Shown: positions 1 through 64,000 of the stretch, one piece after another
How the letters are laid out: the number at the start of each line of letters is the position of its first letter
How positions within the stretch are numbered: the first letter of the stretch is position 1
DNA from: a virus
Virus record (IMG/VR): IMGVR_UViG_3300031993_000069
DNA: 64,000 nucleotides
Direction: 5' to 3' (one strand)
The notes under the pieces: generated by a model
Told to the model about the DNA's origin: nothing
Databases searched by the model: none
The model's input: the letters and a program-made list of their open reading frames with translations, nothing else
Made by a program: the position numbers and the translations under genes

Positions 1-158
1 GGAAACAAAGTCTTATCCTTACAAAACTGATATTATTTCGTTGAGAGAAAAATTCTTATTCAATAAATAATAAAAAATAGGGCCGGCCAGATAAAAATTG
101 ACTGGCCCTTACTGTATAATATTGTAATTAATGATAATACGTCAAGGAGGATAGTTTT

Positions 159-362
159 ATGTTTGCTTTACAAGAAATAATGCATGATTTAGCTACTAAA
201 GATGAAGTAGAAATTAGAGGTGAAAAATACAGAATAAAAAACCTTGTTTCTGCTACTGACAATGAGTCTGTTTTAAAGATTAGAGTTGTCTTAGAACAGA
301 TTGCTGGCATAAAAAACATTGATGTAGATATCGATATTTCTGCTGTTGTTTACAAAAGCTAA
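159..362 (+). CDS. hypothetical protein (67 aa)
   Basis: ORF preceded by RBS AGGAGG 8 nt upstream; -10 TGTATAATAT at ~109. Confidence 0.5.
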   Translation: MFALQEIMHDLATKDEVEIRGEKYRIKNLVSATDNESVLKIRVVLEQIAGIKNIDVDIDISAVVYKS

Positions 363-391
363 ATTAAGGGTATGAGGAAGGTAATTAATTA

Positions 392-649
392 ATGGATCCA
401 GAAACAGAGATGTTACAGATTAATGAAGAGCTTGAATTTGTAGATAGTATGATTGAGGCTCTTAAAGAACTAAAAAAACGTAAAGGATACAAAGATTGTT
501 TAGAAGATACCATCAACCTAATAGATAAATTAAAAGATAGAAAAAAACGATTAAAAAAAGCAGCCGATGATTTAACTGAAGAGATAATTGCTATCTCCGA
601 AGTATATGAAGATTTAGACTTCAAAGCGCTAGATGCTGAAGTTTATTAA
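392..649 (+). CDS. hypothetical coiled-coil protein (85 aa)
   Basis: ORF with GAGGAAGG RBS; charged K/E-rich sequence. Confidence 0.5.
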   Translation: MDPETEMLQINEELEFVDSMIEALKELKKRKGYKDCLEDTINLIDKLKDRKKRLKKAADDLTEEIIAISEVYEDLDFKALDAEVY

Positions 650-1211
650 AAACATTGGCTAAATTAAATAGAGCCCATGCTTATTTCTACAAAAATAGTA
701 AGTTTAAGGAGCCATTTTAGCTGGGTCAGAATATATTGTTTATAAACCGCGTGCTTCTAGTCGCCTCTCAAATATCGTAAGCACGACGAGATTATGCTTA
801 TTTCTAAAAAGAAGATCAAATGATAGTTGAGGCGCAAAAGCTAATCCGGTAATTATAATAAACAAGCTTTAAATCAATATTTGCTCTGAGCGGTACGACT
901 TATTGTCAAGTATCCGTGTTCGCGAAGCAGCTAACATAGCGCGAGAAACGACAATAAGCAAAAAGGAGCAGAGACTACACTTATTTCTGACCAAAATTTT
1001 TATGAAAGAAAACATAAAATTGGCCGCGACTTAGTTAGTCCTAAATATTTGTTTAAAGCTTGTTTTAATTTTTAGAATAAAATTGTATAATAATATAGAG
1101 CTTATGCTTATTTCTATTGGTTAAAGAAGGTTCGATTCCTTCACCGCCCGCCAATCCCGGGCAGTGATTCTAGCTAAGCCATTACAATTTTTAAAAAAAT
1201 TTATAAAACTA

Positions 1212-1241
1212 TTTACAAAAATAAAAAAATAGTTGTATAAT
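1212..1241 (+). promoter_or_regulatory. sigma70/sigmaA-like promoter (TTTACA-N16-TGTATAAT)
   Basis: TTTACA -35 and extended -10 TGTATAATAT. The same architecture recurs at ~7237, 7541, 8929, 15505, 17428 and, -10 only, at 109, 1085, 3767, 6515, 10205, 13271, 14522, 15074, 18250, 18768, 21348, 30218, 32826, 35274, 60175. Confidence 0.6.
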
Positions 1242-1421
1242 ATTAATGTGAGCGGATGACTCACAAGTTAGAGCCTATACTTATTTCTCAGAAAATATGG
1301 TATTCTAAAGCAGTTAGGCCAGATTGTTATTAAAAACGTTAAGCAGCGCTTAATGTGTTAGACGAACTGGCAGCTCTAGCATATTAAGGGCTGCTTATTT
1401 AGTTAAAGGAGGTCATTAATC

Positions 1422-3437
1422 ATGATGACAAGAAATCAATTCAATGCACTTAGTGCAACCACAATCCCATCCAACATTCATGTCAATGCACAAACTATTT
1501 TGATTGCAAGACATTATTTACTTGCGGCTCCAATTGCCCAAGAAGATGCTATTAAGACTGCATATTACAATGCTTATCTTTTTGCTAACTTCGGTATTGT
1601 TGTCGACAAGCCAAAGCTTTTAAGCGATATTAGCGTTAAGGAAATTGCTGATTTATTCAAGCTTAATGTTCCAGCTTCTTTCTACAAGAACCCACAAGAC
1701 ACTAAGTATTACACTCGCGGTGAACTTTTCGTTAACCAAGTTATCTCTTACTTCTTGGCTTACGGCGAGGAAAACTCTGCCATCGATTTATTCGGTGCTG
1801 ATAAGAAACTCCCAGAATATCCAGAAGGCGACGAAATCAAACTTCGTGAATTCAAGATTTTAACTGCTGACGAAGCTGATGTTGTTTTAGCAGATATTGC
1901 TAAGGCTTACTGTGACTACAAACGTCCATGGTCTTTAGATGAGACTTATGAATTTGTCTGGTTATATGACCACGGTTACTACAAGAACTTTGATGTTCTT
2001 TGCGGTGACAATGCTATTACTATGCTTGAAAAGGATACTAACTTTGCTCGCTTCTTATTTAAGAAAGACTTAGTTAAAATCTCTGTTTCTCGCTGCGGTG
2101 AAAAGTCTAAACTTGTTTTAGATACTGAAACTAGAGACCTTATCCGTAAGGCTATTCCTTTAGTTAAAGATTGCCCAATGACTAAAAAGCAAGCTAAGTA
2201 TTTCAATACTTTAATTGCTAAAGTTGGTGCAACCGGCAAGGTTAAAACTGCTTCTAATGCTAACTCTCCATATGCTAAGGCACAAGCTGCTTTAGATAGA
2301 GGCGATGTTTTAGGCGCAGCTAGAATCTATGCTGCCAACGGTTCTTTATTCGAAAGAAACATCAAGATGTTAATCTCTCGTGCTAATCCAGCAGAAGCAA
2401 TGGAAATCATCAAAATGATTCCAAATAAGAACCCAATCGCTCTTTACCAATTTGTTACTACTTTAATGGAAGACAATGGCGGAAATCGTACATTTACTTT
2501 CACCAAGAACAAATTAGTTAAAAAGCACGTCGAAACTGAGTATGAAGCTAAGTGGAGAAAATCCAGACTTAATGAGGCAACTCGTAAGATGGTCCATGAC
2601 GCTACATTCACTCAAATCGAGGCTGGTTATCGTTTACAACCTTCTTTAGGTAAGGTTTATGTCTCTGAAGACTTCTTCAAAGTTGGTGTCCCTGTCAACA
2701 CTTCTGCCTCTGGCAAAGGTATTGATGTCTTACCAGCTGGTTCTAGAATTCCAGTCAGAGGCAACAAAATCCGTACCTTCGTTCACTGGGAACATGCATT
2801 TGATATCGACTCTTCTTTAGTCATCATTGATGAAAAAGGCAATGTTGACGTTATGGGTTTCTTCAACTACATGCATAAAGCTTATTCTAATGATTTGCTT
2901 TTCTCTGGTGACGTTACAAGCCCAACTGGCACTGAATACTACGATATGGACTTAGATGGACTTCGTAGACATGGTGTCCGCTACATCATCCAAACCTTCC
3001 ATGGTTTCTGCTCTAACCTCAACAGCGGAGAAATCTACTGTGGTTATCAAGACAAGAAGAACCTTAACACTAAGGCTTGGGATCCAAAAAACATTGAATT
3101 AAAAATTCATGTTAAGGGTGATACTCGTGCCTTCATGTCATTCGGTGTCGACTTAGAAACCAATGAAGTCGTTATCTTCAATATGCTCTTAGACTCTGAA
3201 AGCCGTGTCGTCTCTGGCGACATGAAAGATACAGTAATGAAATACTTATCTTCTAGCTGCTTAGAGCTTAATATGGGCCTTGTTGCTACATATAGAGCAT
3301 CTGAAATTGTTGCAACTCCAGAAGAAGCAGATGTCGTCTTTGACGCTACCTATACTGCTCTTGAAGGCCAAAAGGTCGTTCGTCCTTACGAGGTCGAAAA
3401 GCTTGTTGGTTTAGCTTCTGGAGCTGAACTTAACTAA
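1422..3437 (+). CDS. large hypothetical protein (671 aa)
   Basis: Long uninterrupted ORF with RBS AAAGGAGG. No TGA codons. No recognisable motif. Confidence 0.7.
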   Translation: MMTRNQFNALSATTIPSNIHVNAQTILIARHYLLAAPIAQEDAIKTAYYNAYLFANFGIVVDKPKLLSDISVKEIADLFKLNVPASFYKNPQDTKYYTRGELFVNQVISYFLAYGEENSAIDLFGADKKLPEYPEGDEIKLREFKILTADEADVVLADIAKAYCDYKRPWSLDETYEFVWLYDHGYYKNFDVLCGDNAITMLEKDTNFARFLFKKDLVKISVSRCGEKSKLVLDTETRDLIRKAIPLVKDCPMTKKQAKYFNTLIAKVGATGKVKTASNANSPYAKAQAALDRGDVLGAARIYAANGSLFERNIKMLISRANPAEAMEIIKMIPNKNPIALYQFVTTLMEDNGGNRTFTFTKNKLVKKHVETEYEAKWRKSRLNEATRKMVHDATFTQIEAGYRLQPSLGKVYVSEDFFKVGVPVNTSASGKGIDVLPAGSRIPVRGNKIRTFVHWEHAFDIDSSLVIIDEKGNVDVMGFFNYMHKAYSNDLLFSGDVTSPTGTEYYDMDLDGLRRHGVRYIIQTFHGFCSNLNSGEIYCGYQDKKNLNTKAWDPKNIELKIHVKGDTRAFMSFGVDLETNEVVIFNMLLDSESRVVSGDMKDTVMKYLSSSCLELNMGLVATYRASEIVATPEEADVVFDATYTALEGQKVVRPYEVEKLVGLASGAELN

Positions 3438-3465
3438 TAAATTAAGTCAGTCTTTATAAAAAATA

Positions 3466-3494
3466 AGATCCGTAAGAAATTGCGGATTTTATTC
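3466..3494 (+). terminator. rho-independent terminator
   Basis: Hairpin ATCCG-loop-CGGAT followed by a T-run. Confidence 0.5.
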
Positions 3495-3805
3495 GCTAAA
3501 TTAAAGATAACCCTGTACGTAGGGTGTGTATAATGTAAAATGTCACAGCAGATATTTAATGAGGCCTGGCAACATTCCTCCCTCAACCCCGTTGCCAGTA
3601 TTCCGGATGTTCTCTAAAATGTCTAAGAAAATTCTTGGGATAAAAATTGTAGTGACTCCAAGACGAACAGACTTCTTACCAGCGGCTAATAAGCGTATTC
3701 GCTAAAAGTATGTTTATTAGCCGCTTAATATACTATAGATGCTAGCCCTTGAGGCTATTTTTTATTAAATATTGTATAATATATTAGTATTTATAGGAGA
3801 TTTAT

Positions 3806-4147
3806 ATGTTTAAATTAATTAGAGATAAAATTCCAGAACTAACAAAGAAATCTGGTAACATTTGTAATTATGCAAAAGTTGAAAGTCCTGAATTATTCGC
3901 CGGATTATTACGTAGTAAATTAATTGAAGAAGTTAATGAATATTTAGCTTCTGGAACTGTTGATGAACTTGTTGATATTATTACAGTTATTAAAGTTATT
4001 TTAAAGGCAAATAATATTTCAGAAGAAGACTTTGATAAGCTTTATAAAAATAAGCTTGATACAAAGGGCGGTTTTGAAAAACAATACATTGGATTTTATC
4101 CAGATGCTCCGGTAGCCACAGCACGAGAAGAATCTGAAGATAAGTAA
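3806..4147 (+). CDS. MazG/HisE-like NTP pyrophosphohydrolase domain protein (113 aa)
   Basis: N-terminal LIRDKIPE... and an all-alpha E/D-rich pattern typical of PRA-PH/MazG-like phage NTP-PPases. Preceded by a TGTATAATAT promoter. Confidence 0.45.
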   Translation: MFKLIRDKIPELTKKSGNICNYAKVESPELFAGLLRSKLIEEVNEYLASGTVDELVDIITVIKVILKANNISEEDFDKLYKNKLDTKGGFEKQYIGFYPDAPVATAREESEDK

Positions 4148-4287
4148 TTAAATTTAAGCTTATATAAAGAGATTATCTTTGGGGTAATCTTTTTATTTAG
4201 CTAAATTAAATGATAACTTGGCAATGTTATTTAGGGCACGATGGGCCAATATAGCGCTACAGGTTTATCGGAAACGAGGAGATTATT

Positions 4288-5196
4288 ATGGACAATTCAG
4301 TTTATACTGGTTGGAAAAAATGGAGTCCTAGTTCTGATGAATGGCTAACATTATATAATGATGGTAAAGTTCCATTTGAACTAAAAGAAAACCAATATCT
4401 AATTGTCAAAACTGATGGTAGTAGCTCAATTTTTTACTGCTATGAAAATGGGCAATTAAGAAAATTCACTGGTGGTGCAATTAAGACCATCAAAGATTTA
4501 ACTCCGGTTCCATTAGAGGAGCCAAAACAAAAGCAGGATGAAAATAAAAAGCCCGCTAAAAAATATTCTAAAGGCAAGAATATAGTTATTACACCAAGGA
4601 ATGAAGAGCAAGTTTGTGCTTTTGACCTTATGAAAGACCCTACAAAAACTGTTAAATTGTTAACAGGCACTTGGGGCACAGGTAAGACTTTAATTTTAGT
4701 ATCGGCTGCATTAGAAGCATTAAAGCAAGGACGATTTGAAAGAATTGTTTGGATTAGAAATAATGTTGATGTTAAAGATACAAAAGATTTAGGTGCTTTA
4801 CCAGGCGAAGTTATTGATAAATTACTTCCATTTTTAGGACCTTTTATTGACCATGCTGGTGAAAACAGTGTTCGAACTATGTTAAATAAAGGAACACTTG
4901 TAGTTGAACCACTTCAATCATTGAGAGGCCGAAATTTTGAGAATACATTAATTATGTGTTCAGAAGCAGAAAACTTAACAAAAGAGCATATTCAATTAAT
5001 TATTGCTCGTGCTGCTGAGGGCAGTGAAGTTTGGTTTGATGCCGATAACAGACAACGTGACAAAGCTTCATTTGAGAAATCACGTGGTATTGAAACGCTT
5101 ATTGAAAGATTTGCCGGACAAAAGCTTTTCGGTTATGTCCATTTAGTTAAATCTGAGCGTTCTGCAACTGCTGCTATGGCAGACTTATTGAATTAA
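4288..5196 (+). CDS. phoH: PhoH-like ATPase
   Basis: Walker A GTWGTGKT and a PhoH-family C-terminal region. Common phage auxiliary gene. Confidence 0.85.
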   Translation: MDNSVYTGWKKWSPSSDEWLTLYNDGKVPFELKENQYLIVKTDGSSSIFYCYENGQLRKFTGGAIKTIKDLTPVPLEEPKQKQDENKKPAKKYSKGKNIVITPRNEEQVCAFDLMKDPTKTVKLLTGTWGTGKTLILVSAALEALKQGRFERIVWIRNNVDVKDTKDLGALPGEVIDKLLPFLGPFIDHAGENSVRTMLNKGTLVVEPLQSLRGRNFENTLIMCSEAENLTKEHIQLIIARAAEGSEVWFDADNRQRDKASFEKSRGIETLIERFAGQKLFGYVHLVKSERSATAAMADLLN

Positions 5197-5198
5197 CT

Positions 5199-5816
5199 AT
5201 GAAAACTTGAACAATATACTGTCATATTAACAAAATTAATGGTAAAAGATATATTGGCCAAACTAGCAGACAAAAATTAAATTTGAGATGAAAAAGTGGT
5301 TATGGATATACTTTAAAAGACCAAAAGATTTTTGCAGAGGCTATTAAAAAATATGGCTGAGAAAATTTTGATCATCAAGTTTTAGAATCTGGCATTAAAA
5401 CTTTAGAAGAAGCCAATAAAAGAGAAAAATATTGAATTTCTTATTATAATACTTGGGTTTATAGCCAAAATTGTAATGGATATAATATGACTGAAGGTGG
5501 TGATTCTGTTGTTTCTCATACAGCGTGAAATAAAGGAAAACCACAATCAGAAAAACAAAAGCTTGAACATAGCAAAAGAATGTCTGGCAGAAAATTATCT
5601 GAAGAGCATAAAAAAGCTATTAGTGCTGGTCTTCAAAGAAAAGAAAATACCCATAATAAAGCAGTTAAATGCATAGAATTAAATAAAGTTTATAGCTCAG
5701 CAGTAAAAGCATCTACTGAATTAAATATTTTAAGAACAAGTATTACTAATTGCCTGCATAAGCATTCAAATACAGCTGGTGGGTATCATTGAGAGTTCTT
5801 TAAGGAGGAAAACTAA
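5199..5816 (+). CDS. GIY-YIG homing endonuclease with NUMOD-like C-terminus; contains 6 in-frame TGA codons read as Trp
   Basis: Translation with TGA=W gives ...INGKRYIGQTS..., KYGWENF, YWISYYN, AWNKGK and a C-terminal GGYHW, which are hallmark GIY-YIG/NUMOD3 motifs. With standard code the frame breaks at every expected Trp. Confidence 0.75.
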
Positions 5817-5817
5817 A

Positions 5818-6459
5818 TTGTCTCTGGTTATAGCGATAAAAGATAAAGATAGAATTGTGCTTGGCGCTGATAAACAAACCAGCGTAAGTGATTTTAAAGA
5901 CCACTCTAGCACAAAGATTTGGCCTGTCGAAGAACTTCCTGGTGCTTTAATGGGAAGTGTCGGAACTTGTCGTGCATCACAAATTATTCAATATGCTAAT
6001 ATCATCGATAAAAATTTAATTAATGGAGACCTTTCAACAGACTTCATTATTTGTTCATTAGCTCCAACAATTGCTGCAGGCTTAAAAGCTCATGGCATTG
6101 TTGTAGAACCAGGCGAAAATGGCTCGTGTGATATGATGCCAAATTCATTTATATTTGCTTATAAAGACAAAGCTTGAATGATTTGGAATGATTTAAGTGT
6201 AACAGAGATTGGTGACTATTTAGCAATTGGCTCCGGAGCCGATGTTGCTAGAGGTGCTTTATTTGCTACAAAGAAAGAGAAAAATCCGTTTGAGCGTATC
6301 GTTACAAGTATTGATGCCGCTGCCGAGTCAACATTGTTTGTTGATGATGGAATTGATTTATTAGCTACAAAATCGCACAAGGATGATGCAGAGCTTGTTG
6401 CTGCTGCATTTGGTTATAATATTAAAAAGAAATCTGCTGATAATGGTAAGAAGAAGTAG
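5818..6459 (+). CDS. HslV/proteasome-like Ntn-hydrolase peptidase (TTG start; alternative ATG at 5779); one in-frame TGA at 6175
   Basis: SLVIAIKDKDRIVLGADKQTS resembles the HslV N-terminus TTIV..RRNG.VV.AGDGQ.T, and LAIGSGADVARGAL resembles the HslV IAIGSGGPYA motif. RBS AAGGAGG lies 9 nt upstream of the TTG. ORFs 5779..6177 and 6178..6459 are in the same frame, joined by a TGA. Confidence 0.6.
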
Positions 6460-6483
6460 AATTAAATAAATATTAAAACCAGA

Positions 6484-6515
6484 AATCCCGAGTGCGCCAA
6501 AAACATTCGGGATTT
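6484..6515 (+). terminator. rho-independent terminator
   Basis: AATCCCGAG...TTCGGGATTTT hairpin plus U-run after the stop of 5818..6459. Confidence 0.7.
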
Positions 6516-6546
6516 TATTATTGTATAATATTAAAGAGGTATTTAT

Positions 6547-7152
6547 ATGGCAGAAAACTTTCAAGATACAATTGCATCAATTAGAGATGCTTATTTTCCA
6601 GGAAAAAGAACTCCAGAAGAAAATAAAGCTCTTTGTGAGAAATATCCATTCTTAAAATGGTACGGTGATCCTCTTTATATGGGTTATAGTGAAGAAGGTG
6701 AACCAAACTATAAATATACCTGGGAAGATGAAATGCCTGAAGGCTGGAAAATTGCTTTCTGTCCACAAATCTGGGATGAATTAAAAGCTATTCTTGAAAA
6801 AGCTAATTATGTTAATGAATTTAGATTTGTTCAGATCAAAGAAAAATGGGGAACATTAAGATTATATTATGGCGGTGTTCCTAATGAAATTTTTGATGAG
6901 GTTCTTGCTTGGGAACAGAAGTATGATAAGCTTTCAGAAGAAATTTGTATAGACTGCGGTAAAAATAAAGCTACCCATATGTCATTAGGTTGGATTAGCT
7001 TTGTTTGTAAAGATTGTGCTTTAAGGCGTGATGAAGAGCAGTTTAAAAAGTATAATAGTGGCCATGAACATTTTGTTAGATTAGAAAATATCGATGAATT
7101 TTATAATAACCGTGAAGAATATTGGAAAAAATATAAAGACGAAATTGTTTAA
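6547..7152 (+). CDS. hypothetical protein (201 aa)
   Basis: ORF with RBS AAGAGG and promoter TGTATAATAT at ~6517. Confidence 0.6.
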   Translation: MAENFQDTIASIRDAYFPGKRTPEENKALCEKYPFLKWYGDPLYMGYSEEGEPNYKYTWEDEMPEGWKIAFCPQIWDELKAILEKANYVNEFRFVQIKEKWGTLRLYYGGVPNEIFDEVLAWEQKYDKLSEEICIDCGKNKATHMSLGWISFVCKDCALRRDEEQFKKYNSGHEHFVRLENIDEFYNNREEYWKKYKDEIV

Positions 7153-7236
7153 TAAATTAATAAATCAATAAATTATTAAATTAATAAATTATTAAATTAA
7201 TAAAAAATAATTGGCTAAATTATTTTGAAAAAGCTA

Positions 7237-7266
7237 TTTACATTTATAAAAAATAGTTGTATATTA
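7237..7266 (+). promoter_or_regulatory. sigma70-like promoter driving the first tRNA operon
   Basis: TTTACA-N15-TTGTATATTAT. Confidence 0.55.
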
Positions 7267-7349
7267 TTATTGAGCTTGTGCTTACTGCTTGAACGCTGTG
7301 GTTCGAATCCACCTTGCCTGTGGGGAGCAGAAAGATAGCCAAGCCTTAT

Positions 7350-7433
7350 GCCCCGGTGGTGAAATGGTAGACACAAGGCACTTAAAATGCCTCGCCGAAA
7401 GGCATGCCAGTTCGACTCTGGCCCGGGGCACCA
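7350..7433 (+). tRNA. tRNA-Leu(TAA), class II
   Basis: Cloverleaf with acceptor GCCCCGG/CCGGGGC, anticodon loop CTTAAAA, long variable arm, A73 and encoded CCA. Confidence 0.8.
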
Positions 7434-7438
7434 CTCAT

Positions 7439-7515
7439 GGCGTCATGGAGAAGGGGCTTAACTCAGCAGCCTCTCAAGCTGCCATTCGCGGGTTCGAATC
7501 CCGCTGACGTCACCA
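7439..7515 (+). tRNA. tRNA-Glu(CTC)
   Basis: Acceptor GGCGTCA/TGACGTC, anticodon stem GCAGC/GCTGC with loop CTCTCAA, T-loop GGTTCGAATCC, CCA. Confidence 0.65.
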
Positions 7516-7636
7516 AGTTGTTAAAAATTTTTAGAAAATATATTTACAATTTAAAAAAATAATTGTATAATATTAATGAGCGTTGAAAAAAGATACGCTA
7601 AATTAAAATGGTCGCAAGACAGGAAGGAAAAGATTT

Positions 7637-7750
7637 ATGGCAAAAGTTATGTTTGGGAACATTCATGAACAACGTAATGATTCAGTATATGGTTGCTGGA
7701 ATATTTTTGCTACTCTTGGATCATCCGGTTTTGTGCAGGTTAATCGATAA
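7637..7750 (+). CDS. small hypothetical peptide (37 aa) inside the tRNA island
   Basis: RBS AGGAAGGAAA 7 nt upstream of the ATG; followed by a strong terminator. Confidence 0.3.
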   Translation: MAKVMFGNIHEQRNDSVYGCWNIFATLGSSGFVQVNR

Positions 7751-7780
7751 GATTAATTAAGAAGAATAACGCATAAATTA

Positions 7781-7812
7781 GGGTGGTCCGAAAAAGACCA
7801 CCCTTTAATTTT
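7781..7812 (+). terminator. rho-independent terminator
   Basis: GGGTGGTC-CGAAAAA-GACCACCC followed by TTTAATTTT. Confidence 0.8.
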
Positions 7813-7813
7813 C

Positions 7814-7899
7814 TGGGGAGATAGCCAAGCGGCAACGGCAGCTGACTGTAAATCAGCCCTCTGACGAGTTCGTAGGTTCGAGTCCTACTCTCCCCACCA
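7814..7899 (+). tRNA. tRNA-Tyr(GTA)
   Basis: Acceptor GGGGAGA/TCTCCCC, anticodon loop CTGTAAA, long variable arm, CCA. Confidence 0.8.
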
Positions 7900-7903
7900 A
7901 CAT

Positions 7904-7980
7904 GGTGTATGGAATCCGACGGTTTTGGATGCTAGTCTGTGAAACTAGATCATTGGGTCCGACTCCCAGCATGCACCCCA
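7904..7980 (+). tRNA. tRNA-His(GTG) with encoded G-1
   Basis: G-1:C73 pair, acceptor GTGTATG/CATGCAC, anticodon loop CTGTGAA, CCA. Confidence 0.75.
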
Positions 7981-7985
7981 GTTAT

Positions 7986-8061
7986 GGGCCGGTAGCTCAG
8001 TTGGTAGAGCACGTGCCTGAAGAGCATGGTGTCGGCGGTTCGATCCCGCCCTGGCCCACCA
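7986..8061 (+). tRNA. tRNA-Phe(GAA)
   Basis: Acceptor GGGCCGG/CTGGCCC, D-arm GCTCAGTTGGTAGAGC, anticodon loop CTGAAGA, CCA. Confidence 0.85.
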
Positions 8062-8076
8062 TAAGAAAGGAAAAGT

Positions 8077-8505
8077 ATGAAAGTTGTATTCTTAGATATC
8101 GATGGCGTATTGAATGATGCTGTTAATATCCACAACCTGATGGATGACAAACCAACAAAAGAGCACTTAGACTGCCTAAAAGCAATCTTAGATGCTACTG
8201 GTGCAAAAGTCGTACTGTCCTCAACTTGGAGATTATTCCCAAACTCCAAGAATATCGTAAAGAATTGTTTACGAAACATTGGCTCTGATATCTATGATAT
8301 AACTAAAGAGCTGCCAAAAGGGAGAGGTGCCGAAATAAAAGAATGGCTTAGTCGACACCCGGAGGTAAATCAGTTCGTTATCTTAGATGACGACATTGCT
8401 GATATTAAGCCATATTACCCAGCGAATATCGTAAAAACGACATTTTATAGGGGATTGCTTCCTCATCACATTGAGCCAGCAATAAAAATCTTAAATGCCG
8501 AGTAA
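8077..8505 (+). CDS. HAD-superfamily hydrolase/phosphatase (142 aa)
   Basis: N-terminal FLDIDGVL (HAD motif I DxDG) and a later ILDDD motif. Sits inside the tRNA island. Confidence 0.6.
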   Translation: MKVVFLDIDGVLNDAVNIHNLMDDKPTKEHLDCLKAILDATGAKVVLSSTWRLFPNSKNIVKNCLRNIGSDIYDITKELPKGRGAEIKEWLSRHPEVNQFVILDDDIADIKPYYPANIVKTTFYRGLLPHHIEPAIKILNAE

Positions 8506-8519
8506 AATCGGCATCACAT

Positions 8520-8596
8520 TGGAGCGTAGCTTAGCTGGTTAAAGCACTCGGCTGATAACCGAGAGACCGCCGGTTCAAATCCGGCCGCTCCAACCA
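8520..8596 (+). tRNA. tRNA-Ile(GAT)
   Basis: Acceptor TGGAGCG/CGCTCCA, anticodon stem CTCGG/CCGAG with loop CTGATAA, CCA. Confidence 0.8.
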
Positions 8597-8600
8597 ATCT

Positions 8601-8675
8601 TGGGGAGTAGCCAAGCGGTAAGGCACGTGGCTTTGAACCATGTATGCGAAGGTTCGAACCCTTCCTCCCCAGCCA
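8601..8675 (+). tRNA. tRNA-Gln(TTG)
   Basis: Acceptor TGGGGAG/CTCCCCA, loop CTTTGAA, CCA. Confidence 0.8.
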
Positions 8676-8743
8676 GTTAGAGCCTATACTTATTTCTAAA
8701 AACTTCCGACTGCAAATCAGAATAATATAGTTAGGCCAAAATT

Positions 8744-8817
8744 AGGGGTATCGTCCAACGGTAGGACTACGGTCTCCAAAACCGTCTATCTGGGTTCGAA
8801 TCCTAGTACCCCTGCCA
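8744..8817 (+). tRNA. tRNA-Trp(CCA)
   Basis: Acceptor AGGGGTA/TACCCCT, anticodon loop CTCCAAA, G73, CCA. Confidence 0.85.
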
Positions 8818-8821
8818 ATGT

Positions 8822-8909
8822 AGAAGCTTGTGTGAGCGGTTGAAACAGTTGGTCTAGAAAACCAATATGCTGAAAGGCATCGAGGGTTCGAATCCCTCAG
8901 CTTCTGCCA
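8822..8909 (+). tRNA. class II tRNA-Ser with anticodon loop CTAGAAA (anticodon AGA, A34)
   Basis: Acceptor AGAAGCT/AGCTTCT, G73, long variable arm TATGCTGAAAGGCAT, anticodon stem TTGGT/ACCAA. Confidence 0.6.
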
Positions 8910-8928
8910 AAAATATTTAAAAAAAGTA

Positions 8929-8957
8929 TTTACAACCTAAATAAATGGTTGTATAAT
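8929..8957 (+). promoter_or_regulatory. sigma70-like promoter
   Basis: TTTACA-N16-TGTATAATAT. Confidence 0.6.
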
Positions 8958-9190
8958 ATGAATGTGAATATGAGGACTGAAAAGACCATCACTCAGTAAG
9001 TTTGAATAGAGTAGGTATGACGACTCCTGACACCGCTTAGTCGTCATGTCTGTGAACAAGATTTCACAGCGGCAGGCTAATGCCGTAAAACTTAGTCTAG
9101 GGTACAGCTGATGCGAACGTGGCAAAGGCCGAGGCCGAAGAAGGGCATAACAGGAGCGGACACCCTCTAAAGAGTGAGGCCACCAGATAT
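8958..9190 (+). ncRNA. unidentified structured ncRNA candidate (~230 nt) transcribed from the 8929 promoter
   Basis: ORF-free and GC-enriched. Contains several perfect hairpins (ATGACGACT...AGTCGTCAT, CTGTGAA...TTCACAG, CGGCA...TGCCG). Ends where tRNA-Glu begins. Confidence 0.35.
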
Positions 9191-9267
9191 GGTGCCGTGG
9201 AGAAATGGTTTAACTCATCACCCTTTCAAGGTGACATTCACGGGTTCGAATCCCGTCGGCATCACCA
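9191..9267 (+). tRNA. tRNA-Glu(TTC)
   Basis: Acceptor GGTGCCG/CGGCATC, anticodon stem TCACC/GGTGA with loop CTTTCAA, CCA. Confidence 0.8.
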
Positions 9268-9272
9268 AATTT

Positions 9273-9359
9273 GGAGAGCTGTGATAATTGGTAGTCGGGC
9301 GGTCTTGAAAACCGTTGGGTCGAAAGGCCTTCAGGGTTCGAGTCCCTGGCTCTCCGCCA
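9273..9359 (+). tRNA. tRNA-Ser(TGA), class II
   Basis: Acceptor GGAGAGC/GCTCTCC, loop CTTGAAA, long variable arm, G73, CCA. Confidence 0.85.
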
Positions 9360-9467
9360 TTATCACTTATTAGTACCCACTTGCTCAATACTAGTAATGA
9401 GCAGACAAAAAAGAACGCCAGGTGAAATAAATTTTAAGGGTTTAAGTTCAGAGTAGCCACTTATCAT

Positions 9468-9544
9468 GGGTCACTAGCTCAATTGGTTAGAGCAGCCGGC
9501 TGTTAACCGGCAGGTTGTGGGTTCGAGTCCCTCGTGGCCCGCCA
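9468..9544 (+). tRNA. tRNA-Asn(GTT)
   Basis: Acceptor GGGTCAC/GTGGCCC, loop CTGTTAA, CCA. Confidence 0.8.
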
Positions 9545-9682
9545 TACGGTCCTTAGATATATTACCTTCTCGTGGTGGGACTGAACAGCTAAAGGATACT
9601 TGGAATTAATAGTATCGGCTAGACGAAACTTATATCGTAAAGACACGACTGGCCTGACGTGCGTAAATAACGGCCACCAAAT

Positions 9683-9757
9683 GGATCGCTCGTATATCGG
9701 TTAGTATACTTGGCTGTCTACCATGGGAGGAGGGTTCGATTCCCTCGCGGTCCGCCA
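9683..9757 (+). tRNA. tRNA-Asp(GTC)-like (atypical anticodon stem)
   Basis: Acceptor GGATCGC/GCGGTCC, loop CTGTCTA, T-arm GAGGGTTCGATTCCCTC, CCA. One mismatch in the anticodon stem and a pyrimidine at position 37. Confidence 0.5.
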
Positions 9758-9945
9758 TTGGAGCCTATACTTATTTCTAATTTGAAGATTCCAAGCCGCC
9801 ATTCGTAGGTTCGAATCCTACCATACCAGTATGGTATGTAGCCAAGCGGGAAGGCAGCGGCCTCAACAAAGCCAGTTAGGCCAAAATTAATTAAAACAAA
9901 TAAAGGAGATTAAGCTTATGTAATTATTTTAAAGGAGAAAAACTT

Positions 9946-10200
9946 ATGAATAGTTACTTTCGTAAAAAATACGAGAAACAAAAGCTTAAAAAACTAGCTG
10001 AAAAATGTGCTGGTTGGTGTGGCGGCAGCTATTATAGCGAAAGAAAAGGCCGTTACATTCGTTTTTGGAAAAGCCAAGGTAAAAATTCCTTCTGGGCTAC
10101 CGAAAAAAGATATGGCAGACGCATCTATCGAAGAAAGGCTAATAAAGTTGATTATAAATTAGCTAAAAAAGCCTTCGATCTTTGGTGGAATGTTTGGTAA
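9946..10200 (+). CDS. small basic hypothetical protein (84 aa)
   Basis: ORF with RBS AAAGGAG; Lys/Arg-rich. Confidence 0.5.
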   Translation: MNSYFRKKYEKQKLKKLAEKCAGWCGGSYYSERKGRYIRFWKSQGKNSFWATEKRYGRRIYRRKANKVDYKLAKKAFDLWWNVW

Positions 10201-10232
10201 AATGCTGTATAATATTAAGAGGTATACTCAGT

Positions 10233-11192
10233 ATGACTAAAATTATCCAAAATTTTTCAAGCAAAAAGCATATTAAAGCACTTCCTGTATTTGATATATT
10301 ACTTTGGAGTGCTGGATTACTTAATTTTAAAAAATTAGGCTATAAAACGAAGCTCTATTGTGAAAAATCAGATATTCCCTTCTTAAAGCGCTGGGGTTTA
10401 TATGATCTCTATGATGAAATTGATAGTAGATATCTAACAAAATTAGAGGAAGATGAGCGCTTTAAACAAATTGATGGTAATTGGTTTTGGTCTGTAAGAA
10501 AGCTATTTTGCATTGAACATGAATATAGTCTTAAATCAAAAGATAAATTCATGTATTTCGATACTGACATCTTACTTTATGACCATATTGAATTGCCAGA
10601 TTGGGCAAACCTATTCGTCTGGTCTATTGAAGAAGAGCCTATTTATATTCCTTGGGAATTCATGTCAGTTCCAGAAGGTTATAAAAAGCCTGAAGAATTC
10701 GATGATGACATGATTGCCTATAATTGTGGTATCTTAGCATTCAGCGATAAAGAAAAGTTTGAGCAATATTTTGCTGAATACTTGAAATTTACACAAGGAA
10801 ATCCCTGTAAATTATTACAAGGAGCTAATACTTCTGAGAAAACCCTCAAAAATATTTGGGCCTGTAATGCAGAGCAACGTATCCTATTAAATATTTCTCG
10901 TGCTGGAGACTGGAAAACTGTTATATTTGCAAATCCAGAGCAAGAAACCGGAATTCTTGGTTTCTATAAGGGCGGTAAACATTTCTATTTACTTCGTGCA
11001 ATTCTAAGAGATTTCACAGATGAAACTCAGGAGTCATTTAGAAACTTCTGGTTAGATATGTATAATGAAAATATCAAAGAATGCTTAGAGGTATTAGAAA
11101 AAGAAAATCCAGCACAATTAAATATATTCTTAGAAATTCCTTGGATTAAAAATTTATATAAATATAATTTCAAGGTAAAAGAATATAAGTAA
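10233..11192 (+). CDS. hypothetical protein (~320 aa)
   Basis: ATG at 10233 follows the TGTATAATAT promoter (10205) and RBS AAGAGG. The track ORF 10182 start lies upstream of the promoter. Confidence 0.6.
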   Translation: MTKIIQNFSSKKHIKALPVFDILLWSAGLLNFKKLGYKTKLYCEKSDIPFLKRWGLYDLYDEIDSRYLTKLEEDERFKQIDGNWFWSVRKLFCIEHEYSLKSKDKFMYFDTDILLYDHIELPDWANLFVWSIEEEPIYIPWEFMSVPEGYKKPEEFDDDMIAYNCGILAFSDKEKFEQYFAEYLKFTQGNPCKLLQGANTSEKTLKNIWACNAEQRILLNISRAGDWKTVIFANPEQETGILGFYKGGKHFYLLRAILRDFTDETQESFRNFWLDMYNENIKECLEVLEKENPAQLNIFLEIPWIKNLYKYNFKVKEYK

Positions 11193-11203
11193 AGGAGATA
11201 GCA

Positions 11204-11494
11204 ATGGGCGAAGATGTTTGGACATTGGGGCTATTTACCCTAAGAGACTACAACCATACAGAACCAGAATTAAAGGCTTGTGACCATTTATTCTGTATTA
11301 CTTATCAACAAGGGCAAGAGGAATATCCAGTAATGCTCTTGTGGAAACGCGGTAAACGATGTTTTACCAGGACCTGTAATGCTCCAGGTCTTAAATTACC
11401 AAAAGATATGCAAACAGCTATGTATCTATCAAGATTATCTACGGCTGCCATTCGTATCTTAAATGGTGAAAAGTTTAACCTATTTGATATATAA
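11204..11494 (+). CDS. hypothetical protein (96 aa)
   Basis: ORF with RBS AAGGAGATAGCA. Confidence 0.5.
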   Translation: MGEDVWTLGLFTLRDYNHTEPELKACDHLFCITYQQGQEEYPVMLLWKRGKRCFTRTCNAPGLKLPKDMQTAMYLSRLSTAAIRILNGEKFNLFDI

Positions 11495-11508
11495 AATAGG
11501 CACGACAT

Positions 11509-11594
11509 TGCGGTGGAGTGGCACGGACAACTATAAACCATTCTAGGCTCATAACCTAGCGATACCGGGTTCGACTCCCGAGCACCGCAACCAG
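11509..11594 (+). tRNA. tRNA-Met(CAT)-like with an enlarged D-region
   Basis: Acceptor TGCGGTG/CACCGCA, anticodon stem CTAGG/CCTAG with loop CTCATAA, T-loop TTCGACT, CCA. Length 85 nt with a 16-nt D-loop. Confidence 0.5.
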
Positions 11595-11875
11595 GAGTAG
11601 TTTTTGTTAGTTTTTGGAGCGCCAAGATCAAATACAAACTAACAGACAGTGTGACTATGTATATGATAGCACTATTCTAAAAATCGAAAGGATATACACC
11701 AGAAATTTGGTCGGCTAGTTGGCGTAAACCTAGCGATAGGAGCGTTTGCAACAGACCCTCAATAACTGCAGTGAGAGGGCAAGCACGAGCCTCCAAGAAG
11801 AGACTGCGATGGATGAAATATTCCTAGTGCACTTGGGCCGAGGACACAAGGTTCACTGGTTAAAGAACAAAACAC

Positions 11876-11951
11876 GGGGTATTGGTGCAGCGGTTAACAT
11901 GCCTCCCTGTCACGGAGGAGACCACGGGTTCGAATCCCGTATGCCCCGCCA
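11876..11951 (+). tRNA. tRNA-Asp(GTC)
   Basis: Acceptor GGGGTAT/ATGCCCC, anticodon stem CCTCC/GGAGG with loop CTGTCAC, CCA. Confidence 0.8.
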
Positions 11952-11980
11952 GTTCTTATTCAATTTATTTAGGAGGAGTT

Positions 11981-12283
11981 ATGATTATTACATTTAATGA
12001 TTTTTATGTCAATGTAACAGAAAATAATGTGCATATTCATGACTCTTACAAGATAAAAGGTAAGAAAAGAAAGCTTGAAATCATTAATGCAATCATAGCT
12101 TTCTGTCCAGAAGCTTTCAAAACTAGAACAATTAAGTCAGTTCTGAGAGAGTGGCGTGCACATAATGTCTTATATAAATTACATATTGCTAGAAATAGCA
12201 CAATGCATACAGACATTGAAGCACATCAAAAATTATTTTATAAAATTAGCTATTTACTTATTAATATATTCGGTATAGAATAA
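11981..12283 (+). CDS. hypothetical protein (100 aa)
   Basis: ATG with RBS AGGAGGAG 5 nt upstream, directly after tRNA-Asp. Confidence 0.5.
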   Translation: MIITFNDFYVNVTENNVHIHDSYKIKGKKRKLEIINAIIAFCPEAFKTRTIKSVLREWRAHNVLYKLHIARNSTMHTDIEAHQKLFYKISYLLINIFGIE

Positions 12284-12289
12284 GTATAT

Positions 12290-12365
12290 GGCTGGGTAGC
12301 CAAGTGGTTAAGGCGTCAAGCTCATACCTTGAAGATCGTCAGTTCAAATCTGACCCCAGCTACCA
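12290..12365 (+). tRNA. tRNA-Met(CAT)
   Basis: Acceptor GGCTGGG/CCCAGCT (G1·U72), loop CTCATAC, CCA. Confidence 0.7.
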
Positions 12366-12370
12366 GGTAT

Positions 12371-12445
12371 GCTCGCTTAATTCAGCGGGAGAAGGCAATC
12401 CTTACAAGATTGAGGTCGGCAGTTCGAATCTGTCAGCGAGCACCA
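12371..12445 (+). tRNA. tRNA-Val(TAC)
   Basis: Acceptor GCTCGCT/AGCGAGC, anticodon stem CAATC/GATTG with loop CTTACAA, CCA. Confidence 0.75.
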
Positions 12446-12644
12446 CGGCATGTATGCAATTATAAAACGCAGCCTACCGGTAAAGTAGGTGCTCTGAGTA
12501 GTCTCGAAGTAAGAGCTTTGTGGAATATTGCTAAATCGAGACTTTAGTAACAATATTCTAGGTGCAATTCCCACCATGCCAACCACCGCTCGGCTAGAGC
12601 ACAGCAAATCATACGGCTGTGTAGGAGAATCCCCGAGCAACCAC

Positions 12645-12718
12645 GCGGGAATAGGACAGTGGTAGTCCATCTGCTTGCCATGCAGACTACGCGGGTTCGA
12701 TTCCCGTTTCCCGCTCCA
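12645..12718 (+). tRNA. tRNA-Gly(GCC)
   Basis: Acceptor GCGGGAA/TTCCCGC, loop TTGCCAT, CCA. Confidence 0.8.
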
Positions 12719-12789
12719 CCAGGACAGATAAAGATTAGGTTCTTTATTAGGTTCTATGGCTGGACAAATCGATAAAACCAGCCACATTT

Positions 12790-12863
12790 GCGGGTATCGT
12801 CCAATGGTAGGGCCTCTGCCTTCCAAGCAGAAGATACCGGTTCGATCCCGGCTACCCGCTCCA
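12790..12863 (+). tRNA. tRNA-Gly(TCC)
   Basis: Acceptor GCGGGTA/TACCCGC, loop CTTCCAA, CCA. Confidence 0.8.
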
Positions 12864-12892
12864 TGCAGTATTTAGAAGGAGAAAATGCAATG

Positions 12893-12985
12893 AAAACACT
12901 TAAACTCAGTAAACTAAGTCGCCGTCGCTGTATAGCATGTTTTCGTTGTTGTCTTATAAATACCGCGTTAGCTCAATTGGATTAG
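12893..12985 (+). CDS. small Cys-rich basic peptide (30 aa) candidate
   Basis: RBS AGAAGGAGAAAATGCAATG. The peptide MKTLKLSKLSRRRCIACFRCC... has CxxC..CC spacing. Overlaps the 5' end of tRNA-Arg. Confidence 0.2.
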   Translation, partial: KTLKLSKLSRRRCIACFRCCLINTALAQLD

Positions 12986-13039
12986 AGCATATCGCTACGA
13001 ACGATAAGGTTGTGGGTTCGAGCCCTACACGCGGTGCCA
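12962..13039 (+). tRNA. tRNA-Arg(ACG)
   Basis: Acceptor ACCGCGT/ACGCGGT, loop CTACGAA, CCA. Confidence 0.8.
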
Positions 13040-13045
13040 GACATA

Positions 13046-13122
13046 GGATAGGTACCCAAGTGGCTTAAGGGAGCGGTCTGCAACACCGTTATTCGTGGGT
13101 TCGAATCCCATCCTATCCTCCA
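13046..13122 (+). tRNA. tRNA-Cys(GCA)
   Basis: Acceptor GGATAGG/CCTATCC, loop CTGCAAC, CCA. Confidence 0.8.
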
Positions 13123-13125
13123 AAT

Positions 13126-13200
13126 GGTCGTATAGCTCAACGGCAGAGCGGGCTCCTTATAAGGGCTAGGTTCCTGGTTCGAATCCAGGTGCGACCACCA
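13126..13200 (+). tRNA. tRNA-Ile(TAT) (AUA-decoding type)
   Basis: Acceptor GGTCGTA/TGCGACC, anticodon stem GGCTC/GGGCT (2 G·U) with loop CTTATAA, CCA. Confidence 0.55.
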
Positions 13201-13301
13201 AAACATGTTAATAGCACGCTCCTTTATGAAAAATCTTCAATATAAAGGAGTTTATTTATTTCAGCAAATATTGTATAATATAAAAGCAAGGAGCTATAAA
13301 A

Positions 13302-13820
13302 ATGATTGGTAAACACTTAAAAGACTATAAAAAAGCTTATAAAGCTGACCGCAGAGAAAACAGAAGAACTTGCGTTAAAAGAAATTCTGATTGGAAAAAA
13401 CGCTGGTTACCATTTATTAAGTATGATCATGATTTTGACGGCTTCTTCCTAATTGAACTTATGGTTCATAAATTACATATTATGCTTGATTACTATGACC
13501 ATGGCAAATATTGTATGCAAGTCGATGAGAGCCGACTTGAAATTGTTGAAAGCTTAAAAGAAGCTTGTAGACTTGGTGATTTAATCTTAGAGGATGATTT
13601 CAATGAACCTGCCTATAAAGTTATGATGGAACACCACCGTATGTGGACTGAGCCATGCAAAGACAATAGTCATCTTTGTGAAATTAAAATGGAATGGGAT
13701 AGCCCAGAGGCTAAGGCTGAATATGATAGGCTTGAAAAAGAAACTGATGCTCTCAGAGAAAAGACTATCGATGAATTCTTCGATTTTGTTAGAAAACATT
13801 ATCGTGAATGGTGGGATTAA
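13302..13820 (+). CDS. hypothetical protein (172 aa)
   Basis: ORF behind TGTATAATATAAAAGCAAGGAG. Confidence 0.6.
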   Translation: MIGKHLKDYKKAYKADRRENRRTCVKRNSDWKKRWLPFIKYDHDFDGFFLIELMVHKLHIMLDYYDHGKYCMQVDESRLEIVESLKEACRLGDLILEDDFNEPAYKVMMEHHRMWTEPCKDNSHLCEIKMEWDSPEAKAEYDRLEKETDALREKTIDEFFDFVRKHYREWWD

Positions 13821-13861
13821 TTAGTCCTCATCGAAAATGTCATTGAAAAAAACTAGACATT

Positions 13862-13952
13862 GGAGGAATACCCAAGAGGCCGAAGGGGACGGTTTGCTAA
13901 ACCGTTAGTGGTCGCAAGGCCAGCGAGGGTTCAAATCCCTCTTCCTCCGCCA
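13862..13952 (+). tRNA. tRNA-Ser(GCT), class II
   Basis: Acceptor GGAGGAA/TTCCTCC, anticodon stem ACGGT/ACCGT with loop TTGCTAA, long variable arm, G73, CCA. Confidence 0.8.
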
Positions 13953-13957
13953 TCTAT

Positions 13958-14034
13958 GCCCCGGTAACCGAATTGGCATAGGTACTAGACTTAGAATCTA
14001 GGTTCTGTGGGTTCAAGTCCCACTCGGGGTACCA
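13958..14034 (+). tRNA. class I (77 nt) tRNA with anticodon TAG (a Leu anticodon) and short variable loop
   Basis: Acceptor GCCCCGG/TCGGGGT (two G·U), anticodon stem CTAGA/TCTAG with loop CTTAGAA, 4-nt variable loop, T-loop GGTTCAAGTCC, A73, CCA. Confidence 0.55.
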
Positions 14035-14037
14035 TAT

Positions 14038-14415
14038 GGGCTCGTACTGGTTTCGATTGGTATTTGATGCTTATGACTACAGCAAGCTGATAACTTACTA
14101 TCAAACAAAAACAAACGACAAAACAAACTTTATGGCACACCTTGCCAACAACCAAATGGTTGCTGCTCGCGCCTAGTTCGCGAGAATGGTGATTGAGCTA
14201 GATAAGGTCGAATTTAGTTCTCTATTAATCAGACCTCGATGTTTATATCTAAGTAACTCCATATAAATGTTTAAATAAAGAGTAGACAACTGCTAGTATC
14301 GGATCGAAGGACTTGAGGTTCGCCGATAAAAAGAATATTTCTCAGGTTAAAGCTGTAATTAACGTTGTGGGGGTTTGGTATCAAGACAGGAGTTCGATTC
14401 TCCTCGGGTCCACCA
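14038..14415 (+). ncRNA. ssrA: tmRNA (transfer-messenger RNA)
   Basis: The 5' end GGGCTCGTACTGGTTTCGATTGG resembles the canonical tmRNA 5' end GGGGCUGAUUCUGGAUUCGAC. The 3' end AGGAGTTCGATTCTCCTCGGGTCCACCA pairs with the 5' acceptor and has G3·U70 and A73 (Ala identity). Length 378 nt. The internal frame ...NNQMVAARA-TAG is a candidate tag ORF. Confidence 0.75.
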
Positions 14416-14419
14416 TAAT

Positions 14420-14506
14420 GGGCGAGTGGCGTAACTGGTAGCCGCAATGGTCTAAGAAGCCATTGACCGAAAGGTCGTAGGGGTTCAAGTCCCCTCTCGC
14501 CCACCA
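14420..14506 (+). tRNA. tRNA-Leu(AAG), class II, A34
   Basis: Acceptor GGGCGAG/CTCGCCC, anticodon stem ATGGT/GCCAT with loop CTAAGAA, long variable arm TGACCGAAAGGTC, A73, CCA. Confidence 0.6.
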
Positions 14507-14561
14507 GAGTTATCTTTAATAATATTGTATAATATATTAGATATTGAAAGGAATTTATCTT

Positions 14562-14894
14562 ATGTATAGTTTACAAGAATTAATTGAACATGGATATGTC
14601 GATAGTATTACAACTGATGGAACACATCTTGGTGATGGTTATACTATTGTTGTTAAACTAAGCAGATATTCTATTGGTAAGATTACAATTAATGTTGGTA
14701 TTGATGAATACTTAGATGATGCTGTTACGCTTATTAATGGTATTATTGATATTCAAGAAAGCTTAAATAAAGAAGCTAAACCGGAAGAAAAGCCAACTAT
14801 TAGACATGTAACTGATCCAGATGAAATAAAGGAAATACTTTCTGGAACAGCAATTAAAGACACAAAAATTGAACCAGAGGATTATGCGGAATAA
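14562..14894 (+). CDS. hypothetical protein (110 aa)
   Basis: ATG behind promoter TGTATAATAT (14525) and RBS GAAAGGAA. Confidence 0.55.
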   Translation: MYSLQELIEHGYVDSITTDGTHLGDGYTIVVKLSRYSIGKITINVGIDEYLDDAVTLINGIIDIQESLNKEAKPEEKPTIRHVTDPDEIKEILSGTAIKDTKIEPEDYAE

Positions 14895-15073
14895 TGTATC
14901 AAATTATTAAAGACGATAAATATTATCTATATAATGATATAGGCGAAGAATTAATGACAATTACCTTCGACAATTCATTACCAGGAGACCAAGTAGTTAT
15001 TACTACACAGGATGAAGTTTATGCTGGTCCAATAAAATTTGTTACTTTTTCTGGAGATATTCCAAAAGAGTAG
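14894..15073 (+). CDS. small hypothetical protein (59 aa)
   Basis: ATG overlaps the upstream stop (ATAATG). Coding-like composition. Confidence 0.35.
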   Translation: MYQIIKDDKYYLYNDIGEELMTITFDNSLPGDQVVITTQDEVYAGPIKFVTFSGDIPKE

Positions 15074-15089
15074 CTTGTATATTATTAAT

Positions 15090-15186
15090 AGGGGCTTAGT
15101 GTAACGGCAGCACAACGGTCTTCAAAACCGCAAAGCGGGGGCCTCCAAAACCCCAGGTGCGGGTTCGAATCCTGCAGCCCCTGCCA
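15090..15186 (+). tRNA. Trp-like opal-suppressor tRNA, anticodon TCA, with an unusual 25-nt extra arm
   Basis: Acceptor AGGGGCT/AGCCCCT, G73, CCA. The D-arm and anticodon stem ACGGT/ACCGC are nearly identical to tRNA-Trp(CCA) at 8744, but the loop is CTTCAAA. A 25-nt insertion AAAGCGGGGGCCTCCAAAACCCCAG between the anticodon and T arms forms a hairpin. Own promoter TTGTATATTATTAAT sits immediately upstream. Confidence 0.7.
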
Positions 15187-15252
15187 TATAGAGCCTGTAC
15201 TTATTTCTATCACAAACCTTGAAATTTGCACGCAGTAGTCAGGCCATTTATT

Positions 15253-15438
15253 TTTATGAAATTTAAGTATAGAATTATTTGGGTTAATACAGTTAAAGGA
15301 AAACAAGAATATGTTGATATCGATGACCAGCATATTGTATTGTTTGTCGCTAAGAAAAAAGTTAGCGATGGAATGCAAGGAGTCATCATTCAAGTTTCTG
15401 GTGATCCATCTATGACTGACCCAGATGATGCTAGCTGA
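15253..15438 (+). CDS. hypothetical protein (61 aa)
   Basis: ORF downstream of motif A. Confidence 0.3.
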   Translation, partial: FMKFKYRIIWVNTVKGKQEYVDIDDQHIVLFVAKKKVSDGMQGVIIQVSGDPSMTDPDDAS

Positions 15439-15504
15439 CCGGCTATTGATGCGAATGCTTCTGAAGCTGAAAATAAAATAATTTAAAAAAATTAAAAAAA
15501 ACTA

Positions 15505-15534
15505 TTTACAAAAAATAAAAAAGTATTGTATAAT
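15505..15534 (+). promoter_or_regulatory. sigma70-like promoter
   Basis: TTTACA-N16-TGTATAATAAT. Confidence 0.6.
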
Positions 15535-15539
15535 AATAT

Positions 15540-16180
15540 TGTGAGTGTTAAGCAAGCACTCCAAAAGTGTTCTTTGAAAAATTTTAATTGGCACCTCGAT
15601 GAAGACATCTTGCACGATGGTCGAGGCTCGGCTCTAAGATGATGATAACTGGTGGGATACTGCTGGGTAAGTTGAAACTTCCAAAGTGATGAAGAAGTAA
15701 ACCTATTTAATTAGGATTGAGTCGATGGCGCAATTTGTTGCAGCGATTTAGATGAAAACACATATGCGGGTCCGACAAGAAGCTCTGGCCGTAAGGTCAT
15801 CTCACCTGTGGTATTAAGCCTGAGAAACTTAATGCCCGGTAACTCAAAGGAAGGACGCGACTTGATGTCAAGAAATTGACTATAACTGGTAATGTGTTTG
15901 TACAAGTAGCCGTATGTCGTACTACAAAGCTTTAACAGGATATTTATTAAATACTTTGCTGAAGCTCGGTGAAAGTTGATAGGTAAAGGTCCTATCTGTG
16001 GAAGTCGTAAGACCATTGGAGAAGTTATAGGGTAGCTCCCTGTGACTCAGCCTCCCGTGAGCATCCATTAATAAAGTCAAGCAATAAGGGTTGTATGGTG
16101 AAGACCGGAAATTAAAATTTTTTAAAGAGCACTTAAAAGTATTGCTAAATTAAGTAGACTTAAAAAGTCAGAAGGAGAAA
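15540..16180 (+). ncRNA. unidentified ~640-nt ORF-free structured RNA candidate
   Basis: Lies between a strong promoter and a small ORF. GC-enriched relative to the genome, with no ORF above 60 aa on the + strand. No RNase P P4 motif (GGAAAGUCC) seen. Confidence 0.3.
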
Positions 16181-16184
16181 AAGC

Positions 16185-16274
16185 ATGTTAAACTTAGTTA
16201 CTGTTAACGTTAGACCTACAGCAACAGCCAAACCAGCGTTGGTAAGTTTTGATATGCTCATGACCTCTGATAGA
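16185..16274 (+). CDS. small peptide (29 aa) candidate
   Basis: RBS AAGGAGAAAAAGC then ATG; followed by a perfect terminator. Confidence 0.25.
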
Positions 16275-16302
16275 TAAGTTAACTTAAAAACTTAACTAAG
16301 AT

Positions 16303-16335
16303 ACCGCAGTTGTGATGAGCAGCTGCGGTTTTTTT
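16303..16335 (+). terminator. rho-independent terminator
   Basis: CCGCAGTTGTGATGAGCAGCTGCGG followed by TTTTTTT. Confidence 0.85.
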
Positions 16336-16506
16336 AAGAAAAAATAACTAGCAATGTAAAACTCATAAGAGAGACGTGACGAAACCAAGGACTTCTGTGC
16401 CTTGGTCCCAAAAGTCTAAGGGATGAAATGAAGCCAGCAGTGCACAAAAAACTTGTTGCCTGATAAAAAAAGAGGCTGGTCAGGCAGAAGAAGAACGAAA
16501 GCTAGT

Positions 16507-16590
16507 TAATTATATGGGCCGATAGTTTAATTGGGAAAATACCCGCCCTGCAAGCGGGAGTTAGGGGTTCAAATCCCCACGTGTCCACCA
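16507..16590 (+). pseudogene. tRNA-like element (Ala-TGC-like anticodon arm, T-arm and CCA) with a non-pairing acceptor stem
   Basis: CCCGC-CCTGCAA-GCGGG anticodon-like arm, GGGGTTCAAATCCCC T-arm and a 3' CCA. The 5' GGGCCGA does not pair with the 3' CGTGTCC. Confidence 0.3.
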
Positions 16591-16595
16591 TTTAT

Positions 16596-16671
16596 GGGGG
16601 TGTAGCTCATCTGGGAGAGCACTTGATTAGCATTCAAGAGGTAGCGAGTTCGATCCTCGTCACTTCCACCA
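16596..16671 (+). tRNA. tRNA-Ala(AGC), A34
   Basis: Acceptor GGGGGTG/CACTTCC with G3·U70 and A73. Anticodon stem CTTGA/TCAAG with loop TTAGCAT. CCA. Confidence 0.6.
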
Positions 16672-16735
16672 GACAGAACCTGTGCTTATTTCTAACGTTA
16701 AATTTGGGATTTAAAAAGTAGCAGCCAGGTCAATT

Positions 16736-16811
16736 GCCGCCTTAGCTCAACTGGCAGAGCAACCGCCTTGTAAGCGGTAGGTTACTGGTTCGATTCCGGT
16801 AGGCGGCACCA
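16736..16811 (+). tRNA. tRNA-Thr(TGT)
   Basis: Acceptor GCCGCCT/AGGCGGC, loop CTTGTAA, CCA. Confidence 0.8.
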
Positions 16812-16815
16812 CTTT

Positions 16816-16892
16816 GGGGGTGTAGCTCAATTGGGAGAGCGCTCGCCTTGCAAGCGAGGGGTTGCGGGTTCAAGTCCCGTCACGTTCCACCA
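16816..16892 (+). tRNA. tRNA-Ala(TGC) with a 1-nt bulge in the 3' acceptor strand
   Basis: Acceptor GGGGGTG with G3·U70, anticodon stem CTCGC/GCGAG with loop CTTGCAA. The 3' strand CACGTTCC carries one extra nt. CCA. Confidence 0.6.
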
Positions 16893-17049
16893 CTAAAATG
16901 TAAGCCTATACTTATTTCTCCTCCTAAATTGTTGGGGGCCTTAGTTAGGCAATCAAAAAATTCATGCCACGGAAGGAAAACCGTATAAACCCTTACAGCT
17001 TCGTTCTTAGCCAGACGTAGACTAAGATAAAGTTAAGCTGATGTAATTT

Positions 17050-17126
17050 CGGGAGTTGGCTCAGCTTGGTAGAGCACTTGATTTGGGATCAAGGGGTCAA
17101 GGGTTCGAATCCCTTACTCCCGACCA
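17050..17126 (+). tRNA. tRNA-Pro(TGG)
   Basis: Acceptor CGGGAGT/ACTCCCG, loop TTTGGGA, CCA. Confidence 0.8.
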
Positions 17127-17251
17127 TTAGAGAACCTGTACTTATTTCTTAGCTTTGGGAGCCGCTGTTTGTTGGTTCGAGTCCAGCCTTCCCGACCATT
17201 ATCGGGAAGTAGGCAAATTGGTAAAGCCGGCGTTTATTAGTCAGGTCATAT

Positions 17252-17327
17252 GCGCTTTTAGCTCAGTTGGGAGAGCGTCTGCTTGACGTGCAGAAGGTCG
17301 TAGGTTCGAGCCCTGCAAGGCGCACCA
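17252..17327 (+). tRNA. tRNA-Val(GAC)
   Basis: Acceptor GCGCTTT/AAGGCGC, anticodon stem TCTGC/GCAGA with loop TTGACGT, CCA. Confidence 0.75.
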
Positions 17328-17331
17328 TTAT

Positions 17332-17408
17332 GCTCCTCTAGCCCAACTGGCAGAGGCAATGAGCTCAAACCTCATTCAGTATCGGTTCGAATCCGATGGG
17401 GAGTACCA
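17332..17408 (+). tRNA. class I (77 nt) tRNA with anticodon CAA (a Leu anticodon) and short variable loop
   Basis: Acceptor GCTCCTC/GGGGAGT, anticodon stem ATGAG/CTCAT with loop CTCAAAC, 5-nt variable loop, A73, CCA. Confidence 0.5.
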
Positions 17409-17427
17409 AAAAATTATTAAAAAACTG

Positions 17428-17456
17428 TTTACAACGCAGAATAAATGTTGTATAAT
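17428..17456 (+). promoter_or_regulatory. sigma70-like promoter
   Basis: TTTACA-N14-TTGTATAAT. Confidence 0.55.
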
Positions 17457-17566
17457 TATGAATGTAAGGTCGCGATGTGTGAGCATTAAACTATCGGCCC
17501 CTCACCTCCGAAAACCGTAGGCCGAGTCGGACCTTATATATAGATTGTTCAAAAAGGAGAAGAGTT

Positions 17567-17647
17567 ATGATGACAATGAACAAGAAAAACATCAAGAATA
17601 GAAAAACTAGAAAAACTAGTTCATTTAGTCATGGCTTAATTCAGTAA
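17567..17647 (+). CDS. small basic peptide (26 aa) candidate
   Basis: RBS AAAAGGAGAAGAG then ATGATG; followed by a terminator hairpin and T-run at ~17678-17712. Confidence 0.25.
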   Translation: MMTMNKKNIKNRKTRKTSSFSHGLIQ

Positions 17648-17772
17648 AACACTAATAATACGTTAACGTAAGATAGAGTGCCGAGTGGTTAAGCCGCCCG
17701 GCATTTTTTCTGGGATTACGTTAGCGCAACGGACAGGGACGACATAAGAGCGTGCTTTTCCAGAAATCACAT

Positions 17773-17849
17773 ACCTCCGTAGCTCAACTGGACAGAGCAT
17801 CGGTCTTCTAAACCGCAGGTTGGGCGTTCGAGTCGCCCCGGGGGTGCCA
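17773..17849 (+). tRNA. tRNA-Arg(TCT)
   Basis: Acceptor ACCTCCG/CGGGGGT, loop CTTCTAA, CCA. Confidence 0.75.
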
Positions 17850-17853
17850 AATC

Positions 17854-17928
17854 GCGTCCATAGCCAAGTGGTATGGCAATCGGCTTTTAACCGATGTACC
17901 GAGGGTTCGAATCCTTCTGGGCGCACCA
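17854..17928 (+). tRNA. tRNA-Lys(TTT)
   Basis: Acceptor GCGTCCA/TGGGCGC, loop CTTTTAA, CCA. Confidence 0.8.
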
Positions 17929-17933
17929 CATAT

Positions 17934-18010
17934 GCCTCCATAGCAAAATTGGCTAATGCACCTGACTCTTAATCAGGGGATTCTGGGTTCGAGTCCCAGT
18001 GGGGGTACCA
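17934..18010 (+). tRNA. tRNA-Lys(CTT)
   Basis: Acceptor GCCTCCA/TGGGGGT, loop CTCTTAA, CCA. Confidence 0.75.
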
Positions 18011-18012
18011 AT

Positions 18013-18088
18013 GCGCCGGTAGCTCAGCCGGTAGAGCACGTGACTTTTAATCACGGGGTCCAGAGTTCGAACCTCTGCCGGCGCACCA
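18013..18088 (+). tRNA. tRNA-Lys(TTT), second copy
   Basis: Acceptor GCGCCGG/CCGGCGC, loop CTTTTAA, CCA. Confidence 0.75.
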
Positions 18089-18090
18089 AT

Positions 18091-18165
18091 GCTGATTTAG
18101 TTTAATTGGTAAAATAATTCTCTCGTAAAGAATAGTAGTGTGTTCGAAACATACAATCAGCACCA
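18091..18165 (+). tRNA. tRNA-Thr(CGT), AT-rich
   Basis: Acceptor GCTGATT/AATCAGC, anticodon stem ATTCT/AGAAT with loop CTCGTAA, T-arm GTGTGTTCGAAACATAC, CCA. Confidence 0.7.
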
Positions 18166-18261
18166 TTAGAGCCTATGCTTATTTCTAGCTCAATGAGAGC
18201 GTTTGACATTTAATCAAAAGGTATAGCTAGGCCATTCTTGATAAATCTACTGTATAATATA

Positions 18262-18500
18262 ATATGGTTGCGATGAATTTTGCAGTTTCGACCCATGTGC
18301 ACAGAAATAGAAACTGCCTATAGGTTAATGTTGACCATAGTTATTGGTGCAGAGTACGTAATCTGCGAGGTAAACTCCGGTGTATGTTCATTCGCCGACC
18401 TATGAAGCTAAAAAATGAACGGAGATAGCGTATAAAAATGATTTATGAAAAGTACGTAACGCCCATGAGGAGAGGCCTCATGCTTCAATAAAAAACAAAA
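18262..18500 (+). ncRNA. unidentified structured RNA candidate (~240 nt) behind the 18250 promoter
   Basis: ORF-free. Ends in the hairpin CATGAGG-AGAG-GCCTCATG immediately before the next tRNA. Confidence 0.3.
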
Positions 18501-18503
18501 CTT

Positions 18504-18579
18504 GCCGGCTTAGCTCATCTGGTAGAGCAATTCACTAGTAATGAATAGGTGGTCAGTTCGAGTCTGGCAGCCGGCACCA
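18504..18579 (+). tRNA. tRNA-Thr(AGT), A34
   Basis: Acceptor GCCGGCT/AGCCGGC, anticodon stem ATTCA/TGAAT with loop CTAGTAA, CCA. Confidence 0.6.
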
Positions 18580-18707
18580 TGAGCCTATACTTATTTCTAA
18601 ATTCGCCTTATAAGCGGGTGGTCGCAGGTTCGAGTCCTGCCGCCGCAACCATTACATTGCGGCGTAGCTCAGTTGGGAGAGCACCTATTTCTAGTTAGGC
18701 CTTTCTG

Positions 18708-18764
18708 AAAAAATAAGCCAAAACTGGCTTATTTTTTATTTTAAGCCAAAATTGGCTTATTTTC
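18708..18764 (+). terminator. tandem rho-independent terminators closing the RNA-gene island
   Basis: AAGCCAAAACTGGCTTATTTTTTATTTT and AAGCCAAAATTGGCTTATTTT. Confidence 0.8.
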
Positions 18765-18792
18765 CAATGTATAATATATTGAGGGTTAAATT

Positions 18793-19602
18793 ATGAACAA
18801 AGAAATCATTGAATTTGGAAAACGTATGGATGCTGCAGAAGATAAGGCAATGTTAGTTGACTATGCCGAACATGCGACATCTGTTTTAGATTTAGGCGCT
18901 GGAACTGGTAAAATCTCACGAGATATTGCTGAAAAATGGGGCGCACACGTCGATGCAGTCGATATTCAATTTAAGGATAATTGTCAAAATTCTGATAGCG
19001 TTACCTATTATGGTATGGGCATTAATGAATTTTTAGCTAATTATCCAGATAAGAAATATGACTGTATCGTTTTAAGTGCAATTTTACATGAGCTTTCTGA
19101 TGAATATATTGAGGAAATGTTAGCAAAATTACAAAATGTAATGAAGGCAAATTGTCGTATTCTTGTTAGAGAGCCATTTTATGATGAAGCTCTTGGCCCT
19201 GTGCTTGTGCAAGATTTAAATAAATATGTAGATTTAGTTAAAGATCATCTTCCAGCAGGCAAAGCTATTGAATTTGCTTTGACTCCAAAATTAAATTCTG
19301 GAAATTGCTTATGCATTGAAGATTTAATTGGTATTGACTGGATTAATTTATCATTTACAATTAGCTACGGTGATCAAGCCTGGGAACGCGAAAAGCATGA
19401 ATTACGCTATGCCAGGTCATTAGACTGGTGTAAAAGGGTATTTGATATGCCAAAACGCCCATTTACTGGTTTCCAAGCCCTACCAGTTTTAGATAAAACT
19501 TATAGACGTCATTTTATTAATGCAAATATTCCAGCAGAGGCATTCGATTTAATTCAATATACTGGAATGCTTGTGATTATTGATTATTCAATTATTGAAT
19601 GA
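18793..19602 (+). CDS. class I SAM-dependent methyltransferase
   Basis: Motif I VLDLGAGTGKIS; Rossmann-fold MTase layout. Ends at TGA; if TGA is sense it extends 3 codons to TAA. Confidence 0.75.
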   Translation: MNKEIIEFGKRMDAAEDKAMLVDYAEHATSVLDLGAGTGKISRDIAEKWGAHVDAVDIQFKDNCQNSDSVTYYGMGINEFLANYPDKKYDCIVLSAILHELSDEYIEEMLAKLQNVMKANCRILVREPFYDEALGPVLVQDLNKYVDLVKDHLPAGKAIEFALTPKLNSGNCLCIEDLIGIDWINLSFTISYGDQAWEREKHELRYARSLDWCKRVFDMPKRPFTGFQALPVLDKTYRRHFINANIPAEAFDLIQYTGMLVIIDYSIIE

Positions 19603-19685
19603 AAAAATTAAATTTTGGTAATAATTCTTAAAAAAAGAATGTATTATATACTGATAACAAACTTAATGAAAGGAGACATTAAATT

Positions 19686-21257
19686 ATGCCATTAGGTGCT
19701 ATTATCGGAATTAGTGTTGGCGGAGCTCTCTTGCTCTTCTTAATCATCTTCTTAGCTTGTGCTTATACAAAAGCTGGACCAGATGAAGCCATCATGATCT
19801 CTGGCTTAGGTAAGAGAAAAATTTTAAGAGGAAAGGCTGGTTGGAGATTACCATTCTTACAAAGAAAAGATAAATTATCTCTCAAAGTATTCCAAGTTGA
19901 CATCAAAACTCGTGAATCCATTCCAACAAATGAATTTATTAATATTAATGTTGATGGTGTTGCGAACTTAAAAGTTTCTAGTGACCCTGAGTTATTAGAA
20001 AGAGCATTTGAAGCCACTCTTGGTATGTCACAATCTGACTTGATTGAACAAGTCAAACAAGTTCTTGAAGGTAACATGCGTGAAATCATTGGTACTGTTG
20101 GTATTAGACAACTCGTCCAAGACCGTAAAGGTGTTGCTGAAGCTGTTAAAGAAAATGTCATTCCTGACATGAATAAACTTGGTCTTGAATTAGTTAACTT
20201 CAACATTCAAAACTTCTCAGACAATAACCATGTTATTGAAAACTTAGGTATTGATAACATCTCTCAAATTTCCAAAGAAGCTGCTATTGCTAAAGCAAAT
20301 GCTGAAAGAGACGTTTCTATTGCCCGTGCTGAAGCTGCAAAACAAGCCAATGAGGCTGAAGTTGCTTCTAAGACAGCTATTGTTCAAAAGAACACAGAAT
20401 ATAGCCTTAAAGAGTCTGAATTAAAGATTAAAACAGATACTGCGAAGGCTGACGCTGATGCTGCTTACAAAATTCAAGCACAAAAGAGACAAGAAGAAAT
20501 CAATACTGCTACTGTTAATGCTGAAATTTCTAAGAGAGAACGTGAAGTTGAACTTGGAAACAAAGAAGTTGAATTAGCAGAAAAGAAATTAGCTGCTACT
20601 GTTAACAAGAAAGCTGATGCTGATAAGTATGCTGCAGAAAAAGAAGCTGAAGCAGAATTATACAGACGTCAAAAGAAAGCTGAAGCTGAACTTATTGAAG
20701 CTCAAAGACAAGCTGAAAAACTCAAAGTTGCCGCTGAAGCTGAAAAACTTGCTCGTAAAGAAAAAGCTGATGCTGTTGCTATCGAAGCTGAATCTCAAAG
20801 AGTTGCTCGTGCTAAAGCTGCTGAAGCTATCAAGTTAGAAGCTGAAGCTAATAAGCAAGCTGCTCTTGCTGAAGCTGAAGGTATTAAGGCAAAAGGTGAA
20901 GCTGAAGCTACTGCAACTAAAGAAAAGGCAGAAGCTATGAAGGCCTTCAATGATGCTGCTACATTAAAGCTTGTTTTAGATAGTGGTGTCTTACCAGAAA
21001 CTGTCAGAGCTTACTCTGAACCAATCGCTGCTGCACTTGCACAAATCGATGGTATCACAATGTACGGTTCCGGTAATGAGGCTCAATTAGTTGAGAACAT
21101 TCAAAAATCTGGCGATCAAATCTTTGCGGGTTTAAATAAGACATTAGGTATCGACCTTAAATCAGTTCTTCTTGGTTACCTTGGACCAAAAGTCTTAGGG
21201 GCTGTCGCAGAGACTCCAACCAAGAAAACAAAAGGTAAAACAGATTTAACTGAATAG
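19686..21257 (+). CDS. flotillin-like SPFH/band-7 domain protein
   Basis: N-terminal TM helix, an SPFH domain, and a long A/E/K-rich coiled coil typical of FloT/YuaG. Confidence 0.8.
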   Translation: MPLGAIIGISVGGALLLFLIIFLACAYTKAGPDEAIMISGLGKRKILRGKAGWRLPFLQRKDKLSLKVFQVDIKTRESIPTNEFININVDGVANLKVSSDPELLERAFEATLGMSQSDLIEQVKQVLEGNMREIIGTVGIRQLVQDRKGVAEAVKENVIPDMNKLGLELVNFNIQNFSDNNHVIENLGIDNISQISKEAAIAKANAERDVSIARAEAAKQANEAEVASKTAIVQKNTEYSLKESELKIKTDTAKADADAAYKIQAQKRQEEINTATVNAEISKREREVELGNKEVELAEKKLAATVNKKADADKYAAEKEAEAELYRRQKKAEAELIEAQRQAEKLKVAAEAEKLARKEKADAVAIEAESQRVARAKAAEAIKLEAEANKQAALAEAEGIKAKGEAEATATKEKAEAMKAFNDAATLKLVLDSGVLPETVRAYSEPIAAALAQIDGITMYGSGNEAQLVENIQKSGDQIFAGLNKTLGIDLKSVLLGYLGPKVLGAVAETPTKKTKGKTDLTE

Positions 21258-21282
21258 TTAGCTAAAACCTTACAATAATTTA

Positions 21283-21318
21283 AAAAAAACCATGCAAAAC
21301 TTGCATGGTTTTTCTTTA
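21283..21318 (+). terminator. rho-independent terminator
   Basis: AAAAAAAACCATGCAAAAC-TTGCATGGTTTTTCTTT. Confidence 0.85.
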
Positions 21319-21361
21319 TAAATATTAGTATCTTTTAAGGTATTTTATTGTATAATATTAT

Positions 21362-21577
21362 ATGACAGACCCAAACTTATTATTAGAAATGTTTATCGTA
21401 GGATTTATCGGGATAGTCTCAATCTGCTTTGGACTCATAATTTATATTAAGCATAAAGAGGATAAAGGTTGGGATAAAGCTCGATGGGTTCTAATGGCGG
21501 CAGTAATCTCTGTGGGGATTATGGTTACAATATTCGAAATTGTTTGGCTCTGTATGTATCTAGGCTTACCAGTATAG
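21362..21577 (+). CDS. small membrane protein (71 aa, 2 TM)
   Basis: Hydrophobic ORF behind a TGTATAATAT promoter. Confidence 0.5.
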   Translation: MTDPNLLLEMFIVGFIGIVSICFGLIIYIKHKEDKGWDKARWVLMAAVISVGIMVTIFEIVWLCMYLGLPV

Positions 21578-21587
21578 GAGGATAGTT

Positions 21588-21686
21588 ATGATTACTATAT
21601 TAGCATTTTATGGCATTGGACTTGGATTATTAAATTTACTTGTTATTGGTTTATTTGCTGGTCTAAAGCTAAAGGAGAGAAAATAA
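21588..21686 (+). CDS. small hydrophobic peptide (32 aa)
   Basis: RBS TAGGAGGATAG then ATG; single TM. Confidence 0.3.
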   Translation: MITILAFYGIGLGLLNLLVIGLFAGLKLKERK

Positions 21687-21687
21687 T

Positions 21688-22218
21688 ATGAAACAAACAT
21701 TAGTCGTTAATCTTTTAGGCGGTCCTGGTGTTGGTAAATCTACATTAACCGCAGCTGTATTTGCAAAGTTAAAAGATGCTGACGTCGATTGTGAAATGGC
21801 ATCTGAATTTGCAAAAGAATTGGTTTGGGAGCAAAGAAACGAAACATTTAAAGATGAGTTATATATCTTTGCAAAGCAAGCCCATAGATTATTTAGATTA
21901 AATGGAAAGGTTGATGTAGTTGTTACAGACAGACCATTAATTCTTACTTGTTTCTATGCTCAAAATGATAAAGCATTAAGTAAATTCTGTTTAGATCGCT
22001 TTGAACAATATAATAACTTAAATTATTTATTGGTTAGAGAAAAGACTTATAATCCAAATGGTAGAAATCAAACAGAAGATGAAGCTAGACAAATTGATAG
22101 TGCAACTAGATATATGCTAGCAAGTTATGATATTGATTATAAAGAAGTTCCAGGAAATATGGAAACTGCAGACATTATTGTTAATGATGTTTTAAAGCTA
22201 TTGGAGGAAAGAAAATAA
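21688..22218 (+). CDS. P-loop NTPase / nucleotide kinase-like protein
   Basis: Walker A LLGGPGVGKSTLT at the N-terminus; 176 aa. Confidence 0.6.
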   Translation: MKQTLVVNLLGGPGVGKSTLTAAVFAKLKDADVDCEMASEFAKELVWEQRNETFKDELYIFAKQAHRLFRLNGKVDVVVTDRPLILTCFYAQNDKALSKFCLDRFEQYNNLNYLLVREKTYNPNGRNQTEDEARQIDSATRYMLASYDIDYKEVPGNMETADIIVNDVLKLLEERK

Positions 22219-22886
22219 TGGGCGTTTTGTGTAATGAAATTAAACAAAAGCATAAGAAGATTATTGAAAATTTTGGCGTAGATCCTTGGATTAAAGAAGA
22301 AATTATTAATGTTCTTGATATTCAAATTTCTGCTTTACCAATTTTAGACCAAAAACAATATACTATTCTTATCAACTCAGTAGAACATCCTGATGGATAT
22401 AAATTAGATTTAACTGCCCATCCAACTCTTAGAATTAGAAGTGGAAAACTCATTAGAGACCCTGCTGGAAATCCTGACTCATTCTTTTGGGATGAAGCAA
22501 CATATGAAAAGAATAAATCACGCTCTACTTATTTTTTAATCAGTGGAGAGACCGGGGAATATCTTGAAAACTACTTTGAATTGCGTAAGAAAATTATTTC
22601 AAAGGAAGATGGCGAACAGCTATCCTTTAAAGTTGCATCAAGAAAATGGCCACTTGAAGTAATGATTACTCCTGCAGAGCAGAGAACAGCTTTAGAAGTT
22701 ACAGAAGAAGTTTTAGAAAGACTTCCGGCACTTTTAGAATCATATAATGATATTGACCCAACTGCCACAGTTAAATTAGCTATCGGTGATTTATTAGTTT
22801 TAGATAAAAATGGATTTTATTATCGTGTAGCAAAAGATTTAAAAGAACAAACATATTGTAAAGGAGTTTTAAAAAATGGCAATTAA
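22218..22886 (+). CDS. hypothetical protein (222 aa)
   Basis: ORF with start overlapping the upstream stop. Confidence 0.55.
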   Translation: MGVLCNEIKQKHKKIIENFGVDPWIKEEIINVLDIQISALPILDQKQYTILINSVEHPDGYKLDLTAHPTLRIRSGKLIRDPAGNPDSFFWDEATYEKNKSRSTYFLISGETGEYLENYFELRKKIISKEDGEQLSFKVASRKWPLEVMITPAEQRTALEVTEEVLERLPALLESYNDIDPTATVKLAIGDLLVLDKNGFYYRVAKDLKEQTYCKGVLKNGN

Positions 22887-23100
22887 AATTCTTAGAGATG
22901 GCTATGAACAAAAGCCTACTATTCGTATCTATACTGTTACATGTCCAACATGTGGTTGTATTTTTGAATGCAATTATCATGATTTTAAATGGCAAAGCCG
23001 TGGACTTGTCTTAGATGCTGGAGTCGATTGTCCACATTGTGGAAAAGAATTACATCTCGGCCCAGATACTCCTTGTAGAGTAGAATTTGAGGAAGAATAA
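22876..23100 (+). CDS. zinc-ribbon protein (74 aa)
   Basis: CPTCGC...CPHCG Cys pairs. Confidence 0.5.
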   Translation: MAIKILRDGYEQKPTIRIYTVTCPTCGCIFECNYHDFKWQSRGLVLDAGVDCPHCGKELHLGPDTPCRVEFEEE

Positions 23101-24147
23101 ATGCTAGATTACCAAAACGTTAAAATCCCAGAAGAAATTATTATCGTTGAAAAGCAAATTCAATATAGCTGGTATCAATCAAAGGCCAATGGTATGCACC
23201 AAGGCTATGTTGTTGATGCCAATAATAAAAAGATGCTTGAAACTGCTTTAAACTGGGCAAAAGGAACCGCCTATGATGAAAGCCTTTTAGAAGGTAAAAA
23301 TTGGTGGGATTGCTCTGAAGAAATTAAAAAAGCTTATAGAGCATCAGCCAAAGAGGTCGAAGGTATTCAACACAAATATACTAATGGTAATTTTAAATTA
23401 AGAATTATTGACTCAGCAGATAATAGTAGCCAAGGTGGAAAATTATCTTTCTGGAATTGTGGAATTACTTGTCCAGATGGTTTAGAATTATTAGTTGGTA
23501 TCAATGCTGATATCTTACTTGAATTATTAATTACAAATACTTTTGTTAATGGCGTTTGTCCAACAAAAGTTTGGCTTGGTCGTGTTAAGGGAACTCAGGT
23601 TGGAGCTTTCTCTGAAAATATGGAGTTATTCGAACAAGCTAAAAAAGATGAAGCTACAAGACGTGCTAATGCTGCAGCTGGAAGTAATTATAAACCAGGA
23701 GCATTAGTCAGCAATTTAACCAATACAGAAATTTATATTGGCACATTATATACGGCCGCTGATTTTGATGATAGTGGTTGGAGACGTTATACACTAACTG
23801 TTTATAAAAAACCGCAGGTTAGACATTTCTTCTTAGGATATGACCCCGAAAAAGGAACTATTAGTAGATATGTCTATGGCTCAGATATTAAAAAGACAAA
23901 GCCAAAAAGAGTTATTAATGGCCAAAAAGATATTGGTATGACTCCACATGCTTATTTATCAAAGATTATTGATAGCTATTACAAAGAAGGCAATGTCAGT
24001 GATTATTCTAAGTTCTGCTATGACAAATTATTATTAGGCTATGCAGATACCCCAGAAGAAGCATTAGCAAAGCAAGAAGAATTTATTGCTTTGATTAAAA
24101 AACAATATAGTCCTCGTGACTATTTAGATATTAAATACGAAGATTAA
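23101..24147 (+). CDS. hypothetical protein (348 aa)
   Basis: ATG abuts the upstream stop. Confidence 0.6.
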   Translation: MLDYQNVKIPEEIIIVEKQIQYSWYQSKANGMHQGYVVDANNKKMLETALNWAKGTAYDESLLEGKNWWDCSEEIKKAYRASAKEVEGIQHKYTNGNFKLRIIDSADNSSQGGKLSFWNCGITCPDGLELLVGINADILLELLITNTFVNGVCPTKVWLGRVKGTQVGAFSENMELFEQAKKDEATRRANAAAGSNYKPGALVSNLTNTEIYIGTLYTAADFDDSGWRRYTLTVYKKPQVRHFFLGYDPEKGTISRYVYGSDIKKTKPKRVINGQKDIGMTPHAYLSKIIDSYYKEGNVSDYSKFCYDKLLLGYADTPEEALAKQEEFIALIKKQYSPRDYLDIKYED

Positions 24148-24158
24148 GGAGAACATTT

Positions 24159-25109
24159 ATGATTAGAGATGCACTCGGTGACAGAATGAAAGGTTATGAA
24201 GCTGTCACAAAAACTACATTAGTAAGCAGAATGCCAGTCATTATTAGATTAGATGGCTGTCATTTCCATACTTTTTGTCGTGGATTTAAAAAGCCATTCG
24301 ATCCTTTAATGGTTAAGACCATGCAAGCAACCATGAAATATCTCTGTGAGAATATTCAAGGCTGTGTTTTAGGCTATACTCAAAGTGATGAAATCACTCT
24401 TGTTTTAGTCGATTATAGAAAGCATAATTCCTCTGCTTGGTTTGATAATGAAGTCCTTAAAATTACGTCAGTCTCTGCTTCTTTAGCAACATTTGCATTC
24501 AATAAATTCTTCAACGAATTCTATCTTGAACAACTTGCTGAAAAGGGTGAAGCTGATGAATATGATTTAGTCTATGATAGAAAACGTAGAATTGGTGCAT
24601 ACTTCGATGCAAGAGTTTTCAATGTCCCAAGAGAAGATGTTACAAACTGTGTTCTTTGGAGACAATTAGACGCTGAAAGAAACTCAATCAATTCTCTTGC
24701 ACAATCTTTATTCAGTCATAAGTCTCTTCAAGGTTTAAATCTTAAAGCTACTATGACTAAGATCGAAACAGAAAAAAGCATTGTCTGGGGTGATTTACCA
24801 ACAACTCAAAAACGTGGTTCTTGCTGCATCAAAGATGTTTGGTATACTTTAGATGATGGTCAAAATGTTAAGAATAAGTCACACATTTGTTATAAAGATA
24901 AAACAGGTGAATTCTATTTTGATGGTGATGGTTTCTACTTCTATGCTACTGGCTTAAAAGATAACCTTAATTGTGCTTTTTCTGCCCAAGGTGTTAAGAT
25001 GAATGTTAAAGAGCATTCTGCTTGGAGAATTGATAATGAAATTCCAAGATTTATCGATGAAGGCAGAGAATATATCGAAAAGTTAATCTATCCAGAAGAC
25101 GAGGAATAA
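24159..25109 (+). CDS. Thg1-like protein (tRNA-His guanylyltransferase / 3'-5' nucleotidyl-transferase family)
   Basis: VIIRLDGCHFHTF...FKKPFDP...GYTQSDEITLVL matches the Thg1/TLP core R.DG..F..F.....KP.D...YGQSDE.S.V. Confidence 0.7.
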   Translation: MIRDALGDRMKGYEAVTKTTLVSRMPVIIRLDGCHFHTFCRGFKKPFDPLMVKTMQATMKYLCENIQGCVLGYTQSDEITLVLVDYRKHNSSAWFDNEVLKITSVSASLATFAFNKFFNEFYLEQLAEKGEADEYDLVYDRKRRIGAYFDARVFNVPREDVTNCVLWRQLDAERNSINSLAQSLFSHKSLQGLNLKATMTKIETEKSIVWGDLPTTQKRGSCCIKDVWYTLDDGQNVKNKSHICYKDKTGEFYFDGDGFYFYATGLKDNLNCAFSAQGVKMNVKEHSAWRIDNEIPRFIDEGREYIEKLIYPEDEE

Positions 25110-25112
25110 TAT

Positions 25113-25544
25113 ATGGGCAGAAAAGAAACAGTCAGAGAATTTATTAATAACAGGTCAAGTGGTGCTTGGATCACTTTTGAATTTGATGTAGATAGAGTCT
25201 CTGAGACAGTTTTTAAGCAATATCGTTGTATTAGCGTTGAAGACTTCCTAGTTGAATATGGCAGAAGAAGTAGTTATATTCTTGATGATTATGTTGTCGT
25301 AAGCACTGAGGAGTCTTATCCAAGCAATTCACAAGGACAAACTATTTGGATGACATTACAAAAGAAATCTGATTATGTTGAAACCTTAGAGCCAATAAGC
25401 TTAACACCATTTGAAGTTGAAGATATTGTAACTAAGTTAGAAAAAGTTAAAAAGTCAATTAATGAAATCTCTCCTGTTTATGATGATCCAGCTATTAAAG
25501 AAATAGATAGCATTATTAGAAAGCTTGAGGAACATGATGGATAA
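25113..25544 (+). CDS. hypothetical protein (143 aa)
   Basis: ORF in a tightly packed operon. Confidence 0.5.
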   Translation: MGRKETVREFINNRSSGAWITFEFDVDRVSETVFKQYRCISVEDFLVEYGRRSSYILDDYVVVSTEESYPSNSQGQTIWMTLQKKSDYVETLEPISLTPFEVEDIVTKLEKVKKSINEISPVYDDPAIKEIDSIIRKLEEHDG

Positions 25545-25848
25545 GGAAGTTATTGAACTTTTAAATAATATTCTCAAAGCAGCTTATGAATTCGGTTGGG
25601 AAGTCGGAGCGAGCTGGGATATTAATCATTATAAAGATTTAGTAGGTCCTAGTGGCTATCTTTATGATGATGCTAAAATAGATAATAATTTAAGAGAGAA
25701 TATTACAAAATTACTAGCAAAACTTGGATATAATCCAGAAAATTTCTATATTTATACTAAAGAAGATACTGGTTATCATTCATGCGACTGGGAATACATT
25801 GCACCAGTTATAGACTCTAAGGAGAAAGAAGAATGTCAAGAAAATTAA
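25525..25848 (+). CDS. hypothetical protein (107 aa)
   Basis: Overlapping start. Confidence 0.5.
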   Translation: MRNMMDKEVIELLNNILKAAYEFGWEVGASWDINHYKDLVGPSGYLYDDAKIDNNLRENITKLLAKLGYNPENFYIYTKEDTGYHSCDWEYIAPVIDSKEKEECQEN

Positions 25849-26168
25849 AGTTACTTGCAGGTGATACAATCAATTATATTGATTTAGAATTAACCTGGTG
25901 GATTGACGCTTATGATGAGGATAGCGGAAAGTTTCCTTATAAAATAAGATTTAGGGGAGCCGATGGAGGTAACTCTCAAACTATTGGTTGGAAAAAAGAA
26001 AAAGATAGAGATAACTATCTTGAAAAATTAGAAAAACTTCTTCATCCAGTTACATTAGAGGATGATGAGGAAGAGGAAGAAGCTGTTGTTCCCGAACCAA
26101 AAATACCTGAAACACCAAAAGAAGATGTATTAGCATCAGATTACGACCCAATGGAGGCAATTAAATAA
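25833..26168 (+). CDS. hypothetical acidic protein (111 aa)
   Basis: Overlapping start; DDEEEEE tract. Confidence 0.5.
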   Translation: MSRKLKLLAGDTINYIDLELTWWIDAYDEDSGKFPYKIRFRGADGGNSQTIGWKKEKDRDNYLEKLEKLLHPVTLEDDEEEEEAVVPEPKIPETPKEDVLASDYDPMEAIK

Positions 26169-26371
26169 TGGAAAGATTACAAGTTAAATTCTGCAAAGGC
26201 GAAAAAGAATTAAATGAATTTTTAATGACATTAAATATTGGACATGTTGGTTATCCACAACTTCAATCAATTAACTATGTCGCTGAAATTCAAGGCAAAG
26301 GTTCTGATGTTGAAATCAATATGGGTAGCTCAGTCATTGCTGCCGTTCAATACTTTGTAGAGGTAGAATAA
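26168..26371 (+). CDS. hypothetical protein (67 aa)
   Basis: ATG overlaps the upstream stop. Confidence 0.45.
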   Translation: MERLQVKFCKGEKELNEFLMTLNIGHVGYPQLQSINYVAEIQGKGSDVEINMGSSVIAAVQYFVEVE

Positions 26372-26667
26372 TGGACCCAATTTTCAATGAATCCGAAAGA
26401 ATTGAAAGATTAATCAAGGCAAGCAAAAAGTCTCCTGAAAAAGCCATTTTAAAGCTTGTAGAGGAGACTGGTGAGCTAGTCAGTGCCATCGAAGCCTTGA
26501 CTAGTTATAAACATGGAGATTATACTCATGTTCAGGAAGAGGCAATTGATGTCCTTCAATGTGCAATGAGCATATATTTCTTAATACAAAACGAAAAACC
26601 ATTTGATGGCGAAGCTATTATGAAAGCTAAGGATGACAAGTGGGAAAATAAGTATTTAAACAAATAA
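26371..26667 (+). CDS. MazG-like nucleotide pyrophosphohydrolase domain protein (98 aa)
   Basis: EETGELVSAIE...EEAIDVLQCAMSIYFL matches the MazG EExxE/D...DxL pattern. Confidence 0.5.
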   Translation: MDPIFNESERIERLIKASKKSPEKAILKLVEETGELVSAIEALTSYKHGDYTHVQEEAIDVLQCAMSIYFLIQNEKPFDGEAIMKAKDDKWENKYLNK

Positions 26668-26883
26668 AATTTAATTATCGTATAATATTTTAGAACTTCT
26701 ATGTAGGGCAATTTTATTCGCTAAATTAATGTGACGACGTAAGTTGTCATTACATAGAAAAGGGCACAACCACGGTAACGTGGCGTCGCAAAACTAAAGG
26801 GCCTTGGGAGAGGCAGCCAGTTGCTTCTGTGAAACCGTTATTCATGGAAGTTTTTTATTTATATGGACAAGGAGAACACACAC

Positions 26884-27537
26884 ATGAAATTAAGAAACAA
26901 ATTAGCAGCTATCACAGCTGCAGCAATGTTAGCATTTGCCGGCTTAGGCTTTGCTGCTTGGACATTCACAAATTCTGTCGAAGTTGAGAAAGAAGCATCT
27001 TCAATTGTTACAGTTGCAGTTGAAACAAATGCAGTTAAGCTTTATACAGATTCTGGTTTAACGGATGAACTAGAAGCGAGTGAACACATTTATTTAATTG
27101 CAGATGCTCCATCAACAGGAGCTGGACATTTAGCAGGAAAAGGATTACATTGGTCTCTTTCTGCTGATAATTCTACAGATCCTATTACTGCACTTTATGT
27201 TGTTCCACAAATTAAGTATAATGCTGAAGACCTTAAGGATATTACAACTGTCAACTCCACAATTACTGCTACTTCTGATGCATTAGTTGTTGAAGATGTA
27301 AATTATACCTATTTCAGTATTGCTGCTTTAGCTATTGATAATGGTGCTTCAACTGTCAATTTAGGCAGTGCAACAACAGATACAGTAATTGCATCATCTG
27401 CTTATACTTTAAATCTTCCAACACTTGAATATACTTATGTACCAACAAATGTTGCTGAAGTTACTGCTATGCATACAGCATTAGCTGCTGCAACTATTAC
27501 ATTCAGCATTTCAAGTGAAATTTCAAGCGTTGCTTAA
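26884..27537 (+). CDS. TasA/camelysin-like secreted protein with SipW-cognate signal peptide
   Basis: The signal peptide ends ...LGFAAWTFTNSVEV, which resembles the TasA/CalY motif GGTWAAFND. Ser/Thr/Ala-rich mature region. ATG at 26884 behind RBS AAGGAGAACA. Upstream motif GCTAAATTAAT at 26720. Confidence 0.6.
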   Translation: MKLRNKLAAITAAAMLAFAGLGFAAWTFTNSVEVEKEASSIVTVAVETNAVKLYTDSGLTDELEASEHIYLIADAPSTGAGHLAGKGLHWSLSADNSTDPITALYVVPQIKYNAEDLKDITTVNSTITATSDALVVEDVNYTYFSIAALAIDNGASTVNLGSATTDTVIASSAYTLNLPTLEYTYVPTNVAEVTAMHTALAAATITFSISSEISSVA

Positions 27538-27553
27538 TTAAGAGGTTTAATTT

Positions 27554-28360
27554 ATGACATCAATTACGATTATTACAATAGTCGTAGTTGCACTCTTAAC
27601 TGTATTAATCTTTGGTTTAGCTTGGCTAGGTTATAGCTCTTGTTTAAAAAGCTATAAAATGGAGGTTGACCAAGGAAAACATGATGCTGAAATATTCAAA
27701 GAGTATCATTCTAAAAAGAAAAATAAAGGAGGACTAATTGGACTTATTGGTTCATACTTAGCCCTCCTCGCTTTATCTGGGCTATTTGTAACGGGAATAG
27801 TCTATAAAGCAAATGGTGAAAATTTTACTATTAATAATCAAACAGCCTTAGTTATTAAATCAGGGTCTATGTCTGAATATTATAGCGAAGAACTTGCTAA
27901 TAAATACTCAATTTATCCAGAATATCACTTTAATGTTGGAGATATTTGTGTATTTGAAAAGGTATCGGAAGATACTGAATTAGTTGAGGGTGAAGTCTAC
28001 GGCTATAAATACAAGAATATTATTATCACTCATAGACTTATTGGGTCTTTTGGAGATACGTATGAGTTTAGAGGAGATAATAACCCAGTTTCTGATGGCC
28101 TTTTAATTAAAAAAGCTAGTATTTTATATCATTATACTGGCAATAAAGTACCAGGAATTGGTGCCTTTGTTTTATATGCACAATCTTATTTTGGTATTTG
28201 GTCATTAGTTGGTATTATTGGGGTAATGACTAGCTCTGAGGTTGTTTATCATAAGATAGATAAGATAAATAAAGAAAGAGATAAAAAGCTTGATCCAAAG
28301 TTTATTCCGGAACCACCAAAGCTAAAAGAAAGAAAGCGAGGTAAAAAACATGAAAAATAA
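27554..28360 (+). CDS. ER/archaeal-type signal peptidase I (S26B, SipW-like)
   Basis: Box B VIKSGSMSEYY, box D IIITHRLI (catalytic His) and box E RGDNNPVSDG (GDNN, with no SPase-I Lys box) are ER/SipW-type hallmarks. N- and C-terminal TM segments. Confidence 0.75.
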   Translation: MTSITIITIVVVALLTVLIFGLAWLGYSSCLKSYKMEVDQGKHDAEIFKEYHSKKKNKGGLIGLIGSYLALLALSGLFVTGIVYKANGENFTINNQTALVIKSGSMSEYYSEELANKYSIYPEYHFNVGDICVFEKVSEDTELVEGEVYGYKYKNIIITHRLIGSFGDTYEFRGDNNPVSDGLLIKKASILYHYTGNKVPGIGAFVLYAQSYFGIWSLVGIIGVMTSSEVVYHKIDKINKERDKKLDPKFIPEPPKLKERKRGKKHEK

Positions 28361-29336
28361 ATTTTTACTCGCATTAATTAGCTTATTTGCTGTAACAGCT
28401 TTGATTGGAACAACCTATTCAGCTTGGACATTTACTAATGACCCAAGTATAACTAATAATGTTCAAATTGAAGTGCCTACTTGGAATTTCTTAACAGACC
28501 CCGGTTTTGCTAAACTTGATAATGTTAGAAATGTAACAAACTTAGTAGCTTCAAAAGAAGAGTCTATCACAGTAGGAAGTTCTGAGGCGCTTAGATTAAC
28601 TAGCACAACTGGAACATCTACAAAAGACCATACTGTAAATATTAATTTAGACCGAGACTATTATCTTTCTGAAATTCAATTCTTTAAGTTTGAGTTTGAT
28701 TATTATCATAGATATAAGAGAGAACAATATAATAAAGGTTTCCCAACAGTTCAATTTACAATTAATAATTCTACTTTGGGAACAAATCAAGGTGGAACTG
28801 ATACTTGCACAAGCAAGTCTCCATTTGTTGCTACGGCTATCGATGAAGATTGGTGGCATTTAGAATATTATATATTCGCTCATATGCCAACAATTGCCAA
28901 AGGTAAAGATACTCCAATTGCTACAACTAAAAAGATAAATGGCGTTAGAATCACTGATAGAACTATGTATGACTACGCTGGCACAACAGCTTATGTAGTT
29001 ATAGATAATATGCAATTTAGTGCTGAACCAACTTCAAGATTAGGTATCTTCAATAGATGGACAAGTGATGTTGTTGGAAATTTATTCTGGTTTAAAGTTG
29101 CTTGGTCTAGCGAAATACATTCTGTTAAGCTTTATTCAAGTGATACAAGCATAGCTGTTCCAGAATTCGATCCAACCGATACAGTTTCTACAAGCTATCC
29201 ATTCCCAAATGGAAGCCCATTCTACTTTGAATTATTACAGCCAGGAACTGTTAGATTTACTGCTGTATTAGAAATTGGTGATAATCATGATATTTATACC
29301 ATTATTTCTGATAATTTCACGGTAAATGCAGCTTAA
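28350..29336 (+). CDS. TasA/camelysin-like secreted protein with SipW-cognate signal peptide (paralog of 26884)
   Basis: Signal peptide ...LIGTTYSAWTFTNDPS; 328 aa. Confidence 0.6.
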   Translation: MKNKFLLALISLFAVTALIGTTYSAWTFTNDPSITNNVQIEVPTWNFLTDPGFAKLDNVRNVTNLVASKEESITVGSSEALRLTSTTGTSTKDHTVNINLDRDYYLSEIQFFKFEFDYYHRYKREQYNKGFPTVQFTINNSTLGTNQGGTDTCTSKSPFVATAIDEDWWHLEYYIFAHMPTIAKGKDTPIATTKKINGVRITDRTMYDYAGTTAYVVIDNMQFSAEPTSRLGIFNRWTSDVVGNLFWFKVAWSSEIHSVKLYSSDTSIAVPEFDPTDTVSTSYPFPNGSPFYFELLQPGTVRFTAVLEIGDNHDIYTIISDNFTVNAA

Positions 29337-29351
29337 AATATCAAAATTTAT

Positions 29352-30170
29352 TGTATAGTAATATATAGTTCCCCTGTGTCGGGGGTCCTGGTGCTAAAAA
29401 GTGGTTGTCATTGCCGGCCCGGCTGCCTCGGTAAGTCGCGGTTATCGATATAACCCGGTGTCCTTGCGGACTATTTCCAGGAATAACGAGCGCGAGCCCA
29501 CCTAGTCGGAGAGTCAGACCGCAACACCTGACGTTAAATCAATGTTCCTCCGTGAATAGGCAGTGGGAGAAGAGTAGGATACAAATGGCAGCGTGCCCGC
29601 AGAAGAAACTATTTCAATAATTTACAACGCTTAGGCGTTTAAATAGAGGATGACTAGTAACGCAAAGGAGTTCGACCTCGATAAAAAATGAATCCTTAGG
29701 TCAAGCTGAAATGACATAATTCAGCAGAATAAACTGTGTAAATTCGTGGCGTGAAAGAACGAGGCTGAAGATGAGCTGAGGCCGTGACGCTGGCCCACGT
29801 TAAAAAGAGAAGGAACGGGACTCTCATTAAATTGAGATTAGAGCCTACATGGTAGGCGGTAAGATGAAAATATAGGACGATGCCTGTCAGCATTGAGTAA
29901 ATGGGTAAGACTCTTGGAATAGACCTTAGATAAAGCCTTTAGAGTAGCGAAACCATAACACCTATATGGCCCTACAGCGGTCCCAGACGGACTCCACTTA
30001 ACCCCCCTCATTTATTATATCCCGAAGATGTAAACATCATCATTACTTGTAAGGCCTAGGTAATAGGCAAAGAAAAGGGAGAATGGGGCAGCTCATAAGA
30101 CACGTCCGAAGATGACGTTAAAGGTCTAATGAAGCTTAACTCGCAAAATAGTTAAGTTTTTATTTTTCTT
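29352..30170 (+). ncRNA. giant structured ncRNA candidate (~0.8 kb, GC-enriched, ORF-free)
   Basis: Follows promoter TTGTATAGTAATAT (29342) and opens with a GC hairpin CCCCTGTGTCGGGGG. About 48% GC against ~30% in the flanks. No ORF above 65 aa on either strand. Confidence 0.45.
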
Positions 30171-30289
30171 AAAAAATGATACGCTAAATTTATTACTACG
30201 GACTTTCCAAAAAAGTATCGTATAATATTTTAACGGATTCGCGAATTGGTATCCATAGCAATTCAGTCCGAAAGAGCAAGGAGAAAGAT

Positions 30290-30643
30290 ATGGAAAGAGA
30301 CACATTAGAACAATTCAGTAATAATCTTGACGAAAGTCGTAAAGCTGAATTAAAAGAACTAAAAAACTTACAAGAAAAGAAACTCAATAATGCAGAAGCA
30401 TTAATTGAAAAAAAGAAAATCTTAGCAAGTGAAGCGAAAAACATCGCAGAAACTAGCCAAATTCCTCTAACGCATATTTATAAATGTATTAGAGAGGAAG
30501 CTAAGGAAGGCAGAGTAAAGCTTGATTGGGGCATTTATAATATGAGCTCCAAATGCATTGAACTCACAAAAGAAGCCTTAATTAAAGATGGCTATTCAGT
30601 CGAAGTAAATAAAGACGAAAACTTATTAAAGATTAGTTGGTAA
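30290..30643 (+). CDS. hypothetical coiled-coil protein (117 aa)
   Basis: Promoter TCGTATAATATTT (30221), RBS AAGGAGAAAG. Confidence 0.55.
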   Translation: MERDTLEQFSNNLDESRKAELKELKNLQEKKLNNAEALIEKKKILASEAKNIAETSQIPLTHIYKCIREEAKEGRVKLDWGIYNMSSKCIELTKEALIKDGYSVEVNKDENLLKISW

Positions 30644-30649
30644 TATCGG

Positions 30650-32830
30650 AGTAATCCGTTATTATATATCTTCCTGAAAATCTTTGGACAAAAGCCAAAG
30701 CGAATGATTGCATAAGTTGTATCGAGTGCAATCACGAGAAAGGGTACGCTGGGATGCTGGGAAGTAAAATATAGTGCACCAGTAATTGTCGGTGGCAATA
30801 TAAAACCGTTCGACGGAGATACAACTCTTGATCGATAAAGGCCTTGTTGATGGGTGAGGCTAGTGACCTCTTCAGGTAGAAATGAATCAACAGTATTAGA
30901 GCTTAAAAAGCACTCATAGAGGAAAACACCGAAATGTTCCAAAGGGGCTGACGAAATCCTAAGCGTCTATAAATAAAGTTTAGTGGAGCTTTATGAACGA
31001 GTGGTTGATTACCCAACGGTCCGCTTTACGAAGCGTTAAGAGGTTGGTAGGGGTTAAAGTTGTCTACCTATAATCACAAAACAACTGCTTCCTTGGCTAA
31101 TTTAGTCCGGTAGGAAGCTTATCAAAAGAGAGGTTGGGCATTCCTCCCCACATTGTGGTATTCCTTAATTGGATTTCTTCGGTAATTTATTACCGCTTCC
31201 TTGCCCGGCGGGCTAGGCTACCGCCCTCCTTCTGTTACCTAGCTAATGCAGAACGGTATTTTCTTAGGATATACTTCAGGTATGTCCTCTGATGCTAATT
31301 ACATCTGAATAAGATGCGATTATATATCAACATGTTGATTGCCAGTAAGCCATATGACTAGACATGAGCTTGCTCTTGAAAAGGCGCAACGGGGTTTGAT
31401 GAGAAAGTGACCACAACTAGTTATTAAAATCATCCGAGGATGCTATAAATACCTCGTTAAAAACTAATAGTTAAATAACCGTTCTCGATACGCCTCTTAA
31501 CAATGCGCAACAATCGGGCCTTCGTAATTCATAACAAAACCATGAGTATGGACGCATACGATGATTGGCACAAAAGGAATTACAAATCTGGCCGACCCAA
31601 TGGATAGTTTGAGGTGCGACTCCTCAATTGGTCTCAAAAAGCCCATGCAGCAGTAACCAGGGCTAATACTAAGACGTCAAAACGTGAAAGAGTCTGCTGC
31701 AAGAAGGAAAACTATAAACCTCCGGTTGGTGCCCGGCTAAACTGTAAGAAACAAGCTGCCTTTAAACAGTATAAAGATTAGGGGTGCGGAACTATCGCTG
31801 ATGTTAGCCTGTAGGAAAAGCGTCATAATGAGAGGCCAAAGGTTGTTGTGGTAAGAGCATGAACCGCGTTAAGCACAAGCGGGGAACAGCAGTAATGAAA
31901 CCGTGGTTTGGAATGACCTCATAACTAACCTAAAAATCCACAGAAATCGTTTCTGGACGTACAAACCAGATGGTAACCTTGAAATAGGTGCGAGAAGGAA
32001 AACTTAGCCAAACCCGTATTTAGCTTAATGTGGAAGCTTTATTCCAGCTTTGTTAGTGTGCTTTGTTGATACGTTGTTATCTAACAATGGCGGTTCGTCC
32101 GCAGGAGCAGCATTAAGAAATTCGTCTAAAACTATTCTATACATAATTTATTTATAGATTATGTAGGGGGAACCAAATACCGAGCCCATGAATCATAAAG
32201 ATCGGCGTCGAAGCAACGAAAGCTGCCATGTTGTCCGTGCACGGCGAAAGAAGGAACGGTCTAACGCAGTTGTCTAACGGATTGATTCACCGTTATAGAT
32301 TCTCACACAGAGAGGAGTACTGCTAAAGTAATGGTCAACATAAGGTTTGCGGTGATTATCTATGATAATTATAAAAACCTCGGTGAACTAGTTGACAGAG
32401 GCACGAAAAACCGCAATTTTCAAAAGAGAAGGAGCTTAATTGTTCCAATCTATCGTTTCCACCACCTGGTACTGATTATCGTGGAAGTCTTCTATGACTA
32501 TTTGTGGACGACCTAGCGCCTATATGGCTGACACTGTAAGACTTAGCATCTTATAAGGCTAGAGAAAGCCGGGGAAACTCCAGGACGGGTCTTGTTATTA
32601 CCCTGCTAAGAGGCGAAAGCAATATAAAAACACCCGAGTAAATCTAAGAACCTGCAATTTGGGGTTGAGCCCAGTTGAGAATTGAATAGGTAGTGCATTC
32701 ACTCAACAATGCTTATTAGCTTATGGCTCGAGGTTATCTCGCGCGACTAATAAGAAGAGCCCATGACGATAGGGAGCCGAATGGCATGCTATGTCCAGCA
32801 CTACATTTTTTTATATTTAAAATACTGTAT
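30650..32830 (+). ncRNA. second giant ORF-free structured RNA region (~2.2 kb), possibly several ncRNAs
   Basis: 2.2 kb with only two marginal ORFs (61 and 116 aa, the latter antisense and overlapping). GC-enriched, with many long-range complementary segments. Bounded downstream by the 32826 promoter. Confidence 0.4.
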
Positions 32831-32892
32831 AATATAATAGTTCAAAAGTCTCAAAAGGACGATTTGTAGCCCAAAAGGCGAAGGAGAATTAT

Positions 32893-33759
32893 ATGTCACG
32901 ATTTTCAGGAAAATGTGATTTATTTGATCACATCTCAGGACGTGGCGGCTGATATGACAAAGACGGAAATCCCGTTAAGTTTGGTCAAGAAGGCGTTGGC
33001 GTCTATTATTCAGATGAAATGCAAGATTTTATTGCATTCAAAAAAGAAACTGGCGGGGTAATCCATCAACATAAAAAAGTCAAGGTTGATGAGTGGAATC
33101 AAGATGAAGTAGCTAAACATTGCAAGTTTTTTAAAGTTATTCCTCATGAAGAAATTATTAAAGATAAGCGCTATAATGGTGGGGAGAGAAAACAAACAAC
33201 TTATACCTATAGCTATTATGGTAAAGAATATACATTAAAAGAGCTTAATAAACATGGTGTTTGGGTAGAAATTGATATTCATTTTAATACAATTTTAGAC
33301 TTAATTCCTTATTATCCATACTTAGTTGCTTGTGCAGCTTATAGTGATGGAAAAGCTTATGTTGTTATTTCACAAGAAAGCTATGTTACAGAAGAAAGAG
33401 ATGAACATATTGAACATGGATATTTCAGTGAATTCTGGGAACATTATGCTAAGGAATTACAAGACCATTATAGAGAAATTGTCTTAACTTATTTCAATCC
33501 AGAAGGAAGAGAAAGAGTTAAAGAAATTACTTTTGATGAAAATGGATTAGGTTATGTAGGTGAGCCTATTGATTATAACTTTGATCCAGATTGGCGTTGG
33601 GAAGATGGAAAGCGCCATGACCATTGGACTTCCCCTAAATTAGTTGATGCTGAAAAAGGCTGTATCAAAATTAGTGAGGAAGACCAACGACACTATATTG
33701 GAAATAAAGCATTAGTCTATTATGTGACCACAAAAAATGCTAAATTATATTTGGGGTAG
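32893..33759 (+). CDS. hypothetical protein (~288 aa) with in-frame TGA at 32950
   Basis: ATG at 32893 with RBS AAGGAGAATTAT. Frame-continuous with track ORF 33019..33759 across one TGA (GRGGWYDKDG). Confidence 0.6.
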
Positions 33760-33764
33760 GGAAG

Positions 33765-34139
33765 ATGGCACAAGAATATAATCAACACTATTTCAGTAAG
33801 GAAGAAGTCAAGAAAGGCTTACCTTGGAAATTTATTAAACAATTATTTGAACTATTCAACGAGTCTGACGAGCATCGTATTGATATGCATATTTATCAAG
33901 AAGATTGTGAAGCGATGGTCGTTGAGTGGACTCAGCAAAACTGGAAGTACTTAAATGAAGAAGGTGGCTTCCAATACGTCAACAGTGATCAACAGGTCAT
34001 GCAAGAATTATATTTACCTGACAACTCTGTTGTTATGTGTTATAATGATGCAGATGCAGAGGAAACTTTGCAAGAATGGTTAAAGGAACATCCAAAATAC
34101 AAAAAGAATTCCAATAACAGATGGGTTGAAGAAGAATAG
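33765..34139 (+). CDS. hypothetical protein (124 aa)
   Basis: ORF with RBS GGGAAGATGG. Confidence 0.5.
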   Translation: MAQEYNQHYFSKEEVKKGLPWKFIKQLFELFNESDEHRIDMHIYQEDCEAMVVEWTQQNWKYLNEEGGFQYVNSDQQVMQELYLPDNSVVMCYNDADAEETLQEWLKEHPKYKKNSNNRWVEEE

Positions 34140-34292
34140 ATGAAAAAGACTTTATTAAAAATTCTTAAAACAATTGGTGCTGTTCCGCTCTGTTTAGTTG
34201 GAGCGGTTTGTTTAATACCATTTGCAATTATATTTTTATTGATTGATTTGCCATTATTGGCTATTGATGATATTTGGCATAAGGAGGACTAA
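34140..34292 (+). CDS. small membrane protein (50 aa)
   Basis: ATG overlaps the upstream TAG (TAGATG); two hydrophobic segments. Confidence 0.35.
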   Translation: MKKTLLKILKTIGAVPLCLVGAVCLIPFAIIFLLIDLPLLAIDDIWHKED

Positions 34293-34295
34293 AAC

Positions 34296-35243
34296 ATGAA
34301 ATACTTCGTTGTATCAGACATTCACAGCTTTGACATTCAGCTAAAAAATGCGCTAAAAGCTGCTGGTTTTGAAAAAACTAACAAAGACCATACTTTAATC
34401 GTTTGCGGCGATATTTTTGATCGTGGTGCCGGTACAATGGAATTATTCAAGTTTTTATACTCAATTCCAAAGAAACGTTGCATCCTAATTAAGGGCAATC
34501 ACGAAGACTTATATTTAGAGCTTCTTAAAAAGAAATTCCCAGATGGATATGACTTCTCAAACCATACCGTAGATACTTTCTGTCACATTGCGGGTTATAG
34601 CCCAGAAATCATGACTGCTAAGTATTGGTATAAGCTTGGTGAAGAAAATCCATATGAGAGAATGCAACAAACCTGGCAAGAAATTCTAAAAGAAGTTAGA
34701 GAAAATAAGATTACAGGCTGGCTAAAAAGCAATCAATGGAGAAACTTCTATGAATTAGATAAATATATCTTCGTTCATAGCTTTATTCCATTAATTAATC
34801 TTGACGGCCAACCAAGCTGGTATATCAACAATAGAAAATTCCATTACTTTGCCAATTGGCGTACTGATGCTACTGAATTAGAGTGGTATGATGCCAGATG
34901 GGGATGTCCATATCAAAATTATCTTGACGGCTACTTCAAACACGAAGAGGAAGAAGGCAAGGTATTAGTTTGCGGACACTGGGTTGTAACTGACTTTAGA
35001 CAAGCCATAAACAACAGAATGACCGACAATACTGATATTTATTACTCAGAACATTTAATTGGCCTAGATTGTGGCGTTTGGCACTATAAAGGCACAAGCG
35101 GATATTATCATCCACAAAATGTTCTTGTAATTGATGACTCAGACTTCGATACTTGTTATGACCAACGTGGTAATAAGTTAGAATACGAGAAATCAGTTCC
35201 AATTATTCGAACAGTTACTCCAAAAGATGGAGAAGAATTCTAA
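34296..35243 (+). CDS. calcineurin-like metallophosphoesterase (PPP-family phosphatase-like)
   Basis: Motifs VSDIHS, GDIFDRG, GNHE. Confidence 0.85.
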   Translation: MKYFVVSDIHSFDIQLKNALKAAGFEKTNKDHTLIVCGDIFDRGAGTMELFKFLYSIPKKRCILIKGNHEDLYLELLKKKFPDGYDFSNHTVDTFCHIAGYSPEIMTAKYWYKLGEENPYERMQQTWQEILKEVRENKITGWLKSNQWRNFYELDKYIFVHSFIPLINLDGQPSWYINNRKFHYFANWRTDATELEWYDARWGCPYQNYLDGYFKHEEEEGKVLVCGHWVVTDFRQAINNRMTDNTDIYYSEHLIGLDCGVWHYKGTSGYYHPQNVLVIDDSDFDTCYDQRGNKLEYEKSVPIIRTVTPKDGEEF

Positions 35244-35275
35244 AAAAAAGGGTTTACAAACCCTCTTTTTTATTG
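35243..35275 (+). terminator. rho-independent terminator
   Basis: AAAAAAAAGGGTTTACAAACCCTCTTTTTTATT. Confidence 0.85.
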
Positions 35276-35299
35276 TATATTATATATGAGGTATTAAAG

Positions 35300-35995
35300 A
35301 TGATTAGCATTTTATACGACATTTTCAAACATTGGAGTGCTAAAGGATCAGTCTATATTATTAGCGATCCTCATTTTCTTGATGCCGAAAGCTTTGAATT
35401 CAGAACTGCCCAAGGGAAACTTCCAAAAGATGTTACTACTATTGAGGCTTTGGCTGAATATCAAATCAAAGAAATCAATAAGATTTGTCATAAAAATGAT
35501 ACATTAATTTGCTTAGGAGACGTTGGTGACATCGAATGTGTCAAGAAATTAAAAGCTGGACATAAGGTTTTAATTTTAGGAAACCACGATAGGGGCAAAG
35601 ACTATTACATGAGAAAAATCAATTATATTATGGACAATGCTAAAGGCACTGTTGAGATTGATTTGAACATGTATAGAGTTGAAGATAACCATTTATTCGA
35701 TGAAGTCTATGCTGGACCGCTCATGATTTCTGATAAGATTTTATTGTCTCATGAACCAATTATCCCATGTCCTGACTATATTGTTAACTTATGTGGACAT
35801 GTTCATGCAAATGGACACAAATTCAAGGTCAAAAAGCATCAATATTACAACTTCTGTGCTGAAGCAATTCATTATAAACCTGTTTCATTGGCTGAACTAA
35901 TCAAGCATGGGTTACTAAGTGGGGTCAAAGACATTCACGAGGTTACGGTTGCTGGCGCAGTTGCTAGAAAACAACACAAAACTAAGGCTGAGTAA
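35300..35995 (+). CDS. calcineurin-like metallophosphoesterase (second copy)
   Basis: Motifs ISDPHF, LGDVGD, LGNHD. Promoter TTGTATATTATAT at 35276. Confidence 0.8.
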   Translation: MISILYDIFKHWSAKGSVYIISDPHFLDAESFEFRTAQGKLPKDVTTIEALAEYQIKEINKICHKNDTLICLGDVGDIECVKKLKAGHKVLILGNHDRGKDYYMRKINYIMDNAKGTVEIDLNMYRVEDNHLFDEVYAGPLMISDKILLSHEPIIPCPDYIVNLCGHVHANGHKFKVKKHQYYNFCAEAIHYKPVSLAELIKHGLLSGVKDIHEVTVAGAVARKQHKTKAE

Positions 35996-36057
35996 ATACG
36001 CTCAGTCTTTTTATTTTGCTAAATTAACTGATATCCAAATCAAAAAGGAGTTAATTT

Positions 36058-36609
36058 ATGCAAGATAAATATATTACACCTGCATATAAGCACAGTAAGC
36101 TAGGAAATTTCTTATTTTTCTTATGTGCAAAGGTTACAAGAGGCCTTGTAAAAGCTAGATGGCTTTATTATCTTTTAGCTTGCACTTGGGGCTTCATTTT
36201 TACATTAATTGGTCTATTAATCACAGGGGTTTTAGCTATCGCAAAGCTCTTTAATAAAAATATTTCTTTTGAAAAATATAATTGGATTTACTTTGCAAAA
36301 GTCGGTCCTGATTATTGGGGTGGTTTTGAAATGGGCTTGATGTTTGTTAGAGACCAAAAATCTTATTATGTAATTAATGAACATGAATTTGGACATACTT
36401 TCCAAAACTGTTTATTTGGCCCATTCATGTTATTTTTAGTCAGTTTACCATCAGCAATTCGCTATTGGTATAGAGAATTAAAATATGAAAGAAAAGGCTT
36501 AATTCCACCTACAGATTATGATGCAATTTGGTTTGAAGATGCCGCAACTCGCTGCGGTGCTTATGCAGTAGCTCAAATTGCTCAAAAAAGAATTAATAAA
36601 AAGAAATAA
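36058..36609 (+). CDS. membrane protein with HExxH zinc-metallopeptidase motif
   Basis: Multiple TM segments plus NEHEFGHTF. Upstream motif TTTTGCTAAATTAACTGATATCC. Confidence 0.45.
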   Translation: MQDKYITPAYKHSKLGNFLFFLCAKVTRGLVKARWLYYLLACTWGFIFTLIGLLITGVLAIAKLFNKNISFEKYNWIYFAKVGPDYWGGFEMGLMFVRDQKSYYVINEHEFGHTFQNCLFGPFMLFLVSLPSAIRYWYRELKYERKGLIPPTDYDAIWFEDAATRCGAYAVAQIAQKRINKKK

Positions 36610-36671
36610 TGTGCTAAATTAATTGATAAAGGCGACTTTATTGGGAATGAACTAAACAGGAGGAACCAGAA

Positions 36672-37241
36672 ATGCCAGATTGGTTAACAATTGTTATTGC
36701 TGTAATAGGCTTAATCGGTACTGTTTTAGGCGTTCTAGGTGTTTCCGGATACCTCGGTGAGCGCGCTAAATTCAAGGCTGAAAAGAAAAACAAAAAAGAA
36801 GAAAAAACTGAGATGGAACTTGAGCAACTTCATGTCAAGCAAATGGAGGACACATTCCGCTCCGTATATCGTGAAGAGTCGCAAGGAATTAGAGACGAAT
36901 TATCAGAAATCAACAAAGAAATCGTAGAAATCAAAGAGGATTTGTCAGCGAATACCGTTGGAACAGTTACAATTCTTCGTGATAGAATGAAGGCGATCTT
37001 AGATGATTGTAGAAATGCTGGATATGCCAATACAAGTACAAAAGGCAACTGGCACGAACTCTACAATACATACAAAAGTTTAGGTGGAAACCACTTCAAA
37101 GAATACGTCGATGCTTGGAAAGCTGAATTAGACGGATTACCAAGCGTTCCACCAGAACCAGTTAAGGTTAGAGGCAGAAGAAGTTCAACATCTATTGAAG
37201 GCGTTATGCCAGTTGATGCTTCTGTTAAAAATAAAAAGTAA
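36672..37241 (+). CDS. membrane-anchored coiled-coil protein (189 aa)
   Basis: N-terminal TM followed by a charged coiled coil. Upstream GTGCTAAATTAATTGATAAA motif. Confidence 0.5.
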   Translation: MPDWLTIVIAVIGLIGTVLGVLGVSGYLGERAKFKAEKKNKKEEKTEMELEQLHVKQMEDTFRSVYREESQGIRDELSEINKEIVEIKEDLSANTVGTVTILRDRMKAILDDCRNAGYANTSTKGNWHELYNTYKSLGGNHFKEYVDAWKAELDGLPSVPPEPVKVRGRRSSTSIEGVMPVDASVKNKK

Positions 37242-37262
37242 TAGGAAAGGACACAAAATATT

Positions 37263-37607
37263 ATGGGTGATTGGATTACAACAGTTAACGGATTAATTAC
37301 ATTAATCACTGCTTTAATTGGTTTAATCGGCACTGGCGTAGGTACATTCTTCGCTATCAAAAACTGGATTAAAGCCACAAAAGAAAAGAGTTCTAAAGAG
37401 ATTTGGAACATGATTATGGAAATGGCTGATGCAGCTATGAAAGAATATGAACATTCTTCATTACATGGGGCCGATAAAAAGACAGCAGTCATTGAATCTG
37501 TAAAAGCAAGCTGCAAAGCAGCTGGTGTTGATATTGACCTATTCGTTGACCAATTAAGCGCATACATTGAAGATGCAATTAAATGGTATAACGGAATGAA
37601 AAAATAG
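37263..37607 (+). CDS. holin-like small membrane protein (114 aa)
   Basis: N-terminal TM segment LITLITALIGLIGTGVGTFFAI and a charged C-terminus. Sits upstream of the structural block. Confidence 0.4.
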   Translation: MGDWITTVNGLITLITALIGLIGTGVGTFFAIKNWIKATKEKSSKEIWNMIMEMADAAMKEYEHSSLHGADKKTAVIESVKASCKAAGVDIDLFVDQLSAYIEDAIKWYNGMKK

Positions 37608-37623
37608 TCAATGATTATTATGA

Positions 37624-37661
37624 GGGCCCGAATACCATATAGGATTATTGGGCCCTTTATT
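37624..37661 (+). terminator. rho-independent terminator
   Basis: GGGCCCGAATACCATATAGGATTATTGGGCCC followed by TTTATT. Confidence 0.8.
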
Positions 37662-37681
37662 AAATTAATGGAGGTTTTAAA

Positions 37682-38044
37682 ATGCATAAAATAGCTGAAA
37701 ACGGAATTATAACAATGACCGCAGGCGATTCTTTGCTTGCACCTCTTTATATTAGCTATGATACTCCAGAAGGCTCTGAAGCCTATTATACCTTAGAGGG
37801 AAACGATAAGGTATATTTTGCCATTTTAGAGCCACAACAACCATTTGAAGCTGGATTAGTTAGAAAAATCTATACAGCTGAAAACTTAAACAAATATGGT
37901 TGCGTTATTATTGAATTAGACGCAACTGATACTGAAAATCTTCGTAAGGGAACTTATTATTACGAAATCAAATTTTCAACCATTAAAAACAATAAAGAAT
38001 ACGTTGATACAATTGTTCCTAGAAGAAAATTATACATTATTTAA
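37682..38044 (+). CDS. hypothetical structural protein (120 aa)
   Basis: ORF with RBS GGAGG. Confidence 0.5.
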   Translation: MHKIAENGIITMTAGDSLLAPLYISYDTPEGSEAYYTLEGNDKVYFAILEPQQPFEAGLVRKIYTAENLNKYGCVIIELDATDTENLRKGTYYYEIKFSTIKNNKEYVDTIVPRRKLYII

Positions 38045-38055
38045 GGGGCGTATTT

Positions 38056-38472
38056 ATGGATTATATTAAAGGAAAATTAAAGATATTAGGCGACTTAGAA
38101 TACTTTAACAGAGACAGCGCTTATTATAGCCCACGTGGTATCAATCTTACTGGAGCTGAAATAGTTGCTGACATCGATACCGCTTTAATTGAGCTTTCTG
38201 AATTCAAGGTTTATTTAACTTTAGAAAGTACTTTTGAGCTTACCTTTAATACTAATTTATATGCTCGTGGTTTATATGAAACTGTTATTTATCCAGCAAC
38301 TTATGGACCATTAGAGCATATTTTCTGTGTCGGTCCATTAGAAACCATTGACCTTAAAGACAACTGGGAACAAAAAGTTGTTATGATTAACAACAAAGCA
38401 TATTATGCCTATACTCAAAAGAATAGAGTAAAGGATAACAATTTAACTTATAGATTTGTAGTAAATAGATAG
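38056..38472 (+). CDS. hypothetical structural protein (138 aa)
   Basis: ORF. Confidence 0.5.
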   Translation: MDYIKGKLKILGDLEYFNRDSAYYSPRGINLTGAEIVADIDTALIELSEFKVYLTLESTFELTFNTNLYARGLYETVIYPATYGPLEHIFCVGPLETIDLKDNWEQKVVMINNKAYYAYTQKNRVKDNNLTYRFVVNR

Positions 38473-38486
38473 GAGGAAGCTAGAAC

Positions 38487-41400
38487 ATGGTACAATTTCC
38501 AAGTGGTTTAATAATTACATCTAAAGAGCCAATAGATTGCCGTTTAGCTTTAACAAATGCTGAGATGCTTGCAATCAGCCTTGCAATCAGAAATAATCGT
38601 TCAGGATCAGCGATTGAAGACATTAGCGATTATAACATGCCGGATAAATATCTTAGCATTAGCGAAGATGACGGCAGAGTTTATTATTTCTATTGTGAAG
38701 ACCCAAACATTGAGTCAAAGCATAATGACTGGCAAGAAGAAACCGGTTATTTTAAAGCTTCCGAATATAGATTAGATGAAGCTTTAGCAGCAGAAATTGC
38801 TAGAGCTATTGCTCGTGAAGATGATATTGATGAAAGAGCTTTACATAAAAAGTTCTGGGGACCAGCTAAAGTTGAGTCTGTCGAGGGCAAAAAGATTTGG
38901 TTTGGTGAACAAGAATATCGTAATAACTTAGTCTTAACTGGAACAGACATCACCGGCGTTAGAAAATTAAAAACAGATTGGGCTTATATTGAAGAAGCCT
39001 TTATTGATAAAGAAAAGACTGGAACTGCAGACATTTTAACTGCAAATGTTGAAACTGCTAATATTGAAACAGCAAATATCGTTACTGAAAACGTTCAAAC
39101 TGAAAACATCGATACTATCAATGCTTTACATGCAAATATCGAAGATGCTAATATTGGCACAGCAAAAGTTGATACTGCCAACATTGAAAACGGCAATATT
39201 GAAAATGAAACAGTCAAAGTTTCTGGTATTGTAACTGCAAATATCAATAAAGCAAATGTTGATACCGCAGATATTTTACATGCTCACATTGGTGATGAAA
39301 CTGTTACAAGTGCAAATATTAATGATGCAGATATCGCAACATTAGATGTTACTATAAAAGCTGAAATTAAAGAAGCTTCTATTGAAACTGTCGCTATTGA
39401 TGAAGAAACAGTAACTACTTCAAATATTGATAGTGCAAAAATTAGAACTGAAGAAGTTGGTACTTCTAATATTACAACTGCAAATATCAATCATACTCTT
39501 ACTGATTTATTAGATGCTGATGATGCTAATATTGATACATTAGATGTAAATGTCAAAGCCAATATTAATGATGAGTCAGTTGGAACCTCTGATATTGGAA
39601 CAGCAGGAATTGGAACTGCAAACATCGGAACAGCTAACATTGGCATTAAAGCAAATATCAATGAAGCGGCTATTGGAACGGCTGGTATTGGTGATGCTGA
39701 TATTGCTACTTTAGATGTCACAACAAGCGCAAATATTAAATCAGCTTCTGTTGAAACTGCAACAATTGATGCTGAAACAGTCACAACTTCTGATATAACC
39801 ACAGCAAATATTGGCACTGCTAATGTTGGAACATTAAATGTCGGAACAAAGGCAAATATCAATGATGAGGCTGTCGGCACTTCTACAATTGGAACATTAC
39901 ACGTTACTGAAACTGCTGAAGTTGACGGAAACATCACTACACATTCAGATTTATATGTAGAAGCTCAAAAGACTGCTGCTAATACAGAAAATGCACTTAA
40001 GATTAATTCTTCTGGAAAAGTCGAAAAAGTTGATTTAACAACTGCTTCCCCAACCAAGAATGGTAAGACTTTAGAATATATCGATAGTGTTTCACAAGAC
40101 AGCATTGGTAAGATTTCTGCTACAAAGAAAGAAATCACATTAACTGATGGCGGTCAAGGAACACTTACATTAAATGACAGTGATATTACTATCACAAATT
40201 TAACAACTTCTGGAAAACCAACATTCACAGGAGTTACACTTTCTAGTGCTCCATTAGCAGATACAGATGCTACAACAAAGAAATATGTAGATGATGCTGA
40301 TAGTGATTTACAATCTCAAATCGATACTATTGAGTCAAGAACAGATGTCATTGACGTTGTTGCTTGCTATGACTATAATAACTACGAAGAACCAAAACCA
40401 ACTTCTGATATCGTCCACTATGATACTTCAAGCGGAAAGATTTCAGACAAAGACGTTGTTAAGGTCTTAATTGATGAAACTCACAATGATGCTGTTTCTT
40501 ATTATAGATATTCTACAAGCACAAGCTCATTCAGCTATGTAGGTACTGTTGAAGCTTATTATACTAAAGCTGAAACAGATGGCTTTGTTTCTGGTTTACA
40601 AGCTCAAATTGATGAAGATATCGAAGTTGTTCCTTATCAAACAACTACTGCTTTAACAGATAGCCAAATGGCAAAAGCTTATGCTGGCAAATTGGCAGTT
40701 TATTTTAGTAATCATTTATTTATTTTAACAAATATTAAAACTGACAAACTTATTTTTAGCTATTTTGAATATTCTGGTGAGGATCGTACAACACCATTTC
40801 CAGTAAGTAAAAAATTATTAACATATGAGATTCGTTTAGACAGGGCAACAAAGATGTTCTCAGGTCATGGCGGATCAGAAGAGAATATCATTTCTGCCTA
40901 TGATAATTCTATTGCAAATAACTTAATTCCAGATGCTGCTGGAAAGCAAATCATCCGTGCTCTTAACTTAAGAAAAACACAAGATATGATTGCAAATGTT
41001 TATGATGCAACTGCAACATATGCTTATGGTGATTATTGTATTTATCAAAATGATTTCTATAAATGCACGACTGCAATTACTTCAGCAGAAGCTTGGAATT
41101 CTAGTCATTGGACAAAGATGACTTTGGCTGATGCTAGTAATGAAGATGATATTGAAATTATTGATTATCAATCCAATACTCCATTAACAGATGCTCAAGT
41201 AAAAAAGGCTAAAGAAGGTAAGTTAGTAGTTAAAGGTAATTGAGGCTATGGATTAACTTATTATGCAAAAGCCTTTAGACAAGACAATAATTATATTTAT
41301 TTTTTAGGCAATCAAAAAGAAAGTACAATATTTAACCCAGATAGTCCAACTAGACCTCCTGTAATGGCTGGCATTTTTATGCCTTATTGTACACTATCCT

Positions 41401-42671
41401 TATCTACAAAAATGTTAGGAAATCCTAGCACTCAAGAATTAGACACGATATCTCTTGATAGTAGAAATTATATGTCCCTTGGAACAACACCAGAGTTAAC
41501 AAAAGGTAGAGTTGTTCTTGAAAGTAATTTACGTCGCTTAAGAGATATGCTCGCAGCTGAATATAGCTCATCAGCAACTTACTCTGTCGGAGATTATGTA
41601 ATTTATCAAAATGAATTATATAGATGTTCTACAGCTATTACAACTGCTGAAACTTGGACTGCAGCACACTGGACTAAGACAAGTTTAAGTAATGAAGTTG
41701 AAACTGAAAAAATTCAAGTAGTTACCCTTAGCAGCAGCGGTACTGGTACATTTTCAGATAGTGACTATGCTAAAGTATTAAGAAATAATTGTCTTTTAAA
41801 AGATGTCGATGGTATTTATTACCATAAATTCTATGAGACCGATAGCTTTATATCGTATATTCAAATACATGGAATTTCAACTAGTAGTATAAACTTTAAA
41901 ACTTATTCTATTACAAAAAGTTCAAAAACATATACAAATGGAACAACTCTTAATATAAGATCTATTAATATTAATGAAAGTTTAAGTGGAAACGAAGTAG
42001 AAACTAAAGAGTTAACAGTTGAGTCTAATAAATACAAAGTCCTTAATTCAGAACAATTCTATCCAGCTTATAATTCAACATACACATATTCAATTGGTGA
42101 TATTGTTTCCTATAAGGGAAAATTCTATATTTGTATTTCTGCTATTTCTACGGCAGAAGCTTGGACGGCTGCTCACTGGGCTGAGACAAATCCTGGAACA
42201 CAAATAGTTGAATTAGCTAGTGGTAGTGGTACATTTTCTGATATAGAGTTTGCAAAAGTTAATAGTCTTGATTGCGTTATTAGTTTTAGCAAAAGATTAT
42301 ATTACAGAGTAAATAATAATGCTTTGCCTGATAATATTGATTATCGAGTAATACATACTTCTGTAATGAACGGCGATCTTACTTTTGATACTATTCGTAT
42401 CACTAAATCTACAAAATCTTATGTTAGAAGCGATATGTCAGCTGGTGTTTCAAGAGTTGCGGCTAACCAAACACTTGCAGGCACTGAAGCAGAACTTACA
42501 AGCTTAACTGTAGGACAAACTAAATATAAAGTTCCAACTCAAGCTCAATCTTTAGCTTATTTAACAACAGCTCCAACGGCAGACAATACAGATGGAGTTA
42601 AATTAGTTGTATTAAGCCAAGAGCCAGCAACAAGATACGAAGGTTATCTATATATAATCACGGAGGAATAA
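38487..42671 (+). CDS. giant tail-fibre protein (~1394 aa) spanning track ORFs 38487..41243 and 41364..42671 via in-frame TGA (Trp) at 41241
   Basis: The two ORFs are in the same frame with no other stop between them. N-terminal part carries about 45 short T-A-N-I repeats. Three copies of a ~40-aa motif Y.(V/I)GD.V.Y...(Y/F)Y.C..AI(T/S).AE.W...HW(T/A).T. Confidence 0.6.
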
Positions 42672-42675
42672 CACA

Positions 42676-42921
42676 ATGCCTTTATTCCCAGGATTAAAAA
42701 ACGTTGACCATATATATTTCGGCGGCAAGAATGTCGTTAAGATTTACTTTGGTCAAAAAGTAGTATATGAAGAAGGAGTCTTGTACTCTTCAGACAATAA
42801 GGCATTGGCAGACACAAATGGCTTAATTTTAGAGCCATCAACCGAAACAAACTTCACATTGGCAGACGGAAAGACAATGTATACTGCCGATGGATTAATA
42901 TTCAGTGCATTAGAGAATTAA
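42676..42921 (+). CDS. hypothetical protein (81 aa)
   Basis: ORF. Confidence 0.45.
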   Translation: MPLFPGLKNVDHIYFGGKNVVKIYFGQKVVYEEGVLYSSDNKALADTNGLILEPSTETNFTLADGKTMYTADGLIFSALEN

Positions 42922-42932
42922 GGAGATAAATT

Positions 42933-44024
42933 ATGGCAAAATATCAACTTACACAAACAGCCGAAGCTATTCAAAGGGATTTAGATTTAACAGAAGCCCT
43001 TGGTTTAGAATATGACGGCACAGTAATGTATTATGGCGGCGATATTGTAAGAAAAGACAATAAATTTTATCAATGCAATAGCGCTACTACATATGGCCCA
43101 ACAGCCACATTCGATACGACATATTGGGATGTAGTCAGCTTAAACGAAGTAAAAGAATGGCTAATCAAAAGAATTGGCTGGGCAATTACAGACCACGATT
43201 ATAATTCTACTTATTCTTATAGCGCTGGAGACACGGTTTGTTTCAAAGGATACTTATATGTCGCCAATACTGATATTGCGGCTCCTGCTGGCACATTTGA
43301 TTATACAAAATGGACAAAGACTTCTGTTGAAGAGCTCATTTGGGCAAAACAAGATACATTAGTTTCAGGAACCAATATCAAAACAGTTCACGGTAACTCT
43401 ATTTTAGGAAGTGGCGATATTGATGTCGTCGGTCCAATTGGCCCTACTGGAGCTACAGGACCTCAAGGGCCTACTGGAAAGACCGGGGCAACTGGACCAA
43501 CTGGACCGCAAGGACCTACAGGAAAGACTGGTCCTCAAGGTCCTACTGGTAAGACAGGGACAGGTAATCAAGGGCCTACTGGAAAAACAGGTCCGCAAGG
43601 CCCAACCGGAAAGACTGGTGGAACTGGTCCAACTGGCGCAAGTGGTGATCCATCAAGTTTTTATTGGGCAAATATTCAAATTCAAACCCAATCATCAACT
43701 TCTAAATCACCAACATTCAATGAATGTACTGCGACTAAATTCTATGCAACATCAGATAGCCGTTTAAAAGAGAATATCAAACCATTTGATAGTGAAAAAT
43801 CAATTTTAGACTTACCGATTTATGAATTCGATTTCAAGTCTAGCGGTAAACACGCAATTGGCTGTTTAGCTCAGGATTTGCAAGGAATTTGCCCAGAAAT
43901 CGTTTATGAAAATGAAGAAGGCTATTTAGCTATCGAAGAGTCTAAATTAGCATATTTATTAATCTTAGAAATGAGAAAAGAGATTTCAGCATTAAAAGAA
44001 GAAATCAAAGAATTAAAGAAGTAG
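42933..44024 (+). CDS. collagen-like tail fibre with C-terminal peptidase-S74 intramolecular-chaperone domain
   Basis: Two copies of the Y..GD.V.....Y.....T motif, a conserved junction [20 protein letters not shown], and about 20 G-P-T-G-x-T triplets. C-terminus [13 protein letters not shown]...LPIYEF matches the S74 chaperone start SDxRLKENI. Confidence 0.7.
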
Positions 44025-44038
44025 AAAGGAGTTAATCT

Positions 44039-45325
44039 ATGGCAGGCGCAAGATATTTTTATGGCACTGGTTCATCAGATTATATAGGCGAGCAAGCTGC
44101 AAAAGTTGCAAGCAGCAGTGACTATACGACTCCTTTAAGCAATACAGTAATTAATAGCTATTTTTCTGATACTAGTGCTAATTATTCATATATAACCCCA
44201 AGAGAAGACGCTGGTAATACTTATGGTTTATGGGGAAACTATGACTACTATAAAATAGCTGCAAATAAATTTTATACAAAAACTAATAATGTAGAGACAG
44301 TCTTAAAGTTTGTTGATAGAAGGTCTGCACCGCTTTTATCTAAAGCAACTAGAGATACAAACTGGGGCCGTTGTCAAGCACCCTTTAGTTATTATGCTTT
44401 TGCTCATAATTTTGCGGGTTATACTGCAAAACTTTATTGGGATAGCACAAATAATAGAATTCAAGTAAATGTTTATAGCGATGATAATTATTCATCATTA
44501 AATACATCCTTTACCATCAATGCTTATGGCGTATTCATCATGATTGCCGGCGGCGGTGGCGGTGGAGGGGGCGGAGACGCCCAGTACTGAGGCCAAGGAA
44601 GTCCCGGCGGCGGTGGCGGCGGAGGCGGTGGAACTGCCCTCGTCTATCTTGATCTTAGATGATTAAATAATTACAGTTCTGGTTGTTATGCCAGAATTAA
44701 GGTTGGAACTGGCGGTTCAGGGGGCTCTGGCGGGGCTGGATTCCAATCAGGTAGTGATGGAACTTCTACCGATATAGATATTTGTAGCTCTTCTGGTACT
44801 TCTATGTATTATATTACTGCTTATCCTGGTAAAGGCGGAGCAGGACATGCTTGGGACGTAGCTGCTGATTCAGCTGGCGGCAAGGGTGGAACAGTAGACT
44901 GAGGACATCAACAAAGTCAATGGGCATCAATGTCAACAGGAATTAAAGTATTAAGTTCTGCTACTGGCGGAAAAGGTGGAGATGGCTGTCGTGGTAGCAG
45001 TGGTTATTCTGGCAGTTATATTTCTTCAGGAAGCTGAGGATTGCCATTCTCAAATTCTTGGGGTAAAACAGATACATTTACATACGGTAGCTCTACTTGC
45101 TATATGGGCGGTGGAGGCTCAAACAATAACCAAGGTGGAGGAGGTGGAGGTTGCGGAGCTGGCTATAAAGACTCGCAATATCCAACTGCCACATCAGGTT
45201 GCGGAATGGGCGGACGCGGTGGTGGTGAAAGCCAAGCCGGATTATCTGGCGGAAGTGGTTTCTGTGGAATATTTTATGGATATGTTGCAGGAATTGATTC
45301 TGGCTGCGATCCAAAAACTGTTTAA
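44039..45325 (+). CDS. glycine-rich fibre/structural protein (~428 aa) containing 4 in-frame TGA (Trp) codons
   Basis: Track ORFs 44039..44590 and 45041..45325 are in the same frame. Gly runs (GGGGGGGGG) and TGAs at ~44588, 44659, 44899 and 45036 sit in Gly/Ser-rich context. Confidence 0.55.
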
Positions 45326-45345
45326 TAATGAGGAGATAAAAACTT

Positions 45346-46383
45346 ATGGGAAAATACACAAGTAAATACACAGGACAACAAATAGATGATAAACTTGATG
45401 CTATTAGTAATATTCCAGTTGGTGCATTAAAAACTGCTAATGATGATTTAGCTATTGGTTATAATTCTACAACAAATTCAACGGTTGGAAGCCATAATAC
45501 TGCTTATGGAACTAATGCAGATGCTAGAGGTGATGATAGTGTTAGCATTGGAATGGACTCAAAAGCTACTGGAAAACATAGTGTAGCTCTTGGAAGATTT
45601 GCTTATGCTACTGCAGATTATGCTGTTGCTGTTGGTCGTGGAGCACAGGCCGTATATAATTATACTACTGCCATTGGCTATGGTGCGGTGGCTAATAATG
45701 GATATGACTTGGCAATTGGCTATAATGCTCGTGCTTCTAAAGCACAGTCTATGGCTATTGGGAGCGGCGCTGAAGCTAAGCAAGATTATAGTACAGCTTT
45801 AGGTCGTAATGCTTCTGTAGATGGCGTAGGGTCTATTGCGATTGGCCGTAATTCAGCTATTGGTAGTAATTGTAGTTATGCAATATCAATTGGAACACAA
45901 ACTAAAACATATGTTTCAAATTGAATTAATTTTGATGGAGAATCAAATGACTATATTCGTACATTGTCTCTTTACGACCTAACTAAAATCTTTTTTAGAA
46001 ATGAAAATATAGATTCAAATAAAACTACACAAGCGGCCTATACTAATGGTAAAACATTACAAAATTATTTAGATGAAAAAATCACAGTATTAGCAACAGG
46101 TGCATTTACTACTTATACAGCAAAATCAATTGCAACATTAATCTCAGAAGGATATAATTATGTAAGACTTACTGGTTATCGTTCTGATGCTGATAAACAC
46201 CAAAGAAGCTGGTTAGTTAGCTTAGCAACTTTAAATGCTGGAACAACAGTTGAAATTCAAGAAGCAATTAGCGGTTGGACTACTGCTGCTTATATTTATA
46301 TCTTTAATAGTAATGGAAATATAGCTTGAGATGGCGGTGGTGGAATTACTGTCACAGTTAATTTAATTGAAGGCATTAAATAA
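45346..46383 (+). CDS. repeat-containing fibre protein (~345 aa) with 2 in-frame TGAs
   Basis: Track ORFs 45346..45924 and 45964..46329 are in the same frame. Repeats of AIG..A.A/SIG; TGAs at 45922 and 46327. Confidence 0.55.
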
Positions 46384-46406
46384 TAATTAAATTTAATAGA
46401 TATATT

Positions 46407-46438
46407 AGCAGATTTTAAGAGAATCTGCTTTTATTTTT
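46407..46438 (+). terminator. rho-independent terminator
   Basis: AGCAGATTTTAAGAGAATCTGCTTTTATTTTT. Confidence 0.8.
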
Positions 46439-46479
46439 GCTAAATTATATGATTAGTCCAAAGATAAGGAGATATAGAT

Positions 46480-49400
46480 ATGCCTGAATATAAACCAAAT
46501 TCCTCATTCTTATCCGAAAAAGAAGTAGTTCAGACCGCCAAAGATGTTGTTGCAGAAGTTCAAGTTGCAGACGTTCAAGTCAATGGCGTTTCTACTGTCG
46601 AAGAGGGTATTTCACATATTAATTTAAAAACAATTCATGGTCAATCTATCGTAGGCACTGGTAATATCGACGTTGTTGGTCCGCAAGGTCCAACAGGAGC
46701 TAAAGGAGCTGATGGTAAAGTAGGACCAACAGGTGCTACTGGAGCCAAAGGTGAAGACGGAGCCACTGGACCAACCGGTCCACAAGGCCCAGCCGGAGAA
46801 GCTGGCGCAGCTGGAAGCACTGGTCCAACTGGACCTCAAGGTCCCGCTGGTGAAGCTGGCTCTAAGGGCGAAGATGGAGCTTTAGGTCCTACAGGACCTC
46901 AAGGTCCTGCTGGAGCAGCTGGAAGTGAAGGCCCAATCGGCCCTACCGGTCCTCAAGGCGAGAAAGGTGACAATGGTAATGACGGAGCCGTTGGTCCAAC
47001 CGGACCTCAAGGCGAAACAGGCGCTACTGGCGCCATTGGACCAACCGGTGAAACCGGTCCTACTGGTCCTAAAGGTGAAGATGGAACAAGCTTCCGTATT
47101 TTAGCTAACGCTGAAGCATGTACTCAATTAGGTGATGGCTATGTAGATTATCGTGGCCATTTAATGGTTCTTACTAGCTTAGATCCAAGAAGCTTTACAG
47201 ATGCTGGAGAAATTCGTGGTCCTCAAGGTCCAACCGGTGAGGCTGGAGATAGAGGCCCAACTGGAGAAGCTGGCGAACAAGGACCTGTCGGACCTACTGG
47301 TCCGCAAGGCGAAGCCGGTGTTTCAGGAAGTGTAGGACCTACCGGTCCTGCGGGCGTAAATGGAAGTCAAGGACCTGTCGGCCCAACTGGTGAAGTTGGT
47401 CCTACTGGTGCAACTGGCCCAACCGGTAAAGATGGTAAAGATGGCTTAACCACAAGCGTAAGCGTAAATGGTAATACTTATACCCAAGTTGAAGGTTTAA
47501 TTACTTTACCAAATTATCCTGTCGTTCCAACAAATGTCAGTGCATTTACAAATGATGCTGGCTACATTACAAGCGTTTCTTGGACAGACATTCAAGGTGC
47601 TCCTACTGTTGGACAAGGCGTTTTAACTATTCAAAAAAATAATACTACAATTGATACATTCAGTGCCAATGCGACTGGAAATAAGACAATTAATATTTCA
47701 GTCCCAACAAAGGTTTCTGACTTAACAAATGATAGTAAATATGTTACAAAAGATGTAAATAACTTAACTAATTATACTGTTACTGGTGATTTAGCTGCAG
47801 TTGCTTTAAGCGGTGATTATTCAGATTTAACTAATAAGCCAAACTTCGCTACTGTCGCTTTAACCGGAAATTATAATGATTTAATTGGAAGACCTACCAT
47901 TCCAACTATTCCAGTCACAGACGTTCAAGTTGGCGGTGTTTCTGTATTAGACGGAACTATTGCTAAGATTAATAGTGTTATGGGTCCAACTGGTCCTGCT
48001 GGAAGCGCTGGACCTGCCGGTCCAACAGGCCCTGCGGGTATAGGAACTCAAGGACCAACCGGTCCTGCAGGAAGTAATGGTGCTACTGGTCCTACTGGTC
48101 CTGCCGGAACTGGAAGCCAAGGTCCTACAGGCGCAGCTGGTCCAACAGGCGCTCCTGGACAAATCGGTCCAACCGGACCTGCTGGAAGCGGAAGTCAAGG
48201 ACCTACCGGTGCGCAAGGGCCTACCGGCGATATGGGACCTACTGGTCCTGCTGGTTCTAATGGTAATGATGGTATTACTCCACATATCGGAACCAATGGT
48301 CACTGGTATATTGGTCAAACTGATACTGGCATTGTTGCTGAAGGTACTAATGGCGAAAATGGAAGTAAGATTTATTTTGGACAAGGCGTACCACAAGCAG
48401 GCTTTGGTTTAAATAATGACGTTTATATTGATTTATTCACTTATAATATTTATAATAAAGGTAATGGTTCTTGGATTTTCTCAGGAAATATCTTAGGTGA
48501 AACTGGTCCTATCGGACCTACTGGTGCTAGAGGTTTAGCAGGTCCTACTGGCGAACATGGTGCAGATGGTGCAGATGGACCACAAGGTCCTACTGGTCCA
48601 AAAGGCGCTGATGGACAAAGCCTTAATGTTAAAGGAACTGTTCCAAACTATGCTACATTAATGCAAATTACTGCTGCTGATGGAGACTACTATATTGTTG
48701 AAGTAGATGAAGAGCATGGTAATTTACGTGGTACATTATATATTTATAAAGGCAATCAATGGAAATACTTAGGACAATTTAGAGGTGCTGAGGGTCCTAC
48801 TGGTCATGTTGGCCCAGTCGGTCCAACTGGCCCACAAGGTCCTACTGGAAGAGTTGGTCCTACCGGAAAGATTGGCCCAACAGGTTTAACAGGTCCTACT
48901 GGTAAAACTGGCTCTGTTGGCCCAACAGGTTTAACAGGTCCTACTGGTAAAGACGGTCCTAAAGGTCCAACTGGTGATATTGGTCCTGTTGGTCCTACTG
49001 GAAACCCTGGTTCTACTGGCCCTACTGGAGAGGCCGGACCTACTGGACCTCAAGGTCCAACTGGTCCTAAAGGCGAGGATGGTAGATCAGTAAATATTAA
49101 ACCATCTGCTGCCGATTGCACAACTGTTGGTGATGCTTATATTGATACAACTAATAACCACTTAATGTTATTAATTGCTATTAATCCAAATGAATGAAGA
49201 GACTTAGGACAATTTGCTATTATCGGTCCAACAGGTCCTCAAGGACCTATTGGTCCTACTGGATTACAAGGTCCTATCGGTCCTTCCGGTTTAAGAGGTC
49301 CAACAGGTGCTTCTGGTTTATTAGGACCTACCGGTAAAACAGGTCCGACTGGCTCCGCTGGTTCTATGGGTCCTACAGGCCCATCTGGCGTTGGTAGCCA

Positions 49401-49818
49401 AGGCCCAACAGGTGCTACTGGCCCTACAGGACCACAAGGCTTAATTGGTCCTACTGGTCCATCAGTTAGCTCTGCTGTAACCTTATATGATGGCGATGGT
49501 ATGACAAATGAAATGGCTGTCAGTGGCGTAACTCCAGCCGCTCTTACTTTCACAAATTTAAAGAATTATGGATTAATTGTCATGCTAGGCTATAAGAATG
49601 GTCACAGCAATGGTAATGGTATTATTATATTTTCTCCTGCTGCTCTTGATGCTTGGGGAAATTACACAGTTGCTTTAGGTGCTGATAACTGGCAATATAA
49701 TCTTAAATTATGGAAACCAGGTGAAGGCTCTGAAAAGATAACTTGGGCAACACAATCAGATTATGGCAGTAGCTATGAATTTACTGTTCATAAAGTTTAT
49801 GGAATTGGGAGAGTATAA
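46480..49818 (+). CDS. collagen-like tail-fibre protein (~1112 aa) spanning track ORFs 46480..49197 and 49366..49818 via in-frame TGA at 49195
   Basis: Junction motif [25 protein letters not shown] followed by hundreds of G-P-T-G/G-x-x-G triplets in several blocks. Upstream motif TTTTTGCTAAATTATATGATTAG. Confidence 0.7.
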
Positions 49819-49820
49819 TC

Positions 49821-50177
49821 ATGAAAATTAATTATATTTTAAATACAGATAATACAATAAAAACCTGGTGGAAAATTCCATTTGATGAGAATGTTCCATT
49901 CATCGAAGTTCCAGAAGATACTATAATTTATTCAAACGCTGATAAAGTTATTGATGGAAAATTCGTAAGAGATAATGAAGCTATTGAAGCTTTATTAGCT
50001 GAAAAACAAGCCAAGCTTGAAAAGGCAAGAAGAATTGCTGAATTGAAAAAATTATTAGCAGATTCAGACTATATTTGCTTAAAACATGCTGACGGTGAGA
50101 TTACCGATGAGGAATACGCCGCAGTAAAAGCTCAACGTCATGCTTGGCGTGTTGAAATCAATGAATTAGAGGCATAA
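49821..50177 (+). CDS. small conserved protein following the fibre gene (candidate tail-fibre assembly/chaperone; paralogs at 54343 and 58321)
   Basis: 118 aa. Shares N-terminal MK(I/V)NY.LNTDNTI and C-terminal DY.(C/A)LK(H/Y)A(D/E)GE...EEYA..K.QR.AWR.EI.ELE with 54343..54702 and 58321..58644. Confidence 0.5.
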   Translation: MKINYILNTDNTIKTWWKIPFDENVPFIEVPEDTIIYSNADKVIDGKFVRDNEAIEALLAEKQAKLEKARRIAELKKLLADSDYICLKHADGEITDEEYAAVKAQRHAWRVEINELEA

Positions 50178-50194
50178 AATAATATAAAATATTA

Positions 50195-50222
50195 AGAGGC
50201 AACCTTATGCCTCTTTTTATTT
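50195..50222 (+). terminator. rho-independent terminator
   Basis: AGAGGCAACCTTATGCCTCTTTTTATTT. Confidence 0.8.
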
Positions 50223-50297
50223 ATATCAATATAATTTGCTAAATTAATTGATTAGTTTGCAACAAACAATTAAAAACAATGTTAAGGAGCGTAAAAT

Positions 50298-51191
50298 ATG
50301 AGTAAATTATCTGATTTTACAGAAGCAACTCCAGTTGTTAATGATTTTTTAACAGATACCGTAGATGCTGATGAAATAATTATTGGTGGCACTTGTACAC
50401 ACGTTTTTGAGCTACCATTTATTTATGATCGAGTAGTAAAAAGCGCTAGAGTTATCTATAAACAAGGCTTAGAAGTAAAATTAACAGTAGATGTCAAGCA
50501 AAGTATGATTCAAATCAAAGGAACGTCTACAAATATTTATGTTTTCCTTCCAGTTGTTTACACAGAACTATTTGATAAAACTTTATTAGATGCTTATTGC
50601 CAACTTGAGATTATTACAAAAGACAATAAAAAGCTTTATGATGAACCACATAAATTAAGAGTTTTAGCACCGTTAACTGACTCAGAAAAACCAGTAGGCA
50701 TTATCGATGATGTCAAGGTAAATGGCGAGTCCGTAGTTTTTGGCGGTGTTGCTTATATCAATGTTCCAGAAAATATGTCTGACCTTGTTAATGATGTTGG
50801 ATATATCAGTAAGGTAAAAACTATCAATGGACAATCTATTGAGGGCGAAGGTAATATTGAAATTAAAGAGGTTTTTGTTAAGGATTTCTCAGATATTACA
50901 CTTTTAGAAGTATCTCCAGTAGAATTCATTGAATTAATTCGTAATCACTATCATTTAATCGATGCTGAGTCTTTAATTGTTCCAACAGAATTATTTGACT
51001 GCGATGAGGCATCAATTACAATCAGATTAAATGGAACTAATTATGTTATTAGATTATCAAGAAATAACCCAACAAATATGACAGGCACATTAGTTATGGC
51101 TGTAGACCAAAGCATTTATGAGCTTGTAATTGGTTTATTATATGTCGAAGGCGAATTAAAAGCTATAATTCGTTGTGCAAGTATTTATTAG
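50298..51191 (+). CDS. structural protein (297 aa) sharing the fibre junction motif
   Basis: Contains KTINGQSIEGEGNIEIK. Upstream motif ATTTGCTAAATTAATTGATTAG. Confidence 0.55.
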   Translation: MSKLSDFTEATPVVNDFLTDTVDADEIIIGGTCTHVFELPFIYDRVVKSARVIYKQGLEVKLTVDVKQSMIQIKGTSTNIYVFLPVVYTELFDKTLLDAYCQLEIITKDNKKLYDEPHKLRVLAPLTDSEKPVGIIDDVKVNGESVVFGGVAYINVPENMSDLVNDVGYISKVKTINGQSIEGEGNIEIKEVFVKDFSDITLLEVSPVEFIELIRNHYHLIDAESLIVPTELFDCDEASITIRLNGTNYVIRLSRNNPTNMTGTLVMAVDQSIYELVIGLLYVEGELKAIIRCASIY

Positions 51192-51205
51192 GAAGGAGCT
51201 ATTAA

Positions 51206-54200
51206 ATGAAAAGTAAATTTAGTAATTCTTCATTCTCTTCTACTGATTTCGGAAACAATGTAAGAGACGAAGCATTAAAATTTGAATTAGAGAATAACGT
51301 TGCTGCAGAAATTAAAGTAGCTCAATCAGGAAATATTATTAGTATAGCTCTTTATAACCAAAGAGGAGAAGTCCTTGGAGCACCACAAGAATTTAGTATT
51401 CAAAGTGCACAAGGTGCCATTACTAATATTGCTCTTGATGATATTAAGAGAGAACTTATTGTTGATTTTGAAACCGCTCCTTCAATTCATGTCGACTTTA
51501 AGTCAATTTTCAATACTTTAAATTCTTTAGTAAATACAAAACAAGATAAGCTTAAATTTGGTTATGGCTTAAAATATGATAAGTCTACAGACACTTTATT
51601 GGTTGATAGAGCTAATGTAGATTATAAAGAAGGCACTGGAATTATTATTGATGCCGCTAATAAAATTATTAGTATTGATACAAGCTTACTTGATGCAAAG
51701 CAAGATAAGTTAGTTTCTGGTGTAAACATTAAGACTATTAATCATAATGATATTTTGGGTGAAGGCGATATCTCAATTATCGGACAACGTGGAAAGTCTG
51801 CTTATGAGATTGCAGTCGATGAAGGCTATGAAGGTACTGAGGCTGAATGGCTTGCTAGCTTAGTTGGTCCAAAAGGTGATATCGGCCCTACTGGAATTCC
51901 AGGACTTGTTGGTCCTACAGGAGCTCAAGGAGAAACAGGTAATATTGGTCCTACTGGTTTACCTGGTGCTATTGGACCTACTGGTCCAAGAGGCATGACT
52001 GGTTCAATTGGTCCAACTGGTAAGGTTGGTCCAACAGGACCTATCGGTCCTGCTGGCCCTCAAGGTATTCAAGGCCCAACAGGTAGCTATATTGAGTCAA
52101 TTGAAAAACTTACAACAGTAGAATATACTGATACATATGAAATTAAATTAACAGATGGAACAACACATCAATTCAAAGTTGTTAATGGTACTATGGGTCC
52201 TACAGGACCTAAGGGTGATACTGGTGCGACTGGTGATAGAGGCCCTTCTGGACAAAACGGCATCTCTCCAGTTTTAGCTATCGATATTGATGGCTATTGG
52301 ACTATTAACGGCGAAAGCACTGGTGTTCGTGCAATTGGTCCAATTGGTCCAACTGGTGCAAATGGCCCACTTGGTCCGCAAGGCCAAAAAGGTGATACTG
52401 GTGATAGAGGCCCAACAGGTCCTAAAGGAAATACTGGTCTTGCCGGTAAAGCCGGTCCAACAGGTCCTATTGGACTTGTCGGTCCAACAGGCGCACAAGG
52501 ACCTACCGGTGCAAAAGGAGAAGAGACAAAAGTTTCTGTTAATAGCGTTGTCTATGAGCCAGATGAAAATAATATTGTCACCATTCCAGATTATCAAGAA
52601 ATTATTCCTAATGCAGTATTGACAGGCATTGTTGAACCAAATGATAACATGCTTAAGTCATTACGTATTGATGGTGTAACATTTGATGCTACTAGTGCCG
52701 AATATTTAACTAATTTACCAAACAGCGCTTTAAATGAAGATCAATACAGACAAACTTGTAAAAATCTTTGCTTTATTGGACATGATGATACTCTCTATGC
52801 AAAAGCATACGAAACAGCTGATTCAATCATCTTCTATTCTATCTCATACTTGGAGCCAGGTGCTGAAGGTGGTTTATATCAAATCGGCAGTAAAAAATTA
52901 ACTGTTAGCAAAATAACAAAAGAATATGAGATTTCAAACAGCGTTAATATCACAATTTATGATTTAACAAAATTAAATGAATTACTTGATGGAAAATTAA
53001 GCATTGCTGATATTGAGTTATTAGGAACCCAAGAGGCTGGAAGCCCAATTGCTGGTCGTATTACGCTTAATGGTACTACTTGGAACCTTACAAAAATTAC
53101 TGGAATTAATACCACTCCAAGTGCAACAACTCCAGTATTAAATACTTTAAATATTAATGGTACTTTATATAAATTAAGTGCCTTAACAACAGTTGATTCT
53201 GAGGCAGCTATTGCAAATGCTTTGCAATCAGAAGCAGCAAGTACAACTATTTCTGCTCTTGATGGCTTAAGAGAGCTTGTTTCTGACGGTTATGAATATT
53301 CTGAAACACTCAATAGCGGAGATGTTATTGGTGAAACTACTGACCTTTATAAAGTTCTTATCAATAAACTTCCATTTAAGGCAAACGGAATTTGCTTTAA
53401 ATTCATTGGTACTTCCAGTGGTGGTGTTTCATTAGAGTATGTTGGTAGAGTAAATGTTACCGGCACTGAAAATGCAAAAATTCAAAATTATCTTCTTTCA
53501 TTTAATACTAGTACTAAAGCAGTTACCATTATTTTTGGATATGATTTTGAGGATATTGATTCTGTCCTTGGCATTGTAAAGGCCCAAAGTAGCGGTTCTG
53601 TTGTAAAGCTAGCTGATACTGCTGCATTAAAGGAGCTTGTTTCAACTGGCTATTATCCTACAGAACCTATAGTTAATGGCACTACAGTTGTAGAAAACAG
53701 CAACTTAGATATTGTTTTAAGAAGTAGAATTCCTATTACATTACCAGATGGTATTACTTATAGATATAAAACAAGATATACTGAAGATGGTGATACAATT
53801 TTTGAGTATTCAAGCGAAATTGTTGGATTAGAAAATCTGGTAGCAGACTCAAATAACCCAAATACATTCGAATTAAAAACTGCGCCAACTGCTGATTTAT
53901 TTGTATTAAGATATAATTTAGATACAAGAAAAATTAATTTAATTACAACAAGACTTGGCACCAAAATTGTCTATGAAGGAAGCTTAAGTGGACAAGGAAC
54001 ACAAGGAATTCCATATGATTGGCTAAGTAGCTTCAAATTAGTCATGTTTAGTGGCTATAAAGAGGGTGTTCCAGCCCCAAATAAAACAACAATTATTATT
54101 GATCCAAAACAAATTGTTCCAGATGCTTATTCTAATGAACAAACTGCTATTTTCCCACTTTCTGCTAAAGACGGCGATGTCAGCTGGTCTTACCGAGTTC

Positions 54201-54328
54201 TCATTAAAGAGTCTGTTGTCGATGAACACGTTTATTGGTGGACAGACTTCTACTGGGATTGGTGGGAAGGAAGCGTTAAGCACTCAAGCAATGTATTCTT
54301 TGTAAATAGAATTGTTGGAATTAGATAA
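51206..54328 (+). CDS. collagen-like tail-fibre protein (1040 aa)
   Basis: Junction motif [20 protein letters not shown] followed by G-P-T-G triplet blocks; large non-collagen C-terminal domain. Confidence 0.7.
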
Positions 54329-54342
54329 GGAGCTAGATTATT

Positions 54343-54702
54343 ATGAAAGTTAATTATACATTAAATACAGATAATACGATATCTTCTATTACAGCTTATC
54401 CTTTTAATAATAATGCACCATTTATTGAGATTACCTCAATCGATGATGTAACAATTGGAGTTGATTTAGTTATTAATGGCAAATTTGTCAAAGACGCCGA
54501 AAGACAAGCAAAAATTAATAGAAGTAGTCAAATTATAGCTCAAGTAGAGGATTTAAAGTCTAAGCTAGCAAAAACAGACTATTTAGCTATTAAATATGCC
54601 GAAGGTGAGTTATCACCCGAAGAATTTGCACCAACAAAGTCCCAACGTCATGCTTGGCGCTTAGAAATCGGAGAGCTAGAAGAAGAACTAAGAAATCTTT
54701 AG
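54343..54702 (+). CDS. small conserved protein (paralog of 49821)
   Basis: See 49821. Confidence 0.5.
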   Translation: MKVNYTLNTDNTISSITAYPFNNNAPFIEITSIDDVTIGVDLVINGKFVKDAERQAKINRSSQIIAQVEDLKSKLAKTDYLAIKYAEGELSPEEFAPTKSQRHAWRLEIGELEEELRNL

Positions 54703-54724
54703 TTTCTGATTAATTCAAAATTAT

Positions 54725-54757
54725 TAAGAGTACTTTATTAAAGTACTCTTTTATTTT
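54725..54757 (+). terminator. rho-independent terminator
   Basis: AAGAGTACTTTATTAAAGTACTCTTTTATTTT. Confidence 0.8.
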
Positions 54758-54805
54758 ATTATTTGCTAAATTATATGATTAATGACTTTTTAGGAGGCAG
54801 TATAG

Positions 54806-55195
54806 ATGGATAAAAAATTTAGAATAGACTGAATTTTAGCCAATTATACCGTAGAAACCTGGAATGAAATGTATAAAAAAGCCGAAAAGGGAGAGCCTGA
54901 TGCTCAAACTGTTGATTATAATGACATTTATCCAGATGCTACGAATAGTTTAAACATTGACTATAATACTATGTACCATCTTGTTGAAACTGGGTCAGAA
55001 ATTACAGATCCAGAAATGAAACGAGATGTAGAAGACTGGAATAAAGGTATTCTTCCTCCTGAATCTGATCATGACGAAGTTATAGGTCATACGCTAGTTT
55101 TAAGAGGAAAAAGTACTGTTATTGCAGCAACTAATACTATTAAATTGGATAATAATGAAACTATAAATAATAAAAAGCATTCATTAGTTTTATAA
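54806..55195 (+). CDS. hypothetical protein (~129 aa) with in-frame TGA at 54830
   Basis: RBS TAGGAGGCAG then ATG. Frame-continuous with track ORF 54869..55195 across a TGA. Upstream motif TATTTGCTAAATTATATGATTAATGAC. Confidence 0.5.
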
Positions 55196-55209
55196 GGAGA
55201 GAGTAAGAT

Positions 55210-58200
55210 ATGAGTGATAAATATGTAAATAAAGTTGAAGCTCAAGACGGTCAAGAATATCCTGTTAGAGATGAACGAATTCCAGAAGTATCCGCTGAGG
55301 ATAATGGTAAAGCCTTTGTAGTAAAAAACGGCGTTATTGACCTTGAAGTTATCTCTCATGGCCCAGTCGGCCCAACAGGTGCCGCTGGTCCTAAAGGCGA
55401 TAAAGGCGACAAGGGAGACAAGGGTGATACTGGAGCGCAAGGCCCACAAGGTGAGCCTGGTGCTAAAGGAGACTCAGGAGATGTAGGTCCAACCGGACCT
55501 GCTGGAGCAAAAGGCGAACAAGGTATTGAAGGTAAAGTTGGTCCAACTGGTCCTAAAGGAGCAGATGGAACCAATGGAGAAAAAGGTGAACAAGGTAACT
55601 TAGGTCCAACAGGACCTAAAGGTGATAAAGGCGATATTGGTAATGTCGGACCTACTGGTCCACAAGGCATTGCTGGTACAGCCGGAGCTCTTGGACCAAC
55701 TGGTCCTAAGGGCGAAAAAGGAGACCAAGGAATTGTTGGTGAAACCGGTCCAGTTGGTCCTACTGGACAAGCTGGCGCTGAAGGTAAACAAGGTCCTACT
55801 GGAGCTGAAGGAAAAGTTGGCCCAACCGGTAGTAAAGGTGAGACTGGTAGTGTAGGTCCAACCGGTGCTACAGGTGCACAAGGCTTAACAGGACCTACCG
55901 GAAGTAATGGCGACACAGGAGCCATTGGTCCTACTGGACCACAAGGCTCGCAAGGTTTAGTTGGCCCTACAGGAGCTAAAGGTGAAAAAGGTGCTGATGG
56001 AACATCAATTACTTTAAAACCTGATGCTGAATCATGTATTAATATTGGTGATGCCTATATGGATGAATATGGACATCTTCAAATTTTAGATAGTTTAGAT
56101 CCACGTCATTTTAAAGATGCTGGACAAATTAGGGGCCCACAAGGCCCAACAGGCGCAACAGGAGCTCAAGGAGCTACTGGTCCGACTGGTGAAAAAGGCG
56201 ATACCGGAGAAACCGGAGCTAAGGGCCCAACTGGTGAGAAAGGTGCAACTGGAAATGTTGGACCTACTGGTGAAGCTGGAGCTATTGGTCCTACTGGACC
56301 AAAAGGCGAGAATGGTTCTGACGGTGCTGAAGGTAAACAAGGACCTACAGGTCCTCAAGGTATTGCCGGTAATTTAGGTCCAACAGGCCCTAAAGGAGAG
56401 CAAGGTATTCAAGGCTTACAAGGTCCAACTGGTAAAGATGGCGCGACTGGCTCTGAGGGTCCTATCGGACCTACAGGCCCTAAAGGAGAAACAGGAGCCA
56501 CCGGTGAAACTGGTGCTACTGGTCCTGTCGGACCTACGGGCGCTAAGGGAGACAATGGTGCAAAAGGTCCAACAGGAGAAAAAGGTGAGACCGGCGCTAT
56601 TGGACCAACCGGTGAAAAAGGAGAGGCTGGTGCATTAGGACCAACCGGTCCAAAAGGCGACCAAGGCGAAAAAGGAAATGATGGTGCAATCGGACCTACC
56701 GGTCCTCAAGGCATTCAAGGTATTGAGGGTAAAGTAGGACCTACTGGTGCCAAAGGTGAAACTGGAAATCTTGGTCCAACTGGCTTAGCTGGAGAAGATG
56801 GAAATAATTATTATACAACCTCTAAGTGGGCGCCAGAAAATCTTTCTTGGGATTTATGGGTCTATGAGTCTGAAATGAACAATTGGGATAGCAAGATTTC
56901 TGCTGGAGATATTGTCTATCTAGGTAATTCTTATTATGGTATCGTTCAAAGCTTAGGTGAAGACGGTACTGGTAAATATGCTGTTGTAAACGCTTATGTT
57001 AATATTAAAGGTCCAACAGGAGCTCAAGGTGAACAAGGCGTTGAAGGTAAATTAGGTCCTACAGGTCCACAAGGTCCTGCAGGAGCAAGTATCACTGGTG
57101 ATGTTGGTCCAACTGGACCACAAGGCGAAACAGGTTCTCAAGGACCTGTCGGTCCAACCGGCGCTGCTGGTAAAGATGGAAAAGACGGTGCTGATGGAAA
57201 AGTCGGCCCAACGGGTGCTAATGGCTTAAATGGTGCAACAGGTCCTACAGGACCTAAAGGTGCAGACGGTCAAGCTGGAGCAGAAGGACCACAAGGTCCT
57301 ACTGGTCCTAAAGGCGAGACTGGTGCAACAGGTGCCACTGGTACAGAGGGTAAAATTGGACCTACAGGCCCACAAGGTCCAGCTGGTGAATCAATTACCG
57401 GTAATACTGGACCTACAGGTCCAGAGGGCAAATTAGGCCCAACTGGTCCTAAAGGTGAAAATGGAACTAATGGTGCTACTGGTCCTACTGGACCACAAGG
57501 CCCTAAGGGTGAAGACGGCAAAGACTCAACAGTTGCAGGTCCTCAAGGACCTACAGGTCCTGCTGGACAAAATGGACAAGATGGAGCTACTGGTGCTTTA
57601 GGTCCAACTGGACCTAAGGGCGCTGATGGCATAGGTACCAAAGGTGATACGGGTCCAACTGGTCCTCAAGGACCTGCTGGAGAAAGCATCACGGGTGCAA
57701 CCGGACCTACTGGTGAAACTGGAGCTCAAGGACCTCAAGGTCCTACAGGCCCAAAAGGAACTGATGGAAGCGCAGGAGCTACGGGTCCTACCGGACCTAA
57801 AGGAGCAGATTCAACTGTTCCAGGCCCTGTCGGTCCTACAGGACCTAAGGGAAATGATGGAGTTGGCTCTGTTGGTCCAACCGGTCCAAAAGGTGCAGAC
57901 TCATCTGTTGCTGGACCTATCGGTCCAACTGGCCCACAAGGTATCCAAGGTGCTACAGGACCTACTGGTCCTGCTGGAAGTGATGCCAATGCTACTATTC
58001 AAACAATTGCAGTTGGAGCATTCACATCTGGTTCCGCATCTATTACTGATTTAACAACTTTAATGGCTAAATATTCACACGTAATTATTTACGGCCACCA
58101 TCAATATGCCCCAACGGTTGAAATGTGTGCAGTTATTGACTTAACGTCACTTAATTCTGGAACAACCTATACATTAAATGGTTGGATTAAGGACTGGGAC

Positions 58201-58305
58201 AGAAATATTCCAATTTATGTTTTCAAAGCTAGCGGATATATTGATTGGAATTCAGGCAACTCTGACGCCGTTTATATTACTGCAATTTTAGGTATTACTA
58301 AGTAA
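55210..58305 (+). CDS. collagen-like tail-fibre protein (1031 aa)
   Basis: About 75% of the protein is G-x-x triplets (GPTG/GAKG/GEKG). Confidence 0.7.
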
Positions 58306-58320
58306 GGAGTTTAAAAATAT

Positions 58321-58644
58321 ATGAAAATTTACTTATTATTAAAAGATACTATTATTACTGGTTATTCTTATTCAGAACTTCCAGAAACAATTGAAGTTGA
58401 AATCGAAAATCCAAATAGTATCAAACTTGGTATTGATGCTTACGTCGATGGAAAAATCATTTCAAATGAAATTCCAGCTGCTCAAGTCAAAGCTGCTAGA
58501 ATTAGAGAATTAAAAGGCTTATTAGCTGAGTCTGATTATCTTTGCTTAAAGCATGCTGATGGCGCCTTATCAGATGAAGAATATGCTGAGACAAGAGCAC
58601 AAAGACAAGCTTGGAGAGAAGAAATCAATAGCTTAGAAAACTAA
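58321..58644 (+). CDS. small conserved protein (paralog of 49821)
   Basis: See 49821. Confidence 0.5.
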   Translation: MKIYLLLKDTIITGYSYSELPETIEVEIENPNSIKLGIDAYVDGKIISNEIPAAQVKAARIRELKGLLAESDYLCLKHADGALSDEEYAETRAQRQAWREEINSLEN

Positions 58645-58650
58645 TTTTAG

Positions 58651-59976
58651 GTGACTGAAATGGCAGAAAAAGTATTAAATGATAAATCAGCCAATGAGAA
58701 AGTCTATGATATCTTTAATATGCCATATGTTAAAGAAAATCCTAGAGTTAACCCAACAGCCAAAAAAATTCTAAATGATGAATTTACGTTGACTGATATT
58801 AGAAAAATATATAAAGAAGCTAAAGAAAAACTTTATGAAGAAACTACCTCGGACCTCTTAGATGATTATGTCTATTGGGGTCCAAGTAGAAGTCATTCTG
58901 AAGATTGAGGCTATGATAGCTCTGATATGGTCGGCGGAATGGGCTATAATATCTTTACCATTAAAGATGTTGCGTTTACAGACCAAGGCTATGGAATGAG
59001 TGGCGACCTCAAACGTACTGATAAGTTTGATATCTCATTAGAGCTTGCTTTATGGGGCTTATACAATAGTCGCTATGATGAAGATGAGGCTAGCGAATTC
59101 TTAGACCAAATGGAGAGTGACTCTGAAATTGCTTTTGAAGATATTCAAGAAGAGCTCAATGAAATTTGGGAAAAAGAAGAAAATGAAAGACAGACCAGAG
59201 ATGCTGAGAGTAAAAAAGTTTATGGCGTTAAAGGCCAAGTTACTATAAACATTAGCGTTGATGCTCCAAGCAGTAATCATTCAAATCATAAGGCAGAATT
59301 AAAATATGATTATGATGTTGTCGCTGATGTTGACTTGCCTTTCCAACCAGGAACGCCTATAGTAAGCAAGATTGTTCCAGTTGACTTTAATTTAACTGAT
59401 ATTAAAGATCCAAATGATTTTGATAAGGCACTTGGTAGAGAGCTTTCAAAAGGCTTAGAAAGCATAGCTGATTTAGAAATGGATAAGATTTATAATTCAA
59501 ATCCATTTAAGGTTAGCTTTGATTTCATTCCATATAATAAACAAAAACCAGCTTCAATGAAATATATCTTATATCAATCACCAAAAAACAATAAATATTA
59601 TATTACTTCAAAAGGCATTGGTATTGAAAATTTAAGATTATTCTGGGATTCTAAAAGCTTAAATTATAAATCAATGACTATATCAAAGACAGCTTCTTCT
59701 GGACACAGATATACCGTAGATGCGGTTAAAGATATTGCATTAAACCGCAGTAATTGCAATCAAAACTATCTTGCATTAGATGATGAAGACGCTTATAATA
59801 AATTCATTGTTCCTAATAATAAGATGAATATTGCTGTTAAGCTTGGCTTACGATTATTATTCTTAGTCGATTATCATGTTGATTTAGAAATTACTGAAGG
59901 CAGCAATAAAACTAAAAAAGTTGATGATTACTCAGGAAGCCAAAAAATTAAGGAATTTCCTGCGAAATTGATATAG
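58651..59976 (+). CDS. hypothetical structural protein (~441 aa) spanning track ORFs 58651..58908 and 58927..59976 via TGA at 58906
   Basis: Same frame with a single TGA in between (SHSEDWGYDSSD). Confidence 0.55.
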
Positions 59977-59984
59977 AATTTCCT

Positions 59985-60017
59985 AAAGAGCATTTATTAA
60001 TAAATGCTCTTTTTATT
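59985..60017 (+). terminator. rho-independent terminator
   Basis: AAAGAGCATTTATTAATAAATGCTCTTTTTATT. Confidence 0.85.
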
Positions 60018-60202
60018 ATGCTTTATTATATAGCTTTATATTATATTATAAAGCTTGAATGCGCGCGCCCGTATGTATATTTTTTAAAGAAAAATGTGCG
60101 CAAAAATCAAGAATTTACTGTATTCTATATTAGAGGCATTAAGCCAGAAAAGGCCTGAAATATCAGGTTTATTTATTGTATAATATAGTAAGAGGTTTAG
60201 TC

Positions 60203-60532
60203 ATGAAAGCAGAAAATTTTAACAAAATCGTTGAAGATCAAGTAGAACACATTAGAAAAGTATTAGTCAAGAAAGCTGATGAATATAATTTAGAGGAAGA
60301 CCGTTTAGGCTTTTTTAAGAGAGCTGCGACATTTGCACAAACAACTCCAGAAAAAGCTTTATATGGTTTTCTTTTAAAACACTTAGTTAGCTTGAATGAT
60401 ATGATTGTTTCTGGCGAAAAGTATTCAAAAGACTTATGGTTAGAGAAAATCACAGATATTGAAAATTATCTTATTCTTCTTTTAGGTTTATTAGAAGATG
60501 ATAAAATGTTTAAGAAAGTCGAGAAGAAATAA
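60203..60532 (+). CDS. hypothetical all-alpha protein (109 aa), possibly NTP-pyrophosphohydrolase-like
   Basis: Promoter TTGTATAATATAGT (60176), RBS AAGAGG. Confidence 0.5.
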   Translation: MKAENFNKIVEDQVEHIRKVLVKKADEYNLEEDRLGFFKRAATFAQTTPEKALYGFLLKHLVSLNDMIVSGEKYSKDLWLEKITDIENYLILLLGLLEDDKMFKKVEKK

Positions 60533-61029
60533 TGAGCCAAAAATACACACAATATATTGTAGACCATAGAACAAATGTTCAAAAAGCTTATTTATGGCTT
60601 GTAGAGCATGGTCTAGTCGATGCAGATATTCAATCACAAGCTGCACTTAATATTGCGGCGCATGATATGTCTAAGTATCAACCAGAAGAATACAAAGCAT
60701 ATGATGATTATTTCTATGGCACAAGAACCAAAGAAGTAGAAAAAGACTTCAATTATGCTTGGTTACACCATATCCATGCAAATCCTCATCATTGGCAATA
60801 TTGGGTATTAAAGCATGATGATGAACCAGAAGAAGCCTTAGAAATGCCTAGAGAATATGTTTATGAAATGATCGCAGATTGGTGGTCATTCAGCTTTAAG
60901 AAAGGCGACTTAAAAGAAATCTTTGGCTGGTATAAAGAACATAAAGGCATGGTCCTTCATCCAAATACAAGAAAATTAGTTGAAACTACTTTAGATAAAA
61001 TTAAAAAGATTTTGGAGGAAGAAAAATAA
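60532..61029 (+). CDS. hypothetical His-rich protein (165 aa)
   Basis: HDMSKY...LHHIHANPHHWQYW histidine cluster suggests a metal-dependent hydrolase. Confidence 0.45.
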   Translation: MSQKYTQYIVDHRTNVQKAYLWLVEHGLVDADIQSQAALNIAAHDMSKYQPEEYKAYDDYFYGTRTKEVEKDFNYAWLHHIHANPHHWQYWVLKHDDEPEEALEMPREYVYEMIADWWSFSFKKGDLKEIFGWYKEHKGMVLHPNTRKLVETTLDKIKKILEEEK

Positions 61030-61292
61030 TGACTGATCAAGAAGTAATTGAATATATCAAAGCTCATTTAAGAGATTATGATAAAGCATTTGGCTCAAAC
61101 TCAACCTTAATTGGTTTTTGGGTTGAAAACAATCCAGAGCTTGAAGCTTGGGCTAAAGAAGTTGTTGAAGCCAATACTGGTAAAAAATTTACTAAGACAT
61201 TTTTAGATGACTTAGCTGAACCTGCAGAAGAAAGTATTAGCGAGTCTTTTGAAGAGGCTTATGAGGAATTAAATAAAACTTGGGAGGATTAA
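61029..61292 (+). CDS. hypothetical acidic protein (87 aa)
   Basis: Overlapping start (TAATG). Confidence 0.5.
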   Translation: MTDQEVIEYIKAHLRDYDKAFGSNSTLIGFWVENNPELEAWAKEVVEANTGKKFTKTFLDDLAEPAEESISESFEEAYEELNKTWED

Positions 61293-61293
61293 T

Positions 61294-62139
61294 ATGGCAT
61301 TAGCAGATAAGATTTTTAAAGAAGAAGTAAATAAACTTTTAACAGAAGGCTTTAATGATAAAGACTATGAAGTCAGACCTCATTGGCCAGATGGAACTCC
61401 AGCCCATACAATCAAAACCTTCTGTACAGTCAGACGTTATGATTTAAGCAAAGAATTCCCTGCATTAACACTTCGCACACAAGCGTTTAAAGGCGTCGTA
61501 AGAGAGCTTTTATGGATGTGGCAAAAGAAGTCTAATGTAGTTGATGAATTGGGCAAATCGGCAGCCATTTGGCGCGCCTGGGAGCGTCCTGATGGAACTA
61601 TCGGTAAGACATATGGTTATCAGTTAGGAAAGGTCTCACATTATTCTTATGGTGACTTAGATCAAGTTGATAATTTAATTTATTTATTAAAGAATAAACC
61701 AATGGACCGCAGAATGATTGTCACAATGTGGTGTCCACAAGATTTACACGATATGGCGCTTCCACCTTGTGTCTATGAGTCAATTTGGGACGTGACTGAT
61801 GGAAAGCTTAACTGCACATTAATTCAACGTTCTGGCGACCTTTTAGCAGCAGCATGTTCAGGTGGTTGGGATACAATGGAATATGCTATCTTAATGCATA
61901 TGCTTGCACAAGTCTGTGGTTACAAAGTTGGTGAATTAGTCCATATCGTTCATAACTTACATATTTATGACAGACATATGGAAGTTGTCAAAAAGGTTTG
62001 TGAAAACCCAGAATATGATGCTCCAACTCTTTGGATTAACCCAGAAGTAAAAGACTTCTATGCATTCACAGAAGATGACTTCAGATTAGATAATTATCAA
62101 TCAACAAAATTAACAGAAAAGTTTGAGGTAGCTGAGTAA
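61294..62139 (+). CDS. thyA: thymidylate synthase family protein (ThyA-like, divergent)
   Basis: DRRMIVTMWCPQDL...MALPPC...GKLNCTLIQRSGD aligns with ThyA R..I...WNP.DL...ALPPCH...L.C.LYQRS.D. The downstream segment (AAACSGGWDTMEY) differs from the canonical LGVPFNIASYALL. Confidence 0.7.
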   Translation: MALADKIFKEEVNKLLTEGFNDKDYEVRPHWPDGTPAHTIKTFCTVRRYDLSKEFPALTLRTQAFKGVVRELLWMWQKKSNVVDELGKSAAIWRAWERPDGTIGKTYGYQLGKVSHYSYGDLDQVDNLIYLLKNKPMDRRMIVTMWCPQDLHDMALPPCVYESIWDVTDGKLNCTLIQRSGDLLAAACSGGWDTMEYAILMHMLAQVCGYKVGELVHIVHNLHIYDRHMEVVKKVCENPEYDAPTLWINPEVKDFYAFTEDDFRLDNYQSTKLTEKFEVAE

Positions 62140-62564
62140 TGATGAAAGAACAAGAATATGAAAATATTAAAGGCATCGTGCATAGCGATTTCTTAGACAA
62201 ACCTGCTGTAAATACAATTTATTACGGACAACCAGACGAATATATCCAATGTCCGCATTGTGGTGAGTTAGCCAAACTTGACCCAGAAATCTTGACATCG
62301 CTTCCACCACAAAGAAGATATAGATGCTCACATTGTGGTCAAATTGGAACTATCTTCTGTCATGAAGCCCGAATTATTCTTGGCGATGAAAAAGGCTGGA
62401 AACCTTGGGACCAAATGCCTGAGCCAAAAGCTTTATATGGCACAAGGTGTATTATCTGCGGTGAAGAACATTCTATCAGCATTTTCCATGAAGGACCATT
62501 TGTCTGTGACAAATGTAAAAGAGCTGTTATGAAAATGCGTAAATTATTAGAGGAAGAAGAATAA
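62139..62564 (+). CDS. zinc-finger protein (141 aa)
   Basis: Two CxxC pairs twice (CPHCG...CSHCG and CIICG...CDKCK). Confidence 0.5.
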   Translation: MMKEQEYENIKGIVHSDFLDKPAVNTIYYGQPDEYIQCPHCGELAKLDPEILTSLPPQRRYRCSHCGQIGTIFCHEARIILGDEKGWKPWDQMPEPKALYGTRCIICGEEHSISIFHEGPFVCDKCKRAVMKMRKLLEEEE

Positions 62565-63103
62565 TGATTATTTCAATTGTTTGTTGTGCTAAAGATTATG
62601 GAATTGGCAAAGCAAATGGCTTGTTATTCGATATTCCAGAAGATATGATGCACTTTAGAAAAGAGACGACTGGAAAGATTTGCGTATTTGGCTATAATAC
62701 TTATATGTCTCTTCCAAAGAGACCGCTTAAAAATCGTATTAATGTAGTTCTTTGGGATAAAGCAACTTCAATGGATTGCTTACCAGGAGCTATTACATTC
62801 AATGATTTTAATGCCCTAATGAATTTTGTTAAAATCATGAGTAGCCAATATGATGTATATATTTCAGGCGGCGCTGGCGTGTACGCTGCGACATTGCCTT
62901 ATGTAGATTTAATTGATTTAACATTAGTTGATGCAGTTGACCCAGAGGCCACAGCATTCTTCCCAGACCCAATAAAAGCTGGCTTTGTTTGTAATATTGC
63001 AGGCAAGCCCCATAAAACTGATGGTGCTCTTGGTACCAATGGTTATACAATTCAAAAACAACTTTGGTCAAGACCTGCACCAGAAAGCGAGATGATTCTA
63101 TAA
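62564..63103 (+). CDS. folA: dihydrofolate reductase
   Basis: N-terminal MIISIVCCAKDYGIGKANGLLFDIPEDMMHFRKETTGKICVFGYNTY matches the DHFR MISLIAA...IG..N.LPW....D...FK..T.G..V.MGR.T core. Adjacent to the ThyA-like gene. Confidence 0.8.
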   Translation: MIISIVCCAKDYGIGKANGLLFDIPEDMMHFRKETTGKICVFGYNTYMSLPKRPLKNRINVVLWDKATSMDCLPGAITFNDFNALMNFVKIMSSQYDVYISGGAGVYAATLPYVDLIDLTLVDAVDPEATAFFPDPIKAGFVCNIAGKPHKTDGALGTNGYTIQKQLWSRPAPESEMIL

Positions 63104-63846
63104 TGGATAATTTTACAGATAATTTAATTGATGAATATGCTCACTCTGCTTTTTATAAACAATTAAAAACATTGCATGATAGTTTTATTTTACAAACTAT
63201 TGAGCAAGATGGAAATACTTATATTCCCCATGCTTTGGAGGCAGAGTTTTTTGATTTATTAGCTACAAGACGCAGTGAAATGTTATCTGAAGAATGTTTC
63301 GAATTAACAAAAGCAATTAATACTCTTGTTTATAACGTTTTAATAAATGTTATAGCAGGCGGTAAATCTGGTTTAGACGTTGGACAAAGTACTTATAATG
63401 CTTCAGTTACAGAGTATGGCTTACATACAAATTATGGCTGGGCATATTATGGTGGTGGTGAACTTGATCATGAATATCATCACACCGGTCAAGGTACCAA
63501 AGGTGCAGATTTTAAGTTAAATGAAGCTTTTGATATAGAAATTTATAATAAAGCTAAGCAAAAAGCAATGATTTTAACTATTCCTGCTGGCACCGAAATT
63601 GATGCTAAAGATTATATGACAACCAGCACCATGGATGTTGAATTAGGTAAAAATATTAATGGTAGTTTAGGACATTTCGGAAATTCATTGTTTATTCATA
63701 TAATTTCTAGTGACTCTTATTATCTAACAAAAAATATTGCTGGTGCTCAGCTTTATCCGGTATTAAATTTCAGTACCAGAACAGAGCGTAAGCAAGTAAA
63801 ATTAGGTGTAGATGAAGCTGGTATTTTAACTGTTTCTTATTATTAA
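63103..63846 (+). CDS. hypothetical protein (~247 aa)
   Basis: ATG at 63103 overlaps the DHFR stop (TAATGG). The track ORF starts earlier at 63064. Confidence 0.5.
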   Translation: MDNFTDNLIDEYAHSAFYKQLKTLHDSFILQTIEQDGNTYIPHALEAEFFDLLATRRSEMLSEECFELTKAINTLVYNVLINVIAGGKSGLDVGQSTYNASVTEYGLHTNYGWAYYGGGELDHEYHHTGQGTKGADFKLNEAFDIEIYNKAKQKAMILTIPAGTEIDAKDYMTTSTMDVELGKNINGSLGHFGNSLFIHIISSDSYYLTKNIAGAQLYPVLNFSTRTERKQVKLGVDEAGILTVSYY

Positions 63847-63847
63847 A

Positions 63848-64000
63848 ATGCAATTTTATATAAGTTATTTTCAACAATTACGAAACTTTGATAAAACGTT
63901 TATTCCAATTGACACCTCGGTTTGGGCACCAAAATGGCTTGATCCATCTAATGGTAAGCGCCAGTATGTTAATGATAATGGTGTTTTAATTGGTATTAAA
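63848..64000 (+). CDS. hypothetical protein, 5' partial (runs off window)
   Basis: ATG at 63848; open to the window end. Confidence 0.3.
   Translation, partial: MQFYISYFQQLRNFDKTFIPIDTSVWAPKWLDPSNGKRQYVNDNGVLIGIK

Follow-up and report, generated by a model that had tools for sequence, protein, structure and literature searches.

Ser, Leu, Ala and Thr tRNAs with A encoded at position 34 in the tRNA array of an uncultured large phage

Ever since Crick's wobble paper it has been asked why anticodons with a leading A are all but unused except in Arg-ACG. Phage arrays, too, are said to lack ANN anticodons except ACG (PMC8007984; bioRxiv 10.64898/2026.05.15.725136), and the stretch of DNA analysed here, a 64-kb window from an uncultured large phage, raises the question of how A34 tRNAs for other amino acids come to stand in such an array and what they read. 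ARAGORN and Rfam together give 37 tRNAs and a tmRNA in the window, within an array that also holds small ORFs and repeated structured spacer elements (Table 1). Both programs call the four A34 tRNAs beyond Arg-ACG (Ser, Leu, Ala and Thr, all on the plus strand) that a preliminary description had reported; its loop sequences stand, and the numbers 8822, 14420, 16596 and 18504 quoted with them are gene starts rather than loop positions.

Table 1. Features of the array and its surroundings (positions in the window)
Feature	Position	Strand	Anticodon and loop	Remarks	Source
HAD_SAK_2 gene	8077-8505				
Whole array	7350..18579	+		36 ARAGORN tRNAs and one Rfam-only tRNA-like gene, tmRNA, ROOL RNA	ARAGORN; Rfam
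tRNA-Ser(AGA)	8822..8909	+	anticodon 8856-8858; loop CTAGAAA 8854-8860		ARAGORN; Rfam 52.7 bits
tRNA-Ser(TGA)	9273..9359	+		U34 partner to Ser(AGA)	ARAGORN
tRNA-Gly(GCC)	12645..12718	+		G34 contrast box	ARAGORN
tRNA-Arg(ACG)	12962..13039	+	loop CTACGAA	canonical TadA substrate; sole tRNA for CGN box	ARAGORN
tRNA, anticodon TAG	13958..14034	+		U34 partner, CUN box; 77 nt, without long variable arm	
tRNA-Leu(AAG)	14420..14506	+	anticodon 14454-14456; loop CTAAGAA 14452-14458		ARAGORN; Rfam 52.1 bits
Degenerate tRNA-like piece	16516-16587			C33	
tRNA-Ala(AGC)	16596..16671	+	anticodon 16629-16631; loop TTAGCAT 16627-16633		ARAGORN; Rfam 57.4 bits
tRNA-Thr(TGT)	16736..16811	+		U34 partner to Thr(AGT)	ARAGORN
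tRNA-Ala(TGC)	16816..16888	+		U34 partner to Ala(AGC); positional orthologue in relative L057 is AGC	
tRNA-Val(GAC)	17252..17327	+		G34 contrast box	ARAGORN
tRNA-Thr(CGT)	18091-18165			second companion in Thr box	ARAGORN
tRNA-Thr(AGT)	18504..18579	+	anticodon 18537-18539; loop CTAGTAA 18535-18541		ARAGORN; Rfam 62.1 bits
Thg1-like protein gene	24159-25109				

First, the four genes have the make-up of canonical tRNAs. All exceed the gathering score of the Rfam tRNA model RF00005 (52.1-62.1 bits against 29), and in the cloverleaf drawings each has a 5-bp anticodon stem (Ser TTGGT/ACCAA; Leu ATGGT/GCCAT, with one G.U; Ala CTTGA/TCAAG; Thr ATTCA/TGAAT), a 7-nt loop, U33 and A37. The earlier placement of A at position 34 on the strength of clean 5-bp stems is thereby upheld, the covariance model and the cloverleafs being canonical and no other loop register being needed or favoured. 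Ala(AGC) carries the identity element G3:U70, Ser(AGA) has a long variable arm and G73, Leu(AAG) a long variable arm and A73, and Thr(AGT) has G1-C72, C2-G71, G35 and U36; CCA is encoded in all four genes. The significance of these identity elements is established knowledge of the aminoacyl-tRNA synthetases. Elsewhere in the array an Ala(TGC) has one extra acceptor-stem base.

The A34 tRNAs are also found outside this genome. A close relative, L057 (~82% nucleotide identity, syntenic array), retains Ala(AGC) and Thr(AGT). The anticodon arm of Thr(AGT) is identical in the window, L057 and the unrelated phage contig L028, and the acceptor and T arms have diverged with compensatory changes; L028 also has the same D arm in this tRNA, a similar Leu(AAG) and a Pro(AGG). 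More distant relatives carry Ser(GGA) and Thr(GGT), or U34 tRNAs alone. The IMG sample number 3300021400 is common to L028 and a contig of the present clade (L048/L053). It seems to us highly improbable that the four A34 genes are artefacts of prediction or copies in decay that play no part in translation: degenerate tRNA-like genes do occur in the same array (the piece with C33 and Ala(TGC)), but the A34 genes combine high covariance scores, perfect stems, the right identity elements and encoded CCA, and are kept in relatives with compensatory changes.

Second, A34 is in excess in this window, beyond what chance would give. Of the 1011 tRNAs from 117 viral loci used as a control, about 0.4% are A34 for an amino acid other than Arg, and A34 supplies 4 of the 54 non-Arg NNY-type readers in four-fold boxes there; in the window it supplies 4 of 6 such readers (binomial probability ~4e-4 if the boxes are independent). 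Scans of IMG/VR found Thr(AGT) in 43 contigs, Ser(AGA) in at least 75 and the very rare Ala(AGC) in 2. In phage arrays a few tRNAs per thousand are of this kind, with Thr, Ser, Leu, Ala, Pro, Val and even Gly represented, and the four of this phage are the fullest non-Arg set encountered. At least 15 different anticodon stems, all still complementary, are found among the 57 Thr(AGT) genes of viral loci, and no box has both A34 and G34 in any of the 38 phage arrays with 15 or more tRNAs. The published claim that ANN anticodons are absent from phages is too strong; they are uncommon but recurrent.

Third, A34 stands in place of G34. For Ser (UCN), Leu (CUN), Ala (GCN) and Thr (ACN) alike, ARAGORN gives an A34 tRNA with a U34 partner and finds no G34 tRNA within the 64-kb window; elsewhere, Val is GAC and Ile is GAT, both G34, and Pro is UGG only. 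We consider it about an even chance (probability roughly 0.5) that the A34 tRNAs are functional phage elongators in which A34 replaces the usual G34 reader of pyrimidine-ending codons. A34 would read the NNY codons of the four boxes and the U34 partner the A- and G-ending codons, and the commonest codon of each box, NNU, would be read by Watson-Crick A:U pairing and not by G.U wobble. AlaRS, SerRS and LeuRS ignore the anticodon and ThrRS reads positions 35-36, so charging should survive the change of base 34.

The codon usage of the phage's own genes was compared over seven boxes (53 ORFs, ~14,500 codons). In this AT-rich genome (37% GC) NNU greatly outnumbers NNC, and the U:C ratios of the A34 boxes (Ser 257:29, Leu 258:33, Ala 584:113, Thr 482:119, Arg 95:28) are completely separated in rank from those of the G34 boxes (Val GUU:GUC 495:156, Gly GGU:GGC 547:318). 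C-ending codons make up 6-11% of the Ser, Leu, Ala and Thr boxes against 18-25% in the Arg, Val and Gly boxes, and the phage's A34 and U34 tRNAs, with C34 for Thr, directly match ~85-93% of the codons in their boxes. A34-bearing viral loci are AT-rich, with NNU/(NNU+NNC) of ~0.7-0.78, G34 controls among the other phage loci being few. This link between U bias and A34 could merely reflect mutation bias and the host tRNA pool. Moreover, if A:U pairing were of general advantage in AT-rich phages, A34 would be expected above 0.4% of phage tRNAs, which counts against the elongator reading.

Fourth, the loops bear on what becomes of A34 after transcription. The A34 tRNA usual in bacteria is Arg-ACG, with exceptions in Mollicutes and some Firmicutes; on both points the preliminary description agrees with PMC8007984 and PMC8072771. 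The TadA loop consensus is YUACGAA in E. coli and YUAMGRA in S. pyogenes (PMC11472039). Arg (CUACGAA) and Leu (CUAAGAA) are the only loops to match one of them, and the Ser (CUAGAAA), Ala (UUAGCAU) and Thr (CUAGUAA) loops miss both, differing at 35 and 36. The A34 Thr and Ser tRNAs of Oenococcus oeni are without detectable I34 in the account given in PMC8072771, and in E. coli ANN tRNAs engineered for four-fold boxes work in unmodified form, with a neutral or beneficial effect (bioRxiv 10.64898/2026.05.15.725136). Judging from loop sequence and this literature, adenosine is most likely retained at 34 in Ser(AGA), Ala(AGC) and Thr(AGT), and Arg(ACG), possibly with Leu(AAG), would become I34 through the host TadA. 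CGG accounts for 0 of 142 CGN codons, in keeping with an I34 that reads U, C and A but not G. Of the two options raised at the outset, unmodified A34 is thus the better supported for Ser, Ala and Thr, but the four-way wobble proposed with it is not required, because the array supplies a U34 tRNA for each of the four boxes as well.

The other option was an expanded-specificity deaminase, whether a host TadA with relaxed specificity or a phage enzyme encoded beyond the window. It would convert all five A34 tRNAs to I34 and give eukaryote-like decoding, with U, C and A read by I34, and A and G by U34. We regard this as unlikely. In its favour, five boxes pair A34 with U34 and lack G34, as in eukaryotes; C32, U33, A37 and A38 are common to the Ser, Thr and Arg loops; and TadA has broadened its specificity at least once, to Leu in Firmicutes (PMC11472039, PMC13249217). 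Enzymes directed at tRNA surround the array as well: HAD_SAK_2, a Thg1-like protein, a SAM methyltransferase and, just upstream, the product of a Pnkp-phosphatase-Rnl1 fusion gene that ends at the window start (L055). However, TadA tblastn and strict and loose CDA zinc-motif scans found no CDA-fold deaminase in the 64-kb window, and the CDA-fold ORFs beside other A34-bearing arrays are of the ComEB/dCMP-deaminase type. The mismatches of three loops at 35 and 36 and the unmodified Thr and Ser tRNAs reported for O. oeni also speak against it, and efficient I:C reading is not consistent with the scarcity of C-ending codons. A phage with fully eukaryote-like wobble, in which Ser, Leu, Ala, Thr and Arg become I34 via a phage deaminase outside the window or a host one, is a shade less probable still; if true, it would mean that an ADAT-like multi-substrate activity had arisen independently of eukaryotes.

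The I34 tRNAs of the eukaryotic ADAT2/3 system are Thr, Ala, Pro, Ser, Leu, Ile, Val and Arg. The likeness to this set that had been suggested for the array is borne out for Ser, Leu, Ala, Thr and Arg, where A34 is found for G34 and paired with U34, but not for Val (GAC) and Ile (GAT), which keep G34, or Pro, which has neither; replacement across all eight boxes is not seen in the window. In addition, NNC codons are avoided here and not favoured, and the 64-kb window holds no enzyme resembling the heterodimeric ADAT2/3.

Closer parallels are found in bacteria. One is the expanded A34 set of O. oeni and the Leuconostocaceae (Rafels-Ybern et al. 2019, as related in PMC8072771 and PMC8007984). 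Arg and Leu are the sole tRNAs of O. oeni reported to carry I34, which is the split predicted here from the loops. The Oenococcus-type set as described there has Leu, Thr, Ser and Arg A34 genes with the matching G34 genes absent, as does the window, whereas the present set is phage-encoded and adds Ala(AGC). A further reading is that the host itself decodes Leu, Thr and Ser with A34, as Oenococcus and Leuconostoc do, and that the phage copied this or converged on it. In favour of such mirroring, the A34 set given for O. oeni is exactly Arg, Leu, Thr and Ser (PMC8072771; Leuconostocaceae PMC8007984), and the unrelated L028, with its matching Thr(AGT) arms, similar Leu(AAG) and Pro(AGG), shares its IMG sample number with a contig of the clade. 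We nevertheless find it doubtful: no host could be assigned to the phage, the Ala(AGC) pattern has only 13 matches in 185,579 species genomes, with ARAGORN assigning 8 of them to Ala(agc), and distant phage relatives carry G34 Ser and Thr tRNAs or U34 tRNAs alone.

Two further systems compare box by box. In Streptococcus, Leu(AAG) is converted to IAG by a relaxed TadA (PMC11472039, PMC13249217); the window's CUAAGAA loop fits YUAMGRA, Leu(UAG) is likewise present as a partner and CUU is the preferred CUN codon, but the phage genes show no enrichment of CUC (33 against 258 CUU). The Thr(AGU) of Mycoplasma capricolum (Andachi et al. 1987, as cited in bioRxiv 10.64898/2026.05.15.725136) is a natural A34 tRNA that works without deamination, as described there by reading all four codons within a minimal tRNA set. 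In the phage, Thr superwobble is not needed, since Thr(UGU) and Thr(CGU) accompany Thr(AGU); none of the four A34 tRNAs is the sole reader of its box in the manner of such four-way decoders, as every box has a U34 tRNA and Thr a C34 tRNA too.

In its dense array, near-complete decoding set, tmRNA and adjoining RNA-repair genes the phage resembles T4, T5, mycobacteriophage cluster C1 and huge phages; reviews give no phage array with ANN anticodons except ACG, and this one has four. The same investment in tRNA repair and rescue (Pnkp-phosphatase-Rnl1, HAD_SAK_2, the Thg1-like protein, the tmRNA and a PhoH gene) invites an anti-defence explanation ('anticodon avoidance'), namely that the A34 isoacceptors evade toxins or anticodon nucleases aimed at the host's G34 tRNAs and thereby spare NNY decoding. 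Escape from anticodon nucleases through altered anticodon loops has been described for phage tRNAs (PMC10264068), and a toxin specific for tRNA-Thr(GGU) exists (PMC13617354). We think it improbable as the main cause, since we can name no toxin or nuclease against the host's G34 Ser, Leu and Ala tRNAs, G34 is kept in Val and Gly, and the strongest U bias, that of the A34 boxes, would be left unexplained. Evasion and A34 as the NNY reader are nevertheless compatible and not mutually exclusive.

Finally, the window and the IMG/VR scans establish that natural, conserved A34 tRNAs do occur in phage arrays. The phage with the fullest set offers a natural test system for whether unmodified A34 is tolerated or useful in AT-rich genomes, and equally for the expansion of deaminase specificity outside eukaryotes.

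We find that the four tRNAs with A at anticodon position 34 (A34) beyond Arg(ACG), namely Ser(AGA), Leu(AAG), Ala(AGC) and Thr(AGT), belong to a + strand array of 36 tRNAs and a tmRNA called by ARAGORN at 7350-18579, and all four were recovered by the Rfam tRNA covariance model, which is independent of ARAGORN (gathering score 29; Table). In the cloverleaves and extracted arms, each has a 7-nt loop on a 5-bp stem with U33, A34 and A37; position 34 lies at 8856 (Ser), 14454 (Leu), 16629 (Ala) and 18537 (Thr), and at 12997 in Arg(ACG). The preliminary description, which had placed A34 on clean 5-bp anticodon stems, was thus exact by ARAGORN, Rfam, cloverleaves and arms; it also located the tRNAs correctly, although the positions that it attached to the loops are gene starts. 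Alternative loop registers were rejected because each of the four loops is 7 nt long and closed by a clean 5-bp helix; no other register was required. The Ala(AGC) tRNA carries G3:U70 in the drawn cloverleaf, the Ser(AGA) and Leu(AAG) tRNAs have long variable arms, the Thr(AGT) tRNA has G1-C72 and C2-G71, and CCA is encoded in all four non-Arg A34 genes.

Table. Features of the array and its surroundings (window positions unless another locus is named).
Feature	Position	Strand	Basis	Remark
tRNA-Ser(aga)	8822-8909	+	ARAGORN; Rfam tRNA 52.7 bits	loop CTAGAAA 8854-8860
tRNA-Leu(aag)	14420-14506	+	ARAGORN; Rfam tRNA 52.1 bits	loop CTAAGAA 14452-14458
tRNA-Ala(agc)	16596-16671	+	ARAGORN; Rfam tRNA 57.4 bits	loop TTAGCAT 16627-16633
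tRNA-Thr(agt)	18504-18579	+	ARAGORN; Rfam tRNA 62.1 bits	loop CTAGTAA 18535-18541
tRNA-Arg(acg)	12962-13039	+	ARAGORN	
tRNA-Ala(TGC)	16816-16891			one surplus base in 3' acceptor strand
tRNA-Ile(UAU)	13126-13200	+		
tRNA(UAG)	13958-14034	+		77 nt
tRNA-SeC(tca)	15090-15186	+	ARAGORN	reads UGA
tRNA-like, aberrant	16516-16587		Rfam tRNA 40.6 bits; missed by ARAGORN	loop CCTGCAA (C33)
tRNA-like, CAU anticodon	11510-11593		found by neither ARAGORN nor Rfam	oversized D region; 87% conserved in viral locus L048
tmRNA	14038-14415	+		tag peptide DKTNFMAHLANNQMVAARA; between tRNA(UAG) and tRNA-Leu(AAG)
ROOL RNA	15571-16127	+	213 bits	inside tRNA array
Structured element	672-727, 789-847, 972-1041, 1099-1180, 1272-1320	+		1099-1180 degenerate long form
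Structured element	8681-8737, 9762-9882, 15192-15245, 16677-16731	+		9762-9882 long form
Structured element	16903-16951, 17133-17247, 18170-18233, 18582-18701	+		17133-17247, 18582-18701 long forms
Pnkp-Rnl1 fusion gene	L055 640-2916			kinase-phosphatase-T4 Rnl1; ends at window's first bases
671-aa ORF	1422-3437	+		3' of five-copy element cluster
PhoH	4288-5196			
HAD_SAK_2 protein	8077-8505			'Swiss Army Knife RNA repair'; within tRNA array
Class I SAM methyltransferase	18793-19602			directly after last tRNA
Thg1-like protein	24159-25109			
c-di-GMP-I riboswitch aptamer	26753-26828	+	52.4 bits	upstream of ORF 26863-27537 (no Pfam match)
Stretches without credible ORFs	~29360-30130, 30650-32800			sole Rfam signal a sub-threshold abiF RNA match, 31484-31519
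Zinc-ribbon ORF	62139-62564			

Four-fold-box ANN tRNAs have been stated to be absent from phages (PMC8007984; bioRxiv 10.64898/2026.05.15.725136), and no account of A34 tRNAs in phages was found in the literature searched. In IMG/VR, 43 viral contigs nevertheless matched a narrow Thr(AGT) pattern, nearly all confirmed by ARAGORN and mostly adjoining Thr(TGT), and a Ser(AGA) pattern gave at least 120 matches with at least 75 loci confirmed, a few of which, among the matches listed, are giant viruses that infect eukaryotes. The scans also picked up Leu(AAG), Pro(AGG), Val(AAC) and Gly(ACC) as by-catch. Leu(AAG) is present in the published Lak-B1 megaphage, and in GenBank the commonest metagenomic Thr(AGT) is matched best by Thr(TGT) genes of cultured phages. 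The rarest species is Ala(AGC), found in two IMG/VR contigs, both large phages; across 185,579 species genomes its pattern gave 13 matches, eight of them called Ala(agc) by ARAGORN and scattered over unrelated phyla. In a control sample picked via an unrelated tRNA, Gly-UCC (117 loci, 1011 tRNAs), non-Arg four-fold-box A34 accounted for four tRNAs (0.4%) in three loci, as against 50 G34 tRNAs in the same boxes. The window has A34 in 4 of 6 non-Arg NNY readers, a binomial probability of ~4e-4 against this control if boxes are taken as independent, and the most distinct non-Arg A34 species in any other collected locus is three (in L028, an unrelated phage contig). The window thus holds the fullest non-Arg A34 set found, phage-encoded and including the very rare Ala(AGC).

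Comparison with other loci indicates that these genes are maintained and are not pseudogenes, and a non-functional set is very unlikely. The IMG/VR contig 3300031992_000025 (loci L050 and L057), a true relative with ~82% nucleotide identity over the syntenic part of the array, has both Ala(AGC) and Thr(AGT) and is one of the two Ala(AGC) contigs. The window, L057 and L028 share one and the same Thr(AGT) anticodon arm, AATTCA-CTAGTAA-TGAATAGGT, while the acceptor and T arms differ among them with compensatory changes. The 57 Thr(AGT) genes of the viral loci fall into 34 distinct sequences, in which at least 15 differing but complementary anticodon stems occur. Where the window has Ala(TGC), the relative has its Ala(AGC), and the window's two Ala genes have acceptor and D arms in common, which points to a U34/A34 switch in Ala paralogues. 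The A34 set is hence derived within this phage clade, whose more distant members have either Ser(GGA) and Thr(GGT) or U34 tRNAs alone.

The decoding set fits A34 as a replacement for G34 and not an addition, since the two never co-occur in one box among the 38 collected viral arrays of at least 15 tRNAs. The window has no G34 tRNA for Ser UCN, Leu CUN, Ala GCN, Thr ACN or Arg CGN: the first four boxes have A34 and U34 each (Thr also C34) and the CGN box has ACG alone; Val and Gly have G34 and U34, and Pro has UGG only. Over 53 + strand ORFs (14,503 codons), NNU:NNC counts were 257:29 (Ser), 258:33 (Leu), 584:113 (Ala), 482:119 (Thr) and 95:28 (Arg) for A34 boxes, and 495:156 (Val) and 547:318 (Gly) for G34 boxes, so all five A34 boxes exceed both G34 boxes in U bias (chance of such a ranking, 1 in 21). 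The phage's own A34 and U34 (and Thr C34) tRNAs Watson-Crick-match ~85-93% of codons in the four boxes. C-ending codons make up 6-11% of the Ser, Leu, Ala and Thr boxes versus 18-25% of the Arg, Val and Gly boxes, a difference in the direction that poor reading of C by A34 would give; this is weak evidence, since codon usage also depends on mutation bias and on the tRNA pool of the host, and across other phage loci G34 controls were too few for any conclusion. CGG is absent from the phage ORFs, which fits a CGN box read by Arg(ICG) alone.

The preliminary description had proposed either a deaminase of expanded specificity or unmodified A34 with four-way wobble. For the first, the search of the window for a TadA/ADAT-like enzyme gave nothing: there was no match by tblastn with E. 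coli TadA (query verified against PDB 1z3a) or a strict [HC]AE...PCxxC scan, a loose [HC]xE...CxxC scan returned a zinc-ribbon ORF and no CDA-fold deaminase, and no deaminase domain occurred in 40 ORFs (Pfam) and 10 ORFs (PHROGs), the sets overlapping. TadA relatives sought in viral contigs yielded one irrelevant locus, and the CDA-fold ORFs near the A34 arrays of five viral loci (L041, L069, L073, L154 and L173) were rejected as tRNA deaminases, being of the ComEB/dCMP-deaminase type. The published TadA specificity is YUACGAA for the E. coli enzyme and YUAMGRA for that of S. pyogenes (PMC11472039). Of the window's loops, those of Arg (CUACGAA) and Leu (CUAAGAA) agree with these motifs; the Ser (CUAGAAA), Ala (UUAGCAU) and Thr (CUAGUAA) loops depart from them at positions 35 and 36. 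Engineered four-fold-box ANN tRNAs in E. coli are unmodified, functional, and neutral or beneficial (bioRxiv 10.64898/2026.05.15.725136). Our best reading, drawn from these loop sequences, is that host TadA would make I34 in Arg(ACG) and possibly Leu(AAG), whereas Ser(AGA), Ala(AGC) and Thr(AGT) would stay unmodified A34 readers of NNU codons. The unmodified part of the second proposal is thereby favored for these three, but four-way superwobble is unneeded given the U34 partners. A deaminase of wider specificity, from the host or encoded beyond the window, is possible.

Among known systems, the closest case is the enlarged A34 repertoire known from O. oeni and the Leuconostocaceae, and the phage set possibly mirrors an Oenococcus-like host repertoire; for the host itself, the ROOL RNA had no blastn match among GenBank phages and the 671-aa protein had only distant matches in cultured phages. 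The set differs from Mycoplasma four-way decoding, as partner tRNAs are present, and resembles the eukaryotic ADAT set only in part, as Val and Ile keep G34.

The window (GC 37%) has no near relatives among 50,697 GenBank phage records and encodes collagen-repeat tail-fibre-like proteins, thymidylate synthase and DHFR. An identical 671-aa protein occurs, among the matches listed, on contigs of up to 66.6 kb (those fetched, 10.8 and 6.9 kb), and homologues lie on metagenomic contigs of 130-290 kb, so the window is part of the genome of an uncultured phage of large (jumbo-class) size. The HAD_SAK_2, Thg1-like, PhoH, SAM methyltransferase and Pnkp-Rnl1 genes form, by sequence assignment, a tRNA repair and maintenance set; the tmRNA and ROOL RNA add to what is a striking range of tRNA-directed functions. 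This RNA-repair content hints at a possible anti-defence role in which A34 anticodons would serve 'anticodon avoidance', and such a role would also fit phage tRNAs known to escape anticodon nucleases (PMC10264068) and a published toxin specific for tRNA-Thr(GGU) (PMC13617354); it leaves the match to codon bias unexplained. A further feature is an unannotated structured element with 13 copies in the array and upstream of the 671-aa ORF. Inside its interrupted 8-bp helix, GCCUA-U-RCU ... AGY-UAGGC (e.g. GCCUA-U-ACU ... AGU-UAGGC), lie an invariant UAUUUCU and an insert that varies; eight copies begin 1-10 nt past a tRNA CCA end and five cluster just downstream of the Pnkp-Rnl1 gene. Both-side changes affect 6 of 8 pairs, with 40 compensatory cells versus 9.9 in shuffles (0/500 reaching the observed value), the 3' partner having been located by requiring pairing; with a loose motif the partner was present in 57 of 69 matches, against an estimated chance rate of ~7%. 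Inserts are short hairpins, some like anticodon stem-loops, or, in the long forms, ~90-nt tRNA-like modules in permuted order (T arm, acceptor stem with a 3-10 nt closing loop, D arm), which give sub-threshold matches to the tRNA-like core of Rfam YrlA (Y RNA-like), at 40.1, 28.2 and 24.4 bits (best E = 6.7e-6, at 18617-18685). The copy at 18582 has an intact anticodon-like hairpin CUUAUAA, its L057 orthologue has CUUGUAA with a compensated stem, and L057 orthologous copies retain structure. Among 314 fetched loci the element is confined to this clade, with 44 further instances in related L044-L057, which include overlapping assemblies of the window phage or of one relative; the 300 other loci had none.

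The window yielded no Ro60/TROVE gene (Pfam on 40 ORFs, PHROGs on 10, sets overlapping). The 671-aa ORF, whose synteny with the element is kept in relatives, has more than 500 metagenomic homologues and no Pfam or PDB sequence match; its AlphaFold model (pLDDT 79) is helical in the N-terminal half and beta-rich in the C-terminal half, and, as Foldseek gave no PDB match, there is no ground for calling the protein Ro60-like. Elsewhere in the array, the Ile(UAU) anticodon, missing from most bacteria (PMC8007984) and present in several other phage arrays, would read AUA without lysidine. The tRNA(UAG) lacks the long variable arm of bacterial tRNA-Leu; such 77-nt 'Leu(tag)' genes are common in other viral arrays, and which amino acid the window's tRNA(UAG) carries is uncertain. 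The tRNA-SeC(tca), with a 7-bp acceptor stem, long variable arm and G73, is kept in relatives L049 and L051, and counting TGA as sense hardly lengthens the window ORFs. The two stretches without credible ORFs, by eye richer in G+C than their surroundings and each preceded by promoter-like TTGTATA(G/A)T boxes, may encode large non-coding RNAs that have no annotation yet.

Finally, natural non-Arg A34 tRNAs were already known, and what is notable here is that a phage encodes them. Their recurrence in phage arrays, contrary to published statements, is a modest but useful correction, and phage A34 arrays provide a natural system in which to ask why A34 is avoided, a question of long standing.

Follow-up and report, generated by a model that had tools for sequence, protein, structure and literature searches.

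Introduction

In trans-translation, a bacterial tmRNA (SsrA) is processed, charged by alanyl-tRNA synthetase and brought into ribosomes with SmpB and EF-Tu, after which the protein is tagged and the ribosome recycled (PMC4131195, PMC3985003). In E. coli, 12 nt separate pseudoknot PK1 from the resume codon, and a nearly invariant A at position −4 sets the reading frame (PMC2481249). Phages also carry such genes. Complete tmRNAs have been described in Bacillus phage G and the Bxz1-type mycobacteriophages (PMC4131195) and in huge phages assembled from metagenomes (PMC7162821), the last of which are reported to encode SmpB as well, and one survey found tmRNA in 402 of 18,146 phage genomes, or about 2.3% (PMC9004378). 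The marine phage Melnitz bears a two-piece ssrA that, like other tmRNAs of its type, is circularly permuted and has a glutamine riboswitch linked to it; a role in the maintenance of hijacked translation has been proposed for this ssrA (PMC9004378). Mycobacteriophage DS6A carries a tmRNA relative with little beyond the tRNA-like domain, which may act as an inhibitor (PMC4131195). Genome surveys list phage tmRNAs, but these have almost never been examined closely.

Here we analyze a tmRNA gene in a 64,000-nucleotide stretch of viral DNA (IMG/VR record IMGVR_UViG_3300031993_000069; hereafter the window). We put at about three in four the probability that this gene is a functional one-piece tmRNA of a large phage from rumen-type metagenomes, lying inside the phage tRNA array. 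The RNA resembles bacterial one-piece SsrA (RF00023) in its tRNA-like domain with G3·U70, A73 and CCA, its T-arm, long P2 helix and probable PK1, its short frame that lacks a start codon and has an A at −4, the stop codon in helix 5, the three further pseudoknots and the length of 378 nt. It differs from SsrA in being phage-encoded within a tRNA array, in a very divergent central region and in a long tag of 19 codons that has Asp as its first residue (Asn in one lineage) and an A-R-A or A-C-A ending instead of A-A. Like Bacillus phage G, mycobacteriophages Bxz1 and Catera and the huge phages, the virus combines a complete tmRNA with many tRNAs and translation-related genes (PMC7162821, PMC4131195); unlike the tmRNAs of known phages, its gene has no detectable nucleotide similarity to GenBank phage records, and it comes from a different host and phage group (rumen metagenomes) with a group-specific tag motif. 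Like the Melnitz gene it is a phage-borne ssrA, but of the standard one-piece kind, and in contrast to the DS6A element it has a full messenger part and pseudoknots. Phage tmRNAs are thus already documented; what this locus adds is a phage group unrepresented in the GenBank phage and IMG/VR collections that we searched, and a group-specific tag.

Results

A complete tmRNA gene within a phage tRNA array

An initial annotation, made from the letters of the window, had proposed a phage-encoded tmRNA of 378 nt inside a tRNA island. ARAGORN, run on the whole window, called a plus-strand tmRNA at exactly the proposed position (Table 1), and a scan with the Rfam models gave a full-length match to RF00023 (model positions 1–374 of 374) at 66.5 bits versus a gathering score of 47. 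The E-value was 1e-23 when the whole window was scanned and 9e-26 when only the local region was. The score is modest, and the central part of the tmRNA aligned at low posterior probability. The tmRNA features at 14038–14415 are far beyond chance. The permuted two-piece model RF04321 reached 18.8 and 14.9 bits, below its gathering score of 47, and the gene is collinear with the one-piece model; a permuted tmRNA was therefore rejected. Neither ARAGORN nor Rfam found a tRNA within 14038–14415, which has no anticodon arm. The z-scores of the minimum free energy (MFE), −1.19 for the tmRNA and −0.14 for a neighboring non-coding stretch, are uninformative.

The details read by the initial annotation also held up. 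The 5′ end GGGCTCGTACTGGTTTCGATTGG is present at 14038–14060, the T-arm AGGAGTTCGATTCTCCT and the acceptor 3′ strand CGGGTCC followed by A and CCA lie in the places given in Table 1, and the acceptor pairs and discriminator A are those from which G3·U70 and A73 had been deduced. The internal frame ...ANNQMVAARA does terminate at TAG and not TGA, and a plausible resume codon, GAC with an A at −4, follows PK1.

Table 1 Coordinates of the tmRNA gene, its structural elements, its neighbors and its homologues. Positions refer to the window unless a contig is named; nt numbers count from the first nucleotide of the tmRNA.
Feature	Position	Strand	Basis or details
One-piece tmRNA (ssrA) gene, complete, 378 nt, CCA encoded	14038–14415	+	ARAGORN, Rfam RF00023
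Acceptor stem 5′ strand GGGCUCG, with G3 of the G3·U70 alanine identity pair	14038–14044	+	7 of 7 pairs standard
Helix P2 5′ strand (nt 20–46), pairing with 14352–14384	14057–14083	+	Unconstrained MFE fold
Pseudoknot PK1 (nt 47–66)	14084–14103	+	Hairpin stem covaries; second stem inferred from sequence
Tag frame, resume codon GAC 14117–14119, 19 codons DKTNFMAHLANNQMVAARA, stop TAG 14174–14176	14117–14176	+	ARAGORN, Rfam alignment
Helix 5 (nt 129–147), stop codon in loop	14166–14184	+	RNAfold
Pseudoknot PK2, stems 158–166/175–183 and 168–172/195–199	14195–14236	+	Covariation
Pseudoknot PK3, stem 201–211/224–234; proposed second stem 219–222/243–246	14238–14283	+	Stem 1 in MFE fold
Pseudoknot PK4, stems 261–271/282–290 and 273–281/303–311	14298–14348	+	Compensatory changes in L006
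Helix P2 3′ strand (nt 315–347)	14352–14384	+	MFE fold and cross-lineage pairs
T-arm AGGAG UUCGAUU CUCCU	14388–14404	+	Rfam alignment posterior probability maximal
Acceptor 3′ strand CGGGUCC, discriminator A (14412), CCA (14413–14415)	14405–14415	+	Sequence reading
Upstream neighbors tRNA-Ser(gct) 13862–13952 and tRNA-Leu(tag) 13958–14034	13862–14034	+	ARAGORN, Rfam
Downstream neighbor tRNA-Leu(aag), starting 4 nt past the tmRNA	14420–14506	+	ARAGORN, Rfam
Thg1-like tRNA-His guanylyltransferase	24159–25109		ORF family match
tmRNA of lineage L139, 380 nt	10952–11331 of L139		224,388-bp contig (ERZ27257203 k141_9072977); tag DNTFNPAFIASNNFVGARA
tmRNA of lineage L149 (= L150), 416 nt	3328–3743 of L149		Logan SRR32996210; tag DKTLNPAFIASNSFVGARA
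tmRNA of lineage L152 (= L153), 366 nt	10948–11313 of L152		ENA ERZ28612948; tag NKIFNSALIAGNHMVAACA, from alignment

The tRNA island is extensive: the 36 tRNA genes called by ARAGORN lie within 7350–18579, and a further one, at 16516–16587, comes from Rfam. Only 3 nt separate the end of tRNA-Leu(tag) from the start of the tmRNA. Between 13100 and 15300 we found no terminator-like sites, and promoter-like sites were fewer than expected from shuffled sequence. Given this spacing and the lack of any terminator or promoter excess, the simplest reading is that the tmRNA shares a precursor transcript with the flanking tRNAs, which would be cut into the mature RNAs.

The surroundings are those of a phage, as the initial annotation had supposed. 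All sizeable ORFs of the window lie on the plus strand, and their matches include collagen-like tail fiber proteins, a holin, PhoH, a methyltransferase, the HAD domain of RNA-repair proteins, thymidylate synthase, DHFR, MazG and an RNA-ligase family, in addition to the Thg1-like protein of Table 1. Among the 58 ORFs of the window none matched an integrase family and none matched the SmpB family. Protein searches for a cultured relative or a host returned distant matches only, the Thg1-like protein reaching at most 50% identity.

Homologous tmRNAs occur patchily in an unrepresented phage group

Searches of GenBank phage records gave no match to the tmRNA (blastn) or to 16 kb of structural genes (megablast), and IMG/VR searches gave none to the exact 5′ 23-mer, the neighboring protein or a pattern specific to this group. 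A generic tmRNA pattern matched at least 120 IMG/VR loci; ARAGORN called at least 76 tmRNAs among the loci listed, and none of these is related to the window gene beyond the tRNA-like domain. In 185,579 species-representative genomes the group-specific pattern had two matches, neither with a tmRNA; since both are due to chance, they give no clue to the host. A DNA scan of metagenomes returned one contig that was already known, together with unrelated tmRNAs. A further candidate relative, L131 (tag ADKNAFALAA), was rejected because the match was weak and extended to general tmRNA features only.

Relatives were reached through the 172-aa ORF next to the array (13302–13820). An exact-protein look-up placed the same locus on six JGI/ENA metagenome contigs, of which four carry an identical tmRNA and one, L006, carries a tmRNA with 17 substitutions. 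The sixth, L002, is near-identical to the window, diverges from it right after tRNA-Ser(gct) and has no tmRNA, which could reflect real variation or a join made during assembly. When the 172-aa ORF was used in a homology search, it yielded more than 130 relatives at 50–85% identity, on contigs of up to 257,600 bp. Our tmRNA search covered part of these relatives, with about 10 kb on each side of the marker gene, and three further lineages, L139, L149 and L152, proved to have homologous tmRNAs with the gene order unchanged (Table 1). All three score above threshold with RF00023 (76.4 bits for L139, 60.1 for L152 and 55.7 for L149). The L152 tmRNA, whose resume codon is AAC, was missed by ARAGORN and found by nhmmer and Rfam. 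The order tRNA-Ser, tRNA-Leu, tmRNA, tRNA-Leu is kept throughout, and in L139 this arrangement lies in the middle of the contig, about 117 kb into its 224 kb. The neighboring protein is 72–81% identical among the four tmRNA lineages.

Most of the related contigs that we examined contain no tmRNA within about 10 kb of the marker gene. This patchy presence indicates an accessory gene, and a phage group that can do without its tmRNA. Relatives sit on contigs of 200–257 kb, some of which have a T4-type Gp23 capsid match. The style of the sample labels suggests that the relatives derive from rumen and ruminant-gut studies. RNA-repair-type proteins are encoded in the island, and in L139 the tmRNA is followed, at a distance of about 0.8 kb, by a gene for a PTH2 peptidyl-tRNA hydrolase; together they are consistent with a translation-maintaining module.

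The RNA architecture is maintained by compensatory change

We combined the Rfam alignment with folds of sub-segments into a secondary structure of the window tmRNA, and settled it with the window and L006 both in view. In the window sequence each of the 93 proposed pairs is of a standard type. An unconstrained MFE fold independently recovers the acceptor stem, all three segments of P2, the PK1 hairpin, stem 1 of PK3 and stem 2 of PK4. The acceptor pairs are G1-C, G2-C, G3·U, C4-G, U5·G, C6-G and G7-C, followed by the discriminator A. G3·U is invariant in the five sequences, and the sixth pair changes from C-G to A-U in two lineages.

The strain variant L006 offers a close comparison. Fifteen of its 17 substitutions fall on paired positions, and 13 of these 15 keep pairing. 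Three double compensations (C263-G288 to U-A, A274-U310 to G-C and G280-C304 to A-U) lie in PK4, two of them in the second stem, and PK4 has wobble changes as well; over the whole RNA seven single substitutions turn a wobble pair into a Watson-Crick pair or the reverse, and one terminal pair is lost. Two of the wobble changes convert G·U to A-U in stem 1 of PK3. When 17 substitutions were placed randomly with matched transition bias, three or more double compensations arose at a frequency of 5e-5 over the whole RNA and of 1e-3 within nt 164–332. There is no substitution in nt 1–163. Divergence between the window and L006 contigs is patchy, and the unchanged segment may reflect patchy recombination instead of selection.

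For the wider comparison, a covariance model built from the window and L006 was used to align the five distinct sequences of the four lineages, and two safely alignable pseudoknot stems were added before pairs were counted. Across the four lineages 96.8% of the cells are paired, versus 33–45% when partners are slid by 1–3 columns, and 30 of the 80 pairs have changed on both sides; the observed values were reached in none of 500 shuffles. This alignment was fitted to the model structure and so favors it. The compensations in the ends, P2, PK1, helix 5 and PK2 are also present in an independent MAFFT alignment.

Covariation was seen in acceptor pair 6, P2, the PK1 hairpin, helix 5, both PK2 stems, the first stems of PK3 and PK4 and the T-arm, while no lineage departs from G3·U70, A73, CCA or the A at −4. 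Five of the 20 pairs of P2 have changed on both sides and eight on one side. In the PK1 hairpin stem (51–55/62–66), two pairs differ on both sides and one on one side in L139; the putative second stem (47–49/57–59), read from the sequence, has 3 bp and does not vary. Helix 5 has C131-G145 replaced by U-A in L152, and its outer stem persists in every lineage, even though L139 and L149 carry a 13-nt insertion. Both sides have changed in five of nine pairs of PK2 stem 1, one of five in PK2 stem 2 and three of five in the T-arm. The corresponding value for PK3 stem 1 is 9 of 11, with 88.7% of cells paired in the model-fitted alignment; the second stem of PK3 (Table 1) is a candidate. In L149 the PK4 region consists of a different, replacement sequence, which fits the reported tolerance of tmRNA pseudoknots to replacement (PMC2481249).

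A conserved tag frame with an unusual C-terminus

ARAGORN assigns the tag DKTNFMAHLANNQMVAARA* to nt 80–139 of the tmRNA. The consensus resume codon of the Rfam alignment falls on the same GAC at nt 80, which lies 13 nt after the PK1 hairpin versus 12 nt in E. coli (PMC2481249). The A at −4 (nt 76) is present in all lineages and is preceded by U in three of them and by C in the window. All four lineages have a tag frame of 19 codons with a UAG or UAA stop in the loop of helix 5, and this is the only frame open in every lineage, the other two containing stops in some. Between L139 and L149, whose tags share 16 of 19 residues, eight of the nine differences in the 57 nt of the frame fall at third codon positions (binomial P ~1e-3), which argues that the peptide is translated and constrained. 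All four differences within codons 2–5 are third-position changes, so translation should start at or before nt 80. Resumption at the invariant GCA at nt 98 was considered less likely, because position −4 would not be A in any lineage and because the third-position bias extends upstream; the C-terminus of the tag is the same for either resume codon. Taken together, the compensatory changes and the codon-position bias show selection, in a virus, on both the RNA architecture and the encoded peptide.

The tag ends in V-[A/G]-A-[R/C]-A in all four lineages, with A-C-A in L152 and never A-A. The last residue is thus Ala and the penultimate one is not, so that the Ala-Ala ending usual in the tmRNA family is absent. 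Every other testable structural feature of the family is present in this gene, PK1 with a putative second stem, and an Ala-Ala ending is typical of the family, not strictly defining. We compared the tag with 55 unique tags that ARAGORN predicted among the at least 76 tmRNAs from the IMG/VR loci listed, which were collected with a generic tmRNA pattern. Among these matches 46 of the 55 end in AA, one ends in RA and two start with D, and the length has a median of 11 and a maximum of 23. In the E. coli tag, mutation of either of the last two Ala residues raises the KM for ClpXP (PMC7652416). With an ending of A-R-A or A-C-A, the canonical degron is therefore probably weakened in the phage tag. 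The last three sense codons lie in or beside the 5′ strand of the helix 5 stem, and in L152 the opposite strand has changed in a way that compensates for the change from Arg to Cys; RNA structure may have shaped the unusual ending no less than the peptide has.

At the other end of the tag, DKTNF resembles AGKTNSFNQNVALAA, which we take to be the tag of Bacillus subtilis; the string itself does occur in the literature. This similarity is a hint of a Firmicute origin, but no proof.

Discussion

The sequences establish what the RNA is, its architecture, its conservation and covariation, and a selective constraint on the tag frame. The features seen are those that the standard tmRNA pathway (summarized in PMC4131195 and PMC3985003) requires, and this pathway would best explain the locus; from it we infer how the RNA is expressed and charged, which SmpB it works with, what the phage gains and what becomes of tagged proteins. 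The tmRNA would be co-transcribed with the flanking tRNAs and released by host RNase P and 3′ nucleases, the CCA being already encoded. Host alanyl-tRNA synthetase would charge it through G3·U70 and A73. With EF-Tu and an SmpB supplied by the host, or by a phage copy outside the 64-kb window, it would enter ribosomes stalled at the 3′ ends of broken or stop-less mRNAs. The nascent chain would be transferred to the alanine of the tmRNA and translation would resume on GAC at nt 80, adding (A)DKTNFMAHLANNQMVAARA, so that tagged chains are predicted to carry ADKTNFMAHLANNQMVAARA at their C-terminus. Termination at the UAG in the loop of helix 5 would then allow the ribosome to be recycled. The phage would benefit in that ribosomes are kept available while infection degrades or cleaves mRNA.

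A different account of the same molecule grants that it is a real tmRNA but has it act mainly against host trans-translation, competing for SmpB, EF-Tu and stalled ribosomes and attaching a tag that ClpXP recognizes poorly, so that truncated proteins, those of the phage included, would be released undestroyed or sent to another fate. Several observations lean this way: Ala-Ala is missing from all four lineages while 46 of the 55 comparison tags, among the matches listed, have it; ClpXP has a higher KM for tags in which the penultimate or the last Ala is altered (PMC7652416); and a molecule consisting of the tRNA-like domain only is reported to be a strong tmRNA inhibitor, perhaps through titration of SmpB (PMC4131195). 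The third-position bias between L139 and L149, which implies that the peptide sequence itself is under selection, also suits this account. On the other hand, with the last three sense codons in or near the helix 5 stem and the R-to-C change of L152 matched by a compensatory stem change, the ending may be a by-product of RNA structure. Tags without an LAA ending are, moreover, still degrons in some bacteria; that of Mycoplasma does not end in LAA and yet is recognized by Lon. We regard an anti-host role as unlikely. Still less do we favor the narrower proposal that the 20-residue phage tag, through its V-x-A-R/C-A ending, evades the Ala-Ala-directed ClpXP of the host and so spares or reroutes tagged chains, with the tmRNA possibly acting jointly with a tRNA of anticodon UCA (described below); it is a doubtful one.

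Two further readings deny the gene a function for the phage, or the phage its gene. A host-derived tmRNA might be carried along in the tRNA array as a decaying relic. Its patchy presence among related contigs, modest Rfam score and unusual tag ending could be taken in that sense, as could the failure of ARAGORN to call the L152 homologue with its AAC resume codon. Decay is hard to reconcile, however, with functional elements that are all intact in four lineages whose neighboring protein is only 72–81% identical, with widespread compensatory changes around an invariant G3·U70, A73, CCA and −4 A, and with a tag frame that is never shifted or interrupted and shows a third-position bias; we consider a relic very improbable. 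Nor is the locus likely to be the host's own ssrA beside an integrated prophage, its phage encoding an artifact of context. Many contigs in viral collections do carry host-type tmRNAs at their ends, for example with the enterobacterial tag ANDETYALAA, and ssrA often serves as a site of phage integration; its use by prophages is documented (PMC9004378). Here, however, the gene lies 14 kb into a 64-kb single-strand stretch with phage-type genes on both sides, 3–4 nt from tRNA genes within an array of 36. No integrase family was matched in the window, the same arrangement recurs at about 117 kb, mid-way along a 224-kb contig, and the group-specific pattern had no true match in 185,579 species-representative genomes. 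We give this last possibility almost no weight. A functional phage tmRNA thus remains the reading that we prefer.

The four lineages, together with a strain variant of one of them, form a small comparative series for a phage tmRNA. With it one can now test whether phage trans-translation serves ribosome recycling only or also the fate of the tagged proteins. The locus also flags a group of rumen phages of about 200–260 kb, missing from the GenBank phage and IMG/VR collections that we searched, in which genes for translation and RNA repair form dense islands and which carry a probable UGA-suppressor tRNA as well as several large structured RNAs.

The suppressor tRNA bears on the use of TGA in these phages. 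In the window, plus-strand genes continue in frame and stop-free through the next gene after five of eight TGA stops, one of 43 TAA stops and none of 10 TAG stops; two of the in-frame spacers measure 40 and 56 codons. A 97-nt tRNA with anticodon UCA lies at 15090–15186 and recurs in many relatives. According to a passage of PMC3985003 that cites Ueda et al. 2002, suppressor tRNAs create trans-translation substrates by read-through. In the phage a UGA-suppressing tRNA may likewise push ribosomes past TGA stops, and a link between the tmRNA and TGA read-through can be hypothesized. If it holds, tRNA(UCA) would read single in-frame TGAs in structural genes and would drive ribosomes to the ends of TGA-terminated messages, so that more rescue would be needed. 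The tag frame stops at TAG or TAA in all lineages, which is not significant with four lineages. A TAG or TAA stop could, hypothetically, keep termination of the tag safe under TGA read-through; the initial annotation's distinction of TAG from TGA may thus be meaningful, since TGA looks suppressible in this phage, with four lineages being statistically uninformative on the point. A strict link between tmRNA and tRNA(UCA) was rejected: L151, L144 and L146 have the tRNA and no tmRNA nearby, and L152 has the tmRNA and no tRNA(UCA) in the 14.5 kb examined.

The window also encodes a ROOL RNA and includes a 3.7-kb ORF-free stretch with conserved structured modules.

Single in-frame TGA codons may be decoded

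At a distance of 0.7 kb from the tmRNA, the tRNA island of the phage includes a tRNA with the anticodon UCA that is found again in many related contigs. When we compared how genes end across the window, five of the eight TGA-ended genes were found to continue in frame, without a further stop, into and through the next gene, compared to 1 of 43 TAA-ended and 0 of 10 TAG-ended genes. At two of these junctions, the in-frame spacers measure 40 and 56 codons. This bias suggests that single in-frame TGA codons are decoded in several genes, structural genes for the most part.

Features located in the window and in related contig loci

Feature	Location	Support or remark
HAD domain of "Swiss Army Knife" RNA-repair proteins	window 8077-8505	
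tRNA, anticodon UCA, 97 nt	window 15090-15186	ARAGORN, label "SeC"
ROOL RNA, full-length	window 15571-16127	RF03087, 213 bits (gathering score 99)
Thg1-like guanylyltransferase	window 24159-25109	
c-di-GMP-I riboswitch aptamer	window 26753-26828	52.4 bits (gathering score 35)
Gene junctions with TGA run-on	window 6175, 41241, 45922, 49195, 58906	
PTH2 peptidyl-tRNA hydrolase	L139 (locus on a 224-kb contig) 12110-12571	next to the L139 tmRNA
Ribosomal protein S21, class I tRNA synthetase, ribosome hibernation factor	L146 (related contig locus) 7944-14780	

Structured RNAs and an ORF-poor stretch

Two further structured RNAs of known families score above their Rfam gathering scores. The ROOL RNA is located within the tRNA island, which agrees with the reported encoding of this RNA, and its reported assembly into a nanocage, in phages near tRNA islands (PMC12286853, PMC5737381). 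The c-di-GMP-I aptamer is placed upstream of a 224-residue ORF for which no Pfam match was found, and the pairing of riboswitch and ORF is kept in the 224-kb relative (L139 13444-13521).

The window is densely packed with genes except for a stretch of ~3.7 kb (29337-33018), in which the only ORF of at least 80 residues is at 30290-30643. Several pieces of this stretch match ORF-poor stretches of the related contig loci L145, L151, L152 and L135-138 with identities of 74-93%. In particular, a module at ~29365-29625 has a consensus fold in which 21 of 68 pairs show covariation across three lineages, and a promoter-like element is present upstream of it. No Rfam family reaches threshold in the stretch; an abiF RNA motif match in its ORF-free part (31484-31519; 34.5 bits, E 1e-3) falls just below the gathering score of 37. 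We regard the conserved pieces of this stretch as putative structured RNAs of the phage that would be new.

RNA-repair genes and possible variation of the tRNA island

RNA-repair and translation genes are present in the island and its relatives, and the window also contains an RNA-ligase family match. The near-identical contig L002 shares 99.9% identity with the window as far as the end of tRNA-Ser(gct) and departs from it from position 13953 onward; in the part compared (L002 7713-9595), an opposite-strand gene for a CCA-adding enzyme takes the place of the tRNA-Leu and the tmRNA. Either this strain does not have the cassette, or the divergence stems from a rearrangement or from a join made during assembly.

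Covariance models and ARAGORN also differ in their calls. The tmRNA homologue of the ERZ28612948 lineage (L152 10948-11313) scores 60.1 bits against Rfam, yet receives no ARAGORN call; by alignment, its resume codon is AAC (Asn), the first base of which is not G. A tRNA at window 16516-16587 scores 40.6 bits against Rfam and is not among the ARAGORN tRNAs.

Follow-up and report, generated by a model that had tools for sequence, protein, structure and literature searches.

The window analysed here is a 64,000-nt stretch of viral DNA (IMG/VR record IMGVR_UViG_3300031993_000069). It carries a 97-nt tRNA gene with an encoded CCA end at positions 15090–15186 (+), identified by ARAGORN, by the Rfam model RF00005, by folding and by covariation in relatives. 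ARAGORN called a tRNA at exactly 15090–15186 (+), labelled it tRNA-SeC and placed a TCA anticodon at tRNA position 33. The RF00005 covariance model matched positions 15090–15183 with a score of 54.4 bits (E = 1.9e-11; gathering score, 29); model positions 1–71 were all matched, the variable region taking up 24 inserted nucleotides, and the resulting fold was a valid cloverleaf with the UCA loop at the anticodon position. The minimum-energy fold of 15090–15186 was likewise a cloverleaf with an extra hairpin, in a 7/5 helix arrangement. The UCA anticodon that the original prediction had placed in the canonical arm was thus recovered both by ARAGORN and in the RF00005 alignment. The same phage also encodes an ordinary, 74-nt tRNA-Trp(CCA) at 8744–8817 (+), and in many related contigs a tRNA-Trp(CCA) gene lies within ≈500 nt of the UCA tRNA.

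The acceptor stem (AGGGGCT/AGCCCCT) is followed, as read from the sequence, by the discriminator base G73 (15183, +), a bacterial Trp identity element (PMC9976931), and the encoded CCA. The D arm (GTGT-AACGGCA-GCAC) has a 4-bp stem and a 7-nt loop, and its stem is joined through a single nucleotide, 26, to the canonical anticodon arm, here denoted arm 1 (ACGGT-CTTCAAA-ACCGC; 15115–15131, +), which was located by its anticodon-arm position in the RF00005 alignment and has an A·C mismatch at pair 27:43. The UCA anticodon itself (15122–15124, +; ARAGORN and sequence) is predicted to read UGA, and UGG too by wobble. A purine-rich 5′ linker (AAAGCG; 15132–15137, +), 4–6 nt long in most of the 58 unique sequences described below, leads into the additional hairpin, termed arm 2 or the “pseudo-anticodon” arm (GGGGC-CTCCAAA-ACCCC; 15138–15154, +), which consists of four G–C pairs, a C·A closing mismatch and a 7-nt loop. 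As had been pointed out originally, this loop, CUCCAAA, is the tRNA-Trp anticodon loop; the CCA triplet at 15145–15147 (+), read from the sequence, is a copy of the Trp anticodon. Arm 2 is followed by a 3′ linker (AGGT; 15155–15158, +), which is as long as a class-I variable loop and includes a U able to form the Levitt pair with A15, and by the T arm (GCGGG-TTCGAAT-CCTGC; 15159–15175, +), placed by the RF00005 alignment and by covariation. The 3′ linker is conserved as RGGU in the close family (26-sequence alignment). The extra arm of the window tRNA spans 24–27 nt and makes the molecule anatomically class II, in that the anticodon and T arms are separated by a helix of 3 bp or more (4–5 bp here).

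The UCA tRNA had been described as near-identical to the tRNA-Trp at 8744. In a hand alignment, the identity outside the insertion was ≈74%, so that the two genes are related, but not near-identical. A dedicated promoter had also been proposed; however, a sigma-70 consensus scan called nothing directly upstream of the gene. The AT-rich 5′ flank is generic, with T at −3, A at −2 and T at −1 in 59%, 64% and 75%, respectively, of 1426 other tRNAs. Because such a T-A-T flank is common to the tRNA genes of these phages, it was rejected as specific promoter evidence.

The fold energy of the window tRNA, taken as a single sequence, was no better than that of shuffled sequences (z = −0.13), and single-sequence thermodynamics was therefore left unused as evidence. 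The support for both hairpins being real structures is comparative, not thermodynamic. In an alignment of 26 related tRNAs, which takes in tRNAs found without requiring the U33–A36 loop motif, 98% of the cells were paired and 17 of the 26 pairs changed on both sides. None of 500 shuffles matched this covariation, and sliding the pairing partners by 1–3 columns caused the paired fraction to drop to 37–50%. Four of five pairs covary in the stem of arm 1, as do four of five in that of arm 2, and U33, C34, C35 and A36 of the arm-2 loop are invariant across the alignment. An alternative pairing of the 3′ strand of arm 1 with the 5′ strand of arm 2 or with the T stem occurs in some sequences, and was rejected as unconserved by eye in the alignment; we consider it a by-product of the likeness between the two stems.

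The tRNA had been proposed as the decoder of in-frame TGA codons. Such TGAs exist in genes of the window, and at both sites open to comparison the homologues have Trp. At the first (6175–6177, +), in a proteasome/HslV-like gene (5779–6459), the corresponding column has W in 120 of 120 homologues, and the PF00227 domain runs on across the TGA. At the second (32950–32952, +), in a conserved gene of 288 aa, W is found in 103 of 112 aligned homologues, the others having F, Y, L or T. Because of the Trp at these two conserved sites, we conclude that TGA is read as Trp in this phage. There are about 10 more candidate in-frame TGAs, and the protein is coding-like across each of them. They cluster at 38–50 kb (41241, 44588, 44660, 44900, 45035, 45922, 46327 and 49195), in a probable structural-gene block (38484–49818, +) where ORFs merge on TGA read-through; the homology-checked sites, 6175 and 32950, are both found elsewhere in the window. 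(A further candidate is found at 58906; the homologue search there gave just two proteins, each with its gene call downstream of the TGA.) The stops of the long ORFs were TAA (30) and TAG (6), and TGA was not seen as a terminator among them. The UCA tRNA is a plausible decoder of these codons, a role that is well supported. In a study of phage UCA tRNAs in E. coli extract, Trp was inserted in 13 of the 13 cases analysed, many other tRNAs being inactive (PMC12636597).

The identity set of bacterial tRNA-Trp, as listed for B. subtilis, includes G73 and acceptor determinants (PMC9976931). The acceptor end of the window tRNA agrees with this set at A1–U72, G2–C71, G3–C70, G4–C69, G5–C68 and G73, bearing out its description as Trp-like. 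The set also calls for C34, C35 and A36; the canonical arm has U34, C35 and A36 at these positions, and C-C-A occurs solely in the loop of arm 2. A1 is present in 42 of the 58 two-armed UCA tRNAs and in 30 of 51 tRNA-Trp(CCA), compared to 132 of 1426 other tRNAs. The assignment of 15090–15186 as a putative Trp-type opal-suppressor tRNA is thus a supported one. A phage-encoded TrpRS was also considered and was rejected: a crude six-frame search of the window, which is a partial genome, and of all fetched loci found no HIGH-like and KMSKS class-I synthetase motifs.

The tRNA-SeC label given by ARAGORN would suit a selenocysteine- or serine-accepting opal suppressor, in which the long arm and G73 recruit SerRS. 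These two features are the SerRS determinants (PMC7609411); G73 is common to the window tRNA, tRNA-Ser and tRNA-Sec, and some family members have tRNA-Ser-like bodies. However, the acceptor/T helices are 7/5 and the D stem has 4 bp, where tRNA-Sec has 8/5 and a D stem of 6 bp closed by a 4-nt loop, the general tRNA model beats the tRNA-Sec model in Rfam clan competition, and true tRNA-Sec genes from the same scans lack the CCA-loop motif. Homologues show W at the TGA sites, never S, C or U. Furthermore, SerRS does not read the loop sequence of the arm (PMC7609411), so that the conservation of this loop would stay unexplained. We consider a Sec or Ser acceptor highly improbable.

Two scans of IMG/VR, one requiring the UCA loop and a long body alone and the other requiring the D arm alone, both recovered the CCA loop in the extra arm. 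There are 58 distinct UCA tRNAs with an N-U-C-C-A-A-A loop in the extra hairpin, on several unrelated backbones. Within this set, for which TCCA in the extra arm was a selection criterion, A37 is found in 56 and A38 in 49 of the 58 unique tRNAs, G73 in 53 of 58, and the arm-2 stems have 4–7 bp in most. TCCA was present in the extra arm of 58 of 69 long-arm, non-Sec (7/5-type) UCA tRNAs. The frequencies in control variable arms were 1/101 for Ser, 1/77 for Leu, 0/40 for Tyr and 0/8 for Sec-like tRNAs, or 2/226 when pooled (2/218 for Ser, Leu and Tyr alone). In the backbones denoted L026, L038 and L105, the CCA loop caps a class-II arm of 7 bp flanked by 1-nt linkers, and the tRNAs of the L026 type are ≈75% identical to the tRNA-Ser of T4-like phages.

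Among cultured phages, a megablast search of INPHARED with window positions 14400–16200 gave no match, and a sensitive blastn search with the tRNA returned nothing but ordinary tRNA-Trp genes, which aligned with the 3′ half of the tRNA, arm 2 included. Two other family members also had no full-length match among cultured phages. Because these phage-genome searches gave no full-length match, there is no named, cultured example of this tRNA, with its annotation, to which we can refer. A family member (L303) is carried by Bacteroides neonati MS4, beside a terminase-like gene (NZ_HG726020.1).

Three origins had been suggested for the extra arm in the original prediction: a long variable arm, a relic of anticodon-arm duplication, or an intron. 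The first agrees with the anatomy, and the arm shares its long helical form with the variable arms of Ser, Leu and bacterial Tyr tRNAs and of tRNA-Sec, but it misses the conserved mimicry of an anticodon loop that is common to many phages. The arms of Ser, Leu, Tyr and Sec tRNAs have loops of 3–6 nt without conserved sequence and linkers of 1–2 nt, whereas the window's family has an anticodon-like 7-nt loop with UCCAA, a 5′ linker of 4–6 nt and a 3′ linker of 3–4 nt. The relic and the intron are both disfavoured, because the loop is invariant, the stem covaries over deep divergence, and the same loop is found on unrelated backbones, including tRNA-Ser-like ones.

A non-functional relic would have arisen by tandem duplication of the anticodon arm, after which one copy changed from CCA to UCA and the old copy was left without a role. 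Such an origin accounts for the likeness of the two hairpins in the close family (GGU...ACC beside the loop), for anticodons one base apart and for the ordinary tRNA-Trp(CCA) gene that usually adjoins. A relic would, however, be expected to decay or be lost, while here UCCA(A)A is kept in the loop and four of the five stem pairs covary over 26 divergent sequences; nor is the tRNA-Ser-like class-II arm that bears the same loop a duplicate of an anticodon arm. A relic is very unlikely. If one hairpin were excised, whether as a small intron or in processing, an ordinary tRNA of 72–75 nt would be left, and a canonical tRNA sequence does remain after deletion of either hairpin with its linker. Against this, the 25-nt segment has no group I intron features, there was no Rfam ribozyme or intron match above threshold, and the anticodon-loop character of both loops is conserved. 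To our knowledge, bacteria are without a bulge–helix–bulge splicing system, and we regard such removal as extremely unlikely.

Similar arms were found on tRNAs with other anticodons. When CUA (amber) suppressors were scanned for without regard to the extra arm, 17 of 20 had [CT]TGA in this arm, and several of them showed a full CUCUGAC or CUCUGAA loop, that is, a mimic of the Gln anticodon. The remaining three have Leu/Ser-type class-II bodies with ordinary tetraloop arms; the synthetases of such bodies ignore the anticodon. Among long-arm tRNA-Ile(UAU), 21 of 23 had [AT]GAU loops, mimicking GAU. The decoding and mimic anticodons are thus paired in parallel: UCA with CCA, CUA with the Gln anticodon, and UAU with GAU.

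A conserved loop on a covarying stem shows that something reads the loop sequence, and the reader need not be a synthetase. A phage protein, an enzyme that modifies anticodon loops, a T-box leader or a host anticodon nuclease for which the arm is a decoy would each be a candidate. The A36-A37-A38 of the loop is the known recognition motif of MiaA, and many further RNAs related to translation are encoded in the window. However, a reader of this kind leaves unexplained why the anticodon mimicked is in every case cognate to the amino acid to be inserted (Trp, Gln or Ile) and why the mimic is absent from Leu/Ser-type suppressor bodies, and an unsystematic look at the surrounding genes noticed no conserved neighbouring protein gene. 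We consider a reader other than a synthetase to be quite unlikely.

The explanation that we favour, with somewhat better than even confidence, is a two-armed tRNA in which arm 1 decodes UGA and arm 2 offers the Trp anticodon to the host synthetase. Arm 1, in the anticodon-arm position of every tRNA, carries UCA and would decode on the ribosome. Arm 2, in the variable region, reproduces the anticodon stem-loop of tRNA-Trp (N-U-C-C-A-A-A) in conserved form and would show TrpRS the C34-C35-A36 determinants that the decoding arm lost when C34 became U. The Trp-type acceptor end (A1–U72, G2–G5 and G73) would act together with arm 2, and with the CCA of arm 2 and this acceptor end in place, we infer that the host TrpRS should still be able to charge the tRNA with Trp. 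The W residues that homologues show at the two in-frame TGAs are indirect evidence for such charging. The extra arm would in this way separate the information read by the synthetase from that read by the ribosome. As judged from its sequence and from the TCCA counts given above, the CCA at 15145–15147 may be the TrpRS recognition element; TrpRS would then contact arm 2, and the charging enzyme would presumably be that of the host. Two routes would bring arm 2 to the anticodon-binding domain: it could act there as a true variable arm, or it could exchange places with arm 1.

The latter route amounts to a variant of the same explanation with another geometry, a two-headed tRNA whose hairpins take turns at the anticodon position. 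Stacking of arm 2 beneath the D stem would make it an ordinary tRNA-Trp(CCA) for TrpRS, and it might perhaps read UGG as well; with arm 1 stacked there, it would read UGA. An exchange of this kind would more easily suit a synthetase that is a monomer and has a single anticodon-binding domain. The 3′ linker of 3–4 nt (RGGU) in the window's family has the class-I variable-loop length, arm 2 and all the sequence 3′ of it align with ordinary phage tRNA-Trp genes, and the 5′ linker of 4–6 unpaired purines could serve as a hinge. However, the class-II arm that carries the CCA loop in L026, L038 and L105 has 7 bp and linkers of 1 nt, and it cannot move into the anticodon position. Arm 1 is always one nucleotide from the D stem, as in all tRNAs, and no tRNA is known to us in which positions 26 and 27 are separated by a 22-nt bulge. 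An exchange of the two arms is in our view unlikely.

Several observations stand against a pseudo-anticodon arm read by the synthetase. Class-II variable arms point away from the anticodon, and GlnRS and IleRS are monomers with one anticodon-binding domain. The decoding and mimic anticodons differ by one base (UCA/CCA, CUA/CUG and UAU/GAU), which is equally predicted by duplication followed by point mutation. The Ile-type loop has A at position 33, not U, so that its mimicry is imperfect. In the window tRNA itself, arm 2 has just four G–C pairs plus the C·A mismatch, and the fold is no better than shuffles.

Taken together with the Gln and Ile cases, the two-armed tRNA may be one form of a modular phage device, in which the extra hairpin shows CCA to TrpRS, CUG or UUG to GlnRS and GAU to IleRS, while the true anticodons are UCA, CUA and UAU. 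We consider the arguments for and against this generalization to be evenly balanced. The same holds for its corollaries, that the device had several origins on unrelated bodies, that the hairpin represents a tRNA identity element of a new class, and that it would allow a phage in a host with the standard code to capture or reassign codons without a synthetase of its own.

The phage resembles the TGA-recoded (code 4) phages of gut and rumen in having a UCA tRNA, a low-GC genome and TGA read as Trp (10.1101/2021.08.26.457843; PMC12636597). As in those phages, a tRNA-Trp(CCA) is encoded too, and the host synthetase is presumed to charge the UCA tRNA. Unlike the code 4 phage tRNAs as described in the accessible parts of these reports (Borges et al.; Seki et al., PMC12636597), the tRNA described here has an extra arm that mimics an anticodon loop. 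Borges et al. detected suppressor tRNAs in only 35% of TGA-recoded genomes and suspected non-canonical structures (10.1101/2021.08.26.457843).

The closest parallel is an engineered one. A pseudo-anticodon placed in the V-arm can boost aminoacylation, and the allo-tRNAs of Mukai 2020 use the same principle, with a hairpin at the V-arm's tip that copies the cognate anticodon stem-loop to recruit the anticodon-binding domain of a synthetase, and a real anticodon that is a suppressor (PMC7590224). That system is synthetic, with a 9/3 chassis and a HisRS carrying an extra fused anticodon-binding domain, and its effect was modest (PMC7590224). The phage arm, in contrast, is natural, belongs to 7/5 tRNAs, has been conserved across many phages, and would need to function with an unmodified host enzyme. 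The thrS operator and the TYMV-type viral tRNA-like structures also contain a hairpin copy of the cognate anticodon loop that is read by a synthetase, located in mRNAs or at viral genome ends, where it replaces the anticodon arm (PMC9976931). The phage mimic is instead added to a working tRNA that keeps another functional anticodon. In the literature searched, with subscription journals lying outside the search, this engineered analogue (Mukai 2020) was the only one found, and no natural tRNA with an anticodon-mimic arm.

Recoded phages present a long-standing puzzle, in that their suppressor tRNAs have to be charged by host synthetases for which the anticodon is the chief identity mark; a built-in copy of the cognate loop would answer it. 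If this explanation is true, decoding and charging are physically separable on one natural tRNA, as engineers have attempted (PMC7590224), and these tRNAs would be ready-made parts for genetic code expansion. There are also consequences for annotation, since these genes are labelled as selenocysteine tRNAs or “undetermined”; if the device is general, many tRNA-SeC labels in phages would be wrong. Such mislabelling may contribute to suppressor tRNAs having been found in only about one-third of TGA-recoded phage genomes (10.1101/2021.08.26.457843). The loop of the extra arm would, finally, provide a simple sequence signature for predicting the amino acid assigned to a recoded codon.

The window, which belongs to a large phage genome, has a low GC content (37%) and encodes 36 tRNAs, one tmRNA and one ROOL RNA. 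ARAGORN called its UCA tRNA (the focal tRNA) at exactly 15090–15186 on the plus strand, as a 97-nt gene with anticodon TCA and the label tRNA-SeC, and found no second UCA tRNA in the whole window. The general Rfam tRNA model covered the gene end to end with 54.4 bits, outscoring an overlapping related clan member, and treated 24 nt of the variable region as inserted. The acceptor stem (AGGGGCU/AGCCCCU, then G73 and an encoded CCA) and D arm (GUGU-AACGGCA-GCAC, then A26) are followed by a hairpin at the canonical anticodon position (arm 1; ACGGU-CUUCAAA-ACCGC, UCA at 15122–15124), a linker AAAGCG, a second hairpin in the variable region (arm 2; GGGGC-CUCCAAA-ACCCC, CCA at 15145–15147), a linker AGGU and the T arm (GCGGG-UUCGAAU-CCUGC). 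ARAGORN, the Rfam model and direct reading thus agree with the original prediction of a 97-nt tRNA with a UCA anticodon loop and an extra hairpin bearing the Trp loop. The "near-identity" to tRNA-Trp(CCA) at 8744–8817 was overstated, since a hand alignment gave about 74% identity outside the insertion. The minimum-energy fold was no better than that of shuffled sequence (z = −0.13), so folding energy is no proof of the hairpins.

The acceptor end has the elements that identify bacterial tRNA-Trp (A1-U72, G2-C71, G3-C70, G4-C69, G5-C68 and G73; PMC9976931). With 7 + 5 acceptor/T pairs and a D stem of 4 bp (loop 7 nt), the molecule is not a tRNA-Sec: bacterial tRNA-Sec has an 8 + 5 arrangement and a 6-bp D stem, both of which the focal tRNA lacks. 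True tRNA-Sec genes in our scans of viral contigs and bacterial genomes had no anticodon-like loop in the extra arm.

A dedicated promoter had been proposed directly upstream of the tRNA, but a consensus scan found no sigma-70-type site there, and the AT-rich flank is generic. The T-A-T preference at −3 to −1 also holds among 1426 other tRNA genes from these phages (59% T, 64% A and 75% T, respectively) and is a general leader signal, not a suppressor-specific one. A flank ending in U(−1) fits what we take to be a general pre-tRNA leader preference, perhaps that of RNase P. The nearest strong sigma-70-like site, the best in the region (TTTACA-18-TATAAT, 15505–15534, 11/12), precedes a full-length ROOL RNA at 15571–16127(+) (Rfam RF03087, 213 bits), 385 nt downstream of the focal tRNA.

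The tRNA array also contains a phage-encoded tmRNA (14038–14415(+)) with the tag peptide DKTNFMAHLANNQMVAARA; tmRNAs of related contigs have different tags (ANKVKSLF...). An unusual set of wobble-A tRNAs, Ser(AGA), Arg(ACG), Leu(AAG), Ala(AGC) and Thr(AGU), starts at 8822, 12962, 14420, 16596 and 18504, and related loci add Ser(ACU), Asn(AUU) and Phe(AAA); to our knowledge, A34 in bacteria is normally confined to Arg(ACG). Directly upstream of tRNA-Ala(AGC), a weak Rfam tRNA match (16516–16587(+), 40.6 bits, no ARAGORN call) with a poorly paired acceptor stem and the anticodon loop CCUGCAA could represent an unusual tRNA or a degenerate one. Elsewhere, the window holds a Band_7/flotillin-like protein (PF01145, 19686–21257(+)) with many metagenomic homologues, and a c-di-GMP-I riboswitch aptamer (26753–26828(+), 52.4 bits) immediately upstream of an ORF that runs to 27537 and whose product has a hydrophobic, signal-like N-terminus.

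Several plus-strand ORFs fuse when TGA is taken as sense. The in-frame TGAs of the original prediction were borne out at the two sites that could be compared with many homologues: position 6175, within a proteasome/HslV-like Ntn hydrolase gene (PF00227, 5779–6459(+)) with many metagenomic homologues, corresponds to Trp in 120/120, and position 32950, within a conserved 288-aa gene, to Trp in 103 of the 112 homologues that aligned (the others have F, Y, L or T). Long plus-strand ORFs end in TAA (30) or TAG (6) and contain about 18 in-frame TGAs, some perhaps upstream of true starts, versus 172 TGG; TGA is therefore a minority Trp codon in this phage and was not seen as a terminator. Most of the other candidate in-frame TGAs fall in a probable structural block, where a Gly-rich protein (44036–45325(+)) has four and a collagen-like protein with GPTGP repeats (46468–49818(+), about 1117 aa) has one.

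IMG/VR was scanned in three ways: by demanding both loops, which biased the result (22 loci); by demanding only a UCA loop and a long body; and by demanding only a long body plus the D arm of the focal family, which left the scan blind to both loops. The third scan found UCCA in the extra hairpin of 18/18 UCA tRNAs. Over all scans there were 58 distinct UCA tRNAs, a set selected for TCCA in the extra arm, in which the extra loop reads N32-U33-C34-C35-A36-A37-A38 (A37 in 56/58, A38 in 49/58), the stem is mostly 4–7 bp and G73 is present in 53/58. Among controls from the same loci, TCCA occurred in the variable region of 1/101 tRNA-Ser, 1/77 tRNA-Leu and 0/40 tRNA-Tyr, and of 0/8 Sec-like versus 58/69 7/5-type UCA tRNAs; ordinary class-II arms have loops of mostly 3–6 nt. 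When 26 close relatives were aligned, four of five pairs covaried in each hairpin, with 98% of cells paired and 17 pairs changed on both sides; none of 500 shuffles paired as well, and sliding the partners left 37–50% paired. The U-C-C-A of the extra loop was invariant, several members having been found without demanding these letters. The extra arm is conserved, and the loop it carries is that of the tRNA-Trp anticodon arm.

The CCA loop is carried by more than one family: some members share the focal D arm, and in others both the D arm and the acceptor stem are quite unlike it. One type (that of locus L026; L-numbers denote fetched loci with tRNAs, mostly viral contigs) shares about 75% identity with the tRNA-Ser of T4-like phages; its CCA loop sits on a class-II arm of 7 bp whose linkers are 1 nt long. 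Such unrelated backbones argue for repeated acquisition of the loop and, with the conservation pattern, against a decaying relic of anticodon-arm duplication, as had been suggested. UCA tRNAs at L041, L073 and L116 (acceptor GCCCCAG, U73, extra loops AACCA or AUCCA) seem to be a class of their own, perhaps Cys-like in view of U73. Two tRNA-like groups (L122, L132, L142, L151 and L153; L123, L126, L135, L143, L157 and L160) have the focal D arm (TAGTGTAAYGGYAGCACA) and T arm around long, conserved middle sections unlike any anticodon arm (GGAAGTCCGAGAC...; AAGGATGAATGAAGTTGCCTTGAAATA...).

The D-arm scan also yielded two CUA amber suppressors with the extra loop UUCUGAG and six tRNA-Ile(UAU) with N-A-G-A-U-N-N. 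When long-bodied CUA tRNAs were sought with no condition on the extra arm, 20 distinct ones were recovered, 17 with CUGA or UUGA (a Gln anticodon plus A37) in that arm, several as a perfect 7-nt loop CUCUGAC or CUCUGAA. The Gln loop occurs at L131, L145, L186, L217, L257, L259, L271, L282 and other viral contigs. The three of the 20 whose class-II bodies are of Leu/Ser type (L234, L250 and L262) had plain tetraloop arms; the synthetases for such bodies do not read the anticodon. Among 23 long-arm tRNA-Ile(UAU), bystanders in the fetched loci, 21 had (A/U)GAU, containing the major Ile anticodon, in the extra loop, with position 33 of the mimic usually A, not U (L130, L134, L138, L142, L147, L151, L153, L159, L163, the L174 family, L185, L200, L223, L238 and L281). 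The window's own tRNA-Ile(UAU) (13126–13200) has no extra arm. A table of decoding anticodon against extra-arm motif was strongly diagonal. UAU tRNAs at L121 (4900) and L124 (6616) carry CUGACAA or CUCACAA, with Val-type GAC and CAC in place of GAU; should the mimic determine the amino acid, these two would decode AUA as Val. Each decoding anticodon is one base from its mimic, a relation that a duplicated arm with a later mutation would be expected to show as well. That the arm is kept for a function is argued only by its pattern of conservation and by the unrelated backbones.

In the simplest reading, arm 1, whose junction with the D stem is always one nucleotide, as in every tRNA, decodes, and arm 2 would serve charging by giving the synthetase the anticodon determinants absent from arm 1, in the Trp case the lost C34 (PMC9976931); the contact between TrpRS and arm 2, and its geometry, are what we infer. 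Neither the window nor the surroundings of any family member showed a synthetase-like ORF, which makes the host enzyme the likely reader of arm 2. Phage UCA tRNAs insert Trp in E. coli extract, many others being inactive there (PMC12636597), and a pseudo-anticodon engineered into a V-arm is able to increase aminoacylation (PMC7590224); both results fit a division between decoding and charging. For the geometry of the focal family an arm-swap is conceivable, because its 3′ linker RGGU has the length of a class-I variable loop and the stretch from arm 2 to the 3′ end can be aligned with ordinary tRNA-Trp genes, whereas the class-II-type carriers with 1-nt linkers favour presentation as a true variable arm.

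Carrier contigs are mostly viral and 40–180 kb long, and many of them encode a tmRNA and a large array of tRNAs. A bacterial scan with one genome per species found this tRNA type in gut and rumen MAGs of Bacteroides, Clostridia, Oscillospiraceae, Bacilli and Coriobacteriia. A member with the loop GUCCAAA lies in the isolate Bacteroides neonati MS4 (L303, NZ_HG726020.1, locus 2950–3043, minus strand), next to two ORFs, one terminase-like and containing an in-frame TGA, the other transposase-like; this isolate could serve as a laboratory system for the two-arm tRNA. Suppressor tRNAs of recoded phages are known, but variable arms that mimic an anticodon loop are known only from engineering, whereas here they occur in natural phage tRNAs. 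We found no natural example in the literature searched, which covered few subscription journals, and an earlier description may exist. The pseudo-anticodon arm offers a concrete, testable answer to how suppressors are charged in recoding phages.
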